A DNA stretch of 63,933 bases, filler included, from Eremomyces bilateralis CBS 781.70 (lineage: Eukaryota): NCBI GenBank assembly GCA_010015585.1. It is 6 parts of 6 records of this genome, joined end to end, with 100 filler letters (N's around TTAATTAATTAA, not from the genome) between each part and the next. Parts side by side here need not be neighbours in the genome. Positions count along the whole stretch, not along the records: positions 38,638 to 48,825 come from ML975212.1; 5 more parts are not named here. One strand, given 5' to 3'. Numbering within the stretch: the first letter of the stretch is position 1; each line of letters starts with the position of its first letter. The notes under the pieces were generated by a model. It did no database searches. It was not told where the DNA came from and saw only the letters and a list, made by a program, of their open reading frames with translations. Shown piece after piece: positions 1-63,933 of this stretch. Both the position numbers and the translations under genes were made by a program.

Positions 1-3000
1 TAGAATAGATTGATATGGCCTTGGAGAGAGACTTATTGACCGTCCTTGCTCACGCTGATAGCGCCAATGATCGTCGTAAAGGTGATTTAGTCGTAACGTC
101 GATCCAGAGTTTATTATGTCTCGTAGCGTATGATGACATAGAAGACCGTTTATCGTCTCAAAGAGGCCAGAACAGGGATGTCCGCTGCGACCTTGTGTCT
201 GCTCCTTCTAGCGCAGCAGATCCTGCTGTCTAATACGTTCAATTGCTGGTGGCGTAAGAATGTCATAAATGCCGGGAGGCAAGAATGGCATTGACTCTAG
301 TTTATGCTCGAATTTGAGGCGCTGTTTCGAAGAGGCAAGGTCCTTCCTATACTTATTGTATTGATTCTTGATCATTTGCTCAATCCTCTCGACAACGCGG
401 AGTAAGTCGCCTGTTGAAGTCATAAGGTAGTCCTTTAAAACCTTGTGCATTCCTTCAACAGGAGAAGTGGTAATTGTATTATAATGTCGATACCGAGACG
501 TCCAAGCAGCTGCCCACTTAGTGCGTGTATGCCATTGATTTTTGCGTAAGTATTGGCAAAGCTCTTGCTGGTCAGCATAGTCTTTGAGTAACTCGTCCCA
601 CTTTAGCTCAAATGTAAGTACTCCTTTTGCGTAGACAAGCTGCTCTAGTTAGTTCTATAAAAGACTTATAAGAGGCCATTAGAGGTGAGCATACCTGACT
701 CCAACGTTTCATGAATTGAGCCCGTTTCTCAGCGATTCTCTCCTTCTCCTCTTTTGTTGCGCCATCAGCGTCTCGCTAGGTCTTCTGAGCCTTTGTCTGT
801 ACATTCTTGTTAATATGCCATACGCTCATGGAAGGACCATATCCTCCGGGCAACACAGAGGGGACTTAAGGCCTTCGACTCCCTGGCGAGGGTAACTTCA
901 TCGGTATGGGGACCATCCGTCCGGAAATCGAGGCTGCTCTACACAGCGGTTGCACGGCCTATTATGACATACGGCGCCCCTATTTGGGGAGTCTGTCAGC
1001 AGGGTGAGCCAATCTCTGAAGGCAAAATGAAGGACCTAGCTAAGGTTCAGAACAAGTGTCTACGAAAGATCCTAGGGGCTTATAAACGGACACCAATCGC
1101 CGCGCTTGAGAGAGAGGCGGACGTTCCCCCAATCGAACTCTACGTCCAAGAACGGGCCGCCCAAAGAGCAGCATCGACGAATACCCACAAGATCACTACC
1201 CAGATTGAGGGAGCCCTGACGCAAGTCTGGGATACTACTTCTGCTCCCCCGAGACGAACTCGAGGCCGACCCCGCCGTATCCGGTCTAAACCTGAACCCG
1301 CGATAAGTACGCTTCGGACCCAGTATAACAGACTTCTGTTCCCCCGGCCCGAACTAATTAGAGGATATTAGATATAACAGCGAAAAGGCCCGTACCGGAT
1401 GATCCAGGACGAGTATCGAGCGAAATGGAGGGAGAGATAGCAAGCCGAAGCGGCCAGACCAGGAAGGAGAGCAAGGACATGGAAGGACCCGTGGGAAACC
1501 CAGTGCCTTAACCGGTACGACGGCCTTCAGAAACACGAGGCCTCGGCGCTTATGGCACTACGGACTGAGGTAGTTAGAGTTAAAGGATGGCTCGCAAAAA
1601 TTGGTGTCCCTAGAATCCACCCAGCGTGTGAGTGCGGTGCCCCCCGACAGTCTCTCTAGTCTCTACTATCTCCTTGCATTTTGCCCGCAGCGGACCGACC
1701 AGAGGATCGAGCTCCTCTAACGAGCTGGAACAACGGACTTTAAGAGGATATTGCATAACAGGGACAAGGTGCGCCACGCAGCAAGGTGGCTGATCGATGC
1801 GGGAGGCCTAGAGCAATACCGGGTGGCCAAGGAAGTTGAGGAGGAGGTAATAGAGGACTGGAAACCGTTCTAGTTCCTCCACGACGTGCCAGAATAAGCT
1901 CTCCGCGTAGGCGGAAACACCGACTCGTACGGATAGATAATAAACGTTTGAGATAGTCTACTAAAGGGAGGAGGCGGGATTTTATATACCCGCAGCCTCA
2001 GGGCTACGGGGAAACTTTTGCCCGCGGCAGACCAGATAGAATATCGTGCTCATAGACCCGAAAGGGATCCAGATAGTACGTTAAATTGATTCTTATTAAT
2101 ATGCCATACGCATAGGAGTTATGGAACACCTGGAAACAGAGTGCGAGCTACCAGTTTCACCGCATCCTCTTGATCGCTAATGAACACGCGTGGCTGCGGT
2201 GTCCCTGTCTTGAGGAGGAAGTTTGAGATTGCCTAATGGTAATCTGCTTCTTTCTCGCTGTGGAGGAAGCAGAACCCTGTAGAGAAGAAGGTCTATAGAT
2301 TGGTGCAGCCGAGTATATGTAACAGTGGGAGTTTATACTTGTTGGTTCGGTACGTACAGTCCATTAATAGGACGTCGGGATTCGCAAGCAGTAGCTCGAT
2401 CTGCTTCTAGTAGGCAAAGAAGAGGCCTTGTACGTGATAATCCGCATCCTTCTTAACAGTGAAGACCTATTCCGGCGTAGACAGGTCATCTAGTAATGTC
2501 TTAATCGGACTCCTCCTATTTAAGTGCTTCTCTCTAATCGTCTTCCTCTCGTTACGAATATCGGTAGCAGAGACGAGTATTTCCGGATCCTCCTTTTGAA
2601 TAGCAGCCATTATCTGCATCGGACGTACCCTAGCATGTGTCATCGATTCGACTATATCTTTTTATACTGACGTACGTCTGCGATAGACATTATACGTACT
2701 AGGGTTAAGTGATCGGGGGTGGTTATGATGGCTATGTTGAACCTCTAACTTCCACTGGTCGTTGTCGTCTAATACCTTTATCTTAAAGATAACAAGCTTA
2801 AAAGGACATCCTATTGCGCGCGTGCTTGTGCTTCGAACCCTTGCTCTTAACCGATAGTTTCCGGATCGATCGCAGGAGTAGTAGTATCGTGTCTTTACAT
2901 CAGAGTAGTGAGGTCTACTCCGGTTGAGTAGGAAGCCATAGCTATGCTGCATTCCATGGTTCCGAAGAGAATCGTAGGCTTCTTCGTAGGACGCGTAAAG

Positions 3001-3242
3001 GCAATCTAGAGGAGGGGTAATATCCTCTATACTGGGATATCTAAGGAGAGTATCATCTCCGGTATATAGAGATCTTTGAAGAAGGAAAAGAGTAAAGGAT
3101 TCGAAGTTTTGACATTCTCAGGGGAAGACCAAAAAATTTAGCTAATCCTAATTAAGAATTTAATTTCCACCATTGCTAGCGTGGTGGGAAAATAGCATTT
3201 GGTGGGAAAATAACAAAACCTGGTGGGAAAATATCACCAGCC
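1..3242 (-). mobile_element. MULE (Mutator-like) DNA transposon, 5' part, RIP-degraded, interrupted by a LINE
   Basis: Minus-strand FAR1-like DNA-binding motif (YSCDRSG...GCPFKL...HSHHNH, 2662-2952), DDE region (DVLLMDCTYRTNKYKLPLL; VFISDQE), CxxH motif LLCVWHINKN and TTSPVEGMHKVLK. Several TAG/TAA stops. Terminus with repeated GGTGGGAAAATA ending ...ATCACCAGCC at 3242. Confidence 0.85.
826..2088 (+). mobile_element. 5'-truncated Tad1-like LINE (RT C-terminus, Zn-knuckle, 3'UTR)
   Basis: YGAPIW...VQNKCLRKILGAYKRTPIAALEREA (964-1371) and a downstream CECGAPRQ...FCP zinc finger. Flanked by a 23-bp TSD ATTCTT(G/A)TTAATATGCCATACGC at 803-825 and 2089-2111. Confidence 0.85.
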
Positions 3243-3344
3243 CATCAAGATTCCTCTGTCATAGTTACCTTGTACTCTTCATCTTAATCTAGAATATCTT
3301 TGGCTACGCGTATGTTGTGTACATCCAGCTACCGTGCCGTAACA
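3243..3344. repeat. Partial LTR (family A), cut by the MULE terminus
   Basis: Aligns to 32461-32561 (CATCAAGATTCCTCTGTCA...CCGTGCCGTAACA). Confidence 0.75.
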
Positions 3345-3446
3345 ACAGCTCTCCTAAGGACTACCCTCCAAAGACTTATAGGAATGATCGGGATGATGGA
3401 AACTCTAGAATAATCTTGTATTCTATAGATGACGTTTAAGGGGGAG

Positions 3447-3621
3447 TGTTGGATATTGTCGCAGGCCAAGGCATGAGCTCTAGGAGTCCAAGGCTACAAA
3501 CTGCATTAATAATCTTGCCGTGACTCTCGTATATCTGTAGGGCCGGGGGGCCAGGCATTCAGCTAGAACACACAACTTACACACAACACAACAATACAAC
3601 AACTTCGCTGCTGGAACAACA
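3447..3621 (+). repeat. 3' LTR of an LTR retrotransposon, preceded by a PPT
   Basis: AAGGGGGAG polypurine tract immediately before TGTTGG...AACA. Confidence 0.6.
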
Positions 3622-3666
3622 GCACCTCACTCCCAACCATTTTAGCACATCACGTGCGACAGATAT

Positions 3667-3850
3667 TGTCGGAACTCCGCGGCTATTACTTAGTCACCGC
3701 ACCTTGTAGATTACATAAGATTACATAAGCCTGGGTATATATACCCGTCAAGGTAAACTATGTACTTCTGACCGAATACAAGCATCTCACTGCCTCTGAA
3801 CAGGTATCCTATTGTTTCCGTGATTGATTGACACGCCAAAACGATCAACA
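3667..3850. repeat. LTR-like repeat (same family as 7165-7331)
   Basis: TGTCGG...CGATCAACA termini and clear similarity to 7165-7331. No TSD seen. Confidence 0.7.
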
Positions 3851-4251
3851 AATCTAGCTTATTTTAACCTTCGCATATCTCGCGCCTTACAACAAGGTCT
3901 CTGTATTCTGAACAGTTCCTCCTCTCCGTCGTTTAAATTTCTCGTCGATAAGGCGATCAATATTATCAAGGAGTTTGACATTCTCGGTCTTGTAAATTTT
4001 CTTCACGGCCAAATACTGTGGTTGGCAATACTTGTGACTAACGGCATGATGAGACACCCTGATCACACACCCTTCTCACTGCTACATCAAACATATTCGA
4101 CAAATTGGCTTCTATCATTTTTTGATCATGGACAATAAGCTCATCGAGAGATTTCATGTGTGACTGTTATCCTGGTAGCGCTGCTTCCACTGATCGATAT
4201 AAATCGATATTTGGGGCTTCAGGGTACGCGTTGCCCAGATGTGAACGTTTT

Positions 4252-4423
4252 TGTGATGGATCAGAGGTCCGCAGACCTGGATGCCTTGTGGCCTTGTGGC
4301 CCGTTTGCTCTGTAAACACCAGAACAGATAAACGCCTCGCACACCTTAGATAGATTCCTCCTTCATAGCAACAATTCAATGTTTGCCTCACGATTGGAGA
4401 TTCCCGACAGTGAGACTCTTACA
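4252..4423. repeat. Solo LTR (family B)
   Basis: TGTGATGGATCAGAGG...ACTCTTACA, with copies at 28677-28844 and 37664-37749 (partial). Confidence 0.8.
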
Positions 4424-5021
4424 CGTCTCTCTCATCGCCACTGTACTTAGCCATCAATAGAGAACTCTTCTCCATCAATGTTTCCACCCGCGGCGACGTG
4501 GACGCGTAAAGTTGGACTTCGCGGGCTATCGAAAGAAATACCTAGTTATAAAGAACCGGAATTACCGAACTAACGAATTAAGATACTAGAACCCTATCGA
4601 TCCTTGTTAGCGTATAGATCGGATAAACAGGAGTCGGAATTCGAGCCGCAGGCTTAGCGAGAGATATAAAATATGGCCGACACCCCGCAGATATAATACA
4701 CGGGAGTATACCCAGAAGACAAGCGGCAAGAGATCCGTTAAGGGGAAAAGCCTATTAAAGCAGGCACTAAGAGAAAGATCCTAAAGTTAGATCCGAAGAA
4801 CCAGTCAAGGACTCCCCAAGTGATTATACTCGTCTGTAATTTTGAGTCCAAACATTATCCTCTCTATCATGAGCAGTCTAAGCGCGTACGACTTCAATAT
4901 AATGCTCTACCACGTTATCCGCCATTCCCTTTAATTATCCCCCGCTCGAAATAATCCCCCGTATTATAATACTTCCATCAACAAGATCTCAAAATACCTC
5001 CTCTTTCCTCCGCTTCCTCAC

Positions 5022-6774
5022 TCACACCGACCACGCTCTAAATAGCAGCGAAAGAAACGAGAACGACCACGTTCCGTATCCCATCGTCACGCCCCGCGAC
5101 GCTGCACCCGACGGTTTGGTCAAGGGTGCCGTAGGTCGCGAAGTTGAAGGATTGCTGGTTCCGTTGGATGGGCTGCCGGTAGAACTAGCGCCGCCTGCTG
5201 GAGCGCCGCTTGTGCCGCTAGAACCGTTTCCACTGCCCGTACCGCTTCCAATGCCGCTACCAGTGCGACTGCCAGTGCCTCTTCCGCTGTCAGAGCCACT
5301 TCCAGTGCCAGTACCGCTTCCGCTACCAGTGCCGGCTGGGATCCCTGGATTCTCTTGTCCAGATCCCGATCCTGATCCAGTACCAGGAGTAGCTCCAGCT
5401 ACCGGCGCCTCTCCACCAATCGCACTAATGATGAACCCCGCCAGCGAATCGCTCGGTGCCGCAGCGCCCGGCGCAGCGGGTGCAGCGGGTGCAGCGAGTG
5501 CAGCTCCGGGAGGGATCCCGGCATCGTTCCCTGGGTTCGCGGGGGCGTTGGATGCTGGTTCTGCGGCGGGTTGCGCTGGAACGGAGTTGGCGGGCGGGTT
5601 TGGGTTGCCGCCGGGGTTGAGGAGAGAGGCGATGATGCTGCCGACGTCGTCGCTGGGAGAGGGTTGTTGGGGCTGGGGGGATGGGGCGGGTTGTCCGGGC
5701 TGGGGGGATGGTGTAGGTTGTTCGGGCTGCAGCGATGGTGTAGGTTGTTCAGGCTGAGGTGTTGGCTCGGGTTGGGGTGGTACGACTGTTGGCGGCAGTG
5801 GTGTAGGCTCAGGACCGGGATTCTCCGAGTTGCCTGGAGGCGTTGGTTCGATGGAGTCGTCGAAGCTGACGCTCGTCTCGGTTAGGAAGCCGACGGTATG
5901 AATAGGTTGGACAGGATGGACTCCAGTCTGATTACAGTCGGTATAGGTTGCCAGCTCTGGGAAGAGCTCGGTATATAACCCGAGTCCATTCCTCTCCCAC
6001 TTTTCGACCAAGGTATACGTAAGTCCAAGAGTGTCGTCAGATTTAGGATACTTGTGTCTGATGGTCGACAAGACGGGCAAACAGGTAGTAGCATCGGAGC
6101 CAACCGGCCAGGCGGAGATAGATGGTCCATATGCAGATGACATACAGCTTTCCCAAAGAACTTCGTCCTCTAGCCAGGTATAATAATCAGTTACCCCTGG
6201 GTATGGCGGATGAGATTTCAGTGTTAGGGTGGTACCCCCTTCTGGCGCTGTAATGCATATTGGGGCGGTATCCTTTAGACCTCCCGATGTCGTCGACGAT
6301 ATATTAAGGGTCCCCCCCCAGGAATACGACTCGTTATAGTCCCACCAAAGGGACGGATAGGTGATAACCTTCGTTGTATTAACCCCATTATACCCTTCGT
6401 AGGTGAACGTATTGACAACGGTCCCCCCTACATTGGTTGGCGGGGGTGTAATATCCGCGGGTAACGTGTTCGTTATAGTTGTGGTCTTCGTCGTGTTCGT
6501 GCGGTTGTTCACGATATATATAACCGTGGCCAGAGTAATGTTCCTAGTGATTGTAACCGGCACCCATACCCAAGAGGTAAGGTCAGGTGGGCCGACTGAG
6601 CAGTTAGCTGAACACGATGATTCGGGGCCAGGAGTTATGGTCATAGAGCTAGAGACATTATAGGACACTGTTTCACGGTTAGCTAACTCTTTGCCCGAAG
6701 GGTTCATTTTCACACATACACTCGGCATTAGCGAGTGCGAGAGAACTGGCGAGAAAGACTATAAATAAATCCAT
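5022..6774 (-). CDS. Secreted, probably GPI-anchored Pro/Gly/Ser/Thr-rich cell-surface protein (~566 aa, 2 exons)
   Basis: Exon 1 6774-6720 encodes signal peptide MDLFIVFLASSLALANAE. Intron 6719-6668 (GTATGT...GCTAAC...CAG) joins in frame to the 568-aa ORF. Cys-containing N-domain, PQPEQPTPS repeats, GSGSGT stalk and hydrophobic C-terminus (SGAASRG...WSFSFLSLLF). Confidence 0.8.
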
Positions 6775-7164
6775 TGCTCAAATAACACCCGTACCAACAC
6801 TTCTATATGAACAAATAACTGGATCTAACGATAAATAAGAGAAGAGACGTGACAAAACACAAAAGGGCGCCGGCAATAATATGGGAGATCCGATATTGAA
6901 TCAAGAATCGCTTGATTTTAGCAGGGGATAGTAGGTGTCATCAGCAATATGGAAGGGACCTCATAACTAGTGGCAAAGGATCTAGGATTTGGGTACGGAT
7001 AGAGCGGTTTATATAGACATAGGTGAGACAGTTTGACCGCGGAGGTTGTGAGAACCACTTCCATTTATTATAAAGCTAAAGAAGGGGAACTATCGATTGA
7101 TTGATTGGTTGGTTGGTTAATTATTCCTACACCGGCCAGCAGGGCCCCCAGGCCTGTCTGTAAT

Positions 7165-7331
7165 TGTCGGGAATCAGAGGTTTATTTAGTCATCCCATTC
7201 TGTACATTACATAATCCTGGGTATATCTACCCTGCCATGTATCCTACTTCTTACACAAATAAGCATCTCGCTGCCTCTGAATAGGTACCCTATTGCTTCC
7301 ATGATTAATTGACACGCCAAATCGATCAACA
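7165..7331. repeat. Solo LTR with 5-bp TSD
   Basis: TG...CA termini, flanked by GTAAT at 7160-7164 and 7332-7336. Confidence 0.85.
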
Positions 7332-7385
7332 GTAATTGATTGATTGATTGATGGGAGATGCTGCTGTTATGGTTCCAGGCCTGTG

Positions 7386-10300
7386 TGTTGAAGGGGTGAT
7401 TAGTCAACCGCATCTGGGTGCGGATTATATAGCCTGCAGACTTCCCACCTTTCTAGGCTGTTCATAAATTGAAAACTAAGGATCATATTGTACACCAAAT
7501 ATCAGGTTATGAGCCCAAATTTGCGCAAGCTACGCTAAAATCGGCTAAGTGGAAGACCTTCGACACTTAGCGTTTCAGAACTAATTTAAAGACACTTCTT
7601 AGATGATCGAGACTACGCCTCCCGGAAGATAAGGCCTAAACGATGTCTCGGGGATCTAGTACGATCGGAGATACCAAAATGTATACAACGGAGACAGACT
7701 CTGAATCCGACAAATGCCGGAGGTGTCGGGATTCGGATTCCGTACAGTATTAGCTGTCGAAATCCGTACTTCCGGTGTCAGGTTTCGGATTCCGAACAGT
7801 ACCAGTGTCGGGATTTATAACCCCGATATCAGGACCTAGACTTCCTATAATACTGAAGGATCTAACACAGATATTAGACCCATCCTCGAATTGCCTAACT
7901 CTCAACGCCTGCATTACACAACATAATTCATCGATTCTTTAGATTCACAGAATATTCGAGAATAGCATTAAGAAGGCACGTAAGAATGGAAGCCAAGGGT
8001 TCGACCAATAGCCTAGAGCAACTAGTGCCGGTCTTAGAGTCACCGGCTCAGTAGAACAATTAGGACAGGGCCATAAGGGATTTCCTAACGATTTAGGGAT
8101 TCGCGCGACTGTTGAAAGGAAGCGCTAGTCAGCCCGTAAGAAAGACGGGAGAAGCAGAGACAGACTTCTAGAAGAGAGTGGAACACTAGGAGGACCTCCA
8201 GCTGAAAGCATGTAGAGTGGTGCTTAGTAGGCTCGGTTACACTGGGAGGAAGTAGTTAGAGATAGAATTCGACGACGTAAACGGCATTGAATCAGCCGTA
8301 GAAGGCGCACCGTCGACTGCCTCGGACACGGTAATAGCAACACCGCCAACATCTGAGGATGCTCGCAAGCCGGCTATGACGATCCAGCGCATCCTTAACC
8401 GCGTCAAAGTTGAATATCAACCCACAGGCACCGCCGTATTCATCTCCTTAGACCGCCGCTTTAACAGTCTCTCCCTCAGTGACTGTAAAGACGTGATGGA
8501 CTTTGCTCAGCAACTTCGGAAGGCCCGGAATAAGCTGCTCCAACTACATAAGTCCGTCACTCTGGGTGATCCGTTCCTTATCATTCGCTTCCTAGAAGGC
8601 CTCGGCCCGAATTATGCCATCTTTCGTACAAGTTTCTACCAGAACTACCCGATTATCCCGGCGACGTCAATCAAAGACGGAAGGGGCAGTCTAACCGTTA
8701 AATTTGACGATATTATACTGCTAGCAAGTAAAGAGGAAGACGGCTTAAAGCAGGAAGAGAGTAGATCAGCACTCCTAACCAGGCGCGGGCAAGATAAAAA
8801 TCAGAAACCCAACTATGGTTAAGGAGGATCTGGAAAGTCAAAATGCGGTCACTGCAACAAGTTTCATCAGGGAGGTCGGGAACAATGCTGGTCTCTCCAC
8901 CCAGAGCTGGCGCCTACATAGTACCAGCCGAGAAACGAGAACGGAAGTACGCGTATCGGCCAGAAGAGGGAGCGCTCTAAGAAACCTAGGGACGATGAAC
9001 AGATGCCAGCTAAGCTGGCCCATATAGGGTTGCGTATGCTGATGACAGGAAAGTCTTATACCGCCACCATATTGGCTGATGTATGGGTACTGCACTCCGG
9101 CTACGCCCAACACATTACCCACAGGCGCGAGGACCTTATCTCCCTTCAACCTTACAAAGGGGAGGCAGTCTCGGGGTTTGATGAGTTAAAGATCATGCCA
9201 TCCGGAGTCGGCTGCATAAAGATTAACACCAACCAAAAAGGGAAATGCATACCGATGATACTGTCGGATGTCCTCTACATCCCGGAGATCAAAGTGAACC
9301 TGATATCAATTTCCCAACTCCTTAAGCGCGGATATAATATCAAATTCAGTAAGAAAGGCGCTGAAATATCCTACCACAATAGCAGGTACTCTGCAATCCC
9401 GAAGAATGGTCTCTATATTCCGAACATATGGAAACAAGACCTGCCACTCAAACATACGCTATTGGCTTACAGCATCGAAGATCCACGTCTCCGAGTTTGG
9501 TACTATCGAATGGGACATCTCGGAGAAGGAAGCCTGAGAGCCCTGGAGAGCATGTTAACCGGAATGGACCATACGCCATCAACCGACTGCCTTTATAAGG
9601 AGTGCGTACAAGGTCGGATGCGGGAAAAACTACATAAACACCCGATGAAAAGAGGCGAATACCCCATAGAATTCTTATACGTAGACTGCTCTAGGCCTTT
9701 CAGAACTACAGCACGCGACGGATCCCGATATTGGGTGGTAATCACTGACGACTATACTTTAATGGCAACGGCAAAAGGTATTAGGCAGAAGGACCATGCG
9801 ATCGCAATACTGAAGCACTTTATAGAACACAACGAACGCGGCTCTCGCAAAGTACGTCGGATTCGAATTAACCAAGGAGAACTTAACTTAAATAAGCTCT
9901 TCGACTAGTACTATAACCGGGGCATCGAATTAGAGCGTAATACCACTAAAGAAAGCCAGCAAAATGGTATAGCAGAATCGATGAACCGAGTCCTGATAGA
10001 TAAGCTTCATCCGACCATACTGGCAAGTAGTATCCCAATGGAATACTGGCCTGAGGTTTTAGAGACAATTATATACCTCCGTAATCGAAGTCCTAGCCAA
10101 CGAATCGGAAAAACACCCTACGAAGCTTGGCATAGAGAAAAACCAGACCTGTCGAATATCCGAATGCTTAGATGCACCGCTCACGTGCTTAAGGCAAAAG
10201 GTGACAGAAAGAAACTGGTCGATGTTAAAACTCGAGAGGGAAGACTGATTGGATACGACGGAGACGTCATCTATAAGATCCTAATGCCCTTAGGCAATGT

Positions 10301-13179
10301 CATTCGCGCTTCTAACGTTGTCTTTAATGAGAAGCGCCCTTACCTCGGCCTTGAAGACCTACCACCTCCGAAACGGAGGAACATACAGCCTAAACCTCCT
10401 CCTCCGGTGGCTGATACAGGGGGAGACTATGTTCTCATCGAACCGGAAGTACATCCACCACCGAAGGCTACGCAGCCAGATGAAGACACAATGCAGCAGC
10501 AAGCCAGTGATCAGCTACAGGAAGAGCTCCGCCATGAAATCGGACGGCAAGCCGAAAACACAGGATCAGAACCTGTTCCAGTTCGGGTCTCTGTGCGAAG
10601 TAACAAGGGCCAACTGCCACAGAGGTATGCACTTATTACGGCTTTCCTTTCAGCAGCCGTCGCTACGTCAGAACCGTACGAACCACGAAGTCTCTAGGAA
10701 GCCCAATTAGACGACAACTAGTAGCCCTACTAGCAGCAAGCAATGCGACTTGAGCTTGATTCGCTTCTCGAGAATGGCACCTAGACCCTAGTAGATATAC
10801 CCATTGATAGCAGAAGAGTACTCCGTGGCAAGTAGGTGTACAAACTCAAACGCGGCCCTATAGGAGAAATTATTCGATAGAAGGCGCGCTGGGTAGTTCG
10901 AGGTTTTAATCAAAAAGAAGGGATCGACTACTATGACACCTTTACATCCGTGGTCAAGCCGATGAGCTATAAGGCCCTGTTCGCAATTGCTGCAGCATTG
11001 GATCTAGAAATCGAGTATATGGATATTAAGACCACCTTCCTCTACGGAGACATTAATGAAGAAATATACGTCGAATAACCTGCGGGCCTGGATGACGGGA
11101 CAAAGAGAGTCTGCCGGCTCAACAAGGCCTTGTACGGTCTGAAACAGTCACCCAGAATCTGGTACTTCACACTTGCAAACTTCCTTAAGAAACACGGTTT
11201 TCGACCTCTGTCCTCGGACCTCGCACTGTTTACCAAAGGAAATACATACGTGGCGGCCTATATCGATGATCTTCTAATTATAGGACCTTCTAAACCAGAG
11301 ATCGAACAACTTAAATTAGCACTAAGCGGTCGCTTCAAGATGACAGATATAGGCCCCTGTCGATTCTACCTTAGTATGGAAATCACAAGAGATCGACGTA
11401 ACCGTGTTCTGAGGATCAATCAACGGGGCTATCTGGAAAAGGTGCTAAGAGAATTCGGCATGTGGGATTATAACCCAGCCCCTACTCCGATGTATACGAA
11501 GCTCCAGCCAGCACCCGAAGGCCATATGGCCACGGAATCCGAATAGAGGGAGTACTCCAAACGAATCGGGTCCCTGATGTACGCAATGTTAGGATCTAGG
11601 CCCGATCTGGCCTTCTCCGTCTCTATTGCAAGCAGGTACATGTTAAACCCAACTTCAGAGCATGAAAAGGCAGTCAAACGTATCTTCCGCTACTTAAGAG
11701 GAACACTTGATTACGAACTCGTCTTCCGCGGAGATTTGAGACCACTCCAAGGCTTTACTGACTCCGACTTTGCCGGTAACATAGAAACGCGGCGGTTAAC
11801 CGCTGGCTATGTCTTCAACATCGGAAGTAGAGTAATCAGCTGGTAGTCGAAGCGACAGCCAACAGTAGCGCTTTCGACTTGCGAAGCAGAATATATAGGA
11901 TACACCCAAGCTACAAAAGAAGCCGTATAGCTGCAGGGATTACTGTCAGAGCTGCTTAGTAATAAGGAGCTGGCAACGCCGATAATATACGGCGATAATC
12001 AGGGAGTAATTACATTAGCTAAGAACCCACAATTCCACTCGCGGACGAAATACATTACTATTTAAGAGTATTATATACGTCAAAAGCTTGCGGAAGGGGC
12101 AGTAGACCTACAATATATAGGAACTAATAAACAGGTGGCAGATGGGCTAACTAAGGCTTTATCAGGAGACGCCTTTAGAAAGTTCCGATCGGCTCTGGGT
12201 CTAGAGAAGGTTACCCCTCGCGGTTAGTCCGGAGCTAGTAGGAGTAAACTCCTGATACTTACAAGGACATCTTAAATAAACCTATTACGGTTAGTTTAGA
12301 GCCGGTAGGAGCTAGCTCCGGATACCCAAAGGGCCTCTTAAACAAAACCCATCGCGATCAACAAGGATTCCGGTCGGCTCTAGGACAAAACCTATCGCGA
12401 TTAACAAGGATTCCGATCGGCTCTAGGANNNNNNNNNNNNNNNNNNNNNNNNNNNNNNNNNNNNNNNNAAGGATTCCGGTCGGCTCTAGGACAAAACCTA
12501 TCGCGATTAACAAGGATTCCGATCGGCTCTAGGAAAAACCTATCACGATCAACAAGGACTTATATTGCCTACTGCCTAAAAACCTAGAAAGGTTGCCAGC
12601 CACCTCAGGAGTCACCATGGGCCCTACAATAGACAGGCACCTGATCAAAATTACAAACCTGACCATTGCGAAACTCTCCTGGAAGGACTAGGTACACGCA
12701 GTCAGACCGACGAATAACGGACAATCGATCCCAAAATCCAGACACAGATCCCTAGCTATAAAACTAGGAAGGTCAAGGCACAGGAGCTCTCAAAAGTAGC
12801 TCGTGTCAAAATTAGATGTCAGACAACACTGGGAATTGATGAAGATGGTCAAAAGAGCTCGGAGAGACTGACGGTAACTGGGTCCTTCGGAGTAGGCAAT
12901 CAGGCAAGAACTTGTAAAGCTTAATAGTTAGCGAGTACGTTAATCCAATGACAATGTCAGCTGACTGGTCATTTTGGAAACGAACAACTCTGGCTATTTG
13001 GAGCACAAGAATATCCTTAGATTTGAACAGCTGAGTAAGGCAGATGCGTTTGGGTGGGAGTGTTGAAGGGGTGATTAGTCAACCGCATCTGGGTGAGGAT
13101 TATATAGCCTGCAGACTTCCCACCTTTCTAGGCTGTTTATCAATCGACAACTAAGGATCATATTGTACACCAAATATCA
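7386..13179 (+). mobile_element. Ty1/Copia retrotransposon, full length but RIP-inactivated
   Basis: 119-bp LTRs at 7386-7504 and 13061-13179. GGTTATGAGCCC follows the 5' LTR and the PPT GGGTGGGAG precedes the 3' LTR. Gag, protease, GAG-pre-integrase, rve, RT (LYGLKQSPR, YIDD) and RNase H (FTDSDFAG) occur in Copia order with many TAG stops. Flanks do not form a TSD. Confidence 0.9.
12340..12560. repeat. ~43-bp tandem repeat in the Copia 3'UTR, spanning an assembly gap
   Basis: Repeated AACAAGGATTCCG(G/A)TCGGCTCTAGGACAAAACCTATCGCGAT around a 40-N gap at 12429-12468. Confidence 0.8.
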
Positions 13180-13610
13180 CATCGAGCCTCCACCAGGAGC
13201 ATACCTGTGTTTCCCCTCTATCGACTGGCCTGTAACTCCAGTTCCGTAAGCTGTCGTGCTTGTCGCGCCCGGTGAGCTCGTGTCGTTATGGTATTAACAG
13301 GTTCCGATAGAGGGGCCTTAACAAGCGCTCCCGTTGCGAAGAGGCCCTCCGGCCTTAACAGAGTTCGCCTAGATTTATACAAGTTAGCCTTAACGAGTTC
13401 TTTAGAATTAGGATTGTTCTAAACCCTCGCTACACGCAGCTCGTTGCTCACGCATAACCCCAGAGTAGGCGAGCCTGAGGGTGTCCTGTTAGAGGCCTAG
13501 GACGCGTCCTCATCCACCTAATAATAAGTCAGGCTTCCGGATCCAGCTGCGAGCTAGATAGACCCCTATCGGATGGTTTTCGTATCCCTTTGTATCCCTC
13601 AAGAGGCCTC

Positions 13611-14868
13611 TGAGACGGTTTGATCGCAGAAGTTACGAGAACCACTTTCATTTATTGCAAAGCTAAAGAAGAAGAGCTATCTACGACGCGTGCGCGATGT
13701 CCAAGACTTCGACAGTTGACTTAGTCACGTGACTATCATTCAGGAGACAGGCCACAGGCCTGGAACCATAACAATACCCCCCTCCTCCCAGTTTAAGGGG
13801 TCAAGAGATCCTTAGGGGTTCATGAAGGATATTCCTGCCTGTCTTCTCCTCGTATTTGTCCAGGGCTATTGTATCTTGTACGCACCAGTCTGCCTCCCAG
13901 CTAAGTTCGGCGTATCCCTCCCATCGGCAAAGGAATTCCCTCTTCAGTGGTCCGCCTCTACCTCTGCCTCGTTTAACGCGGTCGTCTAATATCTCCAGCA
14001 GGGCCCATTCATTGTGGCCGTCTACGTCAATGGGATCGGGCTGTACGTCGTCTTGTCGCTGGCTTGGGAATGGGTCGTTGGCCGTGGGGCGTATGAGCAT
14101 ATTATGGAATACGTTATGGATGCCCACTGGGGTATTCAGGCGGCAGGCGCTACGTCCGACGACCTCTGTAACTGTGAACTGTTCATGGAGTCGAGCTAAC
14201 TTGCGTTTACGGTTGTCTGGGAGCTTGATATTGCGCATGTCTAGCCAGACTTTGTCGCCGACCCTGTAGGCTGGGGCTGGGTCGCGGTGGCGGTTGGCAA
14301 TATCCTGTTGGCGTTGTTGAGCGGAGGCCATAGCTGCCTAGGCGAAGTTAACGCAGTCTTAAAGCTTCCTAATCTTTGCTTCGGCTGCTTCTGCTGGACT
14401 ACGTGGTAGGCGGTCGGAGGCTCGGGCTTCGGGTAAGTCGATCGATTCGCCGAGGCGGGGGTGGTATCCGTGGGTCATGAAGAACGGGGACATTCCTGTA
14501 GCTATAACGGGTTTGCTAAGAACGGCGGCTTGCGCGAAGGGGAGCAGTGTATCCCAACTATCTTGGTAGTATCCGGAGAAGTGGCGGATGAACTCTTCGA
14601 TGTTCTGGTTCATGCGTTCAGTAGAACCGTCAGTCTCGGGATGGTATGCGGTCGATAGGCGTTGCTTGATGTTTGCTAGTTTACAGACATGGGACCAAAC
14701 GCCCTCAACGAATTGATCACCGCGGTCTGACGTAATAGCGGTTGGCAGGCCGTGGTAGGCGACGTAATGCTCGATGAATTTCTCTGCCAGTGTTTCGCTC
14801 GAGAGATCTGGACATGGGATGAATATCGCGCCTTTGCATAGGCGGTCAACGATTACTAGGAGGTGCTT
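13611..14868 (-). mobile_element. 3' end of a Gypsy chromovirus (integrase, chromodomain, PPT, 3' LTR)
   Basis: LSTAYHPETDG-type integrase, GIHNVFH, chromodomain EFLCRWEGYAELSWE. PPT at about 13776-13790 and LTR at 13611-13773. Truncated by the contig end. Confidence 0.85.
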
Positions 14869-14968
14869 NNNNNNNNNNNNNNNNNNNNNNNNNNNNNNNN
14901 NNNNNNNNNNNNTTAATTAATTAANNNNNNNNNNNNNNNNNNNNNNNNNNNNNNNNNNNNNNNNNNNN
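14869..14968. other. Artificial contig-joining spacer (also 27956-28055, 38538-38637, 48826-48925, 58860-58959)
   Basis: Identical 100-nt blocks of N with a central TTAATTAATTAA (stops in all six frames). The contigs between them decrease in length. Confidence 0.95.
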
Positions 14969-15122
14969 ACTGTGGGTGATGAAGTGATATAACCATCGCA
15001 AACACCATTCACTAAAGCCACGTGACTCAACATGTATGTGTTACCTGAAGTACAATCGTGTCAATACCCCCTTACTAAACCGGTTGATATCCCTATCAAC
15101 GTTTTGCATGACGACGACGTTA

Positions 15123-18100
15123 TTAATCCTCCGAATCCGTGTCAACCGAGCTGTCTGAATCCGAGTCTTCGTCGTAGAGCCAATCGGGCTGTGGCTTATC
15201 GAGATGAGCTTCGAAAAACTCCTGAAGACGGAGACGAGCGTGCTTGAATTGCCAAATCGGGTAGTATGTAAGATCAACGTCATGACCAAACCATTGTACG
15301 CGGACCTTGATGTTGTCTGAGGTGTGACGCCCACGGCCTCTCTTCACGTCAAGAATCCGTTCCACCTCCCACTCTTCGACTCCGTCGATGATTACCGGTG
15401 GCGCTGGAGGCGGAATCTGGCCAGGCAGGGGGTTCTCCGGATGTTTGAAGAGGAGCGACACGTGGAAGACGGGATGGATTGCCATCGTGGTAGGCAGTTC
15501 TAGCTTGAAAGCGACAGGAGAGATCTGCTTCAGAACCTTGAAGGGGCCTTCCTTCTTGTGATCCAGCTTCTTCGCCTGTCGGTTGGTCTTAACGTAACGA
15601 GTGTCCAGCCAAACGAGGTCTCCTTCCTCGATATCTGATGGTCGTCTCTTACGGTTCGCACTCTTGGTGTACGTGTCTTGTGCCTCCTTCATCCTCTGTT
15701 GTGCCCATGTCCAAACTTTCTCCATCTGTCCTGTGATTGCTTGGGCCTTGTCAAAACCAAGGGCTTCCGAAGGTTTCGATGGCGCGGAAGGGGGGTCGAA
15801 CGACATGCGGGGCGTGAATCCGTAGTTAGCCATGAATGGCGAGATGCGAGTTGAATCGGATTCGTTGGCGTTAGCGGCGAATTCAGCGGAGGGGAGCAGA
15901 TCGTCCCAGTCGTCTTGATTATACGAGGTGAAGGTGCGCAGATAGCGTTCCACTTCTTGATTGGCATTCTCTGACTGGCCGTCCGTTTCGGGATGGAAAG
16001 CTGTCGAGAGCTTCGGCTGGACACGGAGAATCCGGCAGAACTCCCTCCAAAGGGCGCTGTCGAACTGGCTGCCCCGGTCGGTAACGATCGAGTCGGGTAG
16101 CCCATGGAGGCGATAGATCTCTTTGTACACGATCTTGGCTGTCTGCTCTGCAGAGATCCCGTCGTCTCCTGCTCTGCACGCAACGAAATGACGCTGTTTC
16201 GACAGACGGTCGACAACCGTGAGAATGGTGTTATTTCCTGCCTTCGTCTCCGGAAGACCAACGATGAAGTCTATGGTGATATCCCGCCAGACACCCGTAG
16301 GCACCGGAAGTGGTTGAAGTAGCCCTTGAGGTCGACGGCGGCTAGGCTTCATTCGTTGACACGTATGACAGTTATTGACGTACTGCTCAATTCGTGAAAG
16401 GAGCGATGTAAAGGCGAATCGGGCCCGAATCAGGACTTGAGTCTTTCGAATGCCAGGGTGTCCGGCCTCAAGGCCGTCGTGAACTGTCTGTATGACCGTG
16501 GTGACGTGTGATTCTGGGACGATTATCCTTTTATTCAGGAACAGTGCCCCATCTTTGACTGAAAGCTTGTCGTATGCCCAGCCTTCAATCGTTTTCTTAT
16601 CCCCTCTAGACTCCTGAAGATCTGACAACTCTTGACGAACTTCAGAGAGTCTCTGATCTGCGATGTTTGCCTGCTGAATATCATCCCAAAGCGACGAGGC
16701 TATCGTAACGGCGGCGACGTTGAGATCTTGTCGAACCTCGTCGGAGAGATTCCCCGCTGGGAGCATAGTCTGGCACATGTTCGGGTCGAGCTTCGCACGC
16801 GGGAGGAGCGGGTCGTCGGATCGACGCGTTAAAGCATCGGCTTTCGCATTCTGTGCGCCTGGGCGGAAGGTGATCTGGAAATCGTACTGAGAAAGCTCAG
16901 TCGCCCACCGTGCTTGGCGCCTCGTTAACTGTTGCTTCTTCATAAAGTATTCCAAAGCCTTGTGATCTGTCAAGATGCGGACGGGGTCATCGGAGGTCCC
17001 GGCTTGCATCAACTCTGGTTTCCACTCCTCGAAGGCCTGAACAATGGCCAGGAGTTCTTTGTCGTAGATTGCGTAGTTCTGCTGTGCCGGACTCATTGTC
17101 TTCGAAAAATATGCGACGGGGCGGAGGTCTCCGTTGTCGTCCTTCTGTGAGAGGATTCCACCGGTGGTCCGATCAGATGCATCGCACTCTACGTAGGTGG
17201 TCCTCTCAGGCTTGAAATGTGCCATAACCCCATTTCCCATGACGTGACCCTTGAGCGTCTCAAACGCGTGTAGATGCTCCTCTGTCCAGAGGTGAGGATC
17301 GTTATTCTTAGTGAAGTTGTATAGCGGCGATGCGACGCGACTGAAATTTTTGATGAATCGGCGAAAGAAGTTACAAAAACCGATGAATCGACGAACTTCC
17401 GTAATCTGTCCGTTCTTTGGTTCGGGCCAACTCTTAATGGCTTCGATTTTCGCGGGATCCATGCGTACGCCGTCTCCAGACAAGACCACGCCAAGGAACT
17501 TAACTTCTGCCTTGAAAAACTCACATTTCGTGATGTCGATGTAGACCTGCATCTCTCGAAACCTCTGAAGGGCTGCACGACAGTGCTGAATATGTTCCGC
17601 ACGAGACTTTGAGTGGACGATGAAGTCGTCAACGTAGCATTCGACGAAGGCTCTCATATCGATGAAGTTATCGTTCATAAACTGCTGTTGAGTTCCAGGG
17701 CCTCCTTGCAAACCAAAAGGGAGGACTAGGTACTTGAAAGTCCCATATCTGCAGTTGAACGCCGTGAGATCCTCATCCTTCTTTGTCTTCATGCGAATCT
17801 GATGGAACGCGGCAATGAGATCGAACTTCGTGAACTCGATAGAGTTAGCGACCCTATCAATGGTCTCGTCAATCCTAGGTAACGGGTATCGCGACTTCTG
17901 TGACAAGGCGTTCAGCCTGCGGTAATCAGCGCAAAACCGGATACCTCCTCCCGGCTTCCTTACGAAAAGCGTAGGAGAAGCGTATGAGAATTGTCCAGGT
18001 TCAAGGAGTCCACGTCCCATCATATCAACCAAGTAATCGTAAATAGCTCGATCCTCATCTGGCGTACAGCGGCGAAGGGGCTCCGTGGTCGGCAGTTCTG

Positions 18101-19250
18101 CGCCGGGCAAGAGGTTAATCTCGTGGTCCCACTTACGGTGTGGAGGAAGAGCGTGTGCCTTCTCGTAATTGCAGACGTCGACGTAGTCGCGGAGCTCTTC
18201 TGGCATCATAGCAGCGATCTCCTCTTGTGTCATGTCCTCTAGGCGACGCTTCTTCTCTTTCTGCTCTTGGATCTCCTTCAAGGTGACGGCGAAGACTTCG
18301 AGTCTTCCCTGCTGACGTTGTTCCGCTATCTCCTTATACATCTGCCAAGCATTGATAGCAGAGATATTAACAGGGGTGGTTCCCGTTGATTGGGTTAGTG
18401 ACAGCGAGGAAGAACGTTTATCCGACGTCTGGTCTCTTTTTGACACCTCTTATTGCGTCTTCTTACTCATCCATCCTGGAGTGTCCGATCTCTTGAGAAT
18501 CGCTGTTAGGGTGATTCGCTTCACCGGAGGGAGCTCCTTGCCGTTGCGGTTAACGTCGTTAGAGATGACCTGAATCGATTTGGTGGCGTCCGCGAGTTCT
18601 GTCTCCGTCATCCGTTCAAAGGAACCAGGATGCGTATAGATCAACCGACGTTCCGCATCCAGGTCTTTTCCATTTGGTTGCGAGCGGTATCCACCAGGGT
18701 GGTCGCAGACGTTGTTCTTAAACCAAAGGGTACGGTTCGATGCATCTGGGAGTACGCCATGTGCCGCGAGCCAAACGTCGCCGATTAAGAGCTTCGAGTC
18801 TCCAAGCTTGGCGGAAACGTAACAAAACATGTCATCTTGGTAATGTCCTTGTATCGTCATAGGGAGTAGCACTGCGTACTTCAGTGTAGAAGATATCTTG
18901 CCTTCCCAATCGGTACTGACGATAGGCTTCCGCAGCTTTAAGAATGGCCTGCCGAGTTTCTCACAGACTTCCTTCGCCAGTTGGTACTCAATGATTCCGT
19001 TTACCGTCGCTCCTGTATCGATCTTTGCTCTGGCGAAGATGCCCTGATCGGGACCAAATTGAATAGAGACTTCGAAAGGACCATTGCTGTTGGGCATCCC
19101 CGTCAAGACCGCTGAAACGGAAGCTCCCGAAATGTCTGTTATATCGTGCAACCTGTTCGCGTCGAGGTGTTTCGTGTCTACTTCATCAAATTCGATTGCC
19201 TGTTCGGATACGCCATCGCTCAGGACTCCTGCGATGGCTGGGCGTTTTCC
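15123..19250 (-). CDS. pol: Gypsy Pol (protease, RT, RNase H, integrase, chromodomain), -1 frameshift from gag, one in-frame TAA at 18450-18452
   Basis: Protease IDTGAT, RT YVDDF, RNase H ECDASD/YDKELLA, HHCC zinc finger, rve DFIVGLP/TDRGSQF/QSENANQ and C-terminal chromodomain. Slippery G GAA AAC at 19250-19244. Confidence 0.9.
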
Positions 19251-20353
19251 GCCGGCTTATCAGGGCAGTTCCTAGCAATGTGACCCGCCTTGTGGCAGGT
19301 GTAACACAGCGTGTTGGTCATGTCTCGTGGGCGGAAAGTGGTGGTATTGCCATTCGTCGGCCTAGGGAATGAGGGCGGAGCTGTTCCGGGGCTCGTCGTC
19401 GCTGTCGTCGTCGCAGCGTTCTGATTTCGGTTCTGAGTCTGCTTCTTCTTCTGTTCAAGGCGATCCACTTGCTTAAAGTTCATGTCCACCAAACAGAGCT
19501 GCTTTACCAGACCGTCAAGGTCTTCCGTGGCGAAAGATAGTAAGGCTTGTTGGAATCGAAGGTTGAGCTTATCCCTGAGTCGGAGAGCCCTCTCCTTCAT
19601 CGGGATCTCCGCCTCGGTGGCCAACCTTGTGAAGATCCTAAGGAATTCTCCCAAGGTCTTGTTTGCTTGAAGGAGAGTGTCGAACTCCTTCCAGGCGGTC
19701 TGTCTCGCAAACGGGTCTTGGTACTGGTCTCTCAAGAGCTTCGTTACTTCGGCCAGAGTCTGGACTCGCTGAGAGTTATTCTTGTCAAGGTGAGGTTCCA
19801 GGTACGCGGCAGCGTCACCTCCCAGGCGCGTGGCGGCGTAGGCGACCCTGGCAGCGTCGGTCTCAAATCGATCAGAGTTAATAACAAGTTTGTCTAGGAG
19901 TGTCCTTTCCCAAACGCGATACTCTTGGTGGCCTCCACCGGTGAAGATTAGTGGATCCGGGAGCTTTTCCGACTTCGGCATCCGTGTGCCTCCTGCTGTC
20001 ATGAAGGTCGTTCCATGACCCTCGTCGTTAAGGCGCTCTTCCGCTACTTTAGCAAGGAGCTCGTTCTTCTGGTTCACTGTCTTAGTGAGTTTTTCTCCGT
20101 CATCCATTGCGACCGTTAACTCCTCCTCTAGTTCTTCGATCCGTTGTTCGTTATAGAGGGATTCCTTGAGTAAAGTGCGAAGCAACATGATCATCGTCGG
20201 AGTGTTGTCCCTCATGTACTTTGTTGCATGTTTGACAAAACGATCATCGTCGCCGAAAACCTCTTTTAGCTTCTCGAGAAGCTCTCGTTCTTGTTCCTCT
20301 TCAGTCTCCTGACTGTATGCCGCAGGAGCTTTCGGTGCTCCGCTCGACGACAT
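19220..20353 (-). CDS. gag: Gypsy Gag with CCHC zinc knuckle
   Basis: 377-aa ORF with KLPDPLIFTG and CYTCHKAGHIARNC. Confidence 0.9.
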   Translation of the reverse strand: MSSSGAPKAPAAYSQETEEEQERELLEKLKEVFGDDDRFVKHATKYMRDNTPTMIMLLRTLLKESLYNEQRIEELEEELTVAMDDGEKLTKTVNQKNELLAKVAEERLNDEGHGTTFMTAGGTRMPKSEKLPDPLIFTGGGHQEYRVWERTLLDKLVINSDRFETDAARVAYAATRLGGDAAAYLEPHLDKNNSQRVQTLAEVTKLLRDQYQDPFARQTAWKEFDTLLQANKTLGEFLRIFTRLATEAEIPMKERALRLRDKLNLRFQQALLSFATEDLDGLVKQLCLVDMNFKQVDRLEQKKKQTQNRNQNAATTTATTSPGTAPPSFPRPTNGNTTTFRPRDMTNTLCYTCHKAGHIARNCPDKPAENAQPSQES

Positions 20354-21071
20354 CTTCGGTTTCGCAATTTCGGTAGCGGCCGGTCCTCTAGGTGTAGTTT
20401 AACGTCCTACGTGACAAGTAGTAGCGAGCTTAGTATTCTGAAACACTAAGACTAAGAGCAAGGGCTCGTTTAGGTAGCAAAACGGTTTAATACTAAGCTA
20501 GCGAGAAAGAGAGAGAATCTAAGATACACTGTGGGTGATGAAGTGATATAACCATCGCAAACACCATTCACTAAAGCCACGTGACTCAACATGTATGTGT
20601 TACCTGAAGTACAATCGTGTCAGAGGGCCAGGAAAGACCTGACAAGTGCAGAGATATAGAACAGTCATCAGGTCTATGGAAGCAGTTTGAACAGAACGGC
20701 TTACTTTTCAGAAGCAAGAAGTGGGAACACCTGTATTTATCGTTGTACGCTGAATAGCTGCCACTAGGGCGGCTGGGACAGCCTATGAACCAATCAATCA
20801 ATCAATCAAAGCTTATTTGGGCTACTACTTGATGCCTCAGACATGTTCATAGATGATGGCGTAATATTCAGTCGGGCAGCGCTAAACCAAAACAAGGAAT
20901 TAACCTCCATTACCATTTTCAGAATCCAGGAAACTGGTTGCTAGGTTAATGAATTTCGGAATATTAGTTAACAAGATTTGAGTTCTCATCTAGTGAGTTG
21001 GAGAAAATCGAATTTGGACTAGCTATTCTATGGCAATTGACGACACTCCTAATATATCCCCCAAGGTTTAA

Positions 21072-21842
21072 TTACCCGATTCTTATCCTCATCATTTTCT
21101 TCCGCATTGTCCTCTGTTCCCTTCCCAGCTTTAATTTCTCATACTTGTCGAACAACCGCTTTATTGCTCTGTCGGCCTGGGACCGCGGGGTCAAGCCATC
21201 GTTATCTCGCGAGTCGATATGGACGTCATCTAACTTAAGCAACAGCTTGACCACTTCTGGACGGAATCGTACCGCTAGCGCTAGCGGCGTTCGACCATCG
21301 TTGTCCTTCAGGTCAAAGTCGATACTGGCCTGCTTAAGCAGTAGCTGTACTACCCCTTCGTCGCCCACGGCTGCGGCCTTATGTAGTGGGGTCTGTCCTC
21401 TTTGATCCTTCGAATTGACATCAATACCTCGCTTAAGGAGTCGATCGACCACGGTGTCGTGGCCTCCAGATGCGGCAATGTGTAACGGTGTCTCGCCATC
21501 TTCGGTTCGTGAGCTGGCATCCACGGCGTCATGCTCAAGTAATCGGTCGACTGCGTTCACGGCGCCTTCGGCCGCTGCTAGTGCTAGCGGCGTAAGGCCA
21601 AATTTGTCCTTTATATCCGGTTCGATTCCTTCCAACTGGAGTAAGAACTCGATTACTTCCTCGTGGTTTTCGTGAGCCGCATAATGCAATGGTGTCCGAC
21701 CGGATTCGTCTCCCAAGTTGCCATTGAAGCAATTTTTGCGGAGCAAAATTACAACGATCTCCTCGTACCCAAGCCGGGATGCCTCGATGAGAGCATCTCG
21801 GACGACAAGATCCGCCTCCGTTGGGATAGTAGGTAGCAACAT
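21072..21842 (-). CDS. Ankyrin-repeat protein
   Basis: About 6 ANK repeats (GRTPLHYAA, GLTPLALAA, GETPLHIAA, GQTPLHKAA, GRTPLALA). The start codon is uncertain and the ORF extends to 21944. Confidence 0.8.
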   Translation of the reverse strand: MLLPTIPTEADLVVRDALIEASRLGYEEIVVILLRKNCFNGNLGDESGRTPLHYAAHENHEEVIEFLLQLEGIEPDIKDKFGLTPLALAAAEGAVNAVDRLLEHDAVDASSRTEDGETPLHIAASGGHDTVVDRLLKRGIDVNSKDQRGQTPLHKAAAVGDEGVVQLLLKQASIDFDLKDNDGRTPLALAVRFRPEVVKLLLKLDDVHIDSRDNDGLTPRSQADRAIKRLFDKYEKLKLGREQRTMRKKMMRIRIG

Positions 21843-22779
21843 GTTAAGTGAAGTTAAAATCGATGTCGTGGATGGCAACTGTAGTAAAAGGTAGAAGGGG
21901 CAAGTAGTAGTGCCTAAGTTATAGAGTGAATGAGGATAGGACAAAGTGTAACGAGGACAGGACCGCCTTTAAGTAGACATCTGCCGTACCTAAAGCGCCG
22001 CTCCTGCTCCTTTCCCTGCCACCTAGTTCTAGCACGGCATAAACATCTCCGTAGGGCTCGTTTCCGGTGAGTCAGAAGAATGGGGAGAACGAGGGAAGCG
22101 ATTGGATGTCGTTCCACTAATATCTATTCGGGAGCTCTAAGTATAGCGTCCTAATTCATGCAAAGAGGCTTAGAGATCAGGTGGACAGAGAAGAGAACGA
22201 CATCAGTGGGAGAGATCGGAGGGATACTGGAATCGAATGGACAGCAGGACTCTACTGTCGATTAGGTCCCAGCGCTCGCTCTTACGATAGACCCCGAAGG
22301 CGGTGCACTCGTTCATGCGACCAGATAAAGCAGCGCAAGGAGTGAGGAGCGCGGGAGGAGATGAGGGATGGCTAGCGTGGTGGGAACTCGGAGGCATTCA
22401 GTGGATAATAGCCATCGACTTTCGAGCAGCTCTCATCGCTTGCTCTTGCGGTGGATCTAGACATCGCGTATTCATCCATGGGGTGGATCTGCTAGGCGGC
22501 ATGCCCATTAATGCGTCCATGCGAAAGGAGTAAGTGGATCGCCTGCTACTTCGTCCGCCGTCCTATATTCCTCAACTCGATTAGTTGATTTGAAAGACCA
22601 CTACAGGATTTCGCAGCTTACGCATCACGTAGTTCTCCACCCTACCTAACCAGGAAATCGAAGAGTAAAGAAGGAAAGAGAGCGATATCAAAAATTTGAG
22701 CATACACCCATAGACAGTGGCATTTCTACGTAGCGAAAGACAGTTCCGGAACTAAGTAGAATAGTAACTGGATCACAGC

Positions 22780-23857
22780 CATTCCCCATTTTTCCTAGAA
22801 AAAGGGCGTACTGTACCGGACTGAAACGGATCTATAGCTAACCTGCTTCTACTGCACCCGCTTGTCGAGTACAGGAGACTGGGGGCTCTGGTCCTCCTCG
22901 CAATGGACACCCGGTTCTTGCATAAGACGCTTCGACGGCGGCAGTGGTGATATTGGTTCGAATTCGGGCTCATCAGATGTACGACGTCGTTTCGTGCTGG
23001 TTCGTTGCTCTATTTTGTTTAATAGAATAGTCGCCACCCGACTAATTGACTGTTCGATATCCTTGGCAAGCATTTCGCGTGTTTTATCCATGGCCTCCTA
23101 TAACGTTCGAAGCCCCTCGACGTGCTCTATGTGCTGGAGCTTGATGAGGTTGACTTCATTCGCTATCTTGAGAAGGAGAGCGTCATGGCCGAAGGTACGG
23201 AGAGCATCCTGGGAGGCTGGTAGAGATCGGGCAAGAATTCGTGAAGGTAGCGGATGCTGCTGGTGCGGTGTTTGAGAAGCAGCCTGTGGAGAAGATTTGC
23301 CATGGACCTGCGAGAGGTGCGGGCCACGATGAGCAGCCGGCGACGATTGATCGGGACTCCCATGGCTCTGCCGCAGAGACGGCTGGTGGTGCTGGTCCTG
23401 GTGCTGCTCCTCCTCACGCTGTTGGGACTGGTACGGCTGCAGATGGGAACCGAGTTAGCGGCGAGATCGAAATAGGGGCGAAAGGGGGGAGACTGACCTG
23501 CCTTTGTGGCTCCGCCACTGGCCCAACCCAATCTAATTGTATGTTGTACGGTCCGTACGGTAGCTGGGCGTTATTTTGCTCAAGGTGCGGCCGGATCTGC
23601 TCCGGATCCGAGCATCGAATCGTCAGTTTCACACGGTCGCCGTCAGGCTGAGGGCTGGCCTGACTGAACTTCTGGGTCGGGAAAGAGCGACGGAGACCAT
23701 CGATGATCTGGCGACCAAAGACGAGCCACTCCCTTTGCCAGGGCAAATGGGTTTCGACAGACGTAGTAGGTACGGATGTGACATAGCAAAGAGAAGGTAG
23801 GCGACGACCGGACGAAAGCTCTAAGGCGGAGTCTCGCGACATAGCCATTGCTCCCAA
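22780..23857 (-). pseudogene. Degraded hypothetical gene (Q/P/H-rich linker, coiled coil, NLS-like KRRR)
   Basis: Protein-like ORF pieces at 23414-23857 and 22849-23091, separated by a frame change and a TAG stop. No family recognised. Confidence 0.3.
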
Positions 23858-25828
23858 TCCCTAGCTGGAGCAATGGAATGAGATAGGGGAGGTAACAGGA
23901 AAAGAGAGCGGAAGGGATCTGAAGAAAGAAATGAAGAAGTAGCGTAACCAAAAGGTGATGATACTTAGGAAAAGTCGAGAGAGAAGCAGGTGTTCACTGT
24001 AATGAGCAGGAGGATTGACTGACCTCGCCCTGTCTTTTATAGCCATCCCTTTCTAATATCATCAGCGCTGAATCCCCTCTAGTAGCTACTAAGCTCGTTG
24101 GCCCTGCGCTAACATCCCACCGCGGCGTGCCGCTTGAGAAGTATGGTCTGCTCTCAGCACGTTATGGGTAGCTGAACAAAGACTGAGTGGACGATAAGCC
24201 CTGACTTGCAAGTGGGCATTGAGAACTGGCATAGCCGCCCAACATGGTCAGGTTCGCTCACACAGAACTCTCGTATCTGGTTAGGGCTTCGTGGATCCTC
24301 TGTGTTCCTTTATGCGAGCTAGAGTTCCAAGGACTCCTGCCACCTCCGACTCGGACCACCCGAGAGCGGTGGTAACGCATGAAGCGCCTAAAACCTCAAG
24401 GTTGAGATGTCCATGCTGTGTTCCATCACCGTAGAGGAAATCCATGCATTACGTAGTGGATCCAGGGACGAGCAGATCCGAGTGCCAGTAATATCCCAGG
24501 CTCGAGTCCCCCTGATGAGGTACGTTGTAAAGATAGGGCGCGACAATGACGGCGCAGTGCGTGTTCCTATGGCGGCTGGAGCAACCGGCATCGAATGGTC
24601 CATCCCATCTGGTTAGGGAGCACCGGTTTAGCGGGAAGCGTACTAAATCAGTCAGCCTTGACAAGCTGCTGGGTTGGATAGTGCGAGAAAGGGGGCCTCT
24701 GCTGCCAAAATGCGGTTGTTGAGGGCCATTATCTTTTCGTTGAGTCTGCCTCAGAAGAACTAGTTGAAGTAATATCATGGTTAACGAAGCAGCTGACTTA
24801 TCGCTTTAGAGCTGAATGGAGCGTTGCATCAAAGATGGATCCTGCAACGTGCTCGCAACGAGCTCGTACTCCTCTAGTAGACCTAAATCTCTAAGGAGGC
24901 ACTCCCTGAGTTCTTCCTTGTTCTCACCCGGTACTTCCAGGATCTTGACGGTGCCAATTCGTACAGTTTCGCCTCGAAGAGCTTGTCCGGAAACCGATCT
25001 TAGAAATGGCGTAAGGCTTCATGTGTCAGGCCGCTGTTAGCCCTGCTCGTTCCAGGGGCTTCGGTGAGTCTTGGATCTATTAACAAGTCCAGCATAGCCT
25101 GGGGGAGTAGAGGAGGGGGAGGCTAGCGGCAGCCGTAGCAGCAGGAGCTGGAGCAGGGGGAGGAGGTGGTAGTGAAGGAGGTATCGTCAAGCTCATCCGC
25201 GATGTTGAAGCCGATGCCGGGCTCCGCTAGGAAGTCCCAGCTCTCGTCGGGCTCGTCGGGTAGCATTCCATGTCGTCTAACCTCTCCCCTACCCTTATTC
25301 CTCATCCTCATCATCGTCCCATCGAGGTTATCCGTCTAATAAGAGTCCTTCCTTGGTGGACATCCAAAGCTCCTCCATCGCCTTGTACCTCTTGCCGTCG
25401 TCGCTGTAAGGGGGAGCAGAGGGCGATCATGCGGTCAAAGCAGTGAACTTTCAGAGCGCTAGAAGGGAAGAAGAACCGGAAGTAACCCACTGGAAGATCT
25501 CAAGGCCCGATGGTACGGGGGGCGGGAATACTTACATCTTGTCGTATACCTGTTCGAAGAGAGATCGAAAGGACGAGCCTCTGCGGAAGGCGTCTTGGAT
25601 CCTGTCTCGTGCCGTAGCCGAGAGGGGCCTGAGGACGTCGATGCCGACCACGATCGATTCGTGCCTCGACTGCTCGAAGTTCTGCGGAAGTTGGGTGATT
25701 CGCTGTCGGACCCTCTCGACTTTCGGTGGGATCGACTGGTACGCCTACAGCGCGTTGGCGAGCTGGGCTCGAATTACCCGAACAACGCTGAGGTGGTTCG
25801 CAATGTCCGGTAGGATGGCTCGGGTTAA

Positions 25829-27955
25829 GGTGACGGGTTGGTCTAGATTGCTTTTATATACACGAGGCAGATTGATTTATATACAGTAAGATAAGAATAG
25901 GTTTTTAAAGTGTGAAAAGAAAAAAGAGAAGGAAAAGAAAGATGTAAAAGAACGTAGGCGTTGAGGTCCGGGGGGGTAGGAGGGCGGGGAGGAGCTTGAG
26001 GGGCGGGTCCTGGTCGTAGAGGGCTAAAGGTCTCGGTATGCCTCGTTTTGGGTCCCTGTACCGTAGCGATCCAGCTCTCAGCCTGCAAAAAGATTTGTTT
26101 TGTAAAAGGCAAGGCGTCAACGAGCTGGGGCTAACTGGTATGGTCGGCCAGAGGGGGAGGAGACTTATAGCCATCCACGAGTCTAGGAGGTCTCTCAGGA
26201 TGGAGGGAGGGGCGGAAAAGGCAGTAGTAGCGGAAGAAGGAGTAGGAAGAAGGCGAAGGGGTAGGTCCTGGTTGTTGAGGGCCAAAGGTCTCGATATGCC
26301 TCGTTCTGGGTCCCAATACCGTAGCGATCCAGCTCTCAGCCTACAAAAAGATTTGTTTTGTAAAAGGCAAGGCGTCAGCGAGCTAGGGCTAACTAGTATA
26401 GTCGACCAGAGGGTGAGGAGAGTTCTAGCCCTCCACCAGTCTAGGAGGTCCCTAAAACCGGAGGTCGAAGCGGAGGTAGAGGCGGAGGTAGAATCGGAGG
26501 AGGGCGGGAGGGGCCATCTTAGCGGAGGAGGCCAGGGATCGGGGAGGAGGTCCATGTTGGGTCGCTGATGGCAGGGGAATAGGGATTGTAAAAGGGCCAT
26601 CCTAGCTCCGTGGGAGACAATAGGAGGCAATGGGAACAATAGGAGGGAACGGGAACAATAGGAGAGGATGGGAACAATAGGAAGCAATGGAACAATAGGA
26701 AGGAATGGAACAATGGGAGGCAATGGGGCAATCTGCAGCGAAAAGGGGATCTGCAGGCCAACAAAAAGAGCAAGAGTGATATCAGCGACCAAAAGAAGGT
26801 ACAAGAATGATATCCACGAGCAAAGGAGGTACCAGGGGAATATCGACGACCAAAGAAGGTACAAGAGTGGTATCCCCGAGCAAAAAAGGTACCAGAGTGA
26901 TATCAACGACCAAAAGAAGGTACACGAGCGATATTCATCTCCAAAGGGAGGGACAAGAAAAGCTGTCCATCTCCAGCATAACGAAGGGAAATGTATGTTC
27001 AATATTCGTCGTATTAATACTTCGATTTATTACTAGAGGAATTAGTCAGGTATTCCGGAGATAACAGCGAATAGCTAACATATTCTAATAGAGTGGGTCG
27101 AAGGAAGGTAGCGGAGTGGGTAAATTTAATAGAAGTTAGTAGTAACGAAACTAGTAGGGATATAAAACGGCGGAGGTGGGGTAAGAAAAGGGGAAAAGGG
27201 GGAAAGGTAAGTAAAGAACGGAGCGGGAATCGGATCGTGACGGAGCCGGTACACGGATGGGGCCGGGTAAGCGCGGATACGCACGACCAGGTGCACGGAA
27301 CGCACGACCAGGTGCACGGATACCAACGACCAGGTAGATGGATACGCACAGACGGGAACTAGCCAGCACTAGCCAGCACTAGCCAGTACTAGCGGGCACG
27401 GACACGCACGGAGCAGGTGTACGGACACGCACAGACGGGCACTAGGCAGCACTAGGCAGCACTAACGGGCACGGACACGCACGGATTGGTGCACGGATAG
27501 GCATTGACAGCGGCATCGGTAGTTAGTCGGTACTCGGTCGGTACTCGGTACTCAGTCGGTGCGGGAAAGGAGGGCACAGGGCAACCGGTCAGGTATATAA
27601 AGCAGAGATATCCCGGTGGGATGGGTGGTGGGAGAAAGCGACAACTTCACTGTGCGAAGCACAGTTCGTACAGCACTTGGGCAAGCAATGGAGTTGTCGA
27701 TAGTCGGAAATCGATGGACAAGTCGATAGTCGGAAATTGATCGACAAGTCGACAAGCTGACAAATCAGAAGCTGACAAATTGAAAAGCTGACAAATTGAA
27801 AAGATGACAAATTGAAAAGATGACAAATTGAAAAGATGACAAATTGAAAAGATGACAAATTGAAAAGCTGACAAATTGAAAAGCTGACAAATCAAGAAAT
27901 TGAAAAGCTGACAAATCAAGAAGATGACAAATCAAGAAATCGACAAACTGTAGGG
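25829..27955. mobile_element. Unclassified repeat element beginning at TTAA-GG(G)TGACGGGTTGG, with internal direct and tandem repeats
   Basis: The first ~260 bp recur near-identically at 48569-48825, again right after TTAA. Internal ~260-bp-period duplication (26020-26200 vs 26280-26455) and 39-bp and 11-15-bp tandem arrays. Confidence 0.65.
27757..27950. repeat. 15-bp minisatellite (TGACAAATTGAAAAG[A/C])n
   Basis: Directly visible tandem array ending at the contig break. Confidence 0.9.
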
Positions 27956-28144
27956 NNNNNNNNNNNNNNNNNNNNNNNNNNNNNNNNNNNNNNNNNNNNT
28001 TAATTAATTAANNNNNNNNNNNNNNNNNNNNNNNNNNNNNNNNNNNNNNNNNNNNACTACGAAGCTCAGACGGGCCGAAACATTGCTTCCGAAGCGTTAA
28101 GGGCAGGAGATAGACGGCCTCCTTAAAAGGGAGGAGAGACCTTT

Positions 28145-28332
28145 TGTGACAGTCTTGGGCTTTGCCCAGTCTGTGTGTTGTGGCCTTGCGGCCTAAGGCA
28201 GAAGGGATGGGTAGACCGTTTGCCCACAGATGTAAATAGCAGATCGCAGTGAGAGAGATCTTCTCCTTCTCTCTTTAGCAATTCAACAGCGTTACCAGCT
28301 TACCAAATCCTTCGTGGTTTGGGCCCTTGACA
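28145..28332 (+). repeat. 188-bp LTR (family C), preceded by a PPT-like tract
   Basis: TGTGACAG...CCCTTGACA, with AAAAGGGAGGAGAG upstream. A reverse-complement copy lies at 59719-59906. Confidence 0.85.
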
Positions 28333-28600
28333 GCGGTCCCGACCCTACCGCAAGTCCAAGTCTTAGCGCCCGCACTATCCCCGGCTCATCCGGATGTAAT
28401 AGATTGGACAACGCGTGTCACTCAAACGCAAGCTGCTCAGGCCTTGACGCAGAACCGACCGTCGCGCACCTTACACCCGAATCCTAACAACCGTCCGAAA
28501 GGGCGCCTAATCAATTCCAAAGAATTCCAAGCACGACAAGCCGCAGGAGTCTGTTTCACCTATGGAAACGCAGGGCATCGCTCCTTCTAATGCTACTATA
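28333..28600 (+). pseudogene. Gypsy gag C-terminal fragment
   Basis: RQAAGVCFTYGNAGHRSF*C, a degenerate CCHC knuckle. Confidence 0.5.
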
Positions 28601-28644
28601 TACCTCCCCCTCGACGAACCCAGACGAGCGGAGTTTTCACGAAT

Positions 28645-28882
28645 TGTTACGGCACGTTAGCTGGATGCACACAACATGTGATGGATCAGAGGTCCGCAGA
28701 CCTGGATGCCTTGTGGCCTTGTGGCCCGTTTGCTGTGCAGCATCAGGACATAACGCCTCGCACACTTTAGATAGATTCCTCCTTCATAGCAACAATTCAA
28801 TGTTTGCCTCACGATTAGAGATTCCCGACAGTGAGACTCTTACACCAGCTTACCAAATCCTTCGTGGTTTGGGCCCATGACA
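28645..28882. repeat. Mosaic of three LTR families: A end (28645-28676), full B (28677-28844), C end (28845-28882)
   Basis: Each segment aligns to independent copies elsewhere in the window. Confidence 0.8.
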
Positions 28883-28917
28883 TTTTGAGATACTTACCGT
28901 TCGAGGGAACTCAATTG

Positions 28918-31699
28918 CAGGCTGGCTAATCGAGGCGTCGCGAGGCGTCGCGAGGGATGACTAAGCGCCTCGCCTCGCCTCGCCTCGATTGCATACTAAA
29001 CCGCCTCGCGACGCCTGCTGGAACCATGGTTGAGCGTACCAAAGATGAAATTCCGTAATCCTGTATGCCATACAGAGGTCGATATCACGGTGAGGAGGAT
29101 GGTAAAGACGGTGGTGGTGAAGATCGCATACTATATTCTCCTAGCTAGACTCCTCCTCCTCGTCGTCGTCATTATCCACCGCTAGATTCGCTTGTGAGAA
29201 GACGATCTTCTCGAGATCAAGATCACTAATAATACCATTTCTAAACCAATGCTGTAGACACACCAACTTCCTCAACGTCTTCGCGTTCATACGGGCTCTC
29301 TCTGTGTCCAGGAGTCGCCCACAGGAGGACCATATCCGCTCCATATCCGCGGCGGATGCTGGAGTGGCAAAAAGGTCCATAGCGATCCTATAGAGAGCTG
29401 GAAATCGCGTACGATTAGCAATCCACCATTCCATAGGGGCCTTCATCTTCTCCTGAGGCTCGTTGAGATATTCAGAAACCTCATCCACGGAGGAGATTTC
29501 CTGTGGTTCAAATCCAGGCCCCCAAGAACCTAAGAAGTCCTGGTAGGCGCTCCGCACGGTATGATCCGTTGACGAAGAGCTCTCTGGGACGGATATATCT
29601 TGCCGTAACGTGGCGACAGACTCACGTAATTTAGTAATGACTTGAGCCGTGCTAGGGTTTTTCGGTTCCTTGAGATCGAAGAACCTTTTCTTATATCGTG
29701 GATGAAGCAATACCGCGAGCATATACGCAGGAGTCTGCGGGTCCCTCATTTTAAGTTGGTATTTCATCGCCTTAGAGAGGGCTCTCTGTAGAGGCGATGC
29801 GAGCTCCTGGAGAACCGGTCGCCTCGGTATCTCCGCGATCAAAGAGACTAAATCTTTCACGATCAAGTGGATAACGAGGTAAGATTCGAAAAGAGCTCCT
29901 TCAGCACCATCCTCAGCGTTACTTTCTAGGATTTTGGAGCGAATAAGGAAGGGGTGGTAAATCGCTTGGAGCTCTTCTAGAACAGCCCAATCAGCCCCTG
30001 TAAGCCCCTGGAGAGAGGCGTGTCTTGCGCAGTACTGATCAATTGTAGCGCGTAAACGGAGAGCACGACTAATCGAGTCGTATCTTGTATTCCACCGTGT
30101 CTGGTTTTCACGGATAATACGGAGAGGCTGATCGCGACGTCGCTGAGATTGATCGACCATACCCTCTAAAATAGTGGTTTGGATCGTCAAGAACTCTTGC
30201 TCACGTTTCGAGCTACTTTTGATATGGGTAATGATAGACTTGAGGCGTTCAACGGAGACCACATCGACATTCGTTGGAAGCGTAGGACTTCGAAGATTCT
30301 GTCCTGGATGGCCAGGAATGCCACTGTCCTGCGTACATTGAAGGCCATCTGACTCGTCGTTGTCCGTGCCAGCCAAATGGTCGGTAGATAGCTGTTTGCA
30401 TATCAAATTAACGATATGACAGGCGCATCGTAACCGTTTTCCAGAGACCGGGATATTAGTAATATTTCCAAGCTCTTCTACCGCCGTGGTGTTATTATCT
30501 GCGTTATCAGACATCAAGTAAGCGATCCTTTCCTTGATCTTATACGCCTGTACGGTGTTTTTCATGATCCGTGATAGATTTCGCCCTGTATGAGCTCCTT
30601 GAACCTCTTCCACAGTGAGGAGGGTATTCCGTTGGCGTGGTGTTTCACCGCCGGAGATGAAATGGGCCTCGATACCAAAGAAGGGTATATCGGTCGCAGA
30701 CGTCCAGATGTCATACGACAACGATATCTTGCTGGATGCACGCGAAAGTGTATGGGACACAAGAACAAGGCATTCTTCGTATACCTTGGCCACCCTATTG
30801 TATACGGATTGGTGATTCTTTACTCTGAGCTGTGGATCTCCACCGCTCAAAGATTCCATCAATCCGTTGTGTGCCACAGAAGAGGCCTGGCGAAATGGTA
30901 TACCGTCGAGGATCACCCATTTTAAATACGCCGCATTGACATTCAAGAGCCCATTCCGGAGAGGCAGAGAATGGTGATGGAGAGCCCACGATTCACGAGA
31001 TCCAGGAGGGATTACCTGTGATCCACGGCTCAAGAAAGAGTGATCTCTTATAAGATGGTCTCGTGCAGACGACGTCGCGCCGACCCTATAGAGCTTTAAA
31101 TCGAGGTTGGATCGAGCCCTTCGCCAACAGATATAGCAGACCCAATATGGAATATCTTCCTCCTCGTCTACTCTGCGAGCGACGAATCCCCAGTCCCATA
31201 CAACGCTTCGCTTTCGCGGGCTAGATAAGCGATGATACTCTTTCACGAGGGAGAGACCGTATTCACGGAGAAACTCTGGATCAGGCGTGAAATCTCCTAT
31301 TCCGCCGGGGTCAGGAGCATACTCAGAAAAAGAGGAGGAAAACGATGGTAGAGACGACTGTAAAGACGACATATTGATATCGATTCTATACGTTGAGAGT
31401 AATCTTGATATTATACATATATTGACTTTGGATTTGACCAAAACCTCCTCAATATTCATGACTCCAGCTGGAATGTTTAATGAGCTCACCAAATCCCATA
31501 GAATCTGGGTCACATCCAGAAGATACGGACTGAGATGATGAAAGATTGGTAGAATAGGACCAAATGGGTCTAGCGAGACCTTTCCAACCCGCTTATTAAT
31601 TATCCGAAGATATACCGACTGCCTCGCGACGGGTTGATCGAGGAACGAGGCGAGGCGAGGCGAGGGCCTCGCGACGCCTCGCCTCGATTAGCCAGCCTG
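28918..31699 (-). mobile_element. Complete hAT DNA transposon with TIRs and 8-bp TSD
   Basis: TIR CAGGCTGGCTAATCGAGGCG / CGCCTCGATTAGCCAGCCTG. TSD CTCAATTG at 28910-28917 and 31700-31707. CGAGG subterminal repeats. Confidence 0.95.
29141..31513 (-). CDS. hAT transposase (intronless ORF; true start possibly Met at ~31372)
   Basis: BED-like finger (WVCYIC...ARDHLIRDH), SYDIWT, MSDNAD, CACHIVNL, TRWNT and the dimerisation domain WWIANRTRFPALYRIAMDLFATPASAADMERIWS. Confidence 0.92.
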   Translation of the reverse strand: MTQILWDLVSSLNIPAGVMNIEEVLVKSKVNICIISRLLSTYRIDINMSSLQSSLPSFSSSFSEYAPDPGGIGDFTPDPEFLREYGLSLVKEYHRLSSPRKRSVVWDWGFVARRVDEEEDIPYWVCYICWRRARSNLDLKLYRVGATSSARDHLIRDHSFLSRGSQVIPPGSRESWALHHHSLPLRNGLLNVNAAYLKWVILDGIPFRQASSVAHNGLMESLSGGDPQLRVKNHQSVYNRVAKVYEECLVLVSHTLSRASSKISLSYDIWTSATDIPFFGIEAHFISGGETPRQRNTLLTVEEVQGAHTGRNLSRIMKNTVQAYKIKERIAYLMSDNADNNTTAVEELGNITNIPVSGKRLRCACHIVNLICKQLSTDHLAGTDNDESDGLQCTQDSGIPGHPGQNLRSPTLPTNVDVVSVERLKSIITHIKSSSKREQEFLTIQTTILEGMVDQSQRRRDQPLRIIRENQTRWNTRYDSISRALRLRATIDQYCARHASLQGLTGADWAVLEELQAIYHPFLIRSKILESNAEDGAEGALFESYLVIHLIVKDLVSLIAEIPRRPVLQELASPLQRALSKAMKYQLKMRDPQTPAYMLAVLLHPRYKKRFFDLKEPKNPSTAQVITKLRESVATLRQDISVPESSSSTDHTVRSAYQDFLGSWGPGFEPQEISSVDEVSEYLNEPQEKMKAPMEWWIANRTRFPALYRIAMDLFATPASAADMERIWSSCGRLLDTERARMNAKTLRKLVCLQHWFRNGIISDLDLEKIVFSQANLAVDNDDDEEEESS

Positions 31700-31879
31700 C
31701 TCAATTGTCACACGGAGGTCACCTGACTTCAGTGTGTGTTGGGTCACGTGGTTTGTGTTTGCTCGGAGATGTCTATCTCTACTATATCTCTTCACGCTGA
31801 ATTTTAGATACATCCAATACATCGCTCTTCTCTCTCATACGTAATCTTTGCTCGATTGGAGTATTCTCCACATCAATAG

Positions 31880-32149
31880 TGTCACGGTCGTCCTTTTCGT
31901 GCTTTGAGGCGTTAATGTATTGTTGCCTTATGGCCTGATATTGATGCCTCAGCCTCACGATACGATGTGATGTGATGCCCCCGATGTGTTAGGGGCTATC
32001 ACGTGGTGATTCACAATCCCGCTTTGTGTATATTATATCTCTCTCTGTTCTGGTTTCCCATTCTCCTTCTTCATCTTTCGTTTCGTCAAATACAAGCTGT
32101 TTTACGATAGTGATCCATATCCATGGTCCTCCAAAATAGCACCGTGACA
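31880..32149. repeat. Solo LTR-like repeat
   Basis: 8-bp inverted termini TGTCACGG...CCGTGACA. No TSD match. Confidence 0.55.
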
Positions 32150-32382
32150 ATTTGTATGTGTTGGGGGTGCCAAGACCAATTTCTTGGTCCTGCTTTTTTT
32201 GTCGACCGCTTGGGGGGCGGGTGTAGTTGAGCTTTTGGGGCGACCCCGGTCGCTAATTTTGGTGGGGTTTAGTGCCTTGTAGGGGCCAAATCCGCTCTTT
32301 TAACCTACACGCCCACCAAAATGCTTCAGATGATCCTCTGACGGCAACTGAACGTGCCTGCACCGCCACAAGCATCTTGCAG

Positions 32383-32561
32383 TGTTATGGGCATGGCCCA
32401 TGGTTGGCATAGGCTGAGAGCCTAAGCCTAATCAAGCCTAGTAGCGTCGAGATGGCACCTCATCAAGATTCCTCTGTCACAGGTACCTTTACTCTTTATC
32501 TCAATCTAGAATATCTTTGGTTATGTGTATGTTGTGTGCATCCAGCTACCGTGCCGTAACA
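32383..32561. repeat. Solo LTR (family A)
   Basis: TGTTATGG...CCGTAACA termini. TSD TGCAG/CGCAG (one C/T difference). Confidence 0.8.
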
Positions 32562-33334
32562 CGCAGATCCCGTCTGAGTCCCAACTGAGATGATGCCAGG
32601 GCAGAGCTCCAGTCAGGTGGATCCCTGCGCCAGCTTCCCCGCACATGGGAGGTCCGACATCATGCGCTCCATTCCGTCACTCAACCTCGTTGAGCCGTAT
32701 AGTTTTTCTTAACATAAGTCCTCCATCTGAAGATCGCTTATAGATCAAGATATATTGAAGCTTCCGTTGTGAGGCTCGTTGAGTCAATCGATTTCCGTCT
32801 GTCTCCTCCGAGCTCGGTCTCGTGCCCGCTGTGTCCTTTCAATCCTGTCCCTACGTCGATACCCGTCCGCCTGGTCATCTATTGCTGGCCTGGTCTAGTA
32901 TCTGGCATCGTACATTGTTCGCTTCGAGAGCTCTTGGTTGACTCTTTCTCATGTTGGGATCGGCCATCGTTGCGGCAGTGCTCTCGGATGGTAGCTTCTT
33001 GACATTCTCCTCGACCACTTGCGGGAAGCGGGACTCCACGGTCGGACTGATCGTTAAGTCGTACTGAAGTTGTTCCCCAACCTCGGCCTCTAGTACATAT
33101 TGAATTTAGCCGATGGTCTTTGCAGAGTCCAACTTGCTAAGACGACAGCACTAGGAGCCTCTGCACATATAACGTCAGGCTGGTGTATCCTTCTTGAAAT
33201 CGTTGTCCTACCTAACCGTACATCATTTGCCCTTTTTGTATTCTAGTTCACTTATCTTGAGTCTGGATCTTCCAGATATCCCTCCCGCTTTCTCAAAATT
33301 GAGACAGTGGTGACTCAGAAGAGCAGGTGTCAAT

Positions 33335-35419
33335 ATGGCTACTACCACTTCTAATAAAACAGCCTTTACAGCTTTGGCTGCTCGTGCAGCCATCGCCTTC
33401 CTTGTTGCCCCCCTTGGTATCTGCAGTGCAGAGCCAACCCAGGGTGACGAGCTTACAGTCAGGGGCTTGGCCGGAAGCGGCGATCAAGGTGAGTGATAGC
33501 CATGGCTGTTTTACATACCCGTTGATGCCCTGCGTTCAATGTAAGATTTGTTTGGATTGCTATTTCTGTCATATGCCCTTCGCTCATTCGAAATGCCAAT
33601 ATTTGGTGACATGGTTGATACACCACGTTGCTCTTAAATACATTGAGTGTTCCCTCTTCCTCTGTTGACCTTCGCCTCCTACTTGTATCCTTCACGGCCC
33701 TTCGACCCAGCAGATTCAATCCGCGAACACACGCGCAGTATCTACTCTTGTCTCCGATTTCACCGCTAAACGTGGTCCCTAATAGCGCCTCTGCTCGGAT
33801 CGTTGCCAACGACTGCCGGCTACGTTGCCAAAGATGGAGAGACTGGACGTCTACCCGCTCTTGGCTGGAATTCATGGAACGCCTTCTTCTGCGACATCAA
33901 CGAGGAGAAGTTCATGGTAGCAGCAAATCAGATCGTCAAACTTGGGTTAAAGGTATGGTTTCTTTTCTTCCGAGGCATTTTTTTTCTGTGTCATAGATGT
34001 CTCCGCTCCCAGGCCATGCTCATCACTTCACCAGGATGCTGGCTACACCTATGTGAACATCGACGACTGCTGGTCAATCGGGGGAGACCATCGTGACCCG
34101 GCAACACAACGTATGGTCCCAGATCCGTTTCGATTCCCGAGCGGCATCGCTAGTACCGCCAAAAAGGTCCATGACCTGGGCCTGAAAATTGGTATTTATA
34201 GCAGTGCCGGTACCCGCACGTGTGCTGGTTACCCAGCGAGTCTTGGCTACGAGAAGGTTGATGCGGAATCTTTCGCGGATTGGGGAATCGATTGTAAGTC
34301 CCAAGGCCCGGGTCCGACCTTTCCCCGATAGTAACCGGAATCTAGATTTGAAGTATGACAACTGTAACGTACCCTCAGACTGGGCGGATGAATGCAGCTT
34401 TTGCATTCCCGATTCTGGCCATTGGCCGCATGGACCGTATCCGAACGGTACCTGTAAGTACCCGCTTCCTGTCCCTGCCCCTCCTAGTTATACTCCTCGA
34501 GGCCATCGTCATTATCTCCGTAACGACTAATCCCAGACACCAGGCCCTACCCTCCCCAACCAGTGTCCGCCTGACTACGATTGGAAAAAATCCAAAACCG
34601 CCGAACGCTACCGTTGTATGCGCGATGCCCTCGACGCCACCAATCGTACCATTCTATACAGTCTTTGCGAATGGGGAACCGCGGGCGTGCAAAAGTGGGG
34701 TAACGAAACTTCGATGAGCTGGCGTGCCACTGGCGATATCACATGTAAGCAAACAATTTGCCAATCGTCTTAGCTCTTAGATTATCCTAACAGATAGCGT
34801 AGGGCCCGGACTTGAGGCGAAATGGGAGCGGATCGCTGAACTTCTTAACATCTGTTCCTTCAACCTCGATAATACCGATTTCTGGGGCCACTCGGACGCA
34901 GACATGCTGGAGGTCGGCAACGGAGGTCTCACCCCAGCGGAGGCGCGCTCGCACTTCGCCCTGTGGGCCGCGATGAAGTCACCCTTGCTCATCGGCACGC
35001 AGCTGGACAAGATCCCCGCCGATGATCTCGCAATACTTAAGAACAGGTACCTTCTCGCTTTCAACCAGGACCCGATCATCGGGAAGCCCGCCACCCCCTA
35101 CAAATGGGGGACCAACCCCGACCACACGTTCAACGCGACGTACCCGGCCGAGTACTGGTCCGGCCAGTCCAAGGACGGGATGCTGGTGCTGATGGGGAAC
35201 TGGGGCGCAAACCCGGCGAAACGGACCGCTGTGTGGGGCGAGGTCCCGGGCCTGGATAAGGATGCAAGCTACAGAGCGGTCGATGTGTGGACCGGGAAGA
35301 GCCTTGGCTGTCACACGGGGGAATACAGCGTCGACGTGAAACGACACGATACGGCGGTGATTTTTATTACTGGGAAATGTGCACAGCGGGTGGGACAGCA
35401 TCTGAGTGGGAAAAACTAG
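33335..35419 (+). CDS. Secreted glycoside hydrolase family 27 alpha-galactosidase (multi-exon)
   Basis: [50 protein letters not shown] (nucleophile), SLCEWG, WRATGDI (acid/base), [22 protein letters not shown] and a C-terminal beta-sandwich. Putative signal-peptide exon from 33335. Exact 5' exon structure is uncertain. Confidence 0.92.
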
Positions 35420-36944
35420 GCGGCGTAACGCTCCTAGCGATGGCCTCGCACTCGCGTACTGAATGATGGTATCCTTTCGAGTCAATATAGCGCTTCCTCG
35501 TCGAACGGACATGACATGTTCAGGACGGAACACCCATTAGTAGCATTTCATAGACATGTGTCCTCTCTCTGTGTTCACACCCAAGATTTCAATTTGTAGC
35601 GTCATGAGCCTAGTCAACTCACTCTATAGACAGTCACCCTTCGCAGATACTCATCACCGCATCTCGCTCGGTCGAGGCATAGCGGGCCTCGCTCCAGATC
35701 TCATATCGTTAATACTATCCCTCTCCGACATCTGTGCTAGACAAACTGGTAGATCATCAGGTCAAAGCGACAAGCACACAGGGAAAAAGCCTCAAAGTTC
35801 GGGTTAGAAAACACCCCGAAGGCTAGGACTTCCGCGACCTGGCCACTGGCCGTGATCCATATCCTAGGGTTGCTACGTTGAAGGCTATCGGTTACAGATG
35901 GGTGGATCTCGGCCACTTAATTCGTGCGATCGTTTTTTTTTTTGCAGGGAATTTGGGAACCTTCTCCGTCCGGCGGATTTCGACGGTCTATGCTCAAAGT
36001 GGAAGACACTGCCCCAACACAAATATTATCTCGCTGCCAGTGTTTATGATGTTAGGAACATCATGACTGATTTTGGCAACCAGTGGAACAATCCTCCGGA
36101 GCCGGTTCACGGTTTGGTATGGCGGTCCCTCAAAGGTCGTCGCTTCTTGTCAGCGCCACAGTCACGCTAGAAGCTTTGGCAAAAGGTTGAAACACCGTAC
36201 GACGCTGCATCATGATCCGGTGCAGGTGTTCTATCCTCGAAGTTGGCGCCAATACCTCCGTCTTGGCGGCATCGGGGATCTGGAAGGTAGCGCAGCTGCC
36301 GTGTTCGGACACAACCTCTCGTGGCCGTATCGCTAGAAAAATGATGGAAGCGAGAATATCGAGACACTTAGCGGGTCATGGGTGTCCAGTGATGACGATG
36401 GCATCGCTGGTGAGCCTCCGGAGCTGGCCTCCAAATCTTCCAAGCGGCTCGGCAATGGTTCGGGTTCTAGTCTACAATCTCTGGGCCGAACAGGCAGTAG
36501 AGTGACACCACAGACGTCTCTATGCGCAGAATCGAACAGCAGAGGCTCAGCTAAGAGGTCAATATCAATGTCTGAAAGCTCAACCTCGAATGATGCTCGA
36601 TATGTTCAGGGCCGAAGGCCGAAGAGAAACAGGAGCAGTGGCGGCAGTAAACAGAGAAATAGACAGCATTACTGAAAGAAGCAGTTCTTAGAGGTATTTG
36701 GTATTATGGTTTGAGAGGTCAGGGAGCCGAAATTCAAGGAGATTTAACTCAAATTGATGTATATTGATAAGACCAGCGAGCATTGACTATTCCGTGATGT
36801 TCCACAAGTATTGTGATGGCCTGAAAACCAATGGCATAACAAGTCTTTTGTGATGCCTCTGTAAATATAATTCGAGCATTTTATTTAGAGAGATTCGGAC
36901 ACTGTAAACTCTACCTTCGTTCCTCCAGGCTCTATTTGAGCGAC

Positions 36945-37663
36945 GGCTGGTGAGATTTCTCCCTTGCATGAGATTTCTCCCTCACACTAGTAATGGTGGA
37001 AATTAATTGCTCAACTGGGCCTAGCGTACAATTTCCCATCTTCCTCTGCGAACGAACTTCAATACTTCAATGTATTCCTTATTAGGCCTAGGCTGGTGAG
37101 ATTTTCCCCCCTTCAGAAGTACCAAAACCGCCGCTTTGGAAATTTACAAGGCAATATAGCCACACTTTCAACATTATTTTTAAATTCAAAACTTAGATAG
37201 AGTTCTTTAGGACTCCCTCTTGCTCCTAGACTCCGAAATTTAATCCTAATAAGTTGTGGTGTTACGTGATTTAGGATTAAAGTTATGGCAGTTTTTTCAT
37301 ACAACTCACCAAATTCAGCACAAAATTAAACCACAACGCAGGGGGTATTTAGAGATCTAAAATAGTAGGCTCAGTTACCCAGGCTTTAGTATTTTTCTTA
37401 GCATTTAAAAATTATATTATTTCGAAGCTGGTGTTGAGCTGTTTGGCGTTGAAGTTGAAAGCCGGTGATTTTGGTACTTCTGAGGGGGGAAAATCTCAAA
37501 AACGGGGGCGAAAATCTCACCAGCCTTAGGCCTATCTTCTTTCTACTAACGTCGCTGTCTCTTGCGCGGGCTAAGTCCTTTCCAAGCATTTGAAGCCGTC
37601 TCTGCTGTAGCACGCTTAGGACGCTGTCTATGTGAGATAAATAGCGGTTTCGCTCAATCCGGT
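36945..37663 (-). mobile_element. 3' end of a MULE (TIR plus probable C-terminal coding end), cut by LTR family B
   Basis: The terminus GGCTGGTGAGATTTCTCCC...CTAGTAATGGTGGAAATTAA resembles the reverse complement of the MULE end at 3160-3242. 37541-37640 encodes ...ASNAWKGLSPRKRQRR*, shared with 58330-58425. Confidence 0.6.
37091..37525. mobile_element. MULE-derived MITE with 9-bp TSD
   Basis: TIR GGCTGGTGAGATTTTC / GAAAATCTCACCAGCC. TSD TTAGGCCTA at 37082-37090 and 37526-37534. AT-rich non-coding interior. Confidence 0.9.
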
Positions 37664-37749
37664 TGTGATGGATCAGAGGTCCGCAGACCTGGATGCCTTG
37701 TGGCCTTGTGGCCCGTTTGCTGTGCAGCATCAGGACATAACGCCTCGCA
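37664..37749. repeat. Partial LTR (family B)
   Basis: Matches 28677-28762. Confidence 0.8.
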
Positions 37750-38109
37750 TTATCTCAGTTGGGACTCAGCCGGCAATGGTGCCCCCTAGCCAATATGGGG
37801 TTCCGCTATACCTAATAAAGCCCAGCCTCTTCTTTAGCATGCGCCACTAAATATTGACCAATCATATGCCATAAAGGCAGTTGGCACAACTGCCGTCTGA
37901 GAGACTCCTGCAGAGTTTGTATGTATGCGTAGAGGATCATATCATGATATAGGTGAGAGAACTCCCATCGCTAAGCGTACTTGATACTAAAGGGCTATCG
38001 CTAATCTATTATCAGAAATTATTCTACGCGTTGACTTCTACATTTCATCAAGTTTGAGGACCAATCCAACCACTCTACTGTCTAGGAGCGCGTCATATTA
38101 CCTTTTGCC

Positions 38110-38537
38110 ATGTCAACCGCGCCCTTCCTCTCAAACGAGATATCTTCTATACCGCCAGATGAGATGTATTTATCATCATCGCCCTCTATCTCGTCCACAT
38201 CTTCAGATTCGACTCCCCGACCAAAACGTCCTTCCCCAAGACGATCCAAATCCCCTACTAGATATCGGCAGATTCGGCGTGTTGCAGGAAGAAAAAGGCT
38301 TCAGCCATTTGACAAATTACGCGAAACATTATACCTATGGCGAGAGCAACAGTTCACATTTAAAAAATTTCTCCGCGCCTGGTTACTATCGGATAACCAC
38401 CATGGTGCCTTGGGGAGGGCTACAAGGGTTGGATTATTCCGGGAACTCTTAGAAGAGGAGGAAATCCGTGAGGTTGTTGGCCATCACCCCTCAAGCCGCC
38501 GTAATTGGCAACCTCTCCTCAAAGAACTTGATGGCTT
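38110..38537 (+). CDS. N-terminus of a probable transposon-associated protein, truncated by the contig end
   Basis: Open ORF with a Ser-rich then basic N-terminus and KLRETLYLWREQQFTFKKFLRAW. From memory it resembles N-termini of fungal DUF6589-type proteins (not verified). Confidence 0.35.
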
Positions 38538-38637
38538 NNNNNNNNNNNNNNNNNNNNNNNNNNNNNNNNNNNNNNNNNNNNTTAATTAATTAANNNNNNN
38601 NNNNNNNNNNNNNNNNNNNNNNNNNNNNNNNNNNNNN

Positions 38638-38910
38638 TAGGCCTCGGATGGGTGCGGGTGGGTTGGGTTGGGGTTCTCTTGGCGTGCGGGTGGGGTGGGG
38701 TGGGGTTCTCCAAACCTGGATTCCCAACCCAACCCCACCCGCATGCCAAGCAACCCAAACCCAACCCCACCCGCAGGCAACCAGGGACAAACCCAACCCC
38801 ACCCCATGCCAAGAAACCTTGGGGGAACCGCGGGGTGGGGTTTTCTGCGGGTTCAACCCCAACCGCAAGATGGGTTGGGTTTCTTGGCGCATCTGATGGG
38901 TTTCTTGGCA
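38638..38910. repeat. Left TIR and G/C-rich subterminal repeats (GGGTGGGGTTGGG / CCCAACCCCACCC); mirrored at 45414-45676
   Basis: About 38790-38889 is a near-exact reverse complement of about 45416-45512. Confidence 0.9.
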
Positions 38911-39347
38911 TTATTAAAAGGGCTTTAGACTAGATTAGGCTAGTAGCATATAGAGAGAGAGATTCATACGCCCGTCAGGCCTCTCTGCGAGGCCCATGTG
39001 GGGAACTAGCTAGCTAGTAGCATATAGAAGATGTGGTAGTCAGATGTGGTAGTCAGATATGGTAGTTTAGTCACGCGGTATAAAATGTAAGTAGGAAGCT
39101 TTCTATTTAATTCTGGCTATAGAAGTTTATCCGGCGCATTAAGCAGGATCATTAATCTAAGAGTATACGATGCTCACTCACCCATCGTATACCCAAACCT
39201 GCGACTTGTTATTCGCCTTAACTGACAAATTGGAGAATTATAAAAACGCCATCCATTGACACCCATAACTCATGATATACGTTAAGCCATAACTAAAATA
39301 TATTAGTTTATATAATCATGGTAGGATTCAGACCTTACCTTCACGTT

Positions 39348-39889
39348 TTACTTTCGAGCGTGCTTCCTAACCGAAATGAAAGACCCGTCGCACAACCTTT
39401 CCACCAGCTCGATATCCTTCGCCTGGAGAGTTACGCGCTTGGCATGGATGGCACAGAGGTTGGAATCTACGGTGTGTTAGTTATGTGGTAGTCAGGAGGA
39501 AGTAAATAAAAACATACTCTCAAAAAGCTTTACAAGGTATGCTTCTGATGCTTCTTGGAGCGCCTCGAGCGCAGACCTCTGGAAACGATACCCTCCATCG
39601 TAATTGAAGTCACCTGAGATCTCGCGCACAAGTCGAGCAAATGGCAATTTCGGAATCAGCAGTTCGGTTGATTTTGCCAACTGCTTGATCTCTCGAAGCA
39701 CAGACACTTAGAGGTTTAGCTACTACTACACCGACTACTACACAGAAACTTACTGCCAGGACGTTTGAAGTATGCGCCAGTCTTCGTCTTCCTTACAGGC
39801 TTTCTCGAATTCGTAGACCGTTTCCTGGCTGGGGGGCGCTTTCTGCCAGGAGTGTGCTTTCCGCCGGGGGGGCGGTTTTGAGATGGCAT
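39348..39889 (-). CDS. Divergent histone H3-like protein (147 aa, 3 exons)
   Basis: Exons 39889-39754, 39706-39518 and 39466-39348 with GT-AG introns and CTAA-type branch sites. Product [147 protein letters not shown], a complete H3 histone fold. Confidence 0.93.
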
Positions 39890-40660
39890 GGTTATTCGTC
39901 GAATCGTTGGTAGAGTTATGACCGTATTGTTTGTTAGGTTTCGGTTGTAGAGAAGGCTAGGTATGGAGGAGAAAAAGGAAGGTAAAGAGAGAGGACTAGG
40001 TTGTTGGTTAGTCGACGTTGTTATGAGTAAAGGTAAGGTTTCTCACCAGGTTATCACTTCTGAAAATAATTCCAAGTCCTTTTTACCAATAACTCTGGCA
40101 AATCTTGATCGTTTTCGACCAAACGAAGTAATCTCAGCGTGGTAGTACTTGTGGTGGTCACCAAGAGCAATTTCCTCAAGATGGGAGATCTCCTAGGATA
40201 TATAAAAATTAGTAAGAAGTGAAAATTAATGTCGAAAGTGACATTCAAGTGGCTAACCGTCCTGCGAGCTTAATTCTACAAGATTTAAGCTTACTACTGC
40301 ATTCGAAGTGCGGTAGTATTCGTGGTAGTCGAGTTATGTTATAAAAGGAAGAAAAACGGGTGAGTTAACGAAAATATCGAGATTTCTAAGTGTTTTGAAT
40401 TTCTTCGTATTTCACTTCACTTATGAAAACCTAACCAAAATAAACTATCCCCCAAACAAAACCTTTACCAAAACAAAACTTTCCTCTTAATGAAACTTTC
40501 TTCCCCTTACCCTAACGCCTCCCAATCTTGATTATTTTCCATGCTAGTTACAAGATTGTAAGAGTTATTAATATTTCAAAAGTGAGAATCTCAATAACTA
40601 ACTTTCTGCTAGCTTCACCTATCCCATGATCCAGTGACCGGCAGTCTTAACGAGACGACA

Positions 40661-42090
40661 ATGACGGCTAAGCGGAAGGCGGTGGCCGATCTCTCTACCA
40701 ATGCGAATACAGCTCGCGAGCGAAAGCGTCGGGATGCCCGGGATGCAAGTCGCGTCGAATATGAGAACCGCAAAAAGGCTGATCAGACTGCGGTATCGCG
40801 CGCACGGGCAGCTATAGCGCTGTTACCAAATTTCAGGTCGAGTGGGACCGACAAGCGACAAGAGCTACTTCGTGTAGCGGTCGAACAAGTGACCAACGAA
40901 AGGTCAGTTATGTGTACCAGTCAATGTGGTAACTAGTATTTTTACTAACTAATCTAGGATTAATCGTGGAGTCCATCACTCGCTCCATCCCCTTGCGGCG
41001 GTCCCTGCGACGACTAGGACTGCGCAGGACCCAAAGTTATTTCTCAATAAGCTCTATCCCGATGCCGATAACGATAGCGATTGGGAAGATCTCCATGAAG
41101 ATATGGAAACTTCGGTCGATCAGGATTTCGAAATCCTAAACAGTATGCCCCTCCCGCCAACATTTAATTCGACGGATTTCAGGTTCTGGGCGGAATACAA
41201 GCGAACTGTTGCCAAATATGATTTCTATAATCGGATCGAATTGGGAGAATGGCGTCGCTTTACCAAACGATGGCAACGAGCACGAAAGGCGGTTCTATAT
41301 AAGAGCCGAGCTATCAACCGAGCGAGAACTTTAGACGGTCGGCTTAGCCTTGGAAAGCTATGGCTTCTGGTAGACACCGTGGAGATTTTGGTAAGTGTGG
41401 TAGTTTATGTGGTAGTCCTATACTAACCGCATTTAGCGATCGAGTGCCGAACTGCAAAGGCTGATCCGAGCAGATTGGCAATCTTTCGGCTTAAACGCCG
41501 AAGACCAAGATTGCGCAGAACTTGAGTGGATAGTTCGTAATGCCCCGGCGTTGGACGACTGGCTGTCATCTCCGGCGTTCTACTCGAAGGGTCATTTAGA
41601 TCTTCACCTCGTATGGCCGAAGCTCCCCTTCGCGATTCGATATTTTCTCGTAAGTTTAATGCGGTAGTCAGCGTGGTAGTCTCTTTTCGGCTTATTTGAC
41701 ATTTTAAATCAGAACCAGAGCGCCACTTTCTCAACGGCGCCTTTTGCGCACCAAATTTTCAAGGATCGACACGAGAGAGGCATTTTAATTGGGTTCCTCG
41801 CTTGGGCTGGTCGATACCAATATGAATTCCCCTTCCCGGCTTGCTTGTGGGATGCGCCTGATAACGATGAAAGATGGGGACTTTCTAAGATTAGCGACTC
41901 GAAGACGGCTGCCATGATGTATGATGGTTTTAAACTCGTCTTTAAACCGCCTGGGAACTGCGAAGCCCCCCCTGACGCCTACCGCATCGACTGTCCAATT
42001 GATAGAGATGCGATGATCGGAGATGGATACTTGCTATCGCTCCGCCCTAACGGTGAGCGAGGGAACGCTATTTGGAAAAGGAGGATGTGA
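40661..42090 (+). CDS. Hypothetical protein (421 aa, 4 exons), transposon cargo
   Basis: Exons 40661-40902, 40958-41390, 41437-41649 and 41713-42090 join without stops through canonical GT-AG introns. Basic helical N-terminus, acidic patch (DADNDSDWEDLHED) and Trp-rich C-terminal domain. Confidence 0.8.
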
Positions 42091-42379
42091 CAAGGCATCT
42101 AGCTATTCGATTGATAGGCTGGAACATTGACTACCACACCGACTAGTACGCCCTTCGCAGACATAGTTCTGCAGCATATGAATAACGGATTCGGGCAGAA
42201 TATGGGGGGCTGGTGGACCAGGAATTAATATACATTCTGCTTCAACCCATTTCCTGTGATGAATTGATAATATTCTATTAAGTACTTCAATCACGATAAT
42301 ACATTACTGCCATACTGACTACCACACTGACTACCACTTTTTATCATTACTTAAACCTGTCTTTTACTCTATTTCTAAG

Positions 42380-45281
42380 ATGGCCTCTTTATACACTGAT
42401 TCAGAGCCGACTGAGCCCCAGTCAAGCTTTACCGAAGCAAGGTCTGCGATCGAATCGTCCGACGGAATCGGTGTCGATGGTCTCCGGCAGTATACGATCA
42501 AAAACACGACATATTATGTTGTTGACCGAGATAACCCCGCGCCGTTTGACGATTGGTGGAAGAGAACCCAATTCTGCCTTAGGAACAAGGCTAGAGACCC
42601 TGACAAGCGGTTTAAGCCAACGTGGGATAGAAAAGTGGTTCGTTCTGATTACTGGTCCTACTTCGAAGAAATCGCCGAGTCTGCTACAGGGGTTGTTAAG
42701 ATCCATTGTATCCGCTGTGGTTTTGTTGGGGGCCACCCAGCTGTAATCACTGAGAGGCTAGACGGCAGTCTCGGATCACGTACTGGCAATTCGACAATGA
42801 AGGCGCACCTTCGGTCAGGAAATTGTATGCAGAAAGCTGATAACAAGGGCCTAACCCAGTTGACATTTCACGATATTACCGATCCAAGGCGCAAGGTAAG
42901 AGACTACTATATGAACTAGTATATACACTTTCCCTAATAGAGTTTAGGCTAGAGTTGATAGGACCCGAGCTGCCCAATTCCTTGAGGGACAACGGGTTAC
43001 CTCGAAGCATTTCTTGGATTGTCTGGCTCGAATGATTGTTTCTCGGGGTATCCCTATGAACTTCTTCGAGGATCCTGAAGTCCAGCGGTCCTATCTCTGC
43101 CTAACGACTACTGAACCACCATTTAGTAACCCAAAGAGTCTGCGGAATCGGATCTTCACTCTCTATGAATCCGCGACGAAGGCAACTCGGGATGATCTTG
43201 CCCACCCTGATAGCATCAAACAGAAAATTGGTCTCGCGGTCGATGGCTGGTCCGCAAAGTCTGGCCGTACAGGCTATCTTGGAATTCTCGCCTATTGGAC
43301 CTCGACGGACATGAAATGGCATGAGGCGCTTTTAGCGTTCACGCCAACTGAGGCTAGGCATTCCGGTCGGGACCTAGCGGAGATGATCATGCAGACACTA
43401 CTCAAGTTTCGAATTACTGACCGTCTACGCTCAATCACTGCAGACAATGCTTCGTCAAATGGCACGATGGTCGCGTCTATCAACGACGAGTTGAAATTTC
43501 TGTTGTCGTCACATGGAAGCTTAGACCCGGTCGTATCAATCCCTTGTATCTCCCATGTTATTCAGCTGGTCCAGGGAGAACTCCTCAAAGGCCTCAAGTG
43601 CGTGGCGGAGAATTCGGAGATTATCCGAAACTGGGATGAAAAGGAGTTTGTGAGGGAGCAGCGCGCAATTGCGTCGTATGGGGCGGTGCCAATTACACTT
43701 TGGAAGGTGAGTCTCTACTCCTTGTAAAATGTGGTAGTCAATGTGGTAGTCATTACTAATATAGTCTAGGCTCGACAGACCGCTAAACACATTGTGGCAT
43801 CGGAGAAACGACTGAGAGATTTTCTTAAGATCCAGCAGGAGCTTATCGACCAGGAACACCCGACCCTGGACAAACAGGAGCTCTTCTGGGTTAGCCTGCT
43901 CCGGCAACCCCTGCGTCCACTACAAGACGTCAAAACACGATGGGACTCGACTACGCAGATGCTTGTTCGACTCCGCATTCTTCGCCAACCCCTTGACCGT
44001 TACTGGCGTCAGGTTTCGAAGCAGTCGATGGCCCTCGATCCTCAACAATGGGATATCATCGAATACCTTATTGATATGACCGCTCCACTAAATGCATTTA
44101 CGCAGTCAATTGGCAGATCGTCGTCCCCATCAATCCACAGAGTCTACACGATCTACGATACTACATTCGGCCATCTTGAATCTACGATCGATAGACTTAA
44201 GAAGAAGCATGCTTCGTGGAAGATTAGCCTCAAGGAGAGCTTGGTGAATGCCGTAGAGAAGTTGAAGAAGTACTATAGCAGGACTAGTGTTTTTACAGCT
44301 CTTGATGAAGCATACGCGTTCTCTTTCCTACTCAGTCCTAGGACACGAAATACTGCTTTCACTTCATCGGCTTGGAAAGGGAGGGCTAATAACCGGGGAC
44401 AAAATTACCGAACAGTCTACATGGGGAGACTGCGGGATCATTGGGAGGAACACTACAAGGTTGACAACCCAACCCAATCAGAAGAGGGAGCAGCTTATAC
44501 ACGCGGAATTGACTATGTGCGTCAACGGTTGCATCAAGATGTTCAGCCCACCGAGGGTTCAAACTCTCGATCAATGGACGAGCTAGCAAGATATTTTGAC
44601 TCTTGTAAGTACATATTCCCCTTTATTCATACTCCGATCTCTTACTAATCTTTTAATATAGGCTCGTCAAACAATATTGAACCTCTCGAAGCTTGGCGCG
44701 AGAATGGAAACTACATAGCCTACCCAACAGTTGCTCGGATGGCTCGCGACTACCTTTGTTCTCCGGCAGCATCCGTTGGCGTCGAGCGCCTATTTTTCCT
44801 TGCTCGCTGTCAGTCAGAGTTCAATCGGGAGTATAAGAGTGAAACACTCGAGGCGATCATGGTGGCCAAGGCGAGGTTGAAGCTTGACTTTCAGATAGAA
44901 TCCGAGCGTCTCCAAGAGCTGGAGGAAGAGCTAGGTGATATCGGTGATGCTGATACGTCTACGCTAGACACACTGGTTATAGAATCGGACACTCGTAAGA
45001 GGCATACTAATAGTATCCTGCGCGCGACGGGTGAAGGGGAAATTCATTTGATCAGCGACGGTGAAGATAGTGAGGATGATGTTGAGGATGACGGGAGGGA
45101 TAGCGATCCTAATACTGGGGAAGATAGGAGGGACGCTGATCAGAGCGATGGTCTAGGGGAACCAGACGAGACACTAGATGAGTTAGGTGAAGATTACGAT
45201 ACAGCTGGAGTAGCAAAGAGGACACGAAGTAGTACTATGGCAAGTGAACCTCAAGACCGTTCGAAGCGGAATAGGTTATAG
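42380..45281 (+). CDS. hAT transposase (909 aa, 4 exons)
   Basis: Exons 42380-42895, 42948-43706, 43770-44604 and 44662-45281 splice in frame. BED-like finger (YWSYF...CIRC...MKAHL), AVDGWS, TADNAS, CISH, TRWDST and YPTVARMARDYLCSPAASVGVERLF. Confidence 0.93.
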
Positions 45282-45676
45282 ATAGGTTTTCTTCTATTAG
45301 AGTACTTTTGAATGAAATTAATTTCTTTCCCTTGACTACCACACTTGACTACCACATATGACTACTATATTTAATCCCCTATTCTATCCTACAACCGGAT
45401 CGTACCTCTAGTTATGCCAAGAAACCCAACCCATCTTGCGGTTGGGGCTAAACCCGCAGAAAACCCCACCCCGCGGTTCCCCAAGGTTTCTTGGCATGGG
45501 GTGGGGTTGGGGCGGGGTTTCTTGGCGTGCGGGTGGGGTTGGGGTGGGGTTTTGAAATATTGGCTTCCCACCCCAACCCCACCCGCAAACCGGCGGGTGG
45601 GGTTGGGTTTGGGTTTGCCAAGAACCCGCACCCAACCCGTTTTTTGCGGGTTGAACCCGCACCCATCCGAGGCCTA

Positions 45677-46096
45677 GTTGAAGGCACCGAATAAAGTAAC
45701 GAGCGCCCGTGGGCCATCGGCGGCGCCCAGTGCCGTCAACGCTGCTGCCACGACAATCTGAAGTCCCAGACATCCATTGATGAGGAAAGAAAAAATCTTA
45801 TATTGCTGTTTTGAGGTGGCTTCAGAGTTGACAATGCGTGCGTAGATTCCAATGTTTGATGCGGGTCGGCGAAAATACGCTGTGGCCGTGAGAGTCGGAG
45901 CTTCGCTGATTCCAAGGATGGTTCGGAACGCCGTGAGTTTGTCGGTGTGAGGGATCAAACGAGATCGTTCCCTTCCCAAAGGTGCGCTGTGTTCGGCAGG
46001 CCTGCTTTCGTTTCCGTCTCCTGTTCCCGTATCGTCCTCTGCAGCAGTTGAGAGGGGGCCTGGATCTTGGCTTTCAATATCATTGCGAGTAAACAT
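45677..46096 (-). pseudogene. SLATT-like (fungal 2TM) membrane protein gene truncated by the hAT insertion
   Basis: ...YKIFSFLINGCLGLQIVVAAALTALGAADGPRALVTLFGAFN runs directly into the TIR-supplied TAG. The pattern matches the fungal SLATT two-TM domain as recalled, not searched. Confidence 0.65.
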
Positions 46097-47198
46097 TGAG
46101 CTCAAAGCAGCTCTGCTTCGTGCAAGAGTTTAGTGGACTGTTGGGCTTCGCATAGGCTTCCACCTCAAGGTTTTGGCGCATCTGAAGCGGTTCTTTGGAT
46201 AAAACCTTTCCTTTCCTCCTTTGACTTGGGGATCAATCCCTTTTGAAATAACAACAAGCCCTTCAGCTCACCATTGCTCAACCGTGCATGTTCATGTTCA
46301 TTTCGGGAAGGATCATCAATACAGTGCCGGGACCCCATGTCATTTTCTGTTCATCGGTCTGGGTCGTTGCATACGATTGGCGATGGAATTATTACTTGAG
46401 CAGGCCGAGGCGAGCTACAACTCGAATGAGAAACCTTTGAACCCTTGCGGTCTACCAGTTCTGAAATAAGTATTGCTGTCGCATTAGCGTGCGGGTGACA
46501 GGGTGTATAAGCCCCACAACCTCTTTTATGGCGGCTCCGTCCGGGGCTAGGACCCTAAGCGAACCCCCTGCCACCCGGAAGGGGGGGGAATGTGCTTGTA
46601 TGTGCCCTCTACGTCCAGTAGTTTGATTGGACTAAGAAACTATTGATATGGATCATGAGATACTAAATGCTTATGAATTCTCAAGATCTTCATGGGCGAG
46701 ACGTCCTCGAGCCGGGACGATATCTGAAGACAAAACATCGTTATCGAACGACACCCTACTTCGCAGAGAAAGGCTAGAGGCATGCTCTACCCAGCACACC
46801 TTTTCGTATTTATTGCCAGACAAATCTGACGCTCTTTGGATCAACCTTTCGAACCGGAGATGCACCATAACTAATGTTGGTATACCCGCACCACACGCCC
46901 AATATTGTTCCATATATTGGGCGCTGGCCACCCCAAAGTACATACCACCCCAACATACACAGAATGATCCAGCGAAAGGAGATTTGCCATTTAACGCCCA
47001 AGATAAAGAATTTGCATACTAATTAATAATAGAATCATTGCAAAGCCATCGAAACTACTAATCCCTCGTGCTAAAGTAAATTTAGATCGCGTTGGGCGGG
47101 TTTTGCATTACTCTGAAGTTCCACCCTCCACGGAATGAAAGTGGTATCACTAACTTCAATCTCTAAAAACACAAGATGTCGCCAGAAGAATATACGAA

Positions 47199-48568
47199 TT
47201 AAACCGTAGGAGGATGGATAAACTGTGGTTGGGGGCCCTGGCGAGCTTTTTCGCGTGTTTTTCGGTCTTTCTCACGTTTCCTGACCTTCGTAGCCTCTTT
47301 CCTCTCCTCCTTCGCCTGCTCCTTGGCTAGCCTCTCCGCCTCACGATTATCTACAACCTTCCTACAGTCTCCTACCGTGAGCATACCTCCTTGGAATACG
47401 CGTCGTCTCCGACCCGCTTTGGCATTAATCAGTTTCATCTTTTGCGCGAGCTCTGAGGTGGCGAGATCGTGCATCGCCTTCTTCGCTTCAAGAGCCTGGG
47501 TCTGGGCACCTCGTGATAGTTGGTCAACGCGGTGGAGGATTTTCATTGGAACACCCTCTTCCTCGAGTTCCTTGTAGATGATATTCTTCAATCGTGAGGT
47601 CGTTCGCACAGTGGTGGGAGTCTTGAGCTGTGTCTCCTCTGGATTCCGCTCCGGAGGAGGAGTAAGGAGCCTCTCTACATCGATCGATGGAAGTGGTGGG
47701 CGGACCTTATCAAGTACGATATCAGGATTCCACGGATAGAGTCCTGCCTGGCGAAAACCGCTCCGGATCGTGCCCTCGGTCAGGGCCTCTTTCCGTACAT
47801 CACCAATCGCATCCAGAAACTCTAATTTCCCGTACTCCGTGATGCCCTCGCGGACAGCGTATTCATACCGCTTCCCATGATAGTGCTTCATCGGCTGGAA
47901 ACACGAGAGGTCGAGAGGTTGCATAATATGTGTAACGTGAGGAGGGAAGGCGATCGGGAAGATCGCGTGTTCGTAGCAGAAATCTACAAAAAGGGTCGTT
48001 TTATGGCACCCATGCCCATCCAGGAAAAGCACTCGTTTTTGACTGGTATGACCACGACCTTCCGGTCTCGTATGGCGCTCAAAATGCTGTATCCAATCGA
48101 ATGCGAAGAGGTCGTTATTGAACGCTGTATCCGTCGCACCAAGGAGGATATCATCGTCGATATTGATCTCATCCTGGACCCAGCCTTCTAGGATCCATTT
48201 CCCCTTCATGATCAAAGAGGCGGGAATCTTCTTCCCTAGGGCGTTCACTCCCTCCACGATGGTGGCAGACTCGCGGTTCACAGGCACTGCGATCCTGTTA
48301 TAATTATCGTTTCCGGTATCCCGTACGAGCACGATCATCTTAGGATTACCAACCCCGATCATGAACCCCGATTCATCCATATTCCACATATTCTCCGGTT
48401 GTATGTCGTGTAGGTCGAGCCACGCGCGAGTCTCCTCGAACCAGTGCTGGAGATGATCGAAATCCTCCGCCTCGCGTCGCTTTATATCTCGTGGTCTCGA
48501 TGATATAGTTTTGATCTCAGGGTGTCGCATCAGATACCGGGCAACCCAATGTTGCCCAAGAGGTTTAA
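47199..48568 (-). mobile_element. pogo/Fot1-type (DDE_1) transposase, 5' part cut by the TTAA element
   Basis: PLGQHWVARYL, WNMDESGF, LFLDGHGCH, FPPHVTHIMQPLDL, SGFRQAGLYP. Confidence 0.9.
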
Positions 48569-48825
48569 GGGTGACGGGTTGGTCTAGATTGCTTTTATAT
48601 ACACGAGGCAGATTGATTTATATACAGTAAGATAAGAATAGGTTTTTAAAGTGTGAAAAGAAAAAAGAGAAGGAAAAGAAAGATGTAAAAGAACGTAGGC
48701 GTTGAGGTCCGGGGGGGTAGGAGGGCGGGGAGGAGCTTGAGGGGCGGGTCCTGGTCGTAGAGGGCTAAAGGTCTCGGTATGCCTCGTTTTGGGTCCCTGT
48801 ACCGTAGCGATCCAGCTCTCAGCCT
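48569..48825. mobile_element. Second copy of the terminus of the unclassified TTAA-associated element
   Basis: Near-identical to 25829-26085 and begins right after TTAA at 48565-48568. Confidence 0.8.
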
Positions 48826-48925
48826 NNNNNNNNNNNNNNNNNNNNNNNNNNNNNNNNNNNNNNNNNNNNTTAATTAATTAANNNNNNNNNNNNNNNNNNN
48901 NNNNNNNNNNNNNNNNNNNNNNNNN

Positions 48926-51877
48926 CATCTGCTCCCTTATCTAAGAGCAGCGCGACAATCTCTTGATGGCCTCCTGATGAGGCGGCTTGGAGAGCGTTGC
49001 CGTAGAGGCCGCCCTGGGCACCTACATCTGCTCCCTTATCTAAGAGCAGCGCGATAATCTCTTGATGGCCTCGAGATGAGGCGGCTTGGAGAGCGTTGCC
49101 GTACTCGCCGCCCTGGGCATTGACATCTGCTCCCTTGCCGATAAGATCTCGCGCAGGCGCTACGAGCCCAGTGAAGCAAGCATAGTAGAGCTTGGAACCT
49201 CGTGGAGGACCTGGGTCATTATCCCAATGCTTATCAGCCTGATACAAGCGAGCCCATCGCTGGAACGTCACCTCCTCTTCTACGAACCTGACCGTCCCTC
49301 GAACTATATCTTCTGAAGCCTGAGCCAACGCAGCAAAGCCTGTCCAGACTTCCGCTGCAAATCTTGCCATCGGAAAATCCCGCTTGATCTTTTGGTTGCT
49401 ACCATTGATGTCCGTAAGATATGTCAAGCATGTCTTCGTGATGGAAATGCTGGCAGTCGAAATCTTGAACTGATTCTCCCCAAGAAGGTACTCTTTCACA
49501 GAAAAGTGGGCCAAATGCAGCTCTTTATCGGTGGCGTGAACGACTGTCGCTAAGCCGGGACAGTAGTCTAAAACAGCTGTCTCGCAAAATAGTCGACGAT
49601 TGATATCAAATCCTTGCGACCCGTTTTCAATCTGTGTTGCTACTACTTCTTTCGCCTCGACCAGCTTGAGAGGTTGCTTGGAGTGCACCAGGAATTGTAG
49701 GAGCCGTATCGCATCGTTTTTGAGATCTATCGGTATGCGTTCAATCATGCGTCGGTACGTTTCTTCTAGGTTCCGCGGCAAAGATGCAAGAGCTTTCGCC
49801 ATGTCCGCCGCGTGACGACATCGAGCTAGGCTGTCCAACTGACAGAACGCCCATCTAAACCTACGCAGAGCGTCAGCAAACCATCAGCATATTAATTGAA
49901 GCAATAATATCTTACATCCCGTCGGCTCCGTCGCCAACCTTCCTCCGAATCCTCTCAAGGAGATCCTGGGACAAGTGCTTGTTCCGAAATTCACGTCGTT
50001 GCGCAAGCTGTGCTGCGACGTACGATCGGATATCAGCGTTGACAGAGTGCTTGTCGAGTGCCAAGCTGTTTTCCTCGCCTATTAACGAGGGAATTTCGCT
50101 CAGGAACTCGGCTTCAGGCCGACCGGTACAAATCAGCTGGACGTGGCCCAGCTCTGGCCTGGAAACTACGTCCTGGGTCCAGAGGAGTAGTTCGCGCCTC
50201 GTTGTCGACTCGTCCAAGGCGTCTAGAACGATAGAGACCTTCGTCTGGACTGCGAGAAACTTGAATAAAACATCTGAGAGCGCCTTTGTCCCAATTTGGT
50301 CACGGCCATCCTGGTGTGCTTGGAATGAGGCGTCAAGAAGGCCTGCAGAGGCACTGCGGCCTCGGTAGAGTTGGAAAGCAAGCGACCGCAGCATGCCATC
50401 CACAGTCTGCTTTTTCGTGTCGCCAAAGTCAAAGAAGAAGTTGAGGATAAGACGGTCGTTTCCCTTCTCAAGATGATCCAATATAGTTGCGCTGAGAACC
50501 GTCTTTCCACATCCCGCGAGACTATACAACCACAAATGTCGACGCGACCCTGAGTGCCACTCCTGGAAGGCCGGGTTTTCTAGGAGCCACGTACCTGTCC
50601 CCTCATGGCGGAGCTCCCTCGCGTGGTTGGCGTTTGTAGACGGATCGGAGGGGCGAAGCCAGCGCTCGATCTTCTCGGTACGAAGGTCGGCCTGGATGGA
50701 ATCAGTGGCTATTTTCGCTATACCTATGGTCTGCTGCATACTATCGATTTTTTGTTCAACTAAGGCAGGTCAGAATGTGCTCGACGTGATATTATTACTC
50801 CGCCTTGTTTATTCGCCAGGCCAGGGCCCTGTCGGAGGATATGGATCACTAACCTGACTGAAGCATTTCTAGCGCTTTTTTGGTCTCTTGGACCTCCGCG
50901 ACCGGCACGTATGCCAGGAGCTCCTTAGTATACGCAGCGGCGGTGGCCGAGGCGTAACGTTGCCATCGATCGTTCTTGTGGGAATCGGCGTAGTCGCAGA
51001 TCCCTCGGATCACAAGACAGGGAAAGTGGTTCATCAGGCCGGCTGCTTCCATCTCAAAGCAGATGCAATCCTCGCCGACGTCGGCAACAATCCGATCGCG
51101 CGCAGCGGCGTCTTTGACCAGCGTGTTGCCGGATGCGATGGTCCCGTAGTGGATATCGGGGTCGGTGGTGTCTCGAGGATCGCGTTGAACGTCGCCAGCC
51201 GCGTCGCAGCCCCGACAGTCCGGCCCGGAGACGTGGCCACTAGAAGCTTTGAAGAGGCGGTCTTTGTGGAAGCCCTGGTGAGTATAGCCAGGACTTATCT
51301 TGGATCTCTTGCCCATCTTCGGGTATTTCTCTAACATCTGTTGAAGGAAGCAGCGAACTTTGGAGTCTTTCCGCTCGTGATCGGCCTGGATGCTGGCAAG
51401 CGCGTTGAGGAGGACCGTCGGAGGCCGTCCGAGGAAGCCTTTACGCTCACGCCTGTCACCAGGCTTTGCTTTGATCAAGTCGTACTGGCAGACGCCGCCT
51501 GTGGTCCCATCAGGCTGGCTCACGACAATGTCGCCTAGCCGGATATCGCGGTCATCGTCCGGTCGTGCGATGCCGCCGCCTATGCCGACCAGAAGACAAA
51601 CACGGATGGATGGCAGAGAGGCAAGCAGGCTCGAGGCCGTGGTCGCAGCCGAGGTGGTTCCATAGTCTCCGGCGGCAAGACCGACGATAACGATGTTGTG
51701 CTCTCCCATACGACCCCATGTATAACGGTTCGCGTCGATTTGGTGCCTAGCGAAGCCAGTTGGAGGCGCATGTTCTTCGTCGAACATCGCTTCTGCAGCG
51801 GCCCGCTCGATGGGAAGAGCTGCGATCCAGGCGACCGCATAGGAGTCGGGGCTGTCGAGAGAGTTGCGGGATGCCAT
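48926..51877 (-). CDS. Fungal NLR: PNP_UDP (nucleoside phosphorylase)-NACHT-ankyrin repeats, 3' truncated by the contig end
   Basis: Exons 51877-50854, 50759-49916 and 49860-48926. PNP motifs LLVGIGGG, FEMEAAG and IRGICDYADSHKN. NACHT Walker A SLAGCGKT, Walker B VLDALDE and ADGMFRWAFCQL. ANK repeats GADVNAQGGEYGNALQAAS. Confidence 0.93.
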
Positions 51878-52421
51878 GGTGTGGAGGGAAGCGCGCCAGG
51901 CCGGCAGATGGGCGGGTGGAATGACAGGTTATGCGGTTCGCCTAGGTCAGCGAAGAAGCTAGAGTTGAGTCGCCCTTGAAGGTCAAGGACGACCACAGCA
52001 GCGACAAAGAAAGGCTATTATAAGTTCTGGTCCAAGGCTGCGTTCGTTTTCCGGTCACTTCGCAGCTTGTTCTCCGCGACCGCAGCCTTGCGCTTTGCGA
52101 CCTGACCAGATCGCGTGCAGTCACATTTTAACGCAGTCCTCTAATATGGCGCCGAACCACAGGACGAAACTAACTCTCGATCATACATTCAGTAACGGAT
52201 ATCGAGGACTGCTGGAATTTCCCGTATCAAATCGATCCGCATCAAAGTCAACCTCTGCAAACTCTACTTTGATCCTACACACCTTTTTAGCCTTAGCCCC
52301 CACCGGTGCGGAAACTAGAAACCAAAGCCGAGCAGCACATTAAAAGAAACTTTTCGTAGCGCGGCTACAGTAAGAGGCGTTCTCAGCAAGTCCAAGTAAC
52401 GACAGCGTTCCCGTTGTGACT

Positions 52422-52439
52422 ACAGTTCGGCTGACCTCG
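52422..52439 (+). repeat. Probable pogo/Tc1-type TIR split by the Copia insertion (continues 58133-58170)
   Basis: TACAGTTCGGCTGACCTCG | AAAAAGGTTCGGCTGACCTCACGTGACC: a TA-preceded terminus with an internal direct repeat. Confidence 0.5.
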
Positions 52440-55400
52440 TGTCACAGAATATCTGTGTTTTATTGACGTATCATTGGCGTATCGTTGGCGTATCACCACT
52501 GTCTCATCTCATATTCGATTCTATGCCTTCTGTTTCCTTTATCGGGGAAAGGATCATCATAAAAAACCACATAAATAGCTGCAGGAACAGCCTGTTTTCG
52601 TAGGATGGGGGCGAAGAGAGGATCAAGTTAAATCTATCTATTGCTCTTTTGGAATCTAACGGGGTTTTCCACCGTGTCGCTGCATTAATCACCGGATTGA
52701 GCGAAACCGCTATTTATCTCACAGTTATGAGCCCAATTATCGCTTAAAGCACCATAGACGACATCAACAGATAGTTCTATCGTGTCTTTCCCACTTGTTC
52801 TCTCAAATTATACCGACGTTCGCTTATTTGAAAGTCTATCGTTTCATCTGCAATGTCTACCTCTGCAAACGACCTCGCAGTGATCGTCAAGGCTGCTCCA
52901 CCTCTCAAATCCCCAGCGGATTGGCGTGACTGGTACAACTTCATCAAGTCCCACGGAAATCGAGTAAGAGTATGGAAGTACATCGACCCTACGACCGAGG
53001 AAGATCCCGAGGAACCCCAGACATACAGCAAGGAGGAATACAACAAATTGACGGAGTACGACAGAGACCAGATCACTCAATCGAGAAAGCTCGAGGAGAA
53101 TGTTCACAAAGCGAAAGTCAGGATAGGAGATATCATCTTCGCAATCGTACCTGAGGAAGCGAGGCGTGGTTTCTCTATCAACGATACACCACGTCAAATG
53201 CTCTCCTACCTCAAGTCTCGATATGGACCTGACGAAAACCAGTACGAGGAACTGGTGGAAACTGCCTGGGAACGCCTTCGCGTTCGTCCAAAGAGGATGA
53301 AGCTACAAGACTGGATCCTCGAATGGAAACACTTCAAGGAATACGCAGAAGAGCTAGGGCAGAAAACCACCTATACTGATCTGAAGCTTATCAGAGAACT
53401 CATCAAGATCTGTAGACGTGAAGATCTTGACCGATTTTCAACTCGATCTGAGGATGCTATATGGGTTGCAAGGGAACCAGGAGGTAATCCTGCACATCTC
53501 AAACTGAATCATCACATCGAGCTCTTTCTAAAGACGTACCCCATGGAGATACCGAAGCCTACCAAAGGGGCACTTTTCGCAACTCTCCAAGGAGAGACTC
53601 CAGAGCAGACGTCTCAACCATCACAGATGCCCCCTGCAGCGGCATCACCGTCGTCGACTCCCGTCCCCCCTCAATAAGAGAAACGAGAGAAGACTCTCCC
53701 AGCCTATGTGTGTGGGGAGAAACACCTGTACAGGCGTTGCCCGTACTTCAACCGAAATCTTAGACCTTCAGGTTGGAAACCGAAGTCTGAGATCAAAAAC
53801 CAGATTATATCTCACTTGAAGGCTAATCCAGCGGCCGACAAGACTCTACGGAAGGTCCTTAAACGAGAAGGAATCAGCCTTCCTGATTGGTTCCCGGCGG
53901 AATCATCCTCTACCACATCTACAACTTCGGAATCGCGTGAGGATGGTTCCTCACACGCGTTCGCTACGCGAGTGATGGAAGAATCTCAGGCGTTCGCCAC
54001 ACAGGCGTTCTCCGCAGTTGAACATACAGAGACCAACGAAGGAAGGCCATATAACCAGAGTTTCTATATGGACAACATGGCTTCTCACCACATATGTGCA
54101 GACATTACACGTTTCACGAACTACGTGTCTACAGATGGTACAATGAAGACCGGAGACTCGTACTCATCCTATGTGGGCACAGGAGACGTCAAGATCCCTG
54201 TGGTAGGAAAGCACGGGAAACAGACATTCATCACTATCCTAAACGTCCACCATATTCCGGGTTTCCACATCAATATCGTTTCAGCCAGGATGTTCCGAAG
54301 GAAAGGCTATGTACTTGATGAGTATTCCCAGGCAATCCGCAAGCTTGACGATAGGTCTCTCCTTTGCCATATGTATCTTCGCGATGAGTATTGGACCTTC
54401 ACGAGCGACGTATTGGTCCCTGTACAAAAGGGAATCACATTCGCGACACGATCGTCTCAAATCTCTATCTCAACAGCTCCTGAGGAGGTGTGGCACCGTC
54501 GGATGGGACACATTGGCACAGACAGCGTGCGAAATCTGGTAGGATCTGTACACGGTGTGTCAGTTGCCACAAACCTTCCATCGCATCCAGGCTCACGGAG
54601 TCTATGCGAAACATGTACGGTCTCTCAGATGAAAAAACAAATCTCAAGAGTTCCGCAGTATCGCGGTACTCGCCCGTTTGAAAAGATCCACGGAGACCTC
54701 ATCGCCTTTAATACAGGACTCTCAGATGAGACATGGGTGCTTCATTTCTACTGTGGATTCTCACGCTTTCATTTTGTCTATCCCATTCCAAATCGACGCA
54801 AGGAGACCATCTCACGATGACTCACTAAGACCCTTAACACTATAAGGACCATGGGCTATACCGTCCAGTTTCTTCGCTTTGATAATGAAGCTGCGATCGA
54901 GTCTGACCAAGTTATCACTATCATCGAGGACCACGGAATTACCCTAGAACTGTCTGCGCCGAAAACTCCAGCACAGAACGGGCCAGCGGAAAGATCAGGA
55001 GGTATACTTATTACCGACGCACGCAAAATCTGCGTAGACTCTCGTCTACCAGAAAAGCTGTGGCCCTATTTCGTGAAACACGCAGGATATCTCCTGAATA
55101 GGACTCCTGTGCAATTCCTTCAGTGGAAGACCCCGTACGAAGCTGTATTTGGTAGGAAACCAAATCTCTCACATCTCAGGATGATAGGATCAAAGGCCTA
55201 CGTCCTAAAGACAGATATCGCAAAGAAGGACAAGATGGAACCACGAGCCTCAATTGGTTTCCTTCTTGGGTATGAAGCTACAAACATCTTCAAGGTCTGG
55301 ATTCCAGGCGTTGAGAGGGTAATCACATCGCGAGATGTCCGTATCGACGAGACTATCCGGTACGATCCAACAATTGATGGGAACTCTACCCTCACCCCTC

Positions 55401-58132
55401 ACGATCGGTCTGCGCTCCAGGCATACCTTGATGATGTTGAAATCAACACACGCGCTTATATCGACGCTTTCGAAAATACCCCGGTGGTGGGTAATCACCA
55501 ACCACCCGCTCTCTCAGACCCAGGACTGTCTAAGCCTGCGGGAGAAATCGCGCCCGACACACGGATAGACAAGCCAACTGCAGATTCCCGCGGATCTCCT
55601 TCTCATCTTCCTACCCCCTCATCATCGAGGAACCCAACACCTGCTCTACCTTCTCCCAATCTTGCCTTATCTGGGAGGAATGAGGACCATTCTGGCGAAC
55701 CAGACGTTCCACCGGACACTCTCATCGCAAGCCAACAGTCGGTGGAAGGGCCCACCTTACAAGTCGGTGGCCTAGACATCACCAGTACGACGGACGCGGA
55801 TGAGACCAGAGGAGGTGGTACGCGCGATGATCATACAGGGTCTACCAGACGATCCTCATCGACACCCTCAGCCATCGAAACAACTATACCGGCCCTCCAA
55901 GAGGAAGAGGAAGAGGAAGAAGAGAGGCAAATTCATGAGCAGATCGCTTCAGATATTGCCTCCCCCGCAGGAGCCTATCAAGAGAACAGACAAAGGAAGA
56001 GTGCTCGCGAGAAACGCCCATCTCAAAAGGCTAGGGACGCGATGGAGACAAAGGCCTTTAAGACCCAGACCAGACATGCCTCACGCAAACAGGCGCATCT
56101 CACGATGATGCTCAATGCGACCCAATTGGCCCCATTGCTCCATGCGTTCGCAACCACACGTACGGATCGCATTCACCGGGATAATCTTCCTCCTCCGCCA
56201 AAACATTGGGGAGAAGTCCTATCACGCCCAGACTCGCACCACTGGATCCAAGCATCGAAAGGAGAAGTCACTGTTGTGATAAGAAACGGCACGTTTGAAC
56301 TCGTACCCATACCAAAGAACGATCCTGTGATTCCTCTCAAATGGGTCTTTACGTACAAGTTTGATGCCGACGGATATCTCATCAGGTACAAGGCGCGAAT
56401 CTGCGTACGAGGAGATCTCCAGGAAATTCACGACCGGGACGCACTGTACGCTGCGACAGGCGCATACACCACCTTCCGAATCCTGATGGCCCTCATCGCG
56501 GCCTTCGATCTGGAAGCAGAAGGTATCGACGCGGTAAACGCATTTACCAACTCAATCCTCAAAACGAGAGTATATGTGGGTATTCCACCTGGATTCGCAC
56601 AGCCTGGATATGCGTATCTCCTACGACGTGCCTTGTACGGACTTGCGGAGTCTCCAAAGCTTTGGATGGAAATCGTCAAGTCCCTCATGAAAGAGCTTGG
56701 GATGGTGCCCTGTGGGGATGATCCATGCCTCTTTATATCGGAAGATCCCTCCAAACCACTCATCGTCTTTGTCTATGTCGATGATTTCCTTATCATCGCC
56801 TCGCGGAAGCACAAAGTTCTTATCTCTCACTTTAAGGAAAAGTTCATGGAGAAGTATGAGGCACGGGACCTAGGACCTGTGACGCAATTCCTTAACATGC
56901 GAATCGTACGCGATCGCGAAAACCGCAAGATATGGGTATCTCAGGATGCCTATATTAGCAAGATCGCTACACGGTTTAATCTTCTCGATCATCAGCGTCA
57001 TCCTCTTACTCCCCTCTCCACATCGTTCGATGAACATGAGCCAAATCCCAACGCAACGAAGGAACAGGTCACGGGATACCAGCAGCGCATAGGATCGCTC
57101 ATCTATGCTGCGGTAGTTTCACGCCCAGACATCTCCCACGCGGTGAGTCGTCTGAGCGAGTTCAATACACGACCTAGTCCTGAGCACCGACGAGAGGCTG
57201 ATCGCTGTATCTCCTACCTATACGGAACTCGTTTCCATGCGATTGAGTACTCTTTCGACTCTTTTGACTCTAACCTATCGGTGTCTGCACGACCTTTCCG
57301 GTCCTATACAGATGCATCTTTCGCAGACGACCGCACCACAAGGAAATCGTCTCAAGGATATCTCATCTCACTTTTTGGCGGCCCTATTGCTTGGCAGGCA
57401 TCCAAGCAAAAGAGTATCACTACCTCTACCACCGAAGCGGAACTCCTCGCCCTCTCTTATACATCTAAGGAGGTGATAAGGATGATGCGCCTTTTCCGCG
57501 ATCTTCGATTCGATCCGGAGTGTCCTATCGTCGTTGAATGCGACAACGATCAAACTGTCGGTATCATCACCAAATCCATGCCCATTCTCACCACCAAACT
57601 GCGCCACGTGGACATTCATCAGTTTTGGTTGCGTCAGGAGGTGGAACGGAAGAACATATGCGTGGAATGGATTCCGTCAAACGAACAGGTGGCTGATGGT
57701 CTCACGAAGATTCTCTCTACCGCGAAGCACCGTGTTTTCTTTAACCAGATAGGTCTGCAGGACATCTACGCACTTGTTGGAGGATCAAAGGGATTGTGAG
57801 ATCTATACAATCCAGACATCCCCTTCAACGGTGATATCTGAGGAGGTGTGTCACAGAATATCTGTGTTTTATTGACGTATCATTGGCGTATCGTTGGCGT
57901 ATCACCACTGTCTCATCTCATATTCGATTCTATGCCTTCTGTTTCCTTTATCGGGGAAAGGATCATCATAAAAAACCACATAAATAGCTGCAGGAACAGC
58001 CTGTTTTCGTAGGATGGGGGCGAAGAGAGGATCAAGTTAAATCTATCTATTGCTCTTTTGGAATCTAACGGGGTTTTCCACCGTGTCGCTGCATTAATCA
58101 CCGGATTGAGCGAAACCGCTATTTATCTCACA
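52440..58132 (+). mobile_element. Young full-length Ty1/Copia retrotransposon
   Basis: 284-bp LTRs at 52440-52723 and 57849-58132, apparently identical. TSD CCTCG on both sides. GTTATGAGCCC follows the 5' LTR and the PPT GAGGAGGTG precedes the 3' LTR. Confidence 0.97.
52853..57799 (+). pseudogene. Copia gag-pol in a single frame with two in-frame stops (TAA 53675-53677, TGA 54818-54820)
   Basis: The three ORFs share one frame. CVCGEKHLYRRC knuckle, protease MDNMASHH, WHRRMGH, rve (QNGPAER), RT YVDD and RNase H YTDASFA. Confidence 0.9.
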
Positions 58133-58329
58133 CCTCGAAAAAGGTTCGGCTGACCTCACGTGACCCATTTCATCACCTAGAAAGTTCATCTAACCAAATT
58201 CGGAGGTCAGTTGAGCTTCATCAACAAATCCTATACTAAGATTTAATATATCACTATTATTAGCTCCTTCGACTGAAGTTTAAAGCGTATCTCGATGTCT
58301 TATCCAATTTATGAGTCAAAGTATATATT

Positions 58330-58859
58330 CTACTGACGTCGCTGTCTCTTGTGCGGGCTAAGTCCTTTCTAAGCATTTGAAGCCCTCTCTGCTGCAGCCC
58401 TCTTCGGACGCTGTCTGCGCACATCCTAAGACCTAGAAATAAAATTTTGAGCACCGACTTGTGTAAATCTTTCGGCGTAGAAATCATTCATATCTCCAAA
58501 GTAATAATTCCATGCCATTGTTGGAGTGCAGGAAGTATATACTCCCCTTGTAGCGAGAGCCATATTCCGTGCTTCTATCAGTTCTATCGGGTCATTTTCC
58601 TGCCCCGTCTCTGCCAAAAAATTGGTCACTGTGCTAAGGTTACTGCAGTTATACAGAAGAGGCTGATGCCGTCGACGCTCGATGTCAGTAAAGAACTCTT
58701 CTAACGTCGGAGGTTGCCAAGCAGTCTGTAGAGGGGATCGAGCCATAGGAATAGGCACAGTAATAGAGACTGGTAAAGACGAATAAGATAGAATAGGGGA
58801 AGATATAGGGGCAGGTGTAGGGGTCAACATAGACAGGTTATCTAGTGACGTCTTAATCG
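58330..58859 (-). pseudogene. Probable MULE transposase C-terminal fragment with RIP stops
   Basis: WQPPTLEEF...MAWNYYFGD...RPKRAAAERASNA*KGLSPHKRQRRQ. The same tail sits next to a MULE TIR at 37541-37640, where the stop is TGG. Confidence 0.5.
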
Positions 58860-58959
58860 NNNNNNNNNNNNNNNNNNNNNNNNNNNNNNNNNNNNNNNNN
58901 NNNTTAATTAATTAANNNNNNNNNNNNNNNNNNNNNNNNNNNNNNNNNNNNNNNNNNNN

Positions 58960-59718
58960 GAAATATTCTCGCCCATAGACCTCAAGCTCAAGTTCGCCGC
59001 GGATCGGGTGGGTCTTAAAGATAGGCCGGATACCTGTATTCTGGTTATAGACCCGACGTACAATATGCTCGTTTAGAGAGAGGCTGTCTGTTAGGCGCTC
59101 AATCAATTCTTCGGGTACAACGTCGATAGTATTATCTAGCATAATGAATTCGCGGGAGTGAGGAGGCGGGTCGAGAGTAAGATTTTAGTACGTTGGGCGA
59201 GAGAGGAACTGGTTTATTAGCTGAAACCGCTGGACCTTGAGGACAATCGAACCCTCTGGGCTACTATGCTCGCGATATGTGCGGAAATCCCTTCCAAAAG
59301 CCACGATTTGGCTAAGATGCGGCTTTTGCGTCATCGTCTGACAGAGACACTGTGTATCGTTGCATTTGAAACGGACGAGATCCGAAGGAAAAACTGGCTC
59401 GGTCGTATTTGGATAGTAGGCGTACTGGCCAGAAGAGCAACGGATTGACGACGCCCAGGCAATAGATTCCCAGAGCTCTTTAGGCGAGTCGACGAACCTA
59501 GCCATCCCAAAGAACATATTTAAGCGTAGCTCGGTGTACAAGATTGTCCTAAAGAGCTCGAACGGGTTAAAGAAGTAGAGGTTCTCTGCTTGCGTTCGTA
59601 AACCGGCCTTAGCCTCCCCACGGCGGCCACTCGGGAGCTTGTTAGCACTGAGGGTAATTAGTTTAGAGCGGATTTCGAGGAGGGGCAGTTGTTCGTTCAC
59701 TTGTTTCTTTATAGTATC
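58960..59718 (-). pseudogene. Fragment of a probable DNA-transposon protein (Plavaka/CACTA-like)
   Basis: LYFFNP...ELWESIAWASSIRCSSGQYAYY...VFPSD...HPIRGELELEVYGRE. Family assignment is from memory. Cut by an LTR and by the contig end. Confidence 0.4.
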
Positions 59719-59906
59719 TGTCAAGGGCCCAAACCACGAAGGATTTGGTAAGCTGGTAACGCTGTTGAATTGCTAAAGAGAGAAGGAGAAGATCTCTCTC
59801 ACTGCGATCTGCTATTTACATCTGTGGGCAAACGGTCTACCCATCCCTTCTGCCTTAGGCCGCAAGGCCACAACACACAGACTGGGCAAAGCCCAAGACT
59901 GTCACA
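59719..59906 (-). repeat. LTR family C, solo copy without a matching TSD
   Basis: Reverse complement of 28145-28332. Flanks are GTATC and CTTGC. Confidence 0.85.
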
Positions 59907-61354
59907 CTTGCCTGCATTTGTGCGGATGGATCGTGGCTACCGCCTGGATTGATTTACCAGGCCGTTTCAGGCAATCTCCAGGACTCTTGGCTACAGGATT
60001 TCGACGCGCAGAAACACGCCGCCTTTTTTGCATCATCACCAACCGGGTGGACCAACGACGAATTAGGGTATAACTGGTTGACGAACGTGTTCGATCGGTA
60101 TACCAAGGCAAAGGCGCGGCGGCGGTATCGGCTCCTGGTGATTGACGGGCATGGGAGCCATATTAATATGAGATTTTTGGATTGGTGCCACGAAAACAAA
60201 GATCTTGGTGTGTTGTTACCCGCCTCACACGACCCATCGCCTACAGCCTCTTGATGTTAGCCTTTTTAGTCCCCTTGCGGTGTACTACGGCCAGGAACTC
60301 AACCAACACATCTCTAAAAGCCAAGGACTCTGTTCTATCACGAAACGAGACTTTTTTCGCTTATTTTGGGTCGCGTGGGGCAAGGCCTTCATCGAGGAAA
60401 ACATCTTAAGTGGTTGGCGGAAGACTGGACTGAATCCACTGGATAGATCGATCGATCTCGAGGCGCTAGGGATGAGTGAAGAACCGCGCCGACCGGGCTC
60501 TAATTCTTCGTCAGGGCATTCTCACTTATCCTCTACGGATTGGAGACATGTGAAACAGGTCGTACGTGAGGCGGTTGGTGATGTAGTAAGCGCGGAGACC
60601 AAAAAATTATACTCCGCGGTCGCACAACTTTCAACCGATATGGTTCTCCTTCGGGCAGAGAATCAGGGCCTACGGCAGGCTATTGTCAACGAGAAAAAGA
60701 AGCGTACGCGGGCTAGACCGGTTTTTGACGACCTTCGTGCTGAAAACGATGGTATTAAGGCCCAATTCTTTAGTCCCTCGAAGATTCAGCGAGCTCGCGA
60801 CCTCCAGATACAAAAAGAGCAGGAGAAATCCGATCTACAAGCCCAAAAACAGGAGGAAAGGCTAGAAAGGACACGGCGAAAAGAAGAGAAAGAAAGATTG
60901 CTAATGGAAAGGAGGATCCAACGCCTAGAGGCACGCACTTTGCGCGAGCAGGAAAAGGCACGTATAGTGACGGAGAAAGAGGCATCGTGACAGGCACGAC
61001 TAGCGAATCAACAACTACGAAAGGAGTCAAAAATCCGTCAAACTACTAAGAAAACCCATATACAAGCCTCTTTACACCAAAGTCTAGAGCCCCAAGACCC
61101 CCAAATCACGAAAGAAGTGGTGCAGGAGGTGGTGGAAGAAGGCGGGCACCAGGCGCGCCCACAGCGTGTTCGACGCCTCCCCAAACACCTACAAGACTGC
61201 GAAATTACGCCAAAATGATCTCCTAGTTACATAGACCTTAATACTAATTTTTTTTTATATATATCTTATTTAAATGGGTGCGAATAGCCTCAAATACGGA
61301 CCGTGATGTCGCTTTGAGAATCGTGCACGAGGTGGGACCGTGCACGCCACCGGG
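59907..61354 (+). mobile_element. 5'-truncated pogo/Fot1 transposon with a frameshifted transposase and a 3' terminus
   Basis: SPTGWTND, LLVIDGHGSH, frameshift near 60195-60205, YPPHTTHRLQPLDV and a coiled-coil tail. Repeated GTGCACG motif at 61323-61346. Confidence 0.85.
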
Positions 61355-61541
61355 AAGACCTCTATATCAGAGAAGCAAACAAACATGGTAACACAGCAGT
61401 AGGGCATTGGAGAGGAGAGTCGCTATCTCGCGCACAAAGGTGCCGGGAGATTTCTTCTCCCTCTCTCTTCAGTTTAGATTAATGGAACTTGGTAATCGCA
61501 GACCTTGCGCATCCAGACCGTGTCACCTCGAGCCTATAACA

Positions 61542-63933
61542 TCCTGCCATAGCTGCTACTCTGGTTTCTAATTCTACTTATTCTAGCCCTTATAATGAGC
61601 TTTATACTGTAGAGTACCTTTCTTCCCGGAGGTCTTATCTTTATTCTTCTTATTGAACCTACAGTTAACGATCCTCGTAACTTCCTAATTCTCCTCCCCT
61701 TCTTCGTCTAACTTAGCGGGAGCGGGAGGTATATTTTGACCGGGGAGAGGTATCCCGTCGTCGAGGTACAGGAGCTAAGGGTAGAAAACCGGGTAGACGT
61801 TCTTAATAGATAAAGGCAGCTCGAGCTCGTAGGCCATGTCGTGAATGGCGCGGATCACTTTGAAAGGTCCAATATGCTTTAGGTCCAACCCTTTCGATGG
61901 TCGGGATAACTTTAGGAAGCGAGTATCGAGGTATACGTGATCGCTAACTTGAAATCGTGGTACGGGTAAGCGATGTCGGTCGGCTTACTCTTTCTGTAGC
62001 GCTTAAGCCTAGGCCATTTATTCGCGAGCTAGCTTTTGTATATCTCCTAATCGCCTGACCATGGTTATAGTATCTCTTACTTCTTTGTTCCTAGGCTCAG
62101 TATCGCTTATCGGAGGTTTAAAGCTAGCTCGGGGTATATAACCTTTGGTCAACTTAAACGGAGTTATATTAGTGCTTATATTCTTGCTAGAATTCGATTC
62201 AAACTCGGCGATAGGAAGTAGTATAGCCTAGTTATCTTGCTTGTAGTTAATAAACGCTCGAAGGAACTGCTTGAGAGCAGCGTTGGCAATCTCGGTCTAC
62301 CTATCAGTCTCTGGGTGATAAGCGGTAGATAGTTTCGGCTTATCCCCGTACGATCGTACAATGCTTTCTAGGACTTTGAAACAAACTATCGACCTCTATC
62401 TAAGACGATTGTTCGTAGAAAACCGACCTCTCTCTATACGTATTCGAGGAAGGTCGTAGCTACTTCGGGCGCGGTGATCTCGCTTATCGGGATAAACCGT
62501 TTCTTTTTTGACAGGCGATCGACGATGACCATAATTGACGTGTACTTCCGTCCGAAATATTGACTTGGTAGGAGGTAAGTAATAAAATCTATTGATAAGT
62601 CGGTCTAGAACCGTTTAGGAACTGGGAGTGAATACAGGAGTCCGTTTTTTCTATCTCTTCGTATATTAACTATATAGCAGTCCTTGTATGCGCGGACAAA
62701 CTATGTCACTATCTTCGTTATACCGGGCCAGTAGTACTAATGTGCCAATTTGTCGTAGGTGGCATGTTTTCCTCTATGCCCTCCAGGCAAAGAGTTATAA
62801 ACCATCTTAATAATGTCTATTCGGAGGGGAACGTTGTTAGGGACGTAGGGGCGGTCAGCGACCTTTAGAACTCCCTCGGGAGAGACGGTATATTTGGCAA
62901 TGTTAAGGCGAATATGGTATCGATGTATCAAGTGGTAAGGGATGATTCGGTCCTTTCGTTCTACTATAGTAATAATGTCTTAGATAATTTGATCTTCCTT
63001 CGAAAGAGTTATAATACGTTCCTATACTTCCTATGTATCTAGGAGCTTAGTATCTCCTAAAATAAACTCTCGAGTGTCTACTGTTAGGTCGTCGGCGGTT
63101 AGTCTTAGTCCTAACGGCTCCGGTTCAGGTACTAGTTCGGCGGATGGTTTTAGGGTGTCTGCTTCCGGGACTTCCGTTTCGAGCACATCGGTTAGTACTC
63201 CTATGATCTCCTTTATAGAGTATGTCAACGTATTAGTGACTATATAAGCCAGTCGGATTAAGGATTTCGGGTCTTAGCGTATTCGCGGATTAAGACGGTG
63301 AGGTTCGAGAATACATTGTTCTTACTGTTTGATTCTAGGGTCGTCGAAACTCTCTAGGAGATCTCTAGGGCGCCTCGTAAGCGCGTCAGGTTTAGTACTT
63401 TGCTTTCCTGGTCGATAATTAATAACGAATTTAAACTATAATAGAAACTCTGCCTAGCGAGCTTAACGCCTATTAAGTTTCTTCGTCGTTATGAAGTATT
63501 CGAGGTTCTTATAATCTGAAATCACTTAGATCGGGTGTTTTACCTTATTACCTAATAGTTCGATATACTATTCTTTAAAGGCCTTAATGATGGCCAAAAG
63601 TTCCTTATCGTAGATATCGTAATTAGTCTCTATAGGAGTCATCTTTCTTAAAAGAAAAGCCGTTAGTCTAAGTATCCCGTCCTCCCCTTTCTGAGACAGG
63701 ACAGCGGCGGTGACGAAGTCAGAAGCATCCGTTTCTAGCCATGATTGCTTATTAGGGTCGAAATAAGCAAGGATAGGGGCGGTTTTAAACGCGGTTTTTA
63801 GCCACTGGAAAGCCCGGTCCTCCGGGCTGCCTGATTGCCAGGGAAATGGGTAGTCCCTCTGGTCCTTGCGCGTCAGAGCTGTAAGCGGAGCTGCAATCGA
63901 GCCAAAGCCCTTGATAAACCGTCGATAGAAATT
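61542..63933 (-). mobile_element. Heavily RIP-mutated Gypsy pol remnant (RNase H, integrase, chromodomain)
   Basis: LETDASDF, YDIYDKELLAII, IDFITYLL, LSTAYHPETD and IGPFKVI, with many TAA/TAG stops and a visible excess of TpA. Confidence 0.88.

Follow-up and report, generated by a model that had tools for sequence, protein, structure and literature searches.

The 63,933-nucleotide stretch of DNA analysed here (the window), from Eremomyces bilateralis CBS 781.70, raises the question of whether the locus at positions 38638–45676 is one hAT transposon that encodes its own histone, and of whether this histone is a working part of the element or a passenger. Ordinary fungal hAT elements, such as the Restless and Tfo1 types, normally have a single gene, and histone genes on mobile DNA are, to our knowledge, rare. 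Between one pair of terminal inverted repeats (TIRs) the locus holds, in this order, an H3-like gene (H3L), a divergently transcribed gene coding for 421 residues (the partner gene) and a hAT transposase gene. It is probable (roughly 0.75, a figure that covers the identity of the element alone and excludes the function of its histone) that this is a live member of a known lineage of H3L-carrying hAT elements, complete, recently active and transcribed. The original prediction knew of no described fungal hAT family carrying an H3 gene; against this stand precedents in the available parts of Manning et al. 2013 (PMC3538342) and Dhillon et al. 2019 (PMC6710886). The H3L-hAT lineage was first described in Pyrenophora tritici-repentis in 2013, and the Eremomyces element adds a member to a kind already known.

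Element ends, insertion site and copy number

The element spans 7,039 bp. Its left TIR (22 bp, 38638–38659, plus strand) reads TAGGCCTCGGATGGGTGCGGGT and its right TIR (22 bp, 45655–45676, minus strand) is the exact reverse complement, giving a 22/22 pair. At up to 3 mismatches the whole window contains two matches to this sequence, which are the two element ends, and 0 of 100 shuffles gave two matches. The window is made of small contigs chained by N44-TTAATTAATTAA-N44 linkers. One such linker (38538–38637), outside the element, joins two unrelated contigs and masks the left flank; the left TIR begins at base 1 of its contig, exactly where the genome assembly breaks. The region 38638–48825 is free of N. 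The right element end interrupts a host gene with a SLATT_fungal domain (45677–46129, minus strand) in mid-domain, at profile position 55 of 121, and this copy of the element is thus inserted within a host gene. The flank opens with GTTGAAGG, 8 bases that are a candidate target duplication whose left counterpart is masked by the linker; this word was not found at other contig ends of the window.

Copy number was estimated from the DNA run X1, in which depth is the k-mer depth of assembled contigs. The body of the element has depths of 883.6 (38984–42503), 876.7 (42535–44721) and 805.4 (44753–45511), about five times those of the flank contigs (173.6 and 174), with the drop located precisely at the right end. 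This independent assembly spans 38984–45511 with 0–2 differences and even depth, with two contig breaks within the body. The flank contigs of X1 and of the public run X3 both begin at 45647, 30 bases inside the right repeat, which places the repeat boundary at 45676/45677. That the three genes form one element, as had been proposed, is borne out by the roughly fivefold depth over the whole body, the breaks at its ends and the truncation of the host SLATT gene. There are about five near-identical copies, an estimate since contig depth is not equal to copy number; the assembly record shows two contigs, and the annotated H3L and 421-aa partner proteins are each on record on two contigs. Because the copies are near-identical, they are uninformative on selection within the Eremomyces genome.

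The left subterminal region (38660–39013) is G-rich and rich in inverted repeats (I1–I6). Its summed depth is about 4,900–5,200, loose contig ends are found at 39005–39013, and the body contig begins at 38984. A higher-copy relative, probably non-autonomous, has this region too, up to about position 39013. With RIP indices of 0.92 and 1.02 the element is a borderline case, and these values are not informative. In run X4, labelled as another organism, pieces of the element occur with zero listed differences at a depth of 3–6 and without flank, which fits carry-over as well as true presence. Run X5 has a single 38-base match to the element.

Gene structure and transcription

Hand-built gene models reproduce exactly the sizes of 147, 421 and 909 aa given in the original prediction. 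No RNA record is listed for the element, and run X3 carries an RNA label that is a guess; the evidence for transcripts lies in its spliced contigs, which skip the introns inside the element at the exact predicted borders at 12 of 12 joints (8 coding and 4 UTR). In the DNA run X1, 0 of these 12 introns are skipped. H3L, the partner gene and the transposase gene are all transcribed and spliced as predicted. Together with the perfect 22-bp ends, the exact skipping of 8/8 coding introns upholds the view of three intact, spliceable genes enclosed by one TIR pair, and the proposed check of splicing against RNA turned out positive for every gene.

H3L (147 aa, minus strand), whose model rests also on Pfam and on X3 splicing, has coding exons at 39889–39754, 39706–39518 and 39466–39348, and UTR introns at 39293–39338 (3' UTR), 39996–40046 and 40192–40256 (both 5' UTR). 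The model is 100% identical to annotated protein P0003. Exons 2 and 3 match the Pfam family Histone (PF00125) with E values of 1.9e-16 and 9.9e-07, respectively. The protein is devoid of ARTK and ARKS and its amino-terminal tail is unalignable; its loop 1 has a 2-residue insertion (NYDGGYRF vs KTD--LRF of ordinary H3), and it reads PFARL where ordinary H3 has PFQRL, the alpha-1 glutamine being gone. A PDB sequence search returned ordinary H3 as all of the best 60 matches listed, with zero CENP-A or Cse4, and in a tree H3L has a branch of its own, 0.49 long, apart from the fungal CenH3 rows P0157 and P0223. Among the matches listed by word-based searches, which considered at most 8,000 candidates, ordinary H3 was found at about 67–74% identity and nothing closer. 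Judged by its sequence, H3L falls outside both ordinary H3 and CenH3.

The spacer between the divergent H3L and partner genes (39890–40660) contains 5' UTR introns of both, that of the partner gene lying at 40558–40612. The partner gene (421 aa, plus strand; exons 40661–40902, 40958–41390, 41437–41649 and 41713–42090) was modelled by hand with support from X3 splicing, and its product is 100% identical to annotated protein P0001. Pfam gave zero family matches to the 421-aa protein. Its relatives number 17 among 1.84 billion representatives, every one of them exon-sized, and in the amino-terminal ones similarity stops at the site of intron 1 in 12 of 12 aligned pieces. The predicted structure is poor (mean pLDDT 59); Foldseek found 0 matches to it in the PDB at E ≤0.001, and the ESM Atlas gave a top score of 0.77, under the useful range, with a query model that is itself poor. 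A complex prediction of H3L with the partner, made without controls, scored 0.00 and gives no verdict either way.

The transposase gene (909 aa, plus strand) has exons at 42380–42895, 42948–43706, 43770–44604 and 44662–45281, modelled by hand and supported by Pfam and X3 splicing. Exon 4 matches Dimer_Tnp_hAT (PF05699; E 1.8e-09, 37.7 bits against a cut-off of 21.4). The window has a second hAT transposase gene at 29144–31687, which codes for 848 aa in one uninterrupted ORF and has D-x-W, DNA-x-x-N, C-x-x-H, RW and ER blocks and a carboxyl-terminal dimerisation domain like those of the element transposase. The blocks of the two proteins align with E values of 7e-12, 8e-07 and 1e-04, with just 24–25% identity over the two longer aligned stretches. 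Support for the original assertion that all catalytic motifs are present comes from the alignment of these blocks with the second transposase and from inspection by eye; the Pfam match to hAT-like_RNase-H is weak (E 0.095). Exon 1 has, by eye, a C-x2-C ... H-x5-C pattern as a candidate for an amino-terminal BED zinc finger, and Pfam gave zero matches to this exon even at E 10. PDB sequence searches with exons 2 and 4 gave nothing meaningful, and exon 2 folded alone has a pLDDT of 43.5, too low to be of use.

A 9-mer repeated within the element

The 9-mer GTGGTAGTC has 13 exact copies in the window, all within the element, where 0.23 are expected. At up to one mismatch there are 18 copies, and the 4,440 coding bases contain none. 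The copies occur in introns of all three genes, often doubled, with a doublet spacing of 12–13 nt. A left doublet with 13-nt spacing lies within the H3L 3' UTR (39033–39054, plus strand) and a right doublet of opposite orientation lies at 45334–45355 (minus strand); copies in the spacer between H3L and the partner gene start at 40139, 40151 and 40322. The intron-borne doublets are a concrete and testable candidate binding site. A metagenome scan with the doublet yielded 119 loci, which gave 0 tblastn matches to H3L, the partner gene or the transposase exons and are chance matches. The available part of supplement 2 of Dhillon et al. 2019 (PMC6710886) has no exact GTGGTAGTC. A GTAGTC-type doublet is present there, and its 45 kb of AT-rich, RIPped text contain TAGTAGTC 7 times, which is too weak to count.

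Origin of the histone and partner genes

It is hardly credible that ordinary host genes are bracketed here by hAT ends unrelated to each other, or through a chimeric assembly. The window is artificially chained from small contigs and the left end coincides with a contig break, but N is absent across 38638–48825, the X1 assembly covers 38984–45511 independently and evenly, the perfect end pair is absent elsewhere in the window, and the depth changes exactly at the right end. A longer loop 1, loss of the PFQRL glutamine and an unalignable tail are hallmarks of CenH3, and H3L displays all of them, its loop 1 being longer by 2 residues. Nevertheless, it is very improbable that the gene is, or was recently copied from, the host CenH3 and lies between transposon ends by chance: it is inside the repeat unit at about five times the flank depth, the best PDB matches listed are ordinary H3, the tree keeps it apart from P0157 and P0223, and the available part of Manning et al. 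2013 (PMC3538342) also judged the Pyrenophora H3L to be neither H3 nor CenH3.

Less remote, if still unlikely, is that a hAT element picked up a copy of the host H3 together with another host gene ("transduplication"), the two being amplified with it, useless to it and bound to decay. This is how Manning et al. 2013 (PMC3538342) and Dhillon et al. 2019 (PMC6710886) read their own elements in the parts available, and every Mycosphaerellaceae copy described in the latter is dead. The near identity of the Eremomyces copies means that their intactness may reflect youth alone. By hand comparison, the histone folds of the Eremomyces and Pyrenophora H3L share about 57% identity, and each is 68–72% identical to ordinary H3 (about 68% for Eremomyces), so that sequence alone is no proof of common origin. 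Against a passenger status, the genes are arranged alike in elements from two fungal orders, and both H3L introns are common to Eremomyces and Pyrenophora, in the same codon and the same phase by eye. In Figure S3 of PMC3538342, as available, one Pyrenophora intron follows ..AG, inside the next codon, and the other follows ..FE, both in phase 1. These shared sites argue against the proposal in the literature that H3 was taken up from a spliced transcript. The host H3 in the available part of PMC6710886 has a third exon that, by implication, spans at least 71–100 residues, and would thus be without an intron at the FE|D site. Furthermore, the cargo ORFs are complete, with introns of their own and UTR introns that are spliced, rather than fragments or chimeras, and in 12/12 aligned relatives of the partner the site of the first intron is retained.

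Proposed mechanism

The host order of Eremomyces is Eremomycetales, which we take to be different from that of Pyrenophora. Because the same gene order and both H3L intron sites recur in a different fungal order, the histone and the partner may be viewed as long-kept accessory genes of the element and not as accidental passengers. The element would move by hAT cut-and-paste, with a transposase that would recognise its ends and probably GTGGTAGTC too, a word present as inverted doublets on either side of the body. The function that we prefer, although its odds are below even, is that H3L enters nucleosomes, which would then be without K79 and without the motifs around tail residues K4, K9, K27 and K36, and that the partner helps to deposit or target it; chromatin on or around the element might thereby be opened, or transposition made easier.

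A bolder proposal, which we consider rather improbable, is that H3L-hAT elements are one old Dothideomycetes lineage in which histone and partner are working parts. An element-encoded reader of the 9-mer doublets, either the partner or the transposase, would load an H3 without the K4, K9, K27, K36 and K79 sites, and the element would so write its own chromatin. The doublets would be kept in ends, spacers and introns and would change between species in step with the reader protein. If this were true, the element would be shielded from heterochromatin or prepared for excision. The question of whether a transposon can manage its chromatin by a histone of its own was raised by Manning and co-workers in 2013.

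Comparison with known systems

In Hermes, subterminal repeats are bound by the transposase BED domain and are required for assembly of the transposition complex (PMC10368747, as far as available). The Eremomyces element likewise has short words repeated in both ends, far beyond the inverted repeats. Unlike those of Hermes, its putative site is a 9-base word in 12–13-nt doublets that is also found deep inside the element, in introns.

The closest precedent in layout is the hAT element of the wheat pathogen P. tritici-repentis, which in the available part of Manning et al. 2013 (PMC3538342) has a transposase, a central ORF and H3L, is multi-copy and is represented by ESTs. The two elements have in common the three-gene layout, almost identical copies and transcripts, the likeness of central ORF and transposase being one of description. 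By eye, both H3L proteins have REIK, have lost the PFQRL glutamine and carry FQRSA-x-EALQEA, and the Pyrenophora element has a word of its own, TTATCACAG, as doublets upstream of H3L, in intron 1 and downstream. The Eremomyces element is larger (7.0 vs 5.6 kb) and has an estimated 5 or so copies, against 10 long and 16 short ones in Pyrenophora. Its H3L differs in that the ARTK start is lost and a 2-residue loop-1 insertion is gained, and its repeated word is different. According to the same source, the Pyrenophora element was not seen to be expressed when placed in a heterologous host; the source also already raised in outline the idea, found in the original prediction too, of a private histone that would alter chromatin or evade H3K9 silencing.

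The elements of six Mycosphaerellaceae described in the available part of Dhillon et al. 2019 (PMC6710886) are also Dothideomycetes hAT elements with H3-like cargo, for which target duplications of 8 bp and inverted ends some 20 bp long are reported. They differ in being about 9.5 kb long, in carrying one or two H3-like copies reported as intron-less and in that no central ORF is reported in that part; all copies were killed by RIP. Whereas those copies are inactivated by mutation, the Eremomyces genes are intact, intron-bearing and transcribed. Most known copies of the family are dead, and an intact element with about five near-identical copies, one of them in a gene, and with spliced RNA is a usable start for experiments.

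Boundaries and gene content of the element

The hAT element at 38638–45676 opens with the 22-base sequence TAGGCCTCGGATGGGTGCGGGT at 38638 and closes at 45676 with its exact reverse complement. No further match to TAGGCCTCGGATGGGTGCGGGT was found in the window at ≤3 mismatches and 0 of 100 shuffles gave two; the inverted repeats that the original prediction placed around three genes are a perfect 22-base pair, the sole two matches in the window. Hand-built gene models code for a 147-aa H3-like protein (H3L; minus strand, 3 exons), a 421-aa partner protein (plus strand, 4 exons) and a 909-aa transposase (plus strand, 4 exons), exactly the sizes predicted. Over the exons used as queries, the models agree at 100% identity with the annotated proteins P0003 (147 aa) and P0001 (421 aa), whose recorded source is Eremomyces bilateralis CBS 781.70. 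Pfam assigns a histone fold to exons 2 and 3 of the H3-like gene and a hAT dimerisation domain to the final transposase exon, with no match for the 421-aa gene.

Four public runs were compared with the contig of the element. The contigs of X3, a run with spliced contigs, jump 8 of 8 coding introns at the predicted borders, with the “cut +1/+2” notes applied, and also skip introns of untranslated regions at 39293–39338, 39996–40046 and 40192–40256 (minus) and at 40558–40612 (plus). All 12 intron joints inside the element are found in X3, every one GT..AG on the strand of its own gene, and 0 of the 12 in the DNA run X1. The clean splicing anticipated for the three genes is thereby borne out, the eight coding introns being removed exactly in X3 and none in X1. 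Once the untranslated-region introns are taken out, the 147-aa and 421-aa frames are still the longest open reading frames of their own transcripts. Note that the RNA label of X3 is a guess and that the evidence for transcripts is the spliced contigs, whose depth cannot rank genes; no relative expression is read from X3.

Copies, insertion site and surroundings

The body of the element is covered in X1 by contigs 38984–42503, 42535–44721 and 44753–45511 (depth 883.6, 876.7 and 805.4), and the flank by contigs 45647–46433 and 46776–48576 (depth 173.6 and 174), a body to flank ratio of ~5. The element is present in several copies, with ~5 as an estimate since contig depth is not copy number. Three independent hints also point to a multi-copy element: each cargo protein is recorded among the annotated proteins on 2 contigs, the longer one of 18,296 bases; the break of the genome assembly falls exactly at the left end of the element; and the flank contigs of X1 and X3 both begin at 45647, 30 bases within the right end, which would be the outcome expected of a 31-mer assembly graph for a repeat ending at 45676. 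The first two body contigs are free of differences from the window; in the third, 2 letters differ and 1 gap occurs. Breaks of 31 bases each interrupt the body near 42519 and 44737, which hints at a few differences between the copies. Over the left 376 bases (38638 to ~39013) the summed X1 depth is near 5,000, versus ~880 for the body and ~174 for the flank, and X1 contigs diverge at 39005–39013. Because of this depth and branching, a more numerous, probably non-autonomous relative has this end in common with the element. No depth excess of this kind is seen at the right end in X1.

A host open reading frame at 45677–46129 (minus) runs into the right end of the element. It matches SLATT_fungal (PF18142; Pfam E 2.7e-13) over profile positions 1–55 of 121 only, and the match ends on the residue that adjoins the element. 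Since it stops mid-domain at the border, the element interrupts a host gene. The X3 contig 45647–46403 joins this gene to the outermost 30 bases of the element. The window does not contain the rest of the SLATT gene, and none of its other contig ends carries GTTGAAGG, the 8 bases of flank next to the element and the candidate target duplication. In X4, a run under another organism label, pieces of the element occur at depth 3–6 without listed differences and the flank is absent; carry-over, sample mixing or occurrence of the element in another species might each explain this.

The window is a chain of small contigs whose size falls along it, joined by linkers N44-TTAATTAATTAA-N44 at 14869–14968, 27956–28055, 38538–38637, 48826–48925 and 58860–58959. 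The contig with the element spans 38638–48825, the left inverted repeat opening at its very first base, and carries a DDE_1 (pogo/Tc1-type) transposase frame at 47202–48617 (minus), ~1.5 kb past the SLATT gene. The remaining contigs consist mostly of transposons: a gypsy-type polyprotein with reverse transcriptase, RNase H, integrase and gag (15126–20398, minus), two copia-type pol regions (8922–10694 and 53678–57796, plus), a second DDE_1 frame (60172–60987, plus) and a second, conventional hAT transposase (29144–31687, minus), a single unbroken frame of 848 aa (Dimer_Tnp_hAT, E 1e-18). Frames with PNP_UDP_1 and NPHP3_N (NACHT-type) domains and an ankyrin-repeat frame lie at 50852–51928, 49915–50769 and 21075–21968 (minus); these are component parts of fungal NLR-like genes. 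A stretch of ~30 bases (..GTTGAAGGGGTGATTAGTCAACCGCATC) is present twice, at 7387 and 13062. A repeated unit is common to the two contig ends, 12428 and 12469, and a repeat therefore spans the 40-N gap.

Transposase and repeated 9-mer

Except for the dimerisation domain, profile searches and sequence searches of the PDB with the transposase were weak or empty, and fold prediction from a single exon gave no usable model. Its exons align with the 848-aa hAT transposase at E 7e-12, 8e-07 and 1e-04, and the two longer stretches are 24–25% identical. In this alignment five blocks correspond, pairing VDGWS with YDIWT, ADNASSN with SDNADNN, PCISHV with RCACHI, TRWDS with TRWNT and VERLF with MERIW, which we take to be the hAT catalytic blocks. 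Exon 1 holds a C-x2-C ... H-x5-C pattern that is BED-finger-like by eye, with no BED domain reported by Pfam.

All 13 occurrences of the 9-mer GTGGTAGTC in the window lie within the element (expected 0.23, maximum 2 in 100 shuffles). At ≤1 mismatch there are 18 copies in the 7,039 bases of the element versus 9 in the other ~56 kb, and 0 of the 18 fall in its 4,440 coding bases. Doublets spaced by 12–13 bases are found near both ends (39033/39046 and 45334/45347) and are mutually inverted. Further copies lie in the intergenic spacers and in five introns (H3L introns 1 and 2, partner introns 2 and 3, transposase intron 2). For hAT transposases a need for short subterminal repeats well past the inverted repeats is known, and in Hermes these repeats are bound by the BED domain (PMC10368747). 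The simplest reading is that the GTGGTAGTC words are putative transposase binding sites.

The partner gene

A HMMER scan of 1.84 billion representatives retrieved 17 relatives of the partner at E 0.001 or better. They are 80–237 residues long, each matching one or two exons, and resemble what unspliced gene calls on other fungal DNA would give. Twelve can be aligned over exon 1, where they have KRKA..S.N..T.RERKR...YEN.KKAD and 7 invariant columns in common, and in 12 of 12 the similarity is lost at the site of intron 1: six stop, five go on over a few more residues, and P0239 alone reads through, its similarity returning in exon 2. The P0239 read-through (..VFVVVFVVVHTNKF..) translates as VFVVVFVVV then HTNKF, and fits a pair of GTN-GTN-GTN (GTGGTAGTC-like) words at a 12-base spacing with a branch site after them. 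Because it matches what a doublet plus branch site would encode, P0239 probably carries the same kind of intronic doublet, which may thus be conserved in another species. The AlphaFold model of the partner, built on a shallow alignment, averages pLDDT 59, and its helices are confident only at about residues 11–95; Foldseek, the ESM Atlas and prediction of binding to H3L gave nothing usable.

The H3-like protein

The best 60 PDB matches of H3L are all ordinary H3 or H3.3 (E about 1e-32) and none is CENP-A. Its histone fold is ~67–68% identical to ordinary H3. Alignments with H3 show that the ARTK start, the ARKS motif and the GGVKKPH context are absent. Loop 1 is two residues longer (NYDGGYRF), with K79 replaced inside it; PFARL stands where H3 has PFQRL, a proline lies within LLIPKL, and the carboxyl terminus is altered and longer than in H3. 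In a tree of 33 histone folds, most of whose forks do not resolve, H3L forms a lone branch 0.49 long, separate from the two fungal CenH3 rows.

Relation to known H3-carrying hAT elements

The anatomy proposed originally, one element with three genes, stands; its novelty does not. The remark that no described fungal hAT family with H3 cargo is known is contradicted by two papers (PMC3538342 and PMC6710886), the relevant ones among those listed by a full-text literature search. Among the 13 papers mentioning Eremomyces bilateralis none appears to concern the element, judged by title or abstract. Manning et al. 2013 (PMC3538342) describe a Pyrenophora tritici-repentis element of ~5.6 kb, present as 10 nearly identical long copies and 16 short derivatives and represented by ESTs, whose H3L fits “neither” H3 nor CenH3 and might, they suggest, alter chromatin. 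In six Mycosphaerellaceae, Dhillon et al. 2019 (PMC6710886) found hundreds of H3-carrying hAT copies killed by RIP. Most of the H3-like copies there are 71–100 residues long and match no more of the host gene than its third exon, and the authors propose capture of a spliced H3 transcript, Pyrenophora included.

In Figure S3 of PMC3538342, read by eye, intron 1 of the Pyrenophora H3L follows ..AAG GCC GGC A (phase 1, just ahead of VALREIK) and intron 2 follows ..TTT GAG G (phase 1, within the codon following FE). The Eremomyces introns come after ..CCT GGC A and ..TTT GAG A. Both sites are thus equal in codon position and phase, which contradicts transcript capture for these two elements. Third-exon copies of 71–100 residues imply that the host gene in Dhillon et al. 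would have no intron at FE|D, which makes this intron a candidate derived mark common to H3L. Intron 1 of Pyrenophora holds TTATCACAG twice, 13 bases apart, with similar doublets upstream of the H3L gene and, inverted, downstream (by eye); the doublet design is alike in both elements, whereas the word itself differs. The two H3L folds are ~57% identical to each other (hand count, Table S10 of PMC3538342), each is 68–72% identical to ordinary H3, and they have only three derived residues in common (REIK, FQRSA, EALQ), found in other H3 variants too, which counts against close kinship of the two H3Ls.

That the element moves by hAT cut-and-paste is well grounded; any roles of H3L, the partner gene and the intronic 9-mers are putative. 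The best placement of the element is as a live member of the H3L-hAT lineage already known, to which the Eremomyces copy adds an intact member from a further fungal order.

What the first reader, a model, noticed from the sequence alone, without database searches (positions are those of the whole stretch)
39031..45368. Private TGTGGTAGTCA motif stamped into the introns and spacers of the H3-hAT element
Seen: an ~11-13-nt motif, usually in tandem pairs or triplets and in either orientation. It occurs at 39031-39069, 39483 (H3 intron 2), 39721-39743 (H3 intron 1), 40138-40160, 40308-40331, 40924, 41395-41418 and 41660-41682 (all three cargo-gene introns). It also occurs at 42128, 42317-42338, 42902 (degenerate), 43729-43752 (transposase introns) and 45333-45368. 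That is 7 of 8 coding-region introns. I did not notice it in exons or elsewhere in the window. Inference: an element-wide cis code such as a binding site for an element-encoded protein, a nucleosome/histone-loading signal or a splicing regulator. It also argues that the cargo genes co-evolved with the transposase rather than being recent captures.
Basis: seen in the sequence. Interest (0 to 1): 0.75.

Follow-up and report, generated by a model that had tools for sequence, protein, structure and literature searches.

The report
Private repeated word across fungal transposon
A three-gene jumping gene of a fungus carries about two dozen copies of its own private 11-letter word in nearly every non-coding pocket, and related elements use other words in the same layout, which looks like docking sites for one of the element's own proteins.

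Summary
TGTGGTAGTCA (1 mismatch allowed) occurs 13 times in the window, all inside a 7,039-bp hAT transposon (38638-45676); shuffles give 0.69. A weight-matrix scan finds 22 sites in the element and 1 in the other 57 kb. None lies in the 4,440 nt of coding exons.

The sites are direct tandem pairs or triples with a 12-13-nt period. They sit in 5 of 8 coding introns (2 more are degenerate), in leaders, and in both 3' trailers. Spliced contigs of one public run confirm all 8 coding introns and show 4 UTR introns that lack the word.

The element belongs to the published histone-H3-like hAT family. Relatives keep the layout but use other words: TGTGATAA in a metagenome relative and the Pyrenophora consensus, TAGTCGGC and TAGCCGGC in other published consensus sequences.

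Best reading (about 0.55): docking sites for an element-encoded DNA-binding protein. I favour the fast-evolving 421-aa protein, as in the plant VANC/VANDAL anti-silencing system, over the transposase. No binding was tested.

The two family papers do not mention such a motif. This scan noted the same design earlier on other genomes (e1-7558808, e1-7559177).

The parts
38638..45676 (.). Whole hAT transposon (7,039 bp) carrying an H3-like gene, a 421-aa gene and the transposase
   Evidence: Perfect 22-nt terminal inverted repeats at 38638-38659 and 45655-45676 (pair I12). hAT dimerisation domain PF05699, E 1.8e-09, and Histone PF00125. A contig of run X3 leaves the sequence exactly at 45676 (table 7). 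The left end abuts an assembly gap at 38539-38637.
38638..38920 (.). Left terminal repeat plus G-rich subterminal array (GGGTGGGG / GGGTTGGG words, 32-nt period). This is a second, separate repeat class.
   Evidence: The same kind of array is seen at the end of L001 and, by eye, in published consensus sequences.
45400..45676 (.). Right G-rich subterminal array plus terminal repeat
39031..39068 (+). Triple array of the word, period 13, in the 3' trailer of the H3-like gene, 393 bp from the left tip
   Evidence: Inverted partner of 45333-45370 (pairs I8 and I11). Lies inside RNA contig record 17.
39348..39889 (-). H3-like gene, 147 aa. Coding exons 39889-39754, 39706-39518, 39466-39348. Introns 39707-39753 and 39467-39517.
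   Evidence: Gene model. Both introns confirmed by spliced contigs. Pfam Histone hits.
39472..39494 (+). Word (perfect copy at 39483, weak copy at 39472) in H3-like intron 2; antisense to the gene
39720..39743 (-). Variant pair (GTGTAGTAGTCG, GTGTAGTAGTAG), period 12, in H3-like intron 1; sense to the gene
40137..40160 (+). Pair, period 12, in a 5'UTR exon of the H3-like gene (between UTR introns 39996-40046 and 40192-40256)
40308..40331 (+). Pair, period 12, in the divergent leader and promoter region between the H3-like gene and the 421-aa gene
   Evidence: One RNA contig runs through this region.
40661..42090 (+). 421-aa gene of unknown family. Exons 40661-40902, 40958-41390, 41437-41649, 41713-42090.
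   Evidence: Gene model. Three introns confirmed. An identical 421-aa protein, P0152, is on record. No Pfam family at E up to 1.
40910..40935 (+). Degenerate copy or copies in intron 1 of the 421-aa gene (score 7.1 at 40924)
41395..41418 (+). Pair, period 12, filling intron 2 of the 421-aa gene from the donor site to the branch site
41659..41682 (+). Pair, period 12, in intron 3 of the 421-aa gene
42128..42151 (-). Perfect copy plus a degenerate neighbour, in the trailer of the 421-aa gene
42316..42339 (-). Pair, period 12, lying 41-64 nt upstream of the transposase ATG (leader or promoter)
42380..45281 (+). hAT transposase, 909 aa. Exons 42380-42895, 42948-43706, 43770-44604, 44662-45281.
   Evidence: Gene model. 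Three introns confirmed. PF05699 hit. 2,209 relatives at E up to 0.001. C110, C113 and H143 align with the zinc-finger residues of relatives.
42901..42924 (-). Degenerate copy or copies in transposase intron 1 (score 10.0)
43729..43752 (+). Perfect pair, period 12, in transposase intron 2. This intron position is shared with relatives.
   Evidence: The homologous intron of L001 holds that lineage's pair. Read-through peptides of relatives fit the word.
45333..45370 (-). Triple array, period 13, in the transposase 3' trailer, 306 bp from the right tip
   Evidence: Lies inside RNA contig record 18.

Best explanation
The word is a self-recognition label on the DNA. It is a set of docking sites, always written as head-to-tail pairs or triples 12-13 nt apart, for a sequence-specific DNA-binding protein that the transposon itself encodes. 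The sites occupy every place where coding does not forbid them: introns, leaders and trailers.

My preferred reader is the fast-evolving 421-aa middle protein. It would act like the VANC proteins of plant VANDAL transposons. VANC binds a family-private 9-nt word that is piled up as tandem repeats in introns, intergenic parts and terminal non-coding parts of its own element, and so keeps the copies expressed. The conserved transposase would then read the conserved G-rich subterminal arrays.

The second candidate reader is the transposase's N-terminal CCHC finger region. In that case the inner sites would serve as extra subterminal repeats, helping to assemble the ends or feeding back on the three genes.

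Shown: the sites, their confinement to this element, their fixed spacing, their presence in transcribed but non-coding DNA, the same layout with other words in relatives, and expression of all three genes. Inferred: that a protein binds them, which protein it is, and what binding does.
For: (1) Private and far above chance. 13 of 13 matches lie in the element, against 0.69 expected. 22 matrix sites lie inside and 1 lies in the other 57 kb.

(2) Non-coding only. 0 of 22 sites lie in the 63% of the element that codes. Under uniform placement, P is about 3e-10 by site and 1.7e-05 by the 11 clusters.

(3) Fixed architecture. Of the 11 clusters scoring 11.3 or more, 7 are direct pairs (6 with period 12, one with period 11), 2 are triples with period 13, and 2 are single at that cut-off, each with a weaker or degenerate neighbour.

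(4) Both orientations occur relative to transcription. H3-like intron 1 differs from intron 2, and transposase intron 2 differs from its leader and trailer. That fits recognition of double-stranded DNA.

(5) Same design, other word, in relatives. L001 has a transposase 35% identical to this one. It carries 5 pairs of TTATCACA/TGTGATAA, all at period 13. They lie in an upstream-gene intron, the transposase leader, the homologous transposase intron, a lineage-specific intron and the trailer. There are 15 matches against 3.36 expected, reached by 0 of 200 shuffles.

(6) Published consensus sequences. In the supplement of PMC6710886 the Pyrenophora consensus shows the TGTGATAA word as pairs in introns, leaders and a trailer (by eye). 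The Cercospora zeae-maydis and Sphaerulina consensus sequences show TAGTCGGC-type pairs and triples. The Pseudocercospora fijiensis consensus shows TAGCCGGC-type arrays of 2-11 units. Counts in the 45-kb file are TGTGATAA plus its complement 14, TAGCCGGC plus complement 36, and TAGTCGGC plus complement 39. This window's word, GGTAGTC plus complement, occurs 8 times, which is chance level.

(7) Closer relatives probably keep this very word. Twelve relatives have a called protein that reads into the intron behind the shared exon end. In 4 of these 12, the read-through peptide fits RTGGTAGT. That is 7 hits in 206 residues against 90 in 45,293 body residues, Fisher P 3e-07. I wrote the pattern after seeing the tails.

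(8) Two repeat classes match two proteins. The G-rich subterminal arrays and the transposase are conserved between lineages: N-terminal region E 3e-10, catalytic part E 3e-22. The inner word and the middle protein are not. L001's upstream ORF piece shows no similarity to the 421-aa protein (best E 2.7). The 421-aa protein's 144-aa second exon (the query), searched against longer proteins only, found only the protein itself.

(9) Precedent. VANC21 binds YAGTATTAY in introns, intergenic and terminal non-coding regions of VANDAL21, often as tandem repeats, and related families have other words (PMC5735166, passages read).

(10) The element is expressed and probably multi-copy.
Against: No binding experiment or model exists. 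The 421-aa protein has no recognisable DNA-binding domain: no Pfam family at E up to 1, and the Atlas model has mean pLDDT 0.39. Its basic N-terminus is only suggestive.

The claim that the middle protein evolves faster rests on 65 residues of L001. It also assumes that the two upstream ORFs correspond.

The transposase finger is not matched by the Pfam zf-BED model, and fold searches gave no clear match.

In the Pyrenophora consensus all 6 introns that I read carry the word in the same sense relative to the gene (by eye). That could hint at an RNA-level or descent-related cause.

Nothing is known here about silencing in this fungus.

Homologous DNA available to the tools was one 4.2-kb contig. 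The published consensus sequences could be read only by eye and by word counts.
Confidence: 0.55

Rival explanations
1. The sites bind the transposase itself through its N-terminal CCHC (BED-like) finger. The two trailer triples would be the true subterminal repeats. The inner pairs would be extra copies that help a multimeric transposase gather the ends of a long element, or that let it feed back on the three genes. This is a sub-case of the best explanation with a different reader.
For: The trailer triples form an inverted pair 393 and 306 bp from the tips (pairs I8 and I11). hAT transposases read short subterminal repeats with BED fingers, and Hermes has 17 and 14 such sites (PMC10368747, passages read). 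C110, C113 and H143 of this transposase align with the fingers of relatives, two of which pass the Pfam zf-BED cut-off. BEAF's BED finger reads clusters of CGATA (PMC5021357, passage read). The core shared by this element and L001 is TGYGRTA.
Against: The finger region is conserved between lineages whose words differ. A second, conserved repeat class already fills the outer 280 bp of both ends. Most sites lie 0.8-3.5 kb from the nearest tip, unlike known subterminal repeats. The zf-BED model does not hit this protein.
Confidence: 0.2
2. The sites are binding sites for a host transcription factor. They would be promoter and intragenic enhancer modules that drive the three genes together.
For: Pairs lie in the divergent leader region (40137-40331) and 41-64 nt upstream of the transposase ATG. 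All three genes are expressed. The Pyrenophora and L001 word contains TGATAA, which resembles a GATA-factor site; the GATA-site consensus is recalled, not from a call.
Against: There is no copy with up to 1 mismatch in 57 kb of host DNA with its promoters. The word differs between element lineages, even between published consensus sequences that share the rest of the design. This element's word contains no GATA core.
Confidence: 0.12
3. The word acts in RNA. It could be a splicing or retention signal in introns. Alternatively, intron copies could pair with the opposite-sense copies in the leader or trailer of the same pre-mRNA, marking unspliced transcripts.
For: All sites are transcribed. Each of the three transcripts holds both orientations, so 22-24-nt duplexes are possible; for example, intron 2 and the leader of the transposase match at 22 of 24 positions when I read. 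In the Pyrenophora consensus all 6 introns read by eye carry the word in one sense, and the two terminal trailers carry the other.
Against: In this element the introns carry both orientations: 5 one way and 2 the other, counting degenerate copies. If the words are aligned on their shared core, the preferred sense is opposite in Pyrenophora and L001. The four UTR introns lack the word while UTR exons have it. The words of other lineages share no splice-signal likeness.
Confidence: 0.08
4. There is no function. The arrays would be small minisatellites, or remains of introns copied from one another, that drift within the element.
For: Array length varies: 2-3 units here and up to 7-11 units in the P. 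fijiensis consensus (by eye). Lineage-specific introns also carry the word.
Against: The homologous intron keeps a pair across transposases only 35% identical. The period is fixed. Sites occur in every class of non-coding DNA, not only introns. Outside the word, the introns of this element are not alike.
Confidence: 0.05

Closest known systems
hAT transposons carrying a histone H3-like gene and a central ORF (Pyrenophora tritici-repentis, Manning et al. 2013, PMC3538342; Pseudocercospora, Cercospora and Sphaerulina, Dhillon et al. 2019, PMC6710886)
   Same: Same three-gene content: hAT transposase, middle ORF and spliced H3-like gene. G-rich subterminal arrays of the same kind. The last 9 nt of the element equal the end of the Sphaerulina musiva consensus (by eye). 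Tandem word pairs occur in introns, leaders and trailers of the published consensus sequences.
   Different: The word itself is private to this lineage; GGTAGTC plus its complement is at chance level in the seven published consensus sequences. Neither paper describes any such motif. 'motif' and 'binding site' occur 0 times in the main text of PMC6710886. The 2 uses of 'motif' in PMC3538342 appeared in none of the passages on the element except for its boxed features.
VANC anti-silencing proteins and their target words in Arabidopsis VANDAL (Mutator-like) transposons (Hosaka et al. 2017, PMC5735166, passages read)
   Same: A multi-gene DNA transposon. A short family-private word is concentrated in introns, intergenic and terminal non-coding regions and is often tandemly repeated. 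Related families have different words.
   Different: Different superfamily (hAT, not MULE) and different kingdom. The 421-aa protein shows no family match, so it is not a VANC homologue by any test run here. Binding and anti-silencing are not shown. Here the repeat is a strict pair or triple with a 12-13-nt period.
Subterminal repeats of hAT elements read by the transposase BED finger (Hermes, PMC10368747, passages read)
   Same: Short repeated words in both ends, in inverted orientation between the ends, in a hAT element whose transposase has a CCHC finger at the usual place.
   Different: Known subterminal repeats crowd the first tens to about 300 bp. Here the word starts 306-393 bp from the tips and runs through the whole 7 kb, including introns. 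Another repeat class occupies the true subterminal zone.
BEAF-32 BED finger binding clusters of CGATA (PMC5021357, passage read)
   Same: A BED-finger protein reads clusters of a 5-nt core with flexible arrangement. The core shared by this element and L001 (TGYGRTA) resembles YGATA.
   Different: BEAF-32 is a host insulator protein of flies. The likeness of the cores is by eye only.
En/Spm TnpA 12-bp subterminal motifs and the internal enhancer of phage Mu (both recalled, not checked in a paper here)
   Same: An accessory element protein, or the transposase, binds repeated words or an inner site to bring the ends together and to regulate the element's promoter.
   Different: Those sites are subterminal (En/Spm) or a single inner block (Mu). 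They are not spread through introns of all the genes.

Membership tests
hAT superfamily transposon | hAT C-terminal dimerisation domain in the transposase | tested here: met
   PF05699, E 1.8e-09, 37.7 bits against a cut-off of 21.4, on exon 4
hAT superfamily transposon | Short terminal inverted repeats | tested here: met
   22-nt perfect repeats at 38638-38659 and 45655-45676
hAT superfamily transposon | 8-bp target site duplication | not testable with these tools
   The left flank is an assembly gap of N (38539-38637) and no whole genome is held
hAT superfamily transposon | N-terminal BED-type zinc finger | tested here: inconclusive
   No zf-BED hit at E up to 1. C110, C113 and H143 align with the fingers of relatives, of which P0050 and P0039 pass the zf-BED cut-off. 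AlphaFold model pLDDT 77.5. Hermes BED chain 8eb5_A reaches only Z 3.1 over 63 residues, and Foldseek gives nothing at E up to 0.001.
H3-like-carrying hAT family (Manning 2013; Dhillon 2019) | H3-like gene inside the terminal repeats together with the hAT transposase and a middle ORF | tested here: met
   Histone PF00125 hits on two exons. Gene models. All introns confirmed by spliced contigs. Published layout in PMC3538342.
H3-like-carrying hAT family (Manning 2013; Dhillon 2019) | Sequence relatedness of ends and transposase to published members | tested here: inconclusive
   By eye only: G-rich arrays as in the Pyrenophora consensus, and a shared 9-nt terminus with the Sphaerulina musiva consensus. 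L001, which carries the Pyrenophora-type word, has a transposase 35% identical. No alignment with the published sequences could be run.
hAT subterminal repeats (transposase-binding) | Copies concentrated within about 300 bp of both tips | tested here: not met
   The nearest copies are 393 and 306 bp from the tips. 16 of the 22 sites lie further inside, up to 3.5 kb from a tip.
hAT subterminal repeats (transposase-binding) | Bound by the transposase | not testable with these tools
   Needs EMSA, DAP-seq or ChIP
VANC-type self-recognition and anti-silencing system | Family-private short word enriched in introns, intergenic and terminal non-coding DNA of the element, often tandem, differing between related families | tested here: met
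   for this element. for other lineages. Criteria taken from PMC5735166.
VANC-type self-recognition and anti-silencing system | Accessory protein homologous to VANC | tested here: inconclusive
   The 421-aa protein matches no Pfam family at E up to 1. No VANC sequence was compared directly.
VANC-type self-recognition and anti-silencing system | Protein binds the word and removes silencing marks | not testable with these tools
   Needs binding assays and chromatin or methylation profiling
Introner-like elements (multiplied near-identical introns; recalled from van der Burgt et al. 2012, not read here) | Whole introns near-identical to one another and spread through unrelated host genes | tested here: not met
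   The introns share only the word. The word also lies in UTR exons and promoter DNA. No copy lies in the other 57 kb of the window. The genome-wide test was not possible.

The most novel reading that the evidence does not exclude
This would be a fungal counterpart of the plant VANC system, in another transposon superfamily. The fast-evolving 421-aa protein would read the element's private word at roughly 0.2-0.8-kb intervals along the whole element. Possibly together with the element's own H3 variant, it would set up a private chromatin state that keeps all copies of this lineage, and only this lineage, expressed and mobile. The introns would be kept, or even gained, as the only berths for the word inside long coding regions.
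Probability: 0.25. Interest if true: 0.85.

Novelty: new variant of a known kind. Interest (0 to 1): 0.62.

Why it matters
The histone-carrying hAT elements are known as a curiosity of gene capture. Nobody has explained why they keep three genes together, or what the middle gene and the histone are for. A conserved, lineage-private word stamped into every non-coding pocket gives a concrete handle. It predicts a reader protein, gives the probe sequence for EMSA or DAP-seq, and predicts that readers and words are interchangeable only within a lineage.

It would also link it to a transposon-encoded histone.

It also bears on intron biology. Here short introns appear to be held under selection for their DNA content, not only for splicing.

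Tried and rejected
Genome-wide enrichment could not be run because no whole genome is held.

Protein word searches gave nothing useful. Transposase exon 3 against longer proteins found none. Transposase exon 2 against proteins of near length found none. Exon 2 of the 421-aa protein found only the protein itself.

Related loci: none in viral contigs and none in prokaryote genomes. Only one was found in metagenomes.

The look-up of sequencing runs listed no holder on record as RNA. Run X3 nevertheless gave spliced contigs.

Fold search for a BED finger gave no clear match.

ESM Atlas gave no lead for the 421-aa protein; the best feature score was 0.77 and TM scores were under 0.35.

Supplements of PMC3538342: 0 occurrences of the words in the 12 of 31 files that were searched. 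The other 19 files were not searched and could hold element sequences.

Ideas dropped:
- The 'gactat' recombination point reported for the short Pyrenophora form is not part of that lineage's word.
- A mirror rule, with left-half sites on one strand and right-half sites on the other, fits 11 of 13 clusters here. It fails in L001 and in the Pyrenophora consensus.
- A GATA-factor site fits the TGTGATAA word only.
- A decoy 5' splice site (GGTAGT) does not fit the other lineages' words.

Literature: the exact word and its 9-mers occur only as primers or unrelated strings among the 15 top papers listed of the 569 that hold them.

The search of earlier findings by sequence or by relatives found nothing, and a second word search found nothing.

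Full report
**What is there**

The 11-letter word TGTGGTAGTCA, allowing one mismatch, occurs 13 times in the 63.9-kb window. All 13 lie between 39032 and 45356. Shuffled sequence gives 0.69 on average and never more than 3. The 8-letter core GTGGTAGT occurs 17 times, 15 of them in this stretch.

I built a 12-column weight matrix from the element's own 18 GGTAGT sites, so scores inside the element are partly circular. It lists 22 sites scoring 11.3 or more in the element and one outside (33339, score 11.3).

The sites are almost always head-to-tail. Six pairs have a 12-nt period, one has 11, and the two triples have 13.

**The element**

The sites lie in a 7,039-bp hAT transposon bounded by perfect 22-nt inverted repeats at 38638-38659 and 45655-45676 (pair I12).

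- The left tip abuts an assembly gap.
- At the right tip, a contig of run X3 leaves the sequence exactly at 45676.
- The outer 280 bp of both ends are filled by a different, G-rich repeat class with a 32-nt period.

Three genes lie inside:

- An H3-like gene on the minus strand, 147 aa. Pfam Histone matches two of its exons.
- A 421-aa gene without any family match.
- A 909-aa transposase with the hAT dimerisation domain.

An identical 421-aa protein is on record as hypothetical protein P152DRAFT_463103 of Eremomyces bilateralis CBS 781.70.

**Transcripts**

Contigs of run X3 are spliced.

- They remove all 8 predicted coding introns at the predicted borders.
- They show four more introns in UTRs: 39293-39338, 39996-40046, 40192-40256 and 40558-40612.
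- The RNA contigs run through both terminal triples and through the pair at 40137-40160. These copies are therefore in UTR exons, not in introns.
- One RNA contig joins the H3-like gene and the 421-aa gene, so their 5' ends abut or overlap between 40257 and 40557.

The depth of element contigs is about five to six times that of the flank in the two DNA runs (883.6 against 173.6, and about 1,200 against 206.7). The tool warns that depth is no copy number. Still, together with the second junction and the assembly gap, it fits a multi-copy element. Run X4, labelled as another organism, holds pieces that are 99-100% identical (17 of 18).

**Where the word sits**

None of the 22 sites lies in the 4,440 nt of coding exons. 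Under uniform placement, P is about 3e-10 by site and 1.7e-05 by the 11 clusters.

- Of the 8 coding introns, 5 carry strong copies, 2 carry degenerate copies and 1 carries none.
- Of the 4 UTR introns, none carries a copy. In UTR regions the word sits in the exonic parts instead.
- Clusters follow each other at about 170-830 nt, with one gap of 1.6 kb.
- Both orientations occur relative to transcription.

The pattern is therefore 'every stretch where coding allows it', not 'introns as such'. That speaks for a signal read on DNA.

**Relatives**

A full HMMER scan with transposase exon 2 found 2,209 relatives at E up to 0.001. The best is 57% identical. With an alignment of the top hits, one metagenome contig was recovered: L001, 4,163 bp, 35% identity.

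In L001 the most frequent 8-mer is TGTGATAA/TTATCACA. It forms five pairs, all at a 13-nt period (15 matches against 3.36 expected; 0 of 200 shuffles reach that). The pairs lie in:

- an intron of the upstream gene,
- the transposase leader,
- the intron homologous to transposase intron 2 here,
- a lineage-specific intron,
- the trailer, which is followed by the same kind of C/G-rich subterminal array.

**Published family**

Earlier notes of this scan pointed me to the published H3-like hAT family. Manning et al. 2013 describe the 5.6-kb Pyrenophora element with a transposase, a central ORF and H3L (PMC3538342, passages read). Dhillon et al. 2019 describe relatives in Pseudocercospora, Cercospora and Sphaerulina (PMC6710886; outline and passages read).

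The supplement of the second paper holds seven consensus sequences. I read parts 1, 4 and 5 by eye.

- The Pyrenophora consensus carries TGTGATAA-type pairs at a 13-nt period in two transposase introns, three central-ORF introns, the H3L intron, leaders and the H3L trailer.
- The Cercospora zeae-maydis consensus carries TAGTCGGC-type pairs and triples.
- The P. fijiensis consensus carries TAGCCGGC-type arrays of 2 to 11 units.

Word counts in the 45-kb file are 14, 39 and 36 for these three words with their complements. This window's GGTAGTC with its complement occurs 8 times, which is about chance.

The intron at the same place of the H3-like gene, just after the R-P/A-G codons, holds each lineage's own word in all four lineages.

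Neither paper mentions such a motif ('motif' and 'binding site' each occur 0 times in PMC6710886).

**Closer relatives**

In 12 of the 150 listed relatives, the called protein reads a few residues into the intron behind the shared exon end (...TLWK|V). Four further pattern matches were dropped because their tails exceeded 60 residues. In 4 of the 12 tails (P0004, P0006, P0009, P0011) the peptide fits RTGGTAGT read in an open frame. That is 7 hits in 206 residues against 90 in 45,293 residues of protein bodies, Fisher P 3e-07. I wrote the pattern after I had seen the tails, so this is supporting evidence only.

**Who reads it**

The layout is constant and the word is lineage-private. It is not what one expects from a host factor.

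Two repeat classes face two kinds of protein.

- The G-rich terminal arrays and the transposase are conserved between this element and L001 or Pyrenophora. The N-terminal region around the CCHC finger aligns at E 3e-10, and the catalytic part at E 3e-22.
- The inner word and the middle protein are not conserved. The 65-residue piece of L001's upstream ORF shows no similarity to the 421-aa protein. A search with the 421-aa protein's second exon found only the protein itself.

I therefore favour the middle protein as reader and the transposase as second choice.

The transposase finger aligns with zf-BED fingers of relatives. However, Pfam does not hit it, and the fold searches on an AlphaFold model (pLDDT 77.5) were inconclusive: Hermes BED reached Z 3.1.

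**Closest mechanism known**

VANC21 of Arabidopsis VANDAL21 binds YAGTATTAY. That word is concentrated in introns, intergenic and terminal non-coding regions of its own family, often as tandem repeats. Related families use other words. Binding removes DNA methylation and de-represses the element (PMC5735166, passages read).

The present family shows the same cis anatomy in another superfamily and another kingdom. The protein side is untested, and no homology to VANC was found.

Classical hAT subterminal repeats (Hermes, PMC10368747) share the end-proximal inverted arrays but not the element-wide spread.

**Verdict**

It belongs to a known transposon family, but the motif system itself is not in the two family papers. 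This scan noted it before on other genomes (e1-7558808, e1-7559177, e1-7555689).

I put 0.55 on 'docking sites of an element-encoded DNA-binding protein', split roughly 0.35 for the middle protein and 0.2 for the transposase. The rest goes to a host factor, an RNA-level role, or no function.

Noticed in passing
window 38940-39028: A segment at about 38953-39003 inside the left trailer has a contig depth of about 12,800 against about 880 for the rest of the element. Many contigs leave the sequence at its borders. It is flanked by a 15-nt direct repeat (38940-38954 and 39014-39028, read). It looks like a very high-copy small insert inside the transposon.
   Followed up: no
window 38539-38637: A run of N with a TTAATTAATTAA linker abuts the left terminal repeat exactly. 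The assembly broke at the repeat, so the left target-site duplication cannot be read.
   Followed up: partly
window 39293-39338, 39996-40046, 40192-40256, 40558-40612: Four UTR introns are supported by spliced contigs, including an intron in the 3'UTR of the H3-like gene. One RNA contig joins the divergent H3-like and 421-aa transcripts, so their 5' ends abut or overlap.
   Followed up: partly
window 38638-38920 and 45400-45676; L001 4081-4163: A second repeat class (G-rich words, 32-nt period, with GCCAAGAAAC) fills both subterminal zones. It recurs in L001 and, by eye, in the published Pyrenophora, P. eumusae and Sphaerulina consensus sequences. It is a likely transposase-binding array.
   Followed up: partly
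runs X1-X4 on window 38638-46176: Run X4, labelled as a different organism from X1-X3, holds low-depth pieces of the element that are 99-100% identical (17 of 18). This means either the same species under another label or a very recent shared or transferred element.
   Followed up: no
window 39348-39889; supplement of PMC6710886: The H3-like genes of this element and of three published consensus sequences have an intron at the same place, after the R-P/A-G codons. The 2019 paper inferred capture of an intron-less H3 transcript. The family's own introns seem not to have been considered there.
   Followed up: partly
L001 1885-1892; Pyrenophora consensus: One exact single copy of the TGTGATAA word lies inside the transposase coding exon at the corresponding place in both L001 and the Pyrenophora consensus. 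It may be coding coincidence or a tolerated exonic site.
   Followed up: no
That would be a second element with a private repeated word in the same genome.
   Followed up: no

Follow-up and report, generated by a model that had tools for sequence, protein, structure and literature searches.

The genome of the soil fungus Eremomyces bilateralis CBS 781.70 contains an H3-type histone gene, H3L, that is transposon-borne: it lies inside the terminal inverted repeats (TIRs) of a hAT DNA transposon, where it is spliced and transcribed. The element is probably an intact, transcribed and autonomous three-gene hAT transposon with H3L as its captured histone, and very probably H3L is an H3 paralogue that the element carries as cargo. 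The full reading that we put forward, namely that this captured gene encodes a variant histone that blunts silencing based on H3K9 methylation, has in our estimation a probability of about 0.4. The element is an unusually intact addition to the H3L-carrying hAT transposons already known from fungi; as far as the evidence goes, it widens the range of that phenomenon to include the Eremomycetales, a new lineage, and does not represent a new system.

The hAT element and its three genes

The window, by which we mean the whole stretch of DNA that was analysed (63,933 nucleotides), is a chain of small scaffolds separated by spacers of the form 44N-TTAATTAATTAA-44N, and the scaffold with H3L occupies positions 38638-48825 (10,188 bp). 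Positions 38638..45676 of this scaffold constitute a complete, three-gene hAT DNA transposon of 7,039 bp, bounded by a perfect 22-nt inverted pair and encoding a hAT dimerisation domain. The left TIR (38638..38659, plus strand) reads TAGGCCTCGGATGGGTGCGGGT and supplies the first letters of the scaffold; the right TIR (45655..45676, minus strand) is complementary to it at 22/22 positions. Within the window this pair is the sole match of its kind, with 0 expected by chance. Further inside, a left subterminal region of G/C-tract repeats (38752..38888) is an inverted copy, at 88% over 137 nt, of its G-rich partner on the right (45416..45551). Between 39033 and 45355 the element also features a GTGGTAGTC/GACTACCAC motif, with 13 exact occurrences and 18 when up to 1 mismatch is allowed. 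The copies are mostly paired, 12-13 bp apart, and all are located in introns, UTRs or subterminal DNA.

RNA structure was considered for the left part of the element. An Rfam scan of 38638-40700 returned nothing near gathering score, and folding of 38940-39030 was no better than that of shuffled sequences. Hairpin-like microRNA models were the only entries in the Rfam output, and they fell on the subterminal palindrome.

Of the flanks, where a hAT insertion would leave an 8-bp target-site duplication, the right one reads GTTGAAGG. It begins with an ORF (45677..46129, minus strand) whose SLATT_fungal domain breaks off at profile position 55 of 121, right where the element ends. This ORF is probably the gene into which the element inserted, and we count its break at the right boundary, together with the record of the identical H3L protein on 2 contigs, as a sign of recent insertion. 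A second copy of the element is also probable in this genome, since the H3L protein and the central protein each appear, in identical form, on 2 recorded contigs, the longest of which measures 18,296 bp as compared with the 10,188-bp scaffold here.

These surroundings bear on the idea that H3L is a host gene, either the CenH3 of the genome or some other host H3 variant, that merely adjoins a transposon. The gene is located 710 bp inside the left TIR, between the subterminal motif pairs of the element; it and an element gene are transcribed divergently from a common promoter region; and its duplicate record on 2 contigs is accompanied by that of the identical central protein. H3L also lacks W84. 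We therefore regard host ownership as extremely improbable, and the transposon location given in a preliminary description of this DNA holds.

Transcription is evident from sequencing contigs. The element was found in three sequencing runs of one organism, of which X1 and X2 are DNA and X3 is taken to be RNA, as the only run of the three with the 12 GT..AG joints; the count of these splice joints in X1 or X2 is 0. A 2,555-nt X3 contig has five minus-strand introns spliced out (two in the H3L coding sequence, one in its 3' UTR and two in its 5' UTR) together with four introns of the central gene on the plus strand, and three transposase introns are missing from another X3 contig, 2,636 nt long. 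Removal of the RNA-supported introns yields three open frames of 147, 421 and 909 aa. As contigs, these data speak to the presence of spliced RNA and do not rank expression or copy number.

H3L itself is a three-exon gene on the minus strand (39889..39348), running from its ATG at 39889 to a TAA that finishes at 39348, and its product is an H3-type histone of 147 aa. Exon 1 (39754..39889) provides the ATG and a 45-residue basic tail; exon 2 (39518..39706) encodes alphaN, alpha1, a longer loop 1 and most of alpha2; and exon 3 (39348..39466) supplies the rest of alpha2, alpha3, a basic C-terminal extension and the TAA. Intron 1 (39707..39753) is 47 nt long and falls in phase 1 at codon 46, while intron 2 (39467..39517), 51 nt long with one GACTACCAC motif inside, falls in phase 1 at codon 109. 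Both are GT..AG introns, and in both the borders in the RNA contig match the predicted ones exactly. The joint of intron 1 (39706->39754), for example, occurs in the X3 contig but in neither of the DNA runs, X1 and X2. The RNA-type contig further reveals a 46-nt intron in the 3' UTR (39293..39338, minus strand), which begins 10 nt past the stop, and two introns (39996-40046 and 40192-40256) in a 5' UTR region at 39996..40256 (minus strand) that extends to the 5' exon of the divergent central gene. Translation of the spliced gene gives, letter for letter, the sequence of P0005, an Eremomyces bilateralis CBS 781.70 protein listed by NCBI under the name "histone-fold-containing protein". The absence of a transcript, named in the preliminary description as a refuting outcome, did not occur: a spliced RNA-type contig has both coding introns exact.

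The two other genes lie on the plus strand. The transposase gene (42380..45281) has 4 exons and encodes 909 aa, with an N-terminal zinc-finger region and an acidic tail at the C-terminus; its last exon contains the hAT dimerisation domain (Dimer_Tnp_hAT, PF05699; E 1.2e-09). The central gene (40661..42090) has 4 coding exons and encodes a protein of 421 aa with acidic stretches, identical to P0380. It stands head-to-head with H3L, and the 5' exons of the two transcripts merge in one RNA contig. Such an arrangement would suit a transposition cofactor, that is, a histone that assembles or marks chromatin at the element or its targets together with other element proteins, for the sake of transposition and not of anti-silencing. 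Its partner would be either the orphan 421-aa protein, whose divergent promoter region H3L shares, or the transposase, by way of its acidic C-terminal tail. The acidic stretches of the one and the long acidic tail of the other are in keeping with this role, as is the recurrence of the same gene trio in an element of Pyrenophora tritici-repentis (PMC3538342). The central ORF nevertheless lacks homology to any chaperone, or to anything else, in the searches made. The database search matched only P0380 itself, Pfam gave no family match, and the best Atlas feature score (0.77) and structural TM (<=0.34) were both within the noise range. We consider the cofactor role unlikely. A KLPFA 9-mer that H3L and the central ORF have in common was set aside as a chance likeness (E 4.6).

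The H3-type fold of H3L and its altered residues

H3L carries a full H3-type histone fold. The Pfam Histone profile (PF00125) matches residues 19-133 with an E of 1.9e-32, and all of the best 60 among 177 PDB matches in a HMMER comparison bear the name histone H3 and score 112-116 bits. An AlphaFold2 model, built from 110 aligned sequences and with a pLDDT of 65-87 in the fold region, places helices alphaN at 46-57, alpha1 at 68-77, alpha2 at 89-118 and alpha3 at 124-134. When this model was compared by Foldseek, nucleosomal H3 chains came out on top, with one CenH3 nucleosome chain matching about equally well.

The residue changes by which the preliminary description had set H3L apart from canonical H3 are all present in the HMMER alignment to solved H3 chains. 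Q68 is replaced by A (LPFARL for LPFQRL). Loop 1 is two residues longer than the DFKTD--LRF of H3, through a GG inserted after D81. FEDTNLC reads FENSNLC, which adds D106N to the T107S already described, with T118 kept; and F84 is present, likewise as claimed. The basic C-terminal extension is also confirmed: 14 residues follow ERL, compared with 5 in H3, and the extension amounts to nine basic-rich residues. Further changes relative to canonical H3 are R40F, Y41K, R53Q, R63P, K79N, S86R, G90E and S/G102K, and five nearly invariant residues are altered as well (T45M, A47V, Q55A, R128E and R131C in canonical numbering). K56, K64, K115 and K122 are unchanged. We take the positions of R40F, Y41K, R53Q and R63P to be DNA-end contacts and K79 to be a modification site. 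Positions 68, 86-90, 102 and 106-107, together with loop 1, are presumably those through which chaperones recognise H3 variants, in line with work on HJURP, Scm3, DAXX and UBN1.

The tail has 45 residues, close to the canonical 44, with 15 K/R and 8 P. It lacks ARTKQTARKS, again as had been described, and with it the K4 and K9 contexts. The GGK- and ARK-like remnants reported in the tail do exist, as GGK at 9-11 and ARK at 21-23 (PARKRS), but their status as remnants is less certain. By itself the tail gives no significant BLAST match, whether to the H3 tail (E 18-73) or to the tails of two fungal CenH3s (best E 0.26), and the HMMER alignment reaches into it solely with low posterior probability; the two motifs may thus be chance likenesses. 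The proposal that H3L is beyond K9 methylation is open to doubt, as the ARK motif remains.

Overall, H3L resembles the canonical fungal H3s P0352 and P0039 in its whole fold, in K56, K64, K115 and K122, and in tail length. It differs from them in the missing K4/K9 contexts, Q68A, the two-residue insertion in loop 1, K79N and the 9-residue C-terminal extension.

H3L and the fungal centromeric histones

Altered Q68 and T107 and a longer loop 1 had been presented as hallmarks of CenH3, and a centromere-histone mimic had been suggested on that basis. Malik & Henikoff 2003, cited in PMC4359364, recognise CenH3 by a lengthened loop 1 and by the loss of three residues, a Gln, a Phe and a Thr. H3L has the extended loop and has lost the Gln (68/69), and it retains the Phe (84/85). 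The Thr is lost only if position 107 is meant, as in the numbering of the preliminary description; PMC4359364 prints 118, and T118 is kept in H3L.

We inspected five fungal CenH3s: P0303 (Neolecta), P0366 (Exophiala) and those of P. tritici-repentis, S. nodorum and P. graminis as they appear in Tables S10/S11 of PMC3538342. All five have W84, as had been stated to be usual in fungal CenH3, and all five have a longer loop 1. Q68, in comparison, is absent from three of the five, being retained in the P. tritici-repentis and S. nodorum proteins, and T107 is absent from two. Because they are missing from so few of these proteins, the Q68 and T107 losses are weak hallmarks of CenH3 in fungi, and the most constant mark of these fungal proteins, W84, is one that H3L lacks. 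Among 109 other H3-family matches, a set biased towards the H3L query, A68 is present in 20, S107 in 7 and P63 in 8.

Identity over the fold points in no single direction. Against two canonical fungal H3s, H3L scores 67.4% and 65.2% identity, and against the CenH3s P0303 and P0366 it scores 62.6% and 64.8%; between themselves, canonical H3 and CenH3 reach 76-79% over the same columns. At the 7 columns that separate the H3 pair from the CenH3 pair, H3L is H3-like in 2, CenH3-like in 2 (the GG) and like neither in 3. A phylogeny with H3s and CenH3s was computed by maximum likelihood from single-domain matches of 100-200 aa, with further canonical rows dropped. Its 60 rows comprise 18 canonical sequences, 9 of W84 type, 32 others and H3L. 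The tree left H3L unplaced, and an approximately unbiased (AU) test did not reject a clade of H3L with the fungal CenH3s P0303 and P0366 (p 0.38).

The likenesses to fungal CenH3 (hH3v / Cnp1 / Cse4 type) are as follows: a GG in loop 1 ahead of an aromatic-R-aromatic-Q stretch, a small residue at 68, an altered C-terminus, and a tail with no significant likeness to that of H3 in the comparisons above. The differences are equally apparent. Fungal CenH3 features W84, a QPGDP-type tail motif and a Gly/Trp-rich C-terminus, whereas H3L features F84, no such motif and a basic C-terminus; and H3L, unlike fungal CenH3, resides in a transposon, with a fold identity of 63-65% to CenH3 that is no better than that to H3.

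The CenH3-like traits of H3L are real but not decisive. A mimic, derived from CenH3 or converging on it, would enter centromeric chromatin by the Scm3/HJURP route and might, for instance, direct the element to centromeres or shelter it there. A68 would serve such a protein well, as it belongs to the residue class that HJURP-type chaperones are said, in work by Hu et al. 2011, to accept. The GG of loop 1 sits at the same place as that of P0303 and P0366; E90 and a basic residue at 102 recur in several W84-type sequences; S107 and a tail that does not align to H3 also fit; and the clade with fungal CenH3 survives the AU test. Against these points, H3L has F84 where every inspected fungal CenH3 has W, its basic C-terminus is unlike any CenH3 C-terminus inspected, its fold is no more similar to CenH3 than to H3, and KSTELLI, the DF of loop 1, Y99 and E105 are all H3-like, an assessment made partly by eye. 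A68 and S107, moreover, are found in many non-centromeric matches of the H3 family, and the P. tritici-repentis H3L, with S68 and C107 together with an ARTK start and a loop 1 of normal length, indicates that such losses recur in H3-derived transposon copies. The centromere-mimic idea is accordingly left with several CenH3 features in its favour, and with the retained F84 and the undistinguished fold identity against it; we judge it very unlikely. As to the donor of the gene, we lean modestly towards H3 rather than CenH3 on the strength of F84, KSTELLI, the DF in loop 1 and Y99.

Selection, published relatives and a possible role in silencing

The captured-histone reading gains from the distribution of changes along the fold. 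H3L departs from the family consensus at 9/60 columns conserved at >=90% and at 19/29 variable columns (Fisher p 4e-6), in an alignment of 110 of 127 eligible hits; the contrast could partly reflect which columns vary in any H3. In other terms, 51/60 highly conserved columns are kept when H3L is compared with canonical fungal H3. The sparing of conserved columns, together with the open frame, the kept splice signals and the transcript, leads us to favour purifying selection on the fold, and we think it somewhat probable that the protein is under selection. The branch leading to H3L in the tree is very long, at 1.3 changes per column with a median of 0.19, which also fits drift.

Drift is central to the view of H3L as a neutral passenger: a histone gene transduplicated into the hAT element, transcribed from element promoters and without a role, its odd residues having accumulated by chance. 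The long end branch and the change of nearly invariant residues (T45M, A47V, Q55A, R128E, R131C) are what such a history would leave behind. So is the lack of close relatives: searches of 5.8 billion clustered proteins, of 1.84 billion representatives and of metagenome contigs revealed no relatives of H3L closer than ordinary H3. The exhaustive search of the representatives gave 14,986 matches, 23 of them at 1e-30 or better; protein searches returned just H3L itself and ordinary or multi-copy H3s; and in the metagenome scan 296 stretches matched the pattern and 0 were confirmed. Published cases lend the passenger view further support, since Manning et al. consider their own H3L to be possibly drifting (PMC3538342) and all captured copies are dead in the Mycosphaerellaceae (PMC6710886). 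On the other side, the frame of H3L is open, both coding introns are spliced with their signals kept, a transcript is present and the changes spare conserved columns (p 4e-6), although neutral divergence of 30-40% should bring a stop or frameshift as well as changes of core residues. A passenger without function is a serious possibility but, on balance, an unlikely one.

A hAT-borne histone of this kind is on record as an H3-like gene, named H3L, in P. tritici-repentis (Manning et al. 2013, PMC3538342). In that paper the element holds the same trio of genes, and the authors conclude that their H3L fits neither H3 nor CenH3 and has possibly drifted. The gene layout is matched by the element described here, which is larger (7.0 kb versus ~5.6 kb). 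Read by eye, the P. tritici-repentis protein has likewise lost Q68 and T107 and kept F84, with S68 and C107 in place of the A68 and S107 found here, and R86 and E90 are common to both. It differs in its ARTK start, tail insertions and normal-length loop 1, whereas the protein of E. bilateralis has an unrelated stretch of 8 residues at its start, the additional GG in loop 1 and the basic C-terminal extension. By a hand count from Table S10 of PMC3538342, the two histone folds are identical at ~50/89 positions, which is lower than the identity of either to canonical H3. No P. tritici-repentis proteins occur among the 120 best matches to H3L. The TIR and 9-mer motif of the element were not found in the 24 of 31 supplement files of PMC3538342 that were searched, or in 2 supplement files of PMC6710886, consensus file included. 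It is possible that the two cargo histories reflect independent capture or, alternatively, long and fast divergence.

A second group of elements is known from six Mycosphaerellaceae, in which Dhillon et al. 2019 (PMC6710886) report H3 copies within 9.5-kb hAT elements. In that study these copies are intron-less, number in the hundreds, have all been killed by RIP and are interpreted as a captured transcript. Like the element here, their carriers are Dothideomycete hAT transposons with a TIR of ~20 bp and H3-derived cargo; unlike the intron-less, RIP-dead copies, H3L is an intact, expressed gene with two introns in its coding sequence. Among the matches listed, a literature search on hAT-borne histones gave nothing after 2019 apart from one 2021 review, and a search under the species name gave nothing on the H3L gene. 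To our knowledge, no tests of the function of fungal hAT-borne histone genes have been reported, even though such genes have been in print since 2013. Most of the known hAT-borne H3 copies are RIP-dead, whereas the one described here appears whole: both TIRs are in place, its three genes are spliced and open, and each intron is backed by RNA. It is thus well placed for studying whether a transposon can evade silencing by altering nucleosome composition.

If H3L acts as a variant histone, the following sequence of events can be proposed. With 51/60 conserved columns kept, the protein would pair with H4 and enter nucleosomes. Its altered chaperone-recognition surface (68, loop 1, 86-90, 102 and 106-107) suggests that it is probably deposited by a non-canonical route; changed DNA-end contacts (R40F, Y41K, R53Q and R63P) probably make for looser nucleosomes; and the missing K4/K9 contexts, along with K79N, point to nucleosomes that probably lack the usual H3K4, H3K9 and H3K79 marks. 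The likeliest benefit to the element would be a blunting of silencing based on H3K9 methylation. We hold this anti-silencing mechanism, taken by itself, as tentative and rather doubtful. The ARK motif still present in the tail counts against it, and, because histones work in trans, some targeting step would be needed to confine the benefit to the element.

A bolder version of the anti-silencing reading, which we consider quite unlikely, supposes that the element encodes a deposition-independent "stealth" histone whose nucleosomes lack K4, K9 and K79 marks, so that the element edits its own chromatin and escapes heterochromatin. The rewritten chaperone patch would then consist of A68, the loop 1 GG, R86/E90, K102 and N106/S107, and H3L would be loaded onto the element or its targets, perhaps by the orphan central protein or through the CenH3 route. 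If this were the case, the repeated, independent capture of H3 genes that go on to lose 68 and 107 would be a convergent adaptation and not an accident. A hint of such convergence is provided by the P. tritici-repentis H3L, an unrelated-looking protein with which H3L has the losses at 68 and 107 in common.

The nine-nucleotide motif and the transcripts of the element

The 9-mer GTGGTAGTC/GACTACCAC occurs in 13 exact copies in the window, against 0.23 expected for the whole window, and all of them lie within the 7,039-bp hAT transposon (the element), where they span positions 39033-45355. When one mismatch is tolerated, the element contains 18 matches; coding sequence makes up 4,440 of its 7,039 bases, yet every one of the 18 is non-coding. 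The majority are paired, with 12-13 bp between the members; such pairs occur in inverted orientation at the two subtermini, and also within UTRs and within introns of each of the three genes. We propose that these copies are probably transposase-binding sites that have been dispersed across the element via its introns.

Introns also interrupt the untranslated regions. The gene for the histone H3-like protein (H3L) carries two in its 5' UTR (39996-40046 and 40192-40256) and one in its 3' UTR (39293-39338) that begins 10 nt past the stop codon, and the central gene, which encodes an orphan protein, carries one in its 5' UTR (40558-40612). The divergent transcripts of these two genes meet or overlap within 40257-40557.

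Both of the other proteins of the element feature acidic regions: a C-terminal tail of approximately 100 residues in the transposase (42380-45281, plus strand) and a patch at about residues 115-140 of the orphan central protein (40661-42090, plus strand). Either could be a candidate binder of the very basic H3L.

Subtermini, a high-depth stretch and a run labelled as a second organism

Repeats of the GGGTGGGGTTGGGG type make up both subterminal regions, C-rich on the left (38660-38890) and G-rich on the right (45416-45650), and form local palindromes; G-quadruplexes could arise in these regions. Further inside the element, a stretch of about 52 bp (38953-39004) reaches a contig depth approximately 15 times that of the rest of the element in the DNA runs (13,615 versus 884 in run X1). 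It connects to many differing flanks in these runs, is bordered on either side by the direct repeat CTAGTAGCATATAGA, and resembles either a short dispersed repeat of very high copy number or a minute insertion. The stretch has no match in Rfam, and its folding is not unusual.

A DNA run from another study, X4, is labelled as a different organism and contains 41% of the sampled words of the element. Among its contigs matching the element (39343-45452), 17 of 18 do so at 99% identity or above, at a depth of only about 4-5. This sequence could stem from contamination between samples, from a closely related organism or from horizontal transfer.

The right flank and the remaining scaffolds

An ORF with a SLATT_fungal domain (45677-46129, minus strand) is cut at profile position 55 of 121, and the truncation point coincides exactly with the right end of the transposon; this ORF is probably a gene broken by insertion of the element.

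The window concatenates small scaffolds, joined by spacers of 44N + TTAATTAATTAA + 44N at approximately 14.9, 28.0, 38.6, 48.9 and 58.9 kb (N runs within 12429-58959), and nearly all scaffold pieces are transposon sequence. These include a Ty3/gypsy-type element (15126-20398), copia-type elements (8922-10694 and 53678-57796), DDE_1 elements (47202-48617 and 60172-60987), and a second, intact hAT ORF (29144-31687) that is a distant relative at 22% identity. Finally, side-by-side ORFs (49915-51928, minus strand) whose domains are PNP_UDP_1, which is phosphorylase-like, and NPHP3_N/NACHT constitute a fungal NLR-type architecture.
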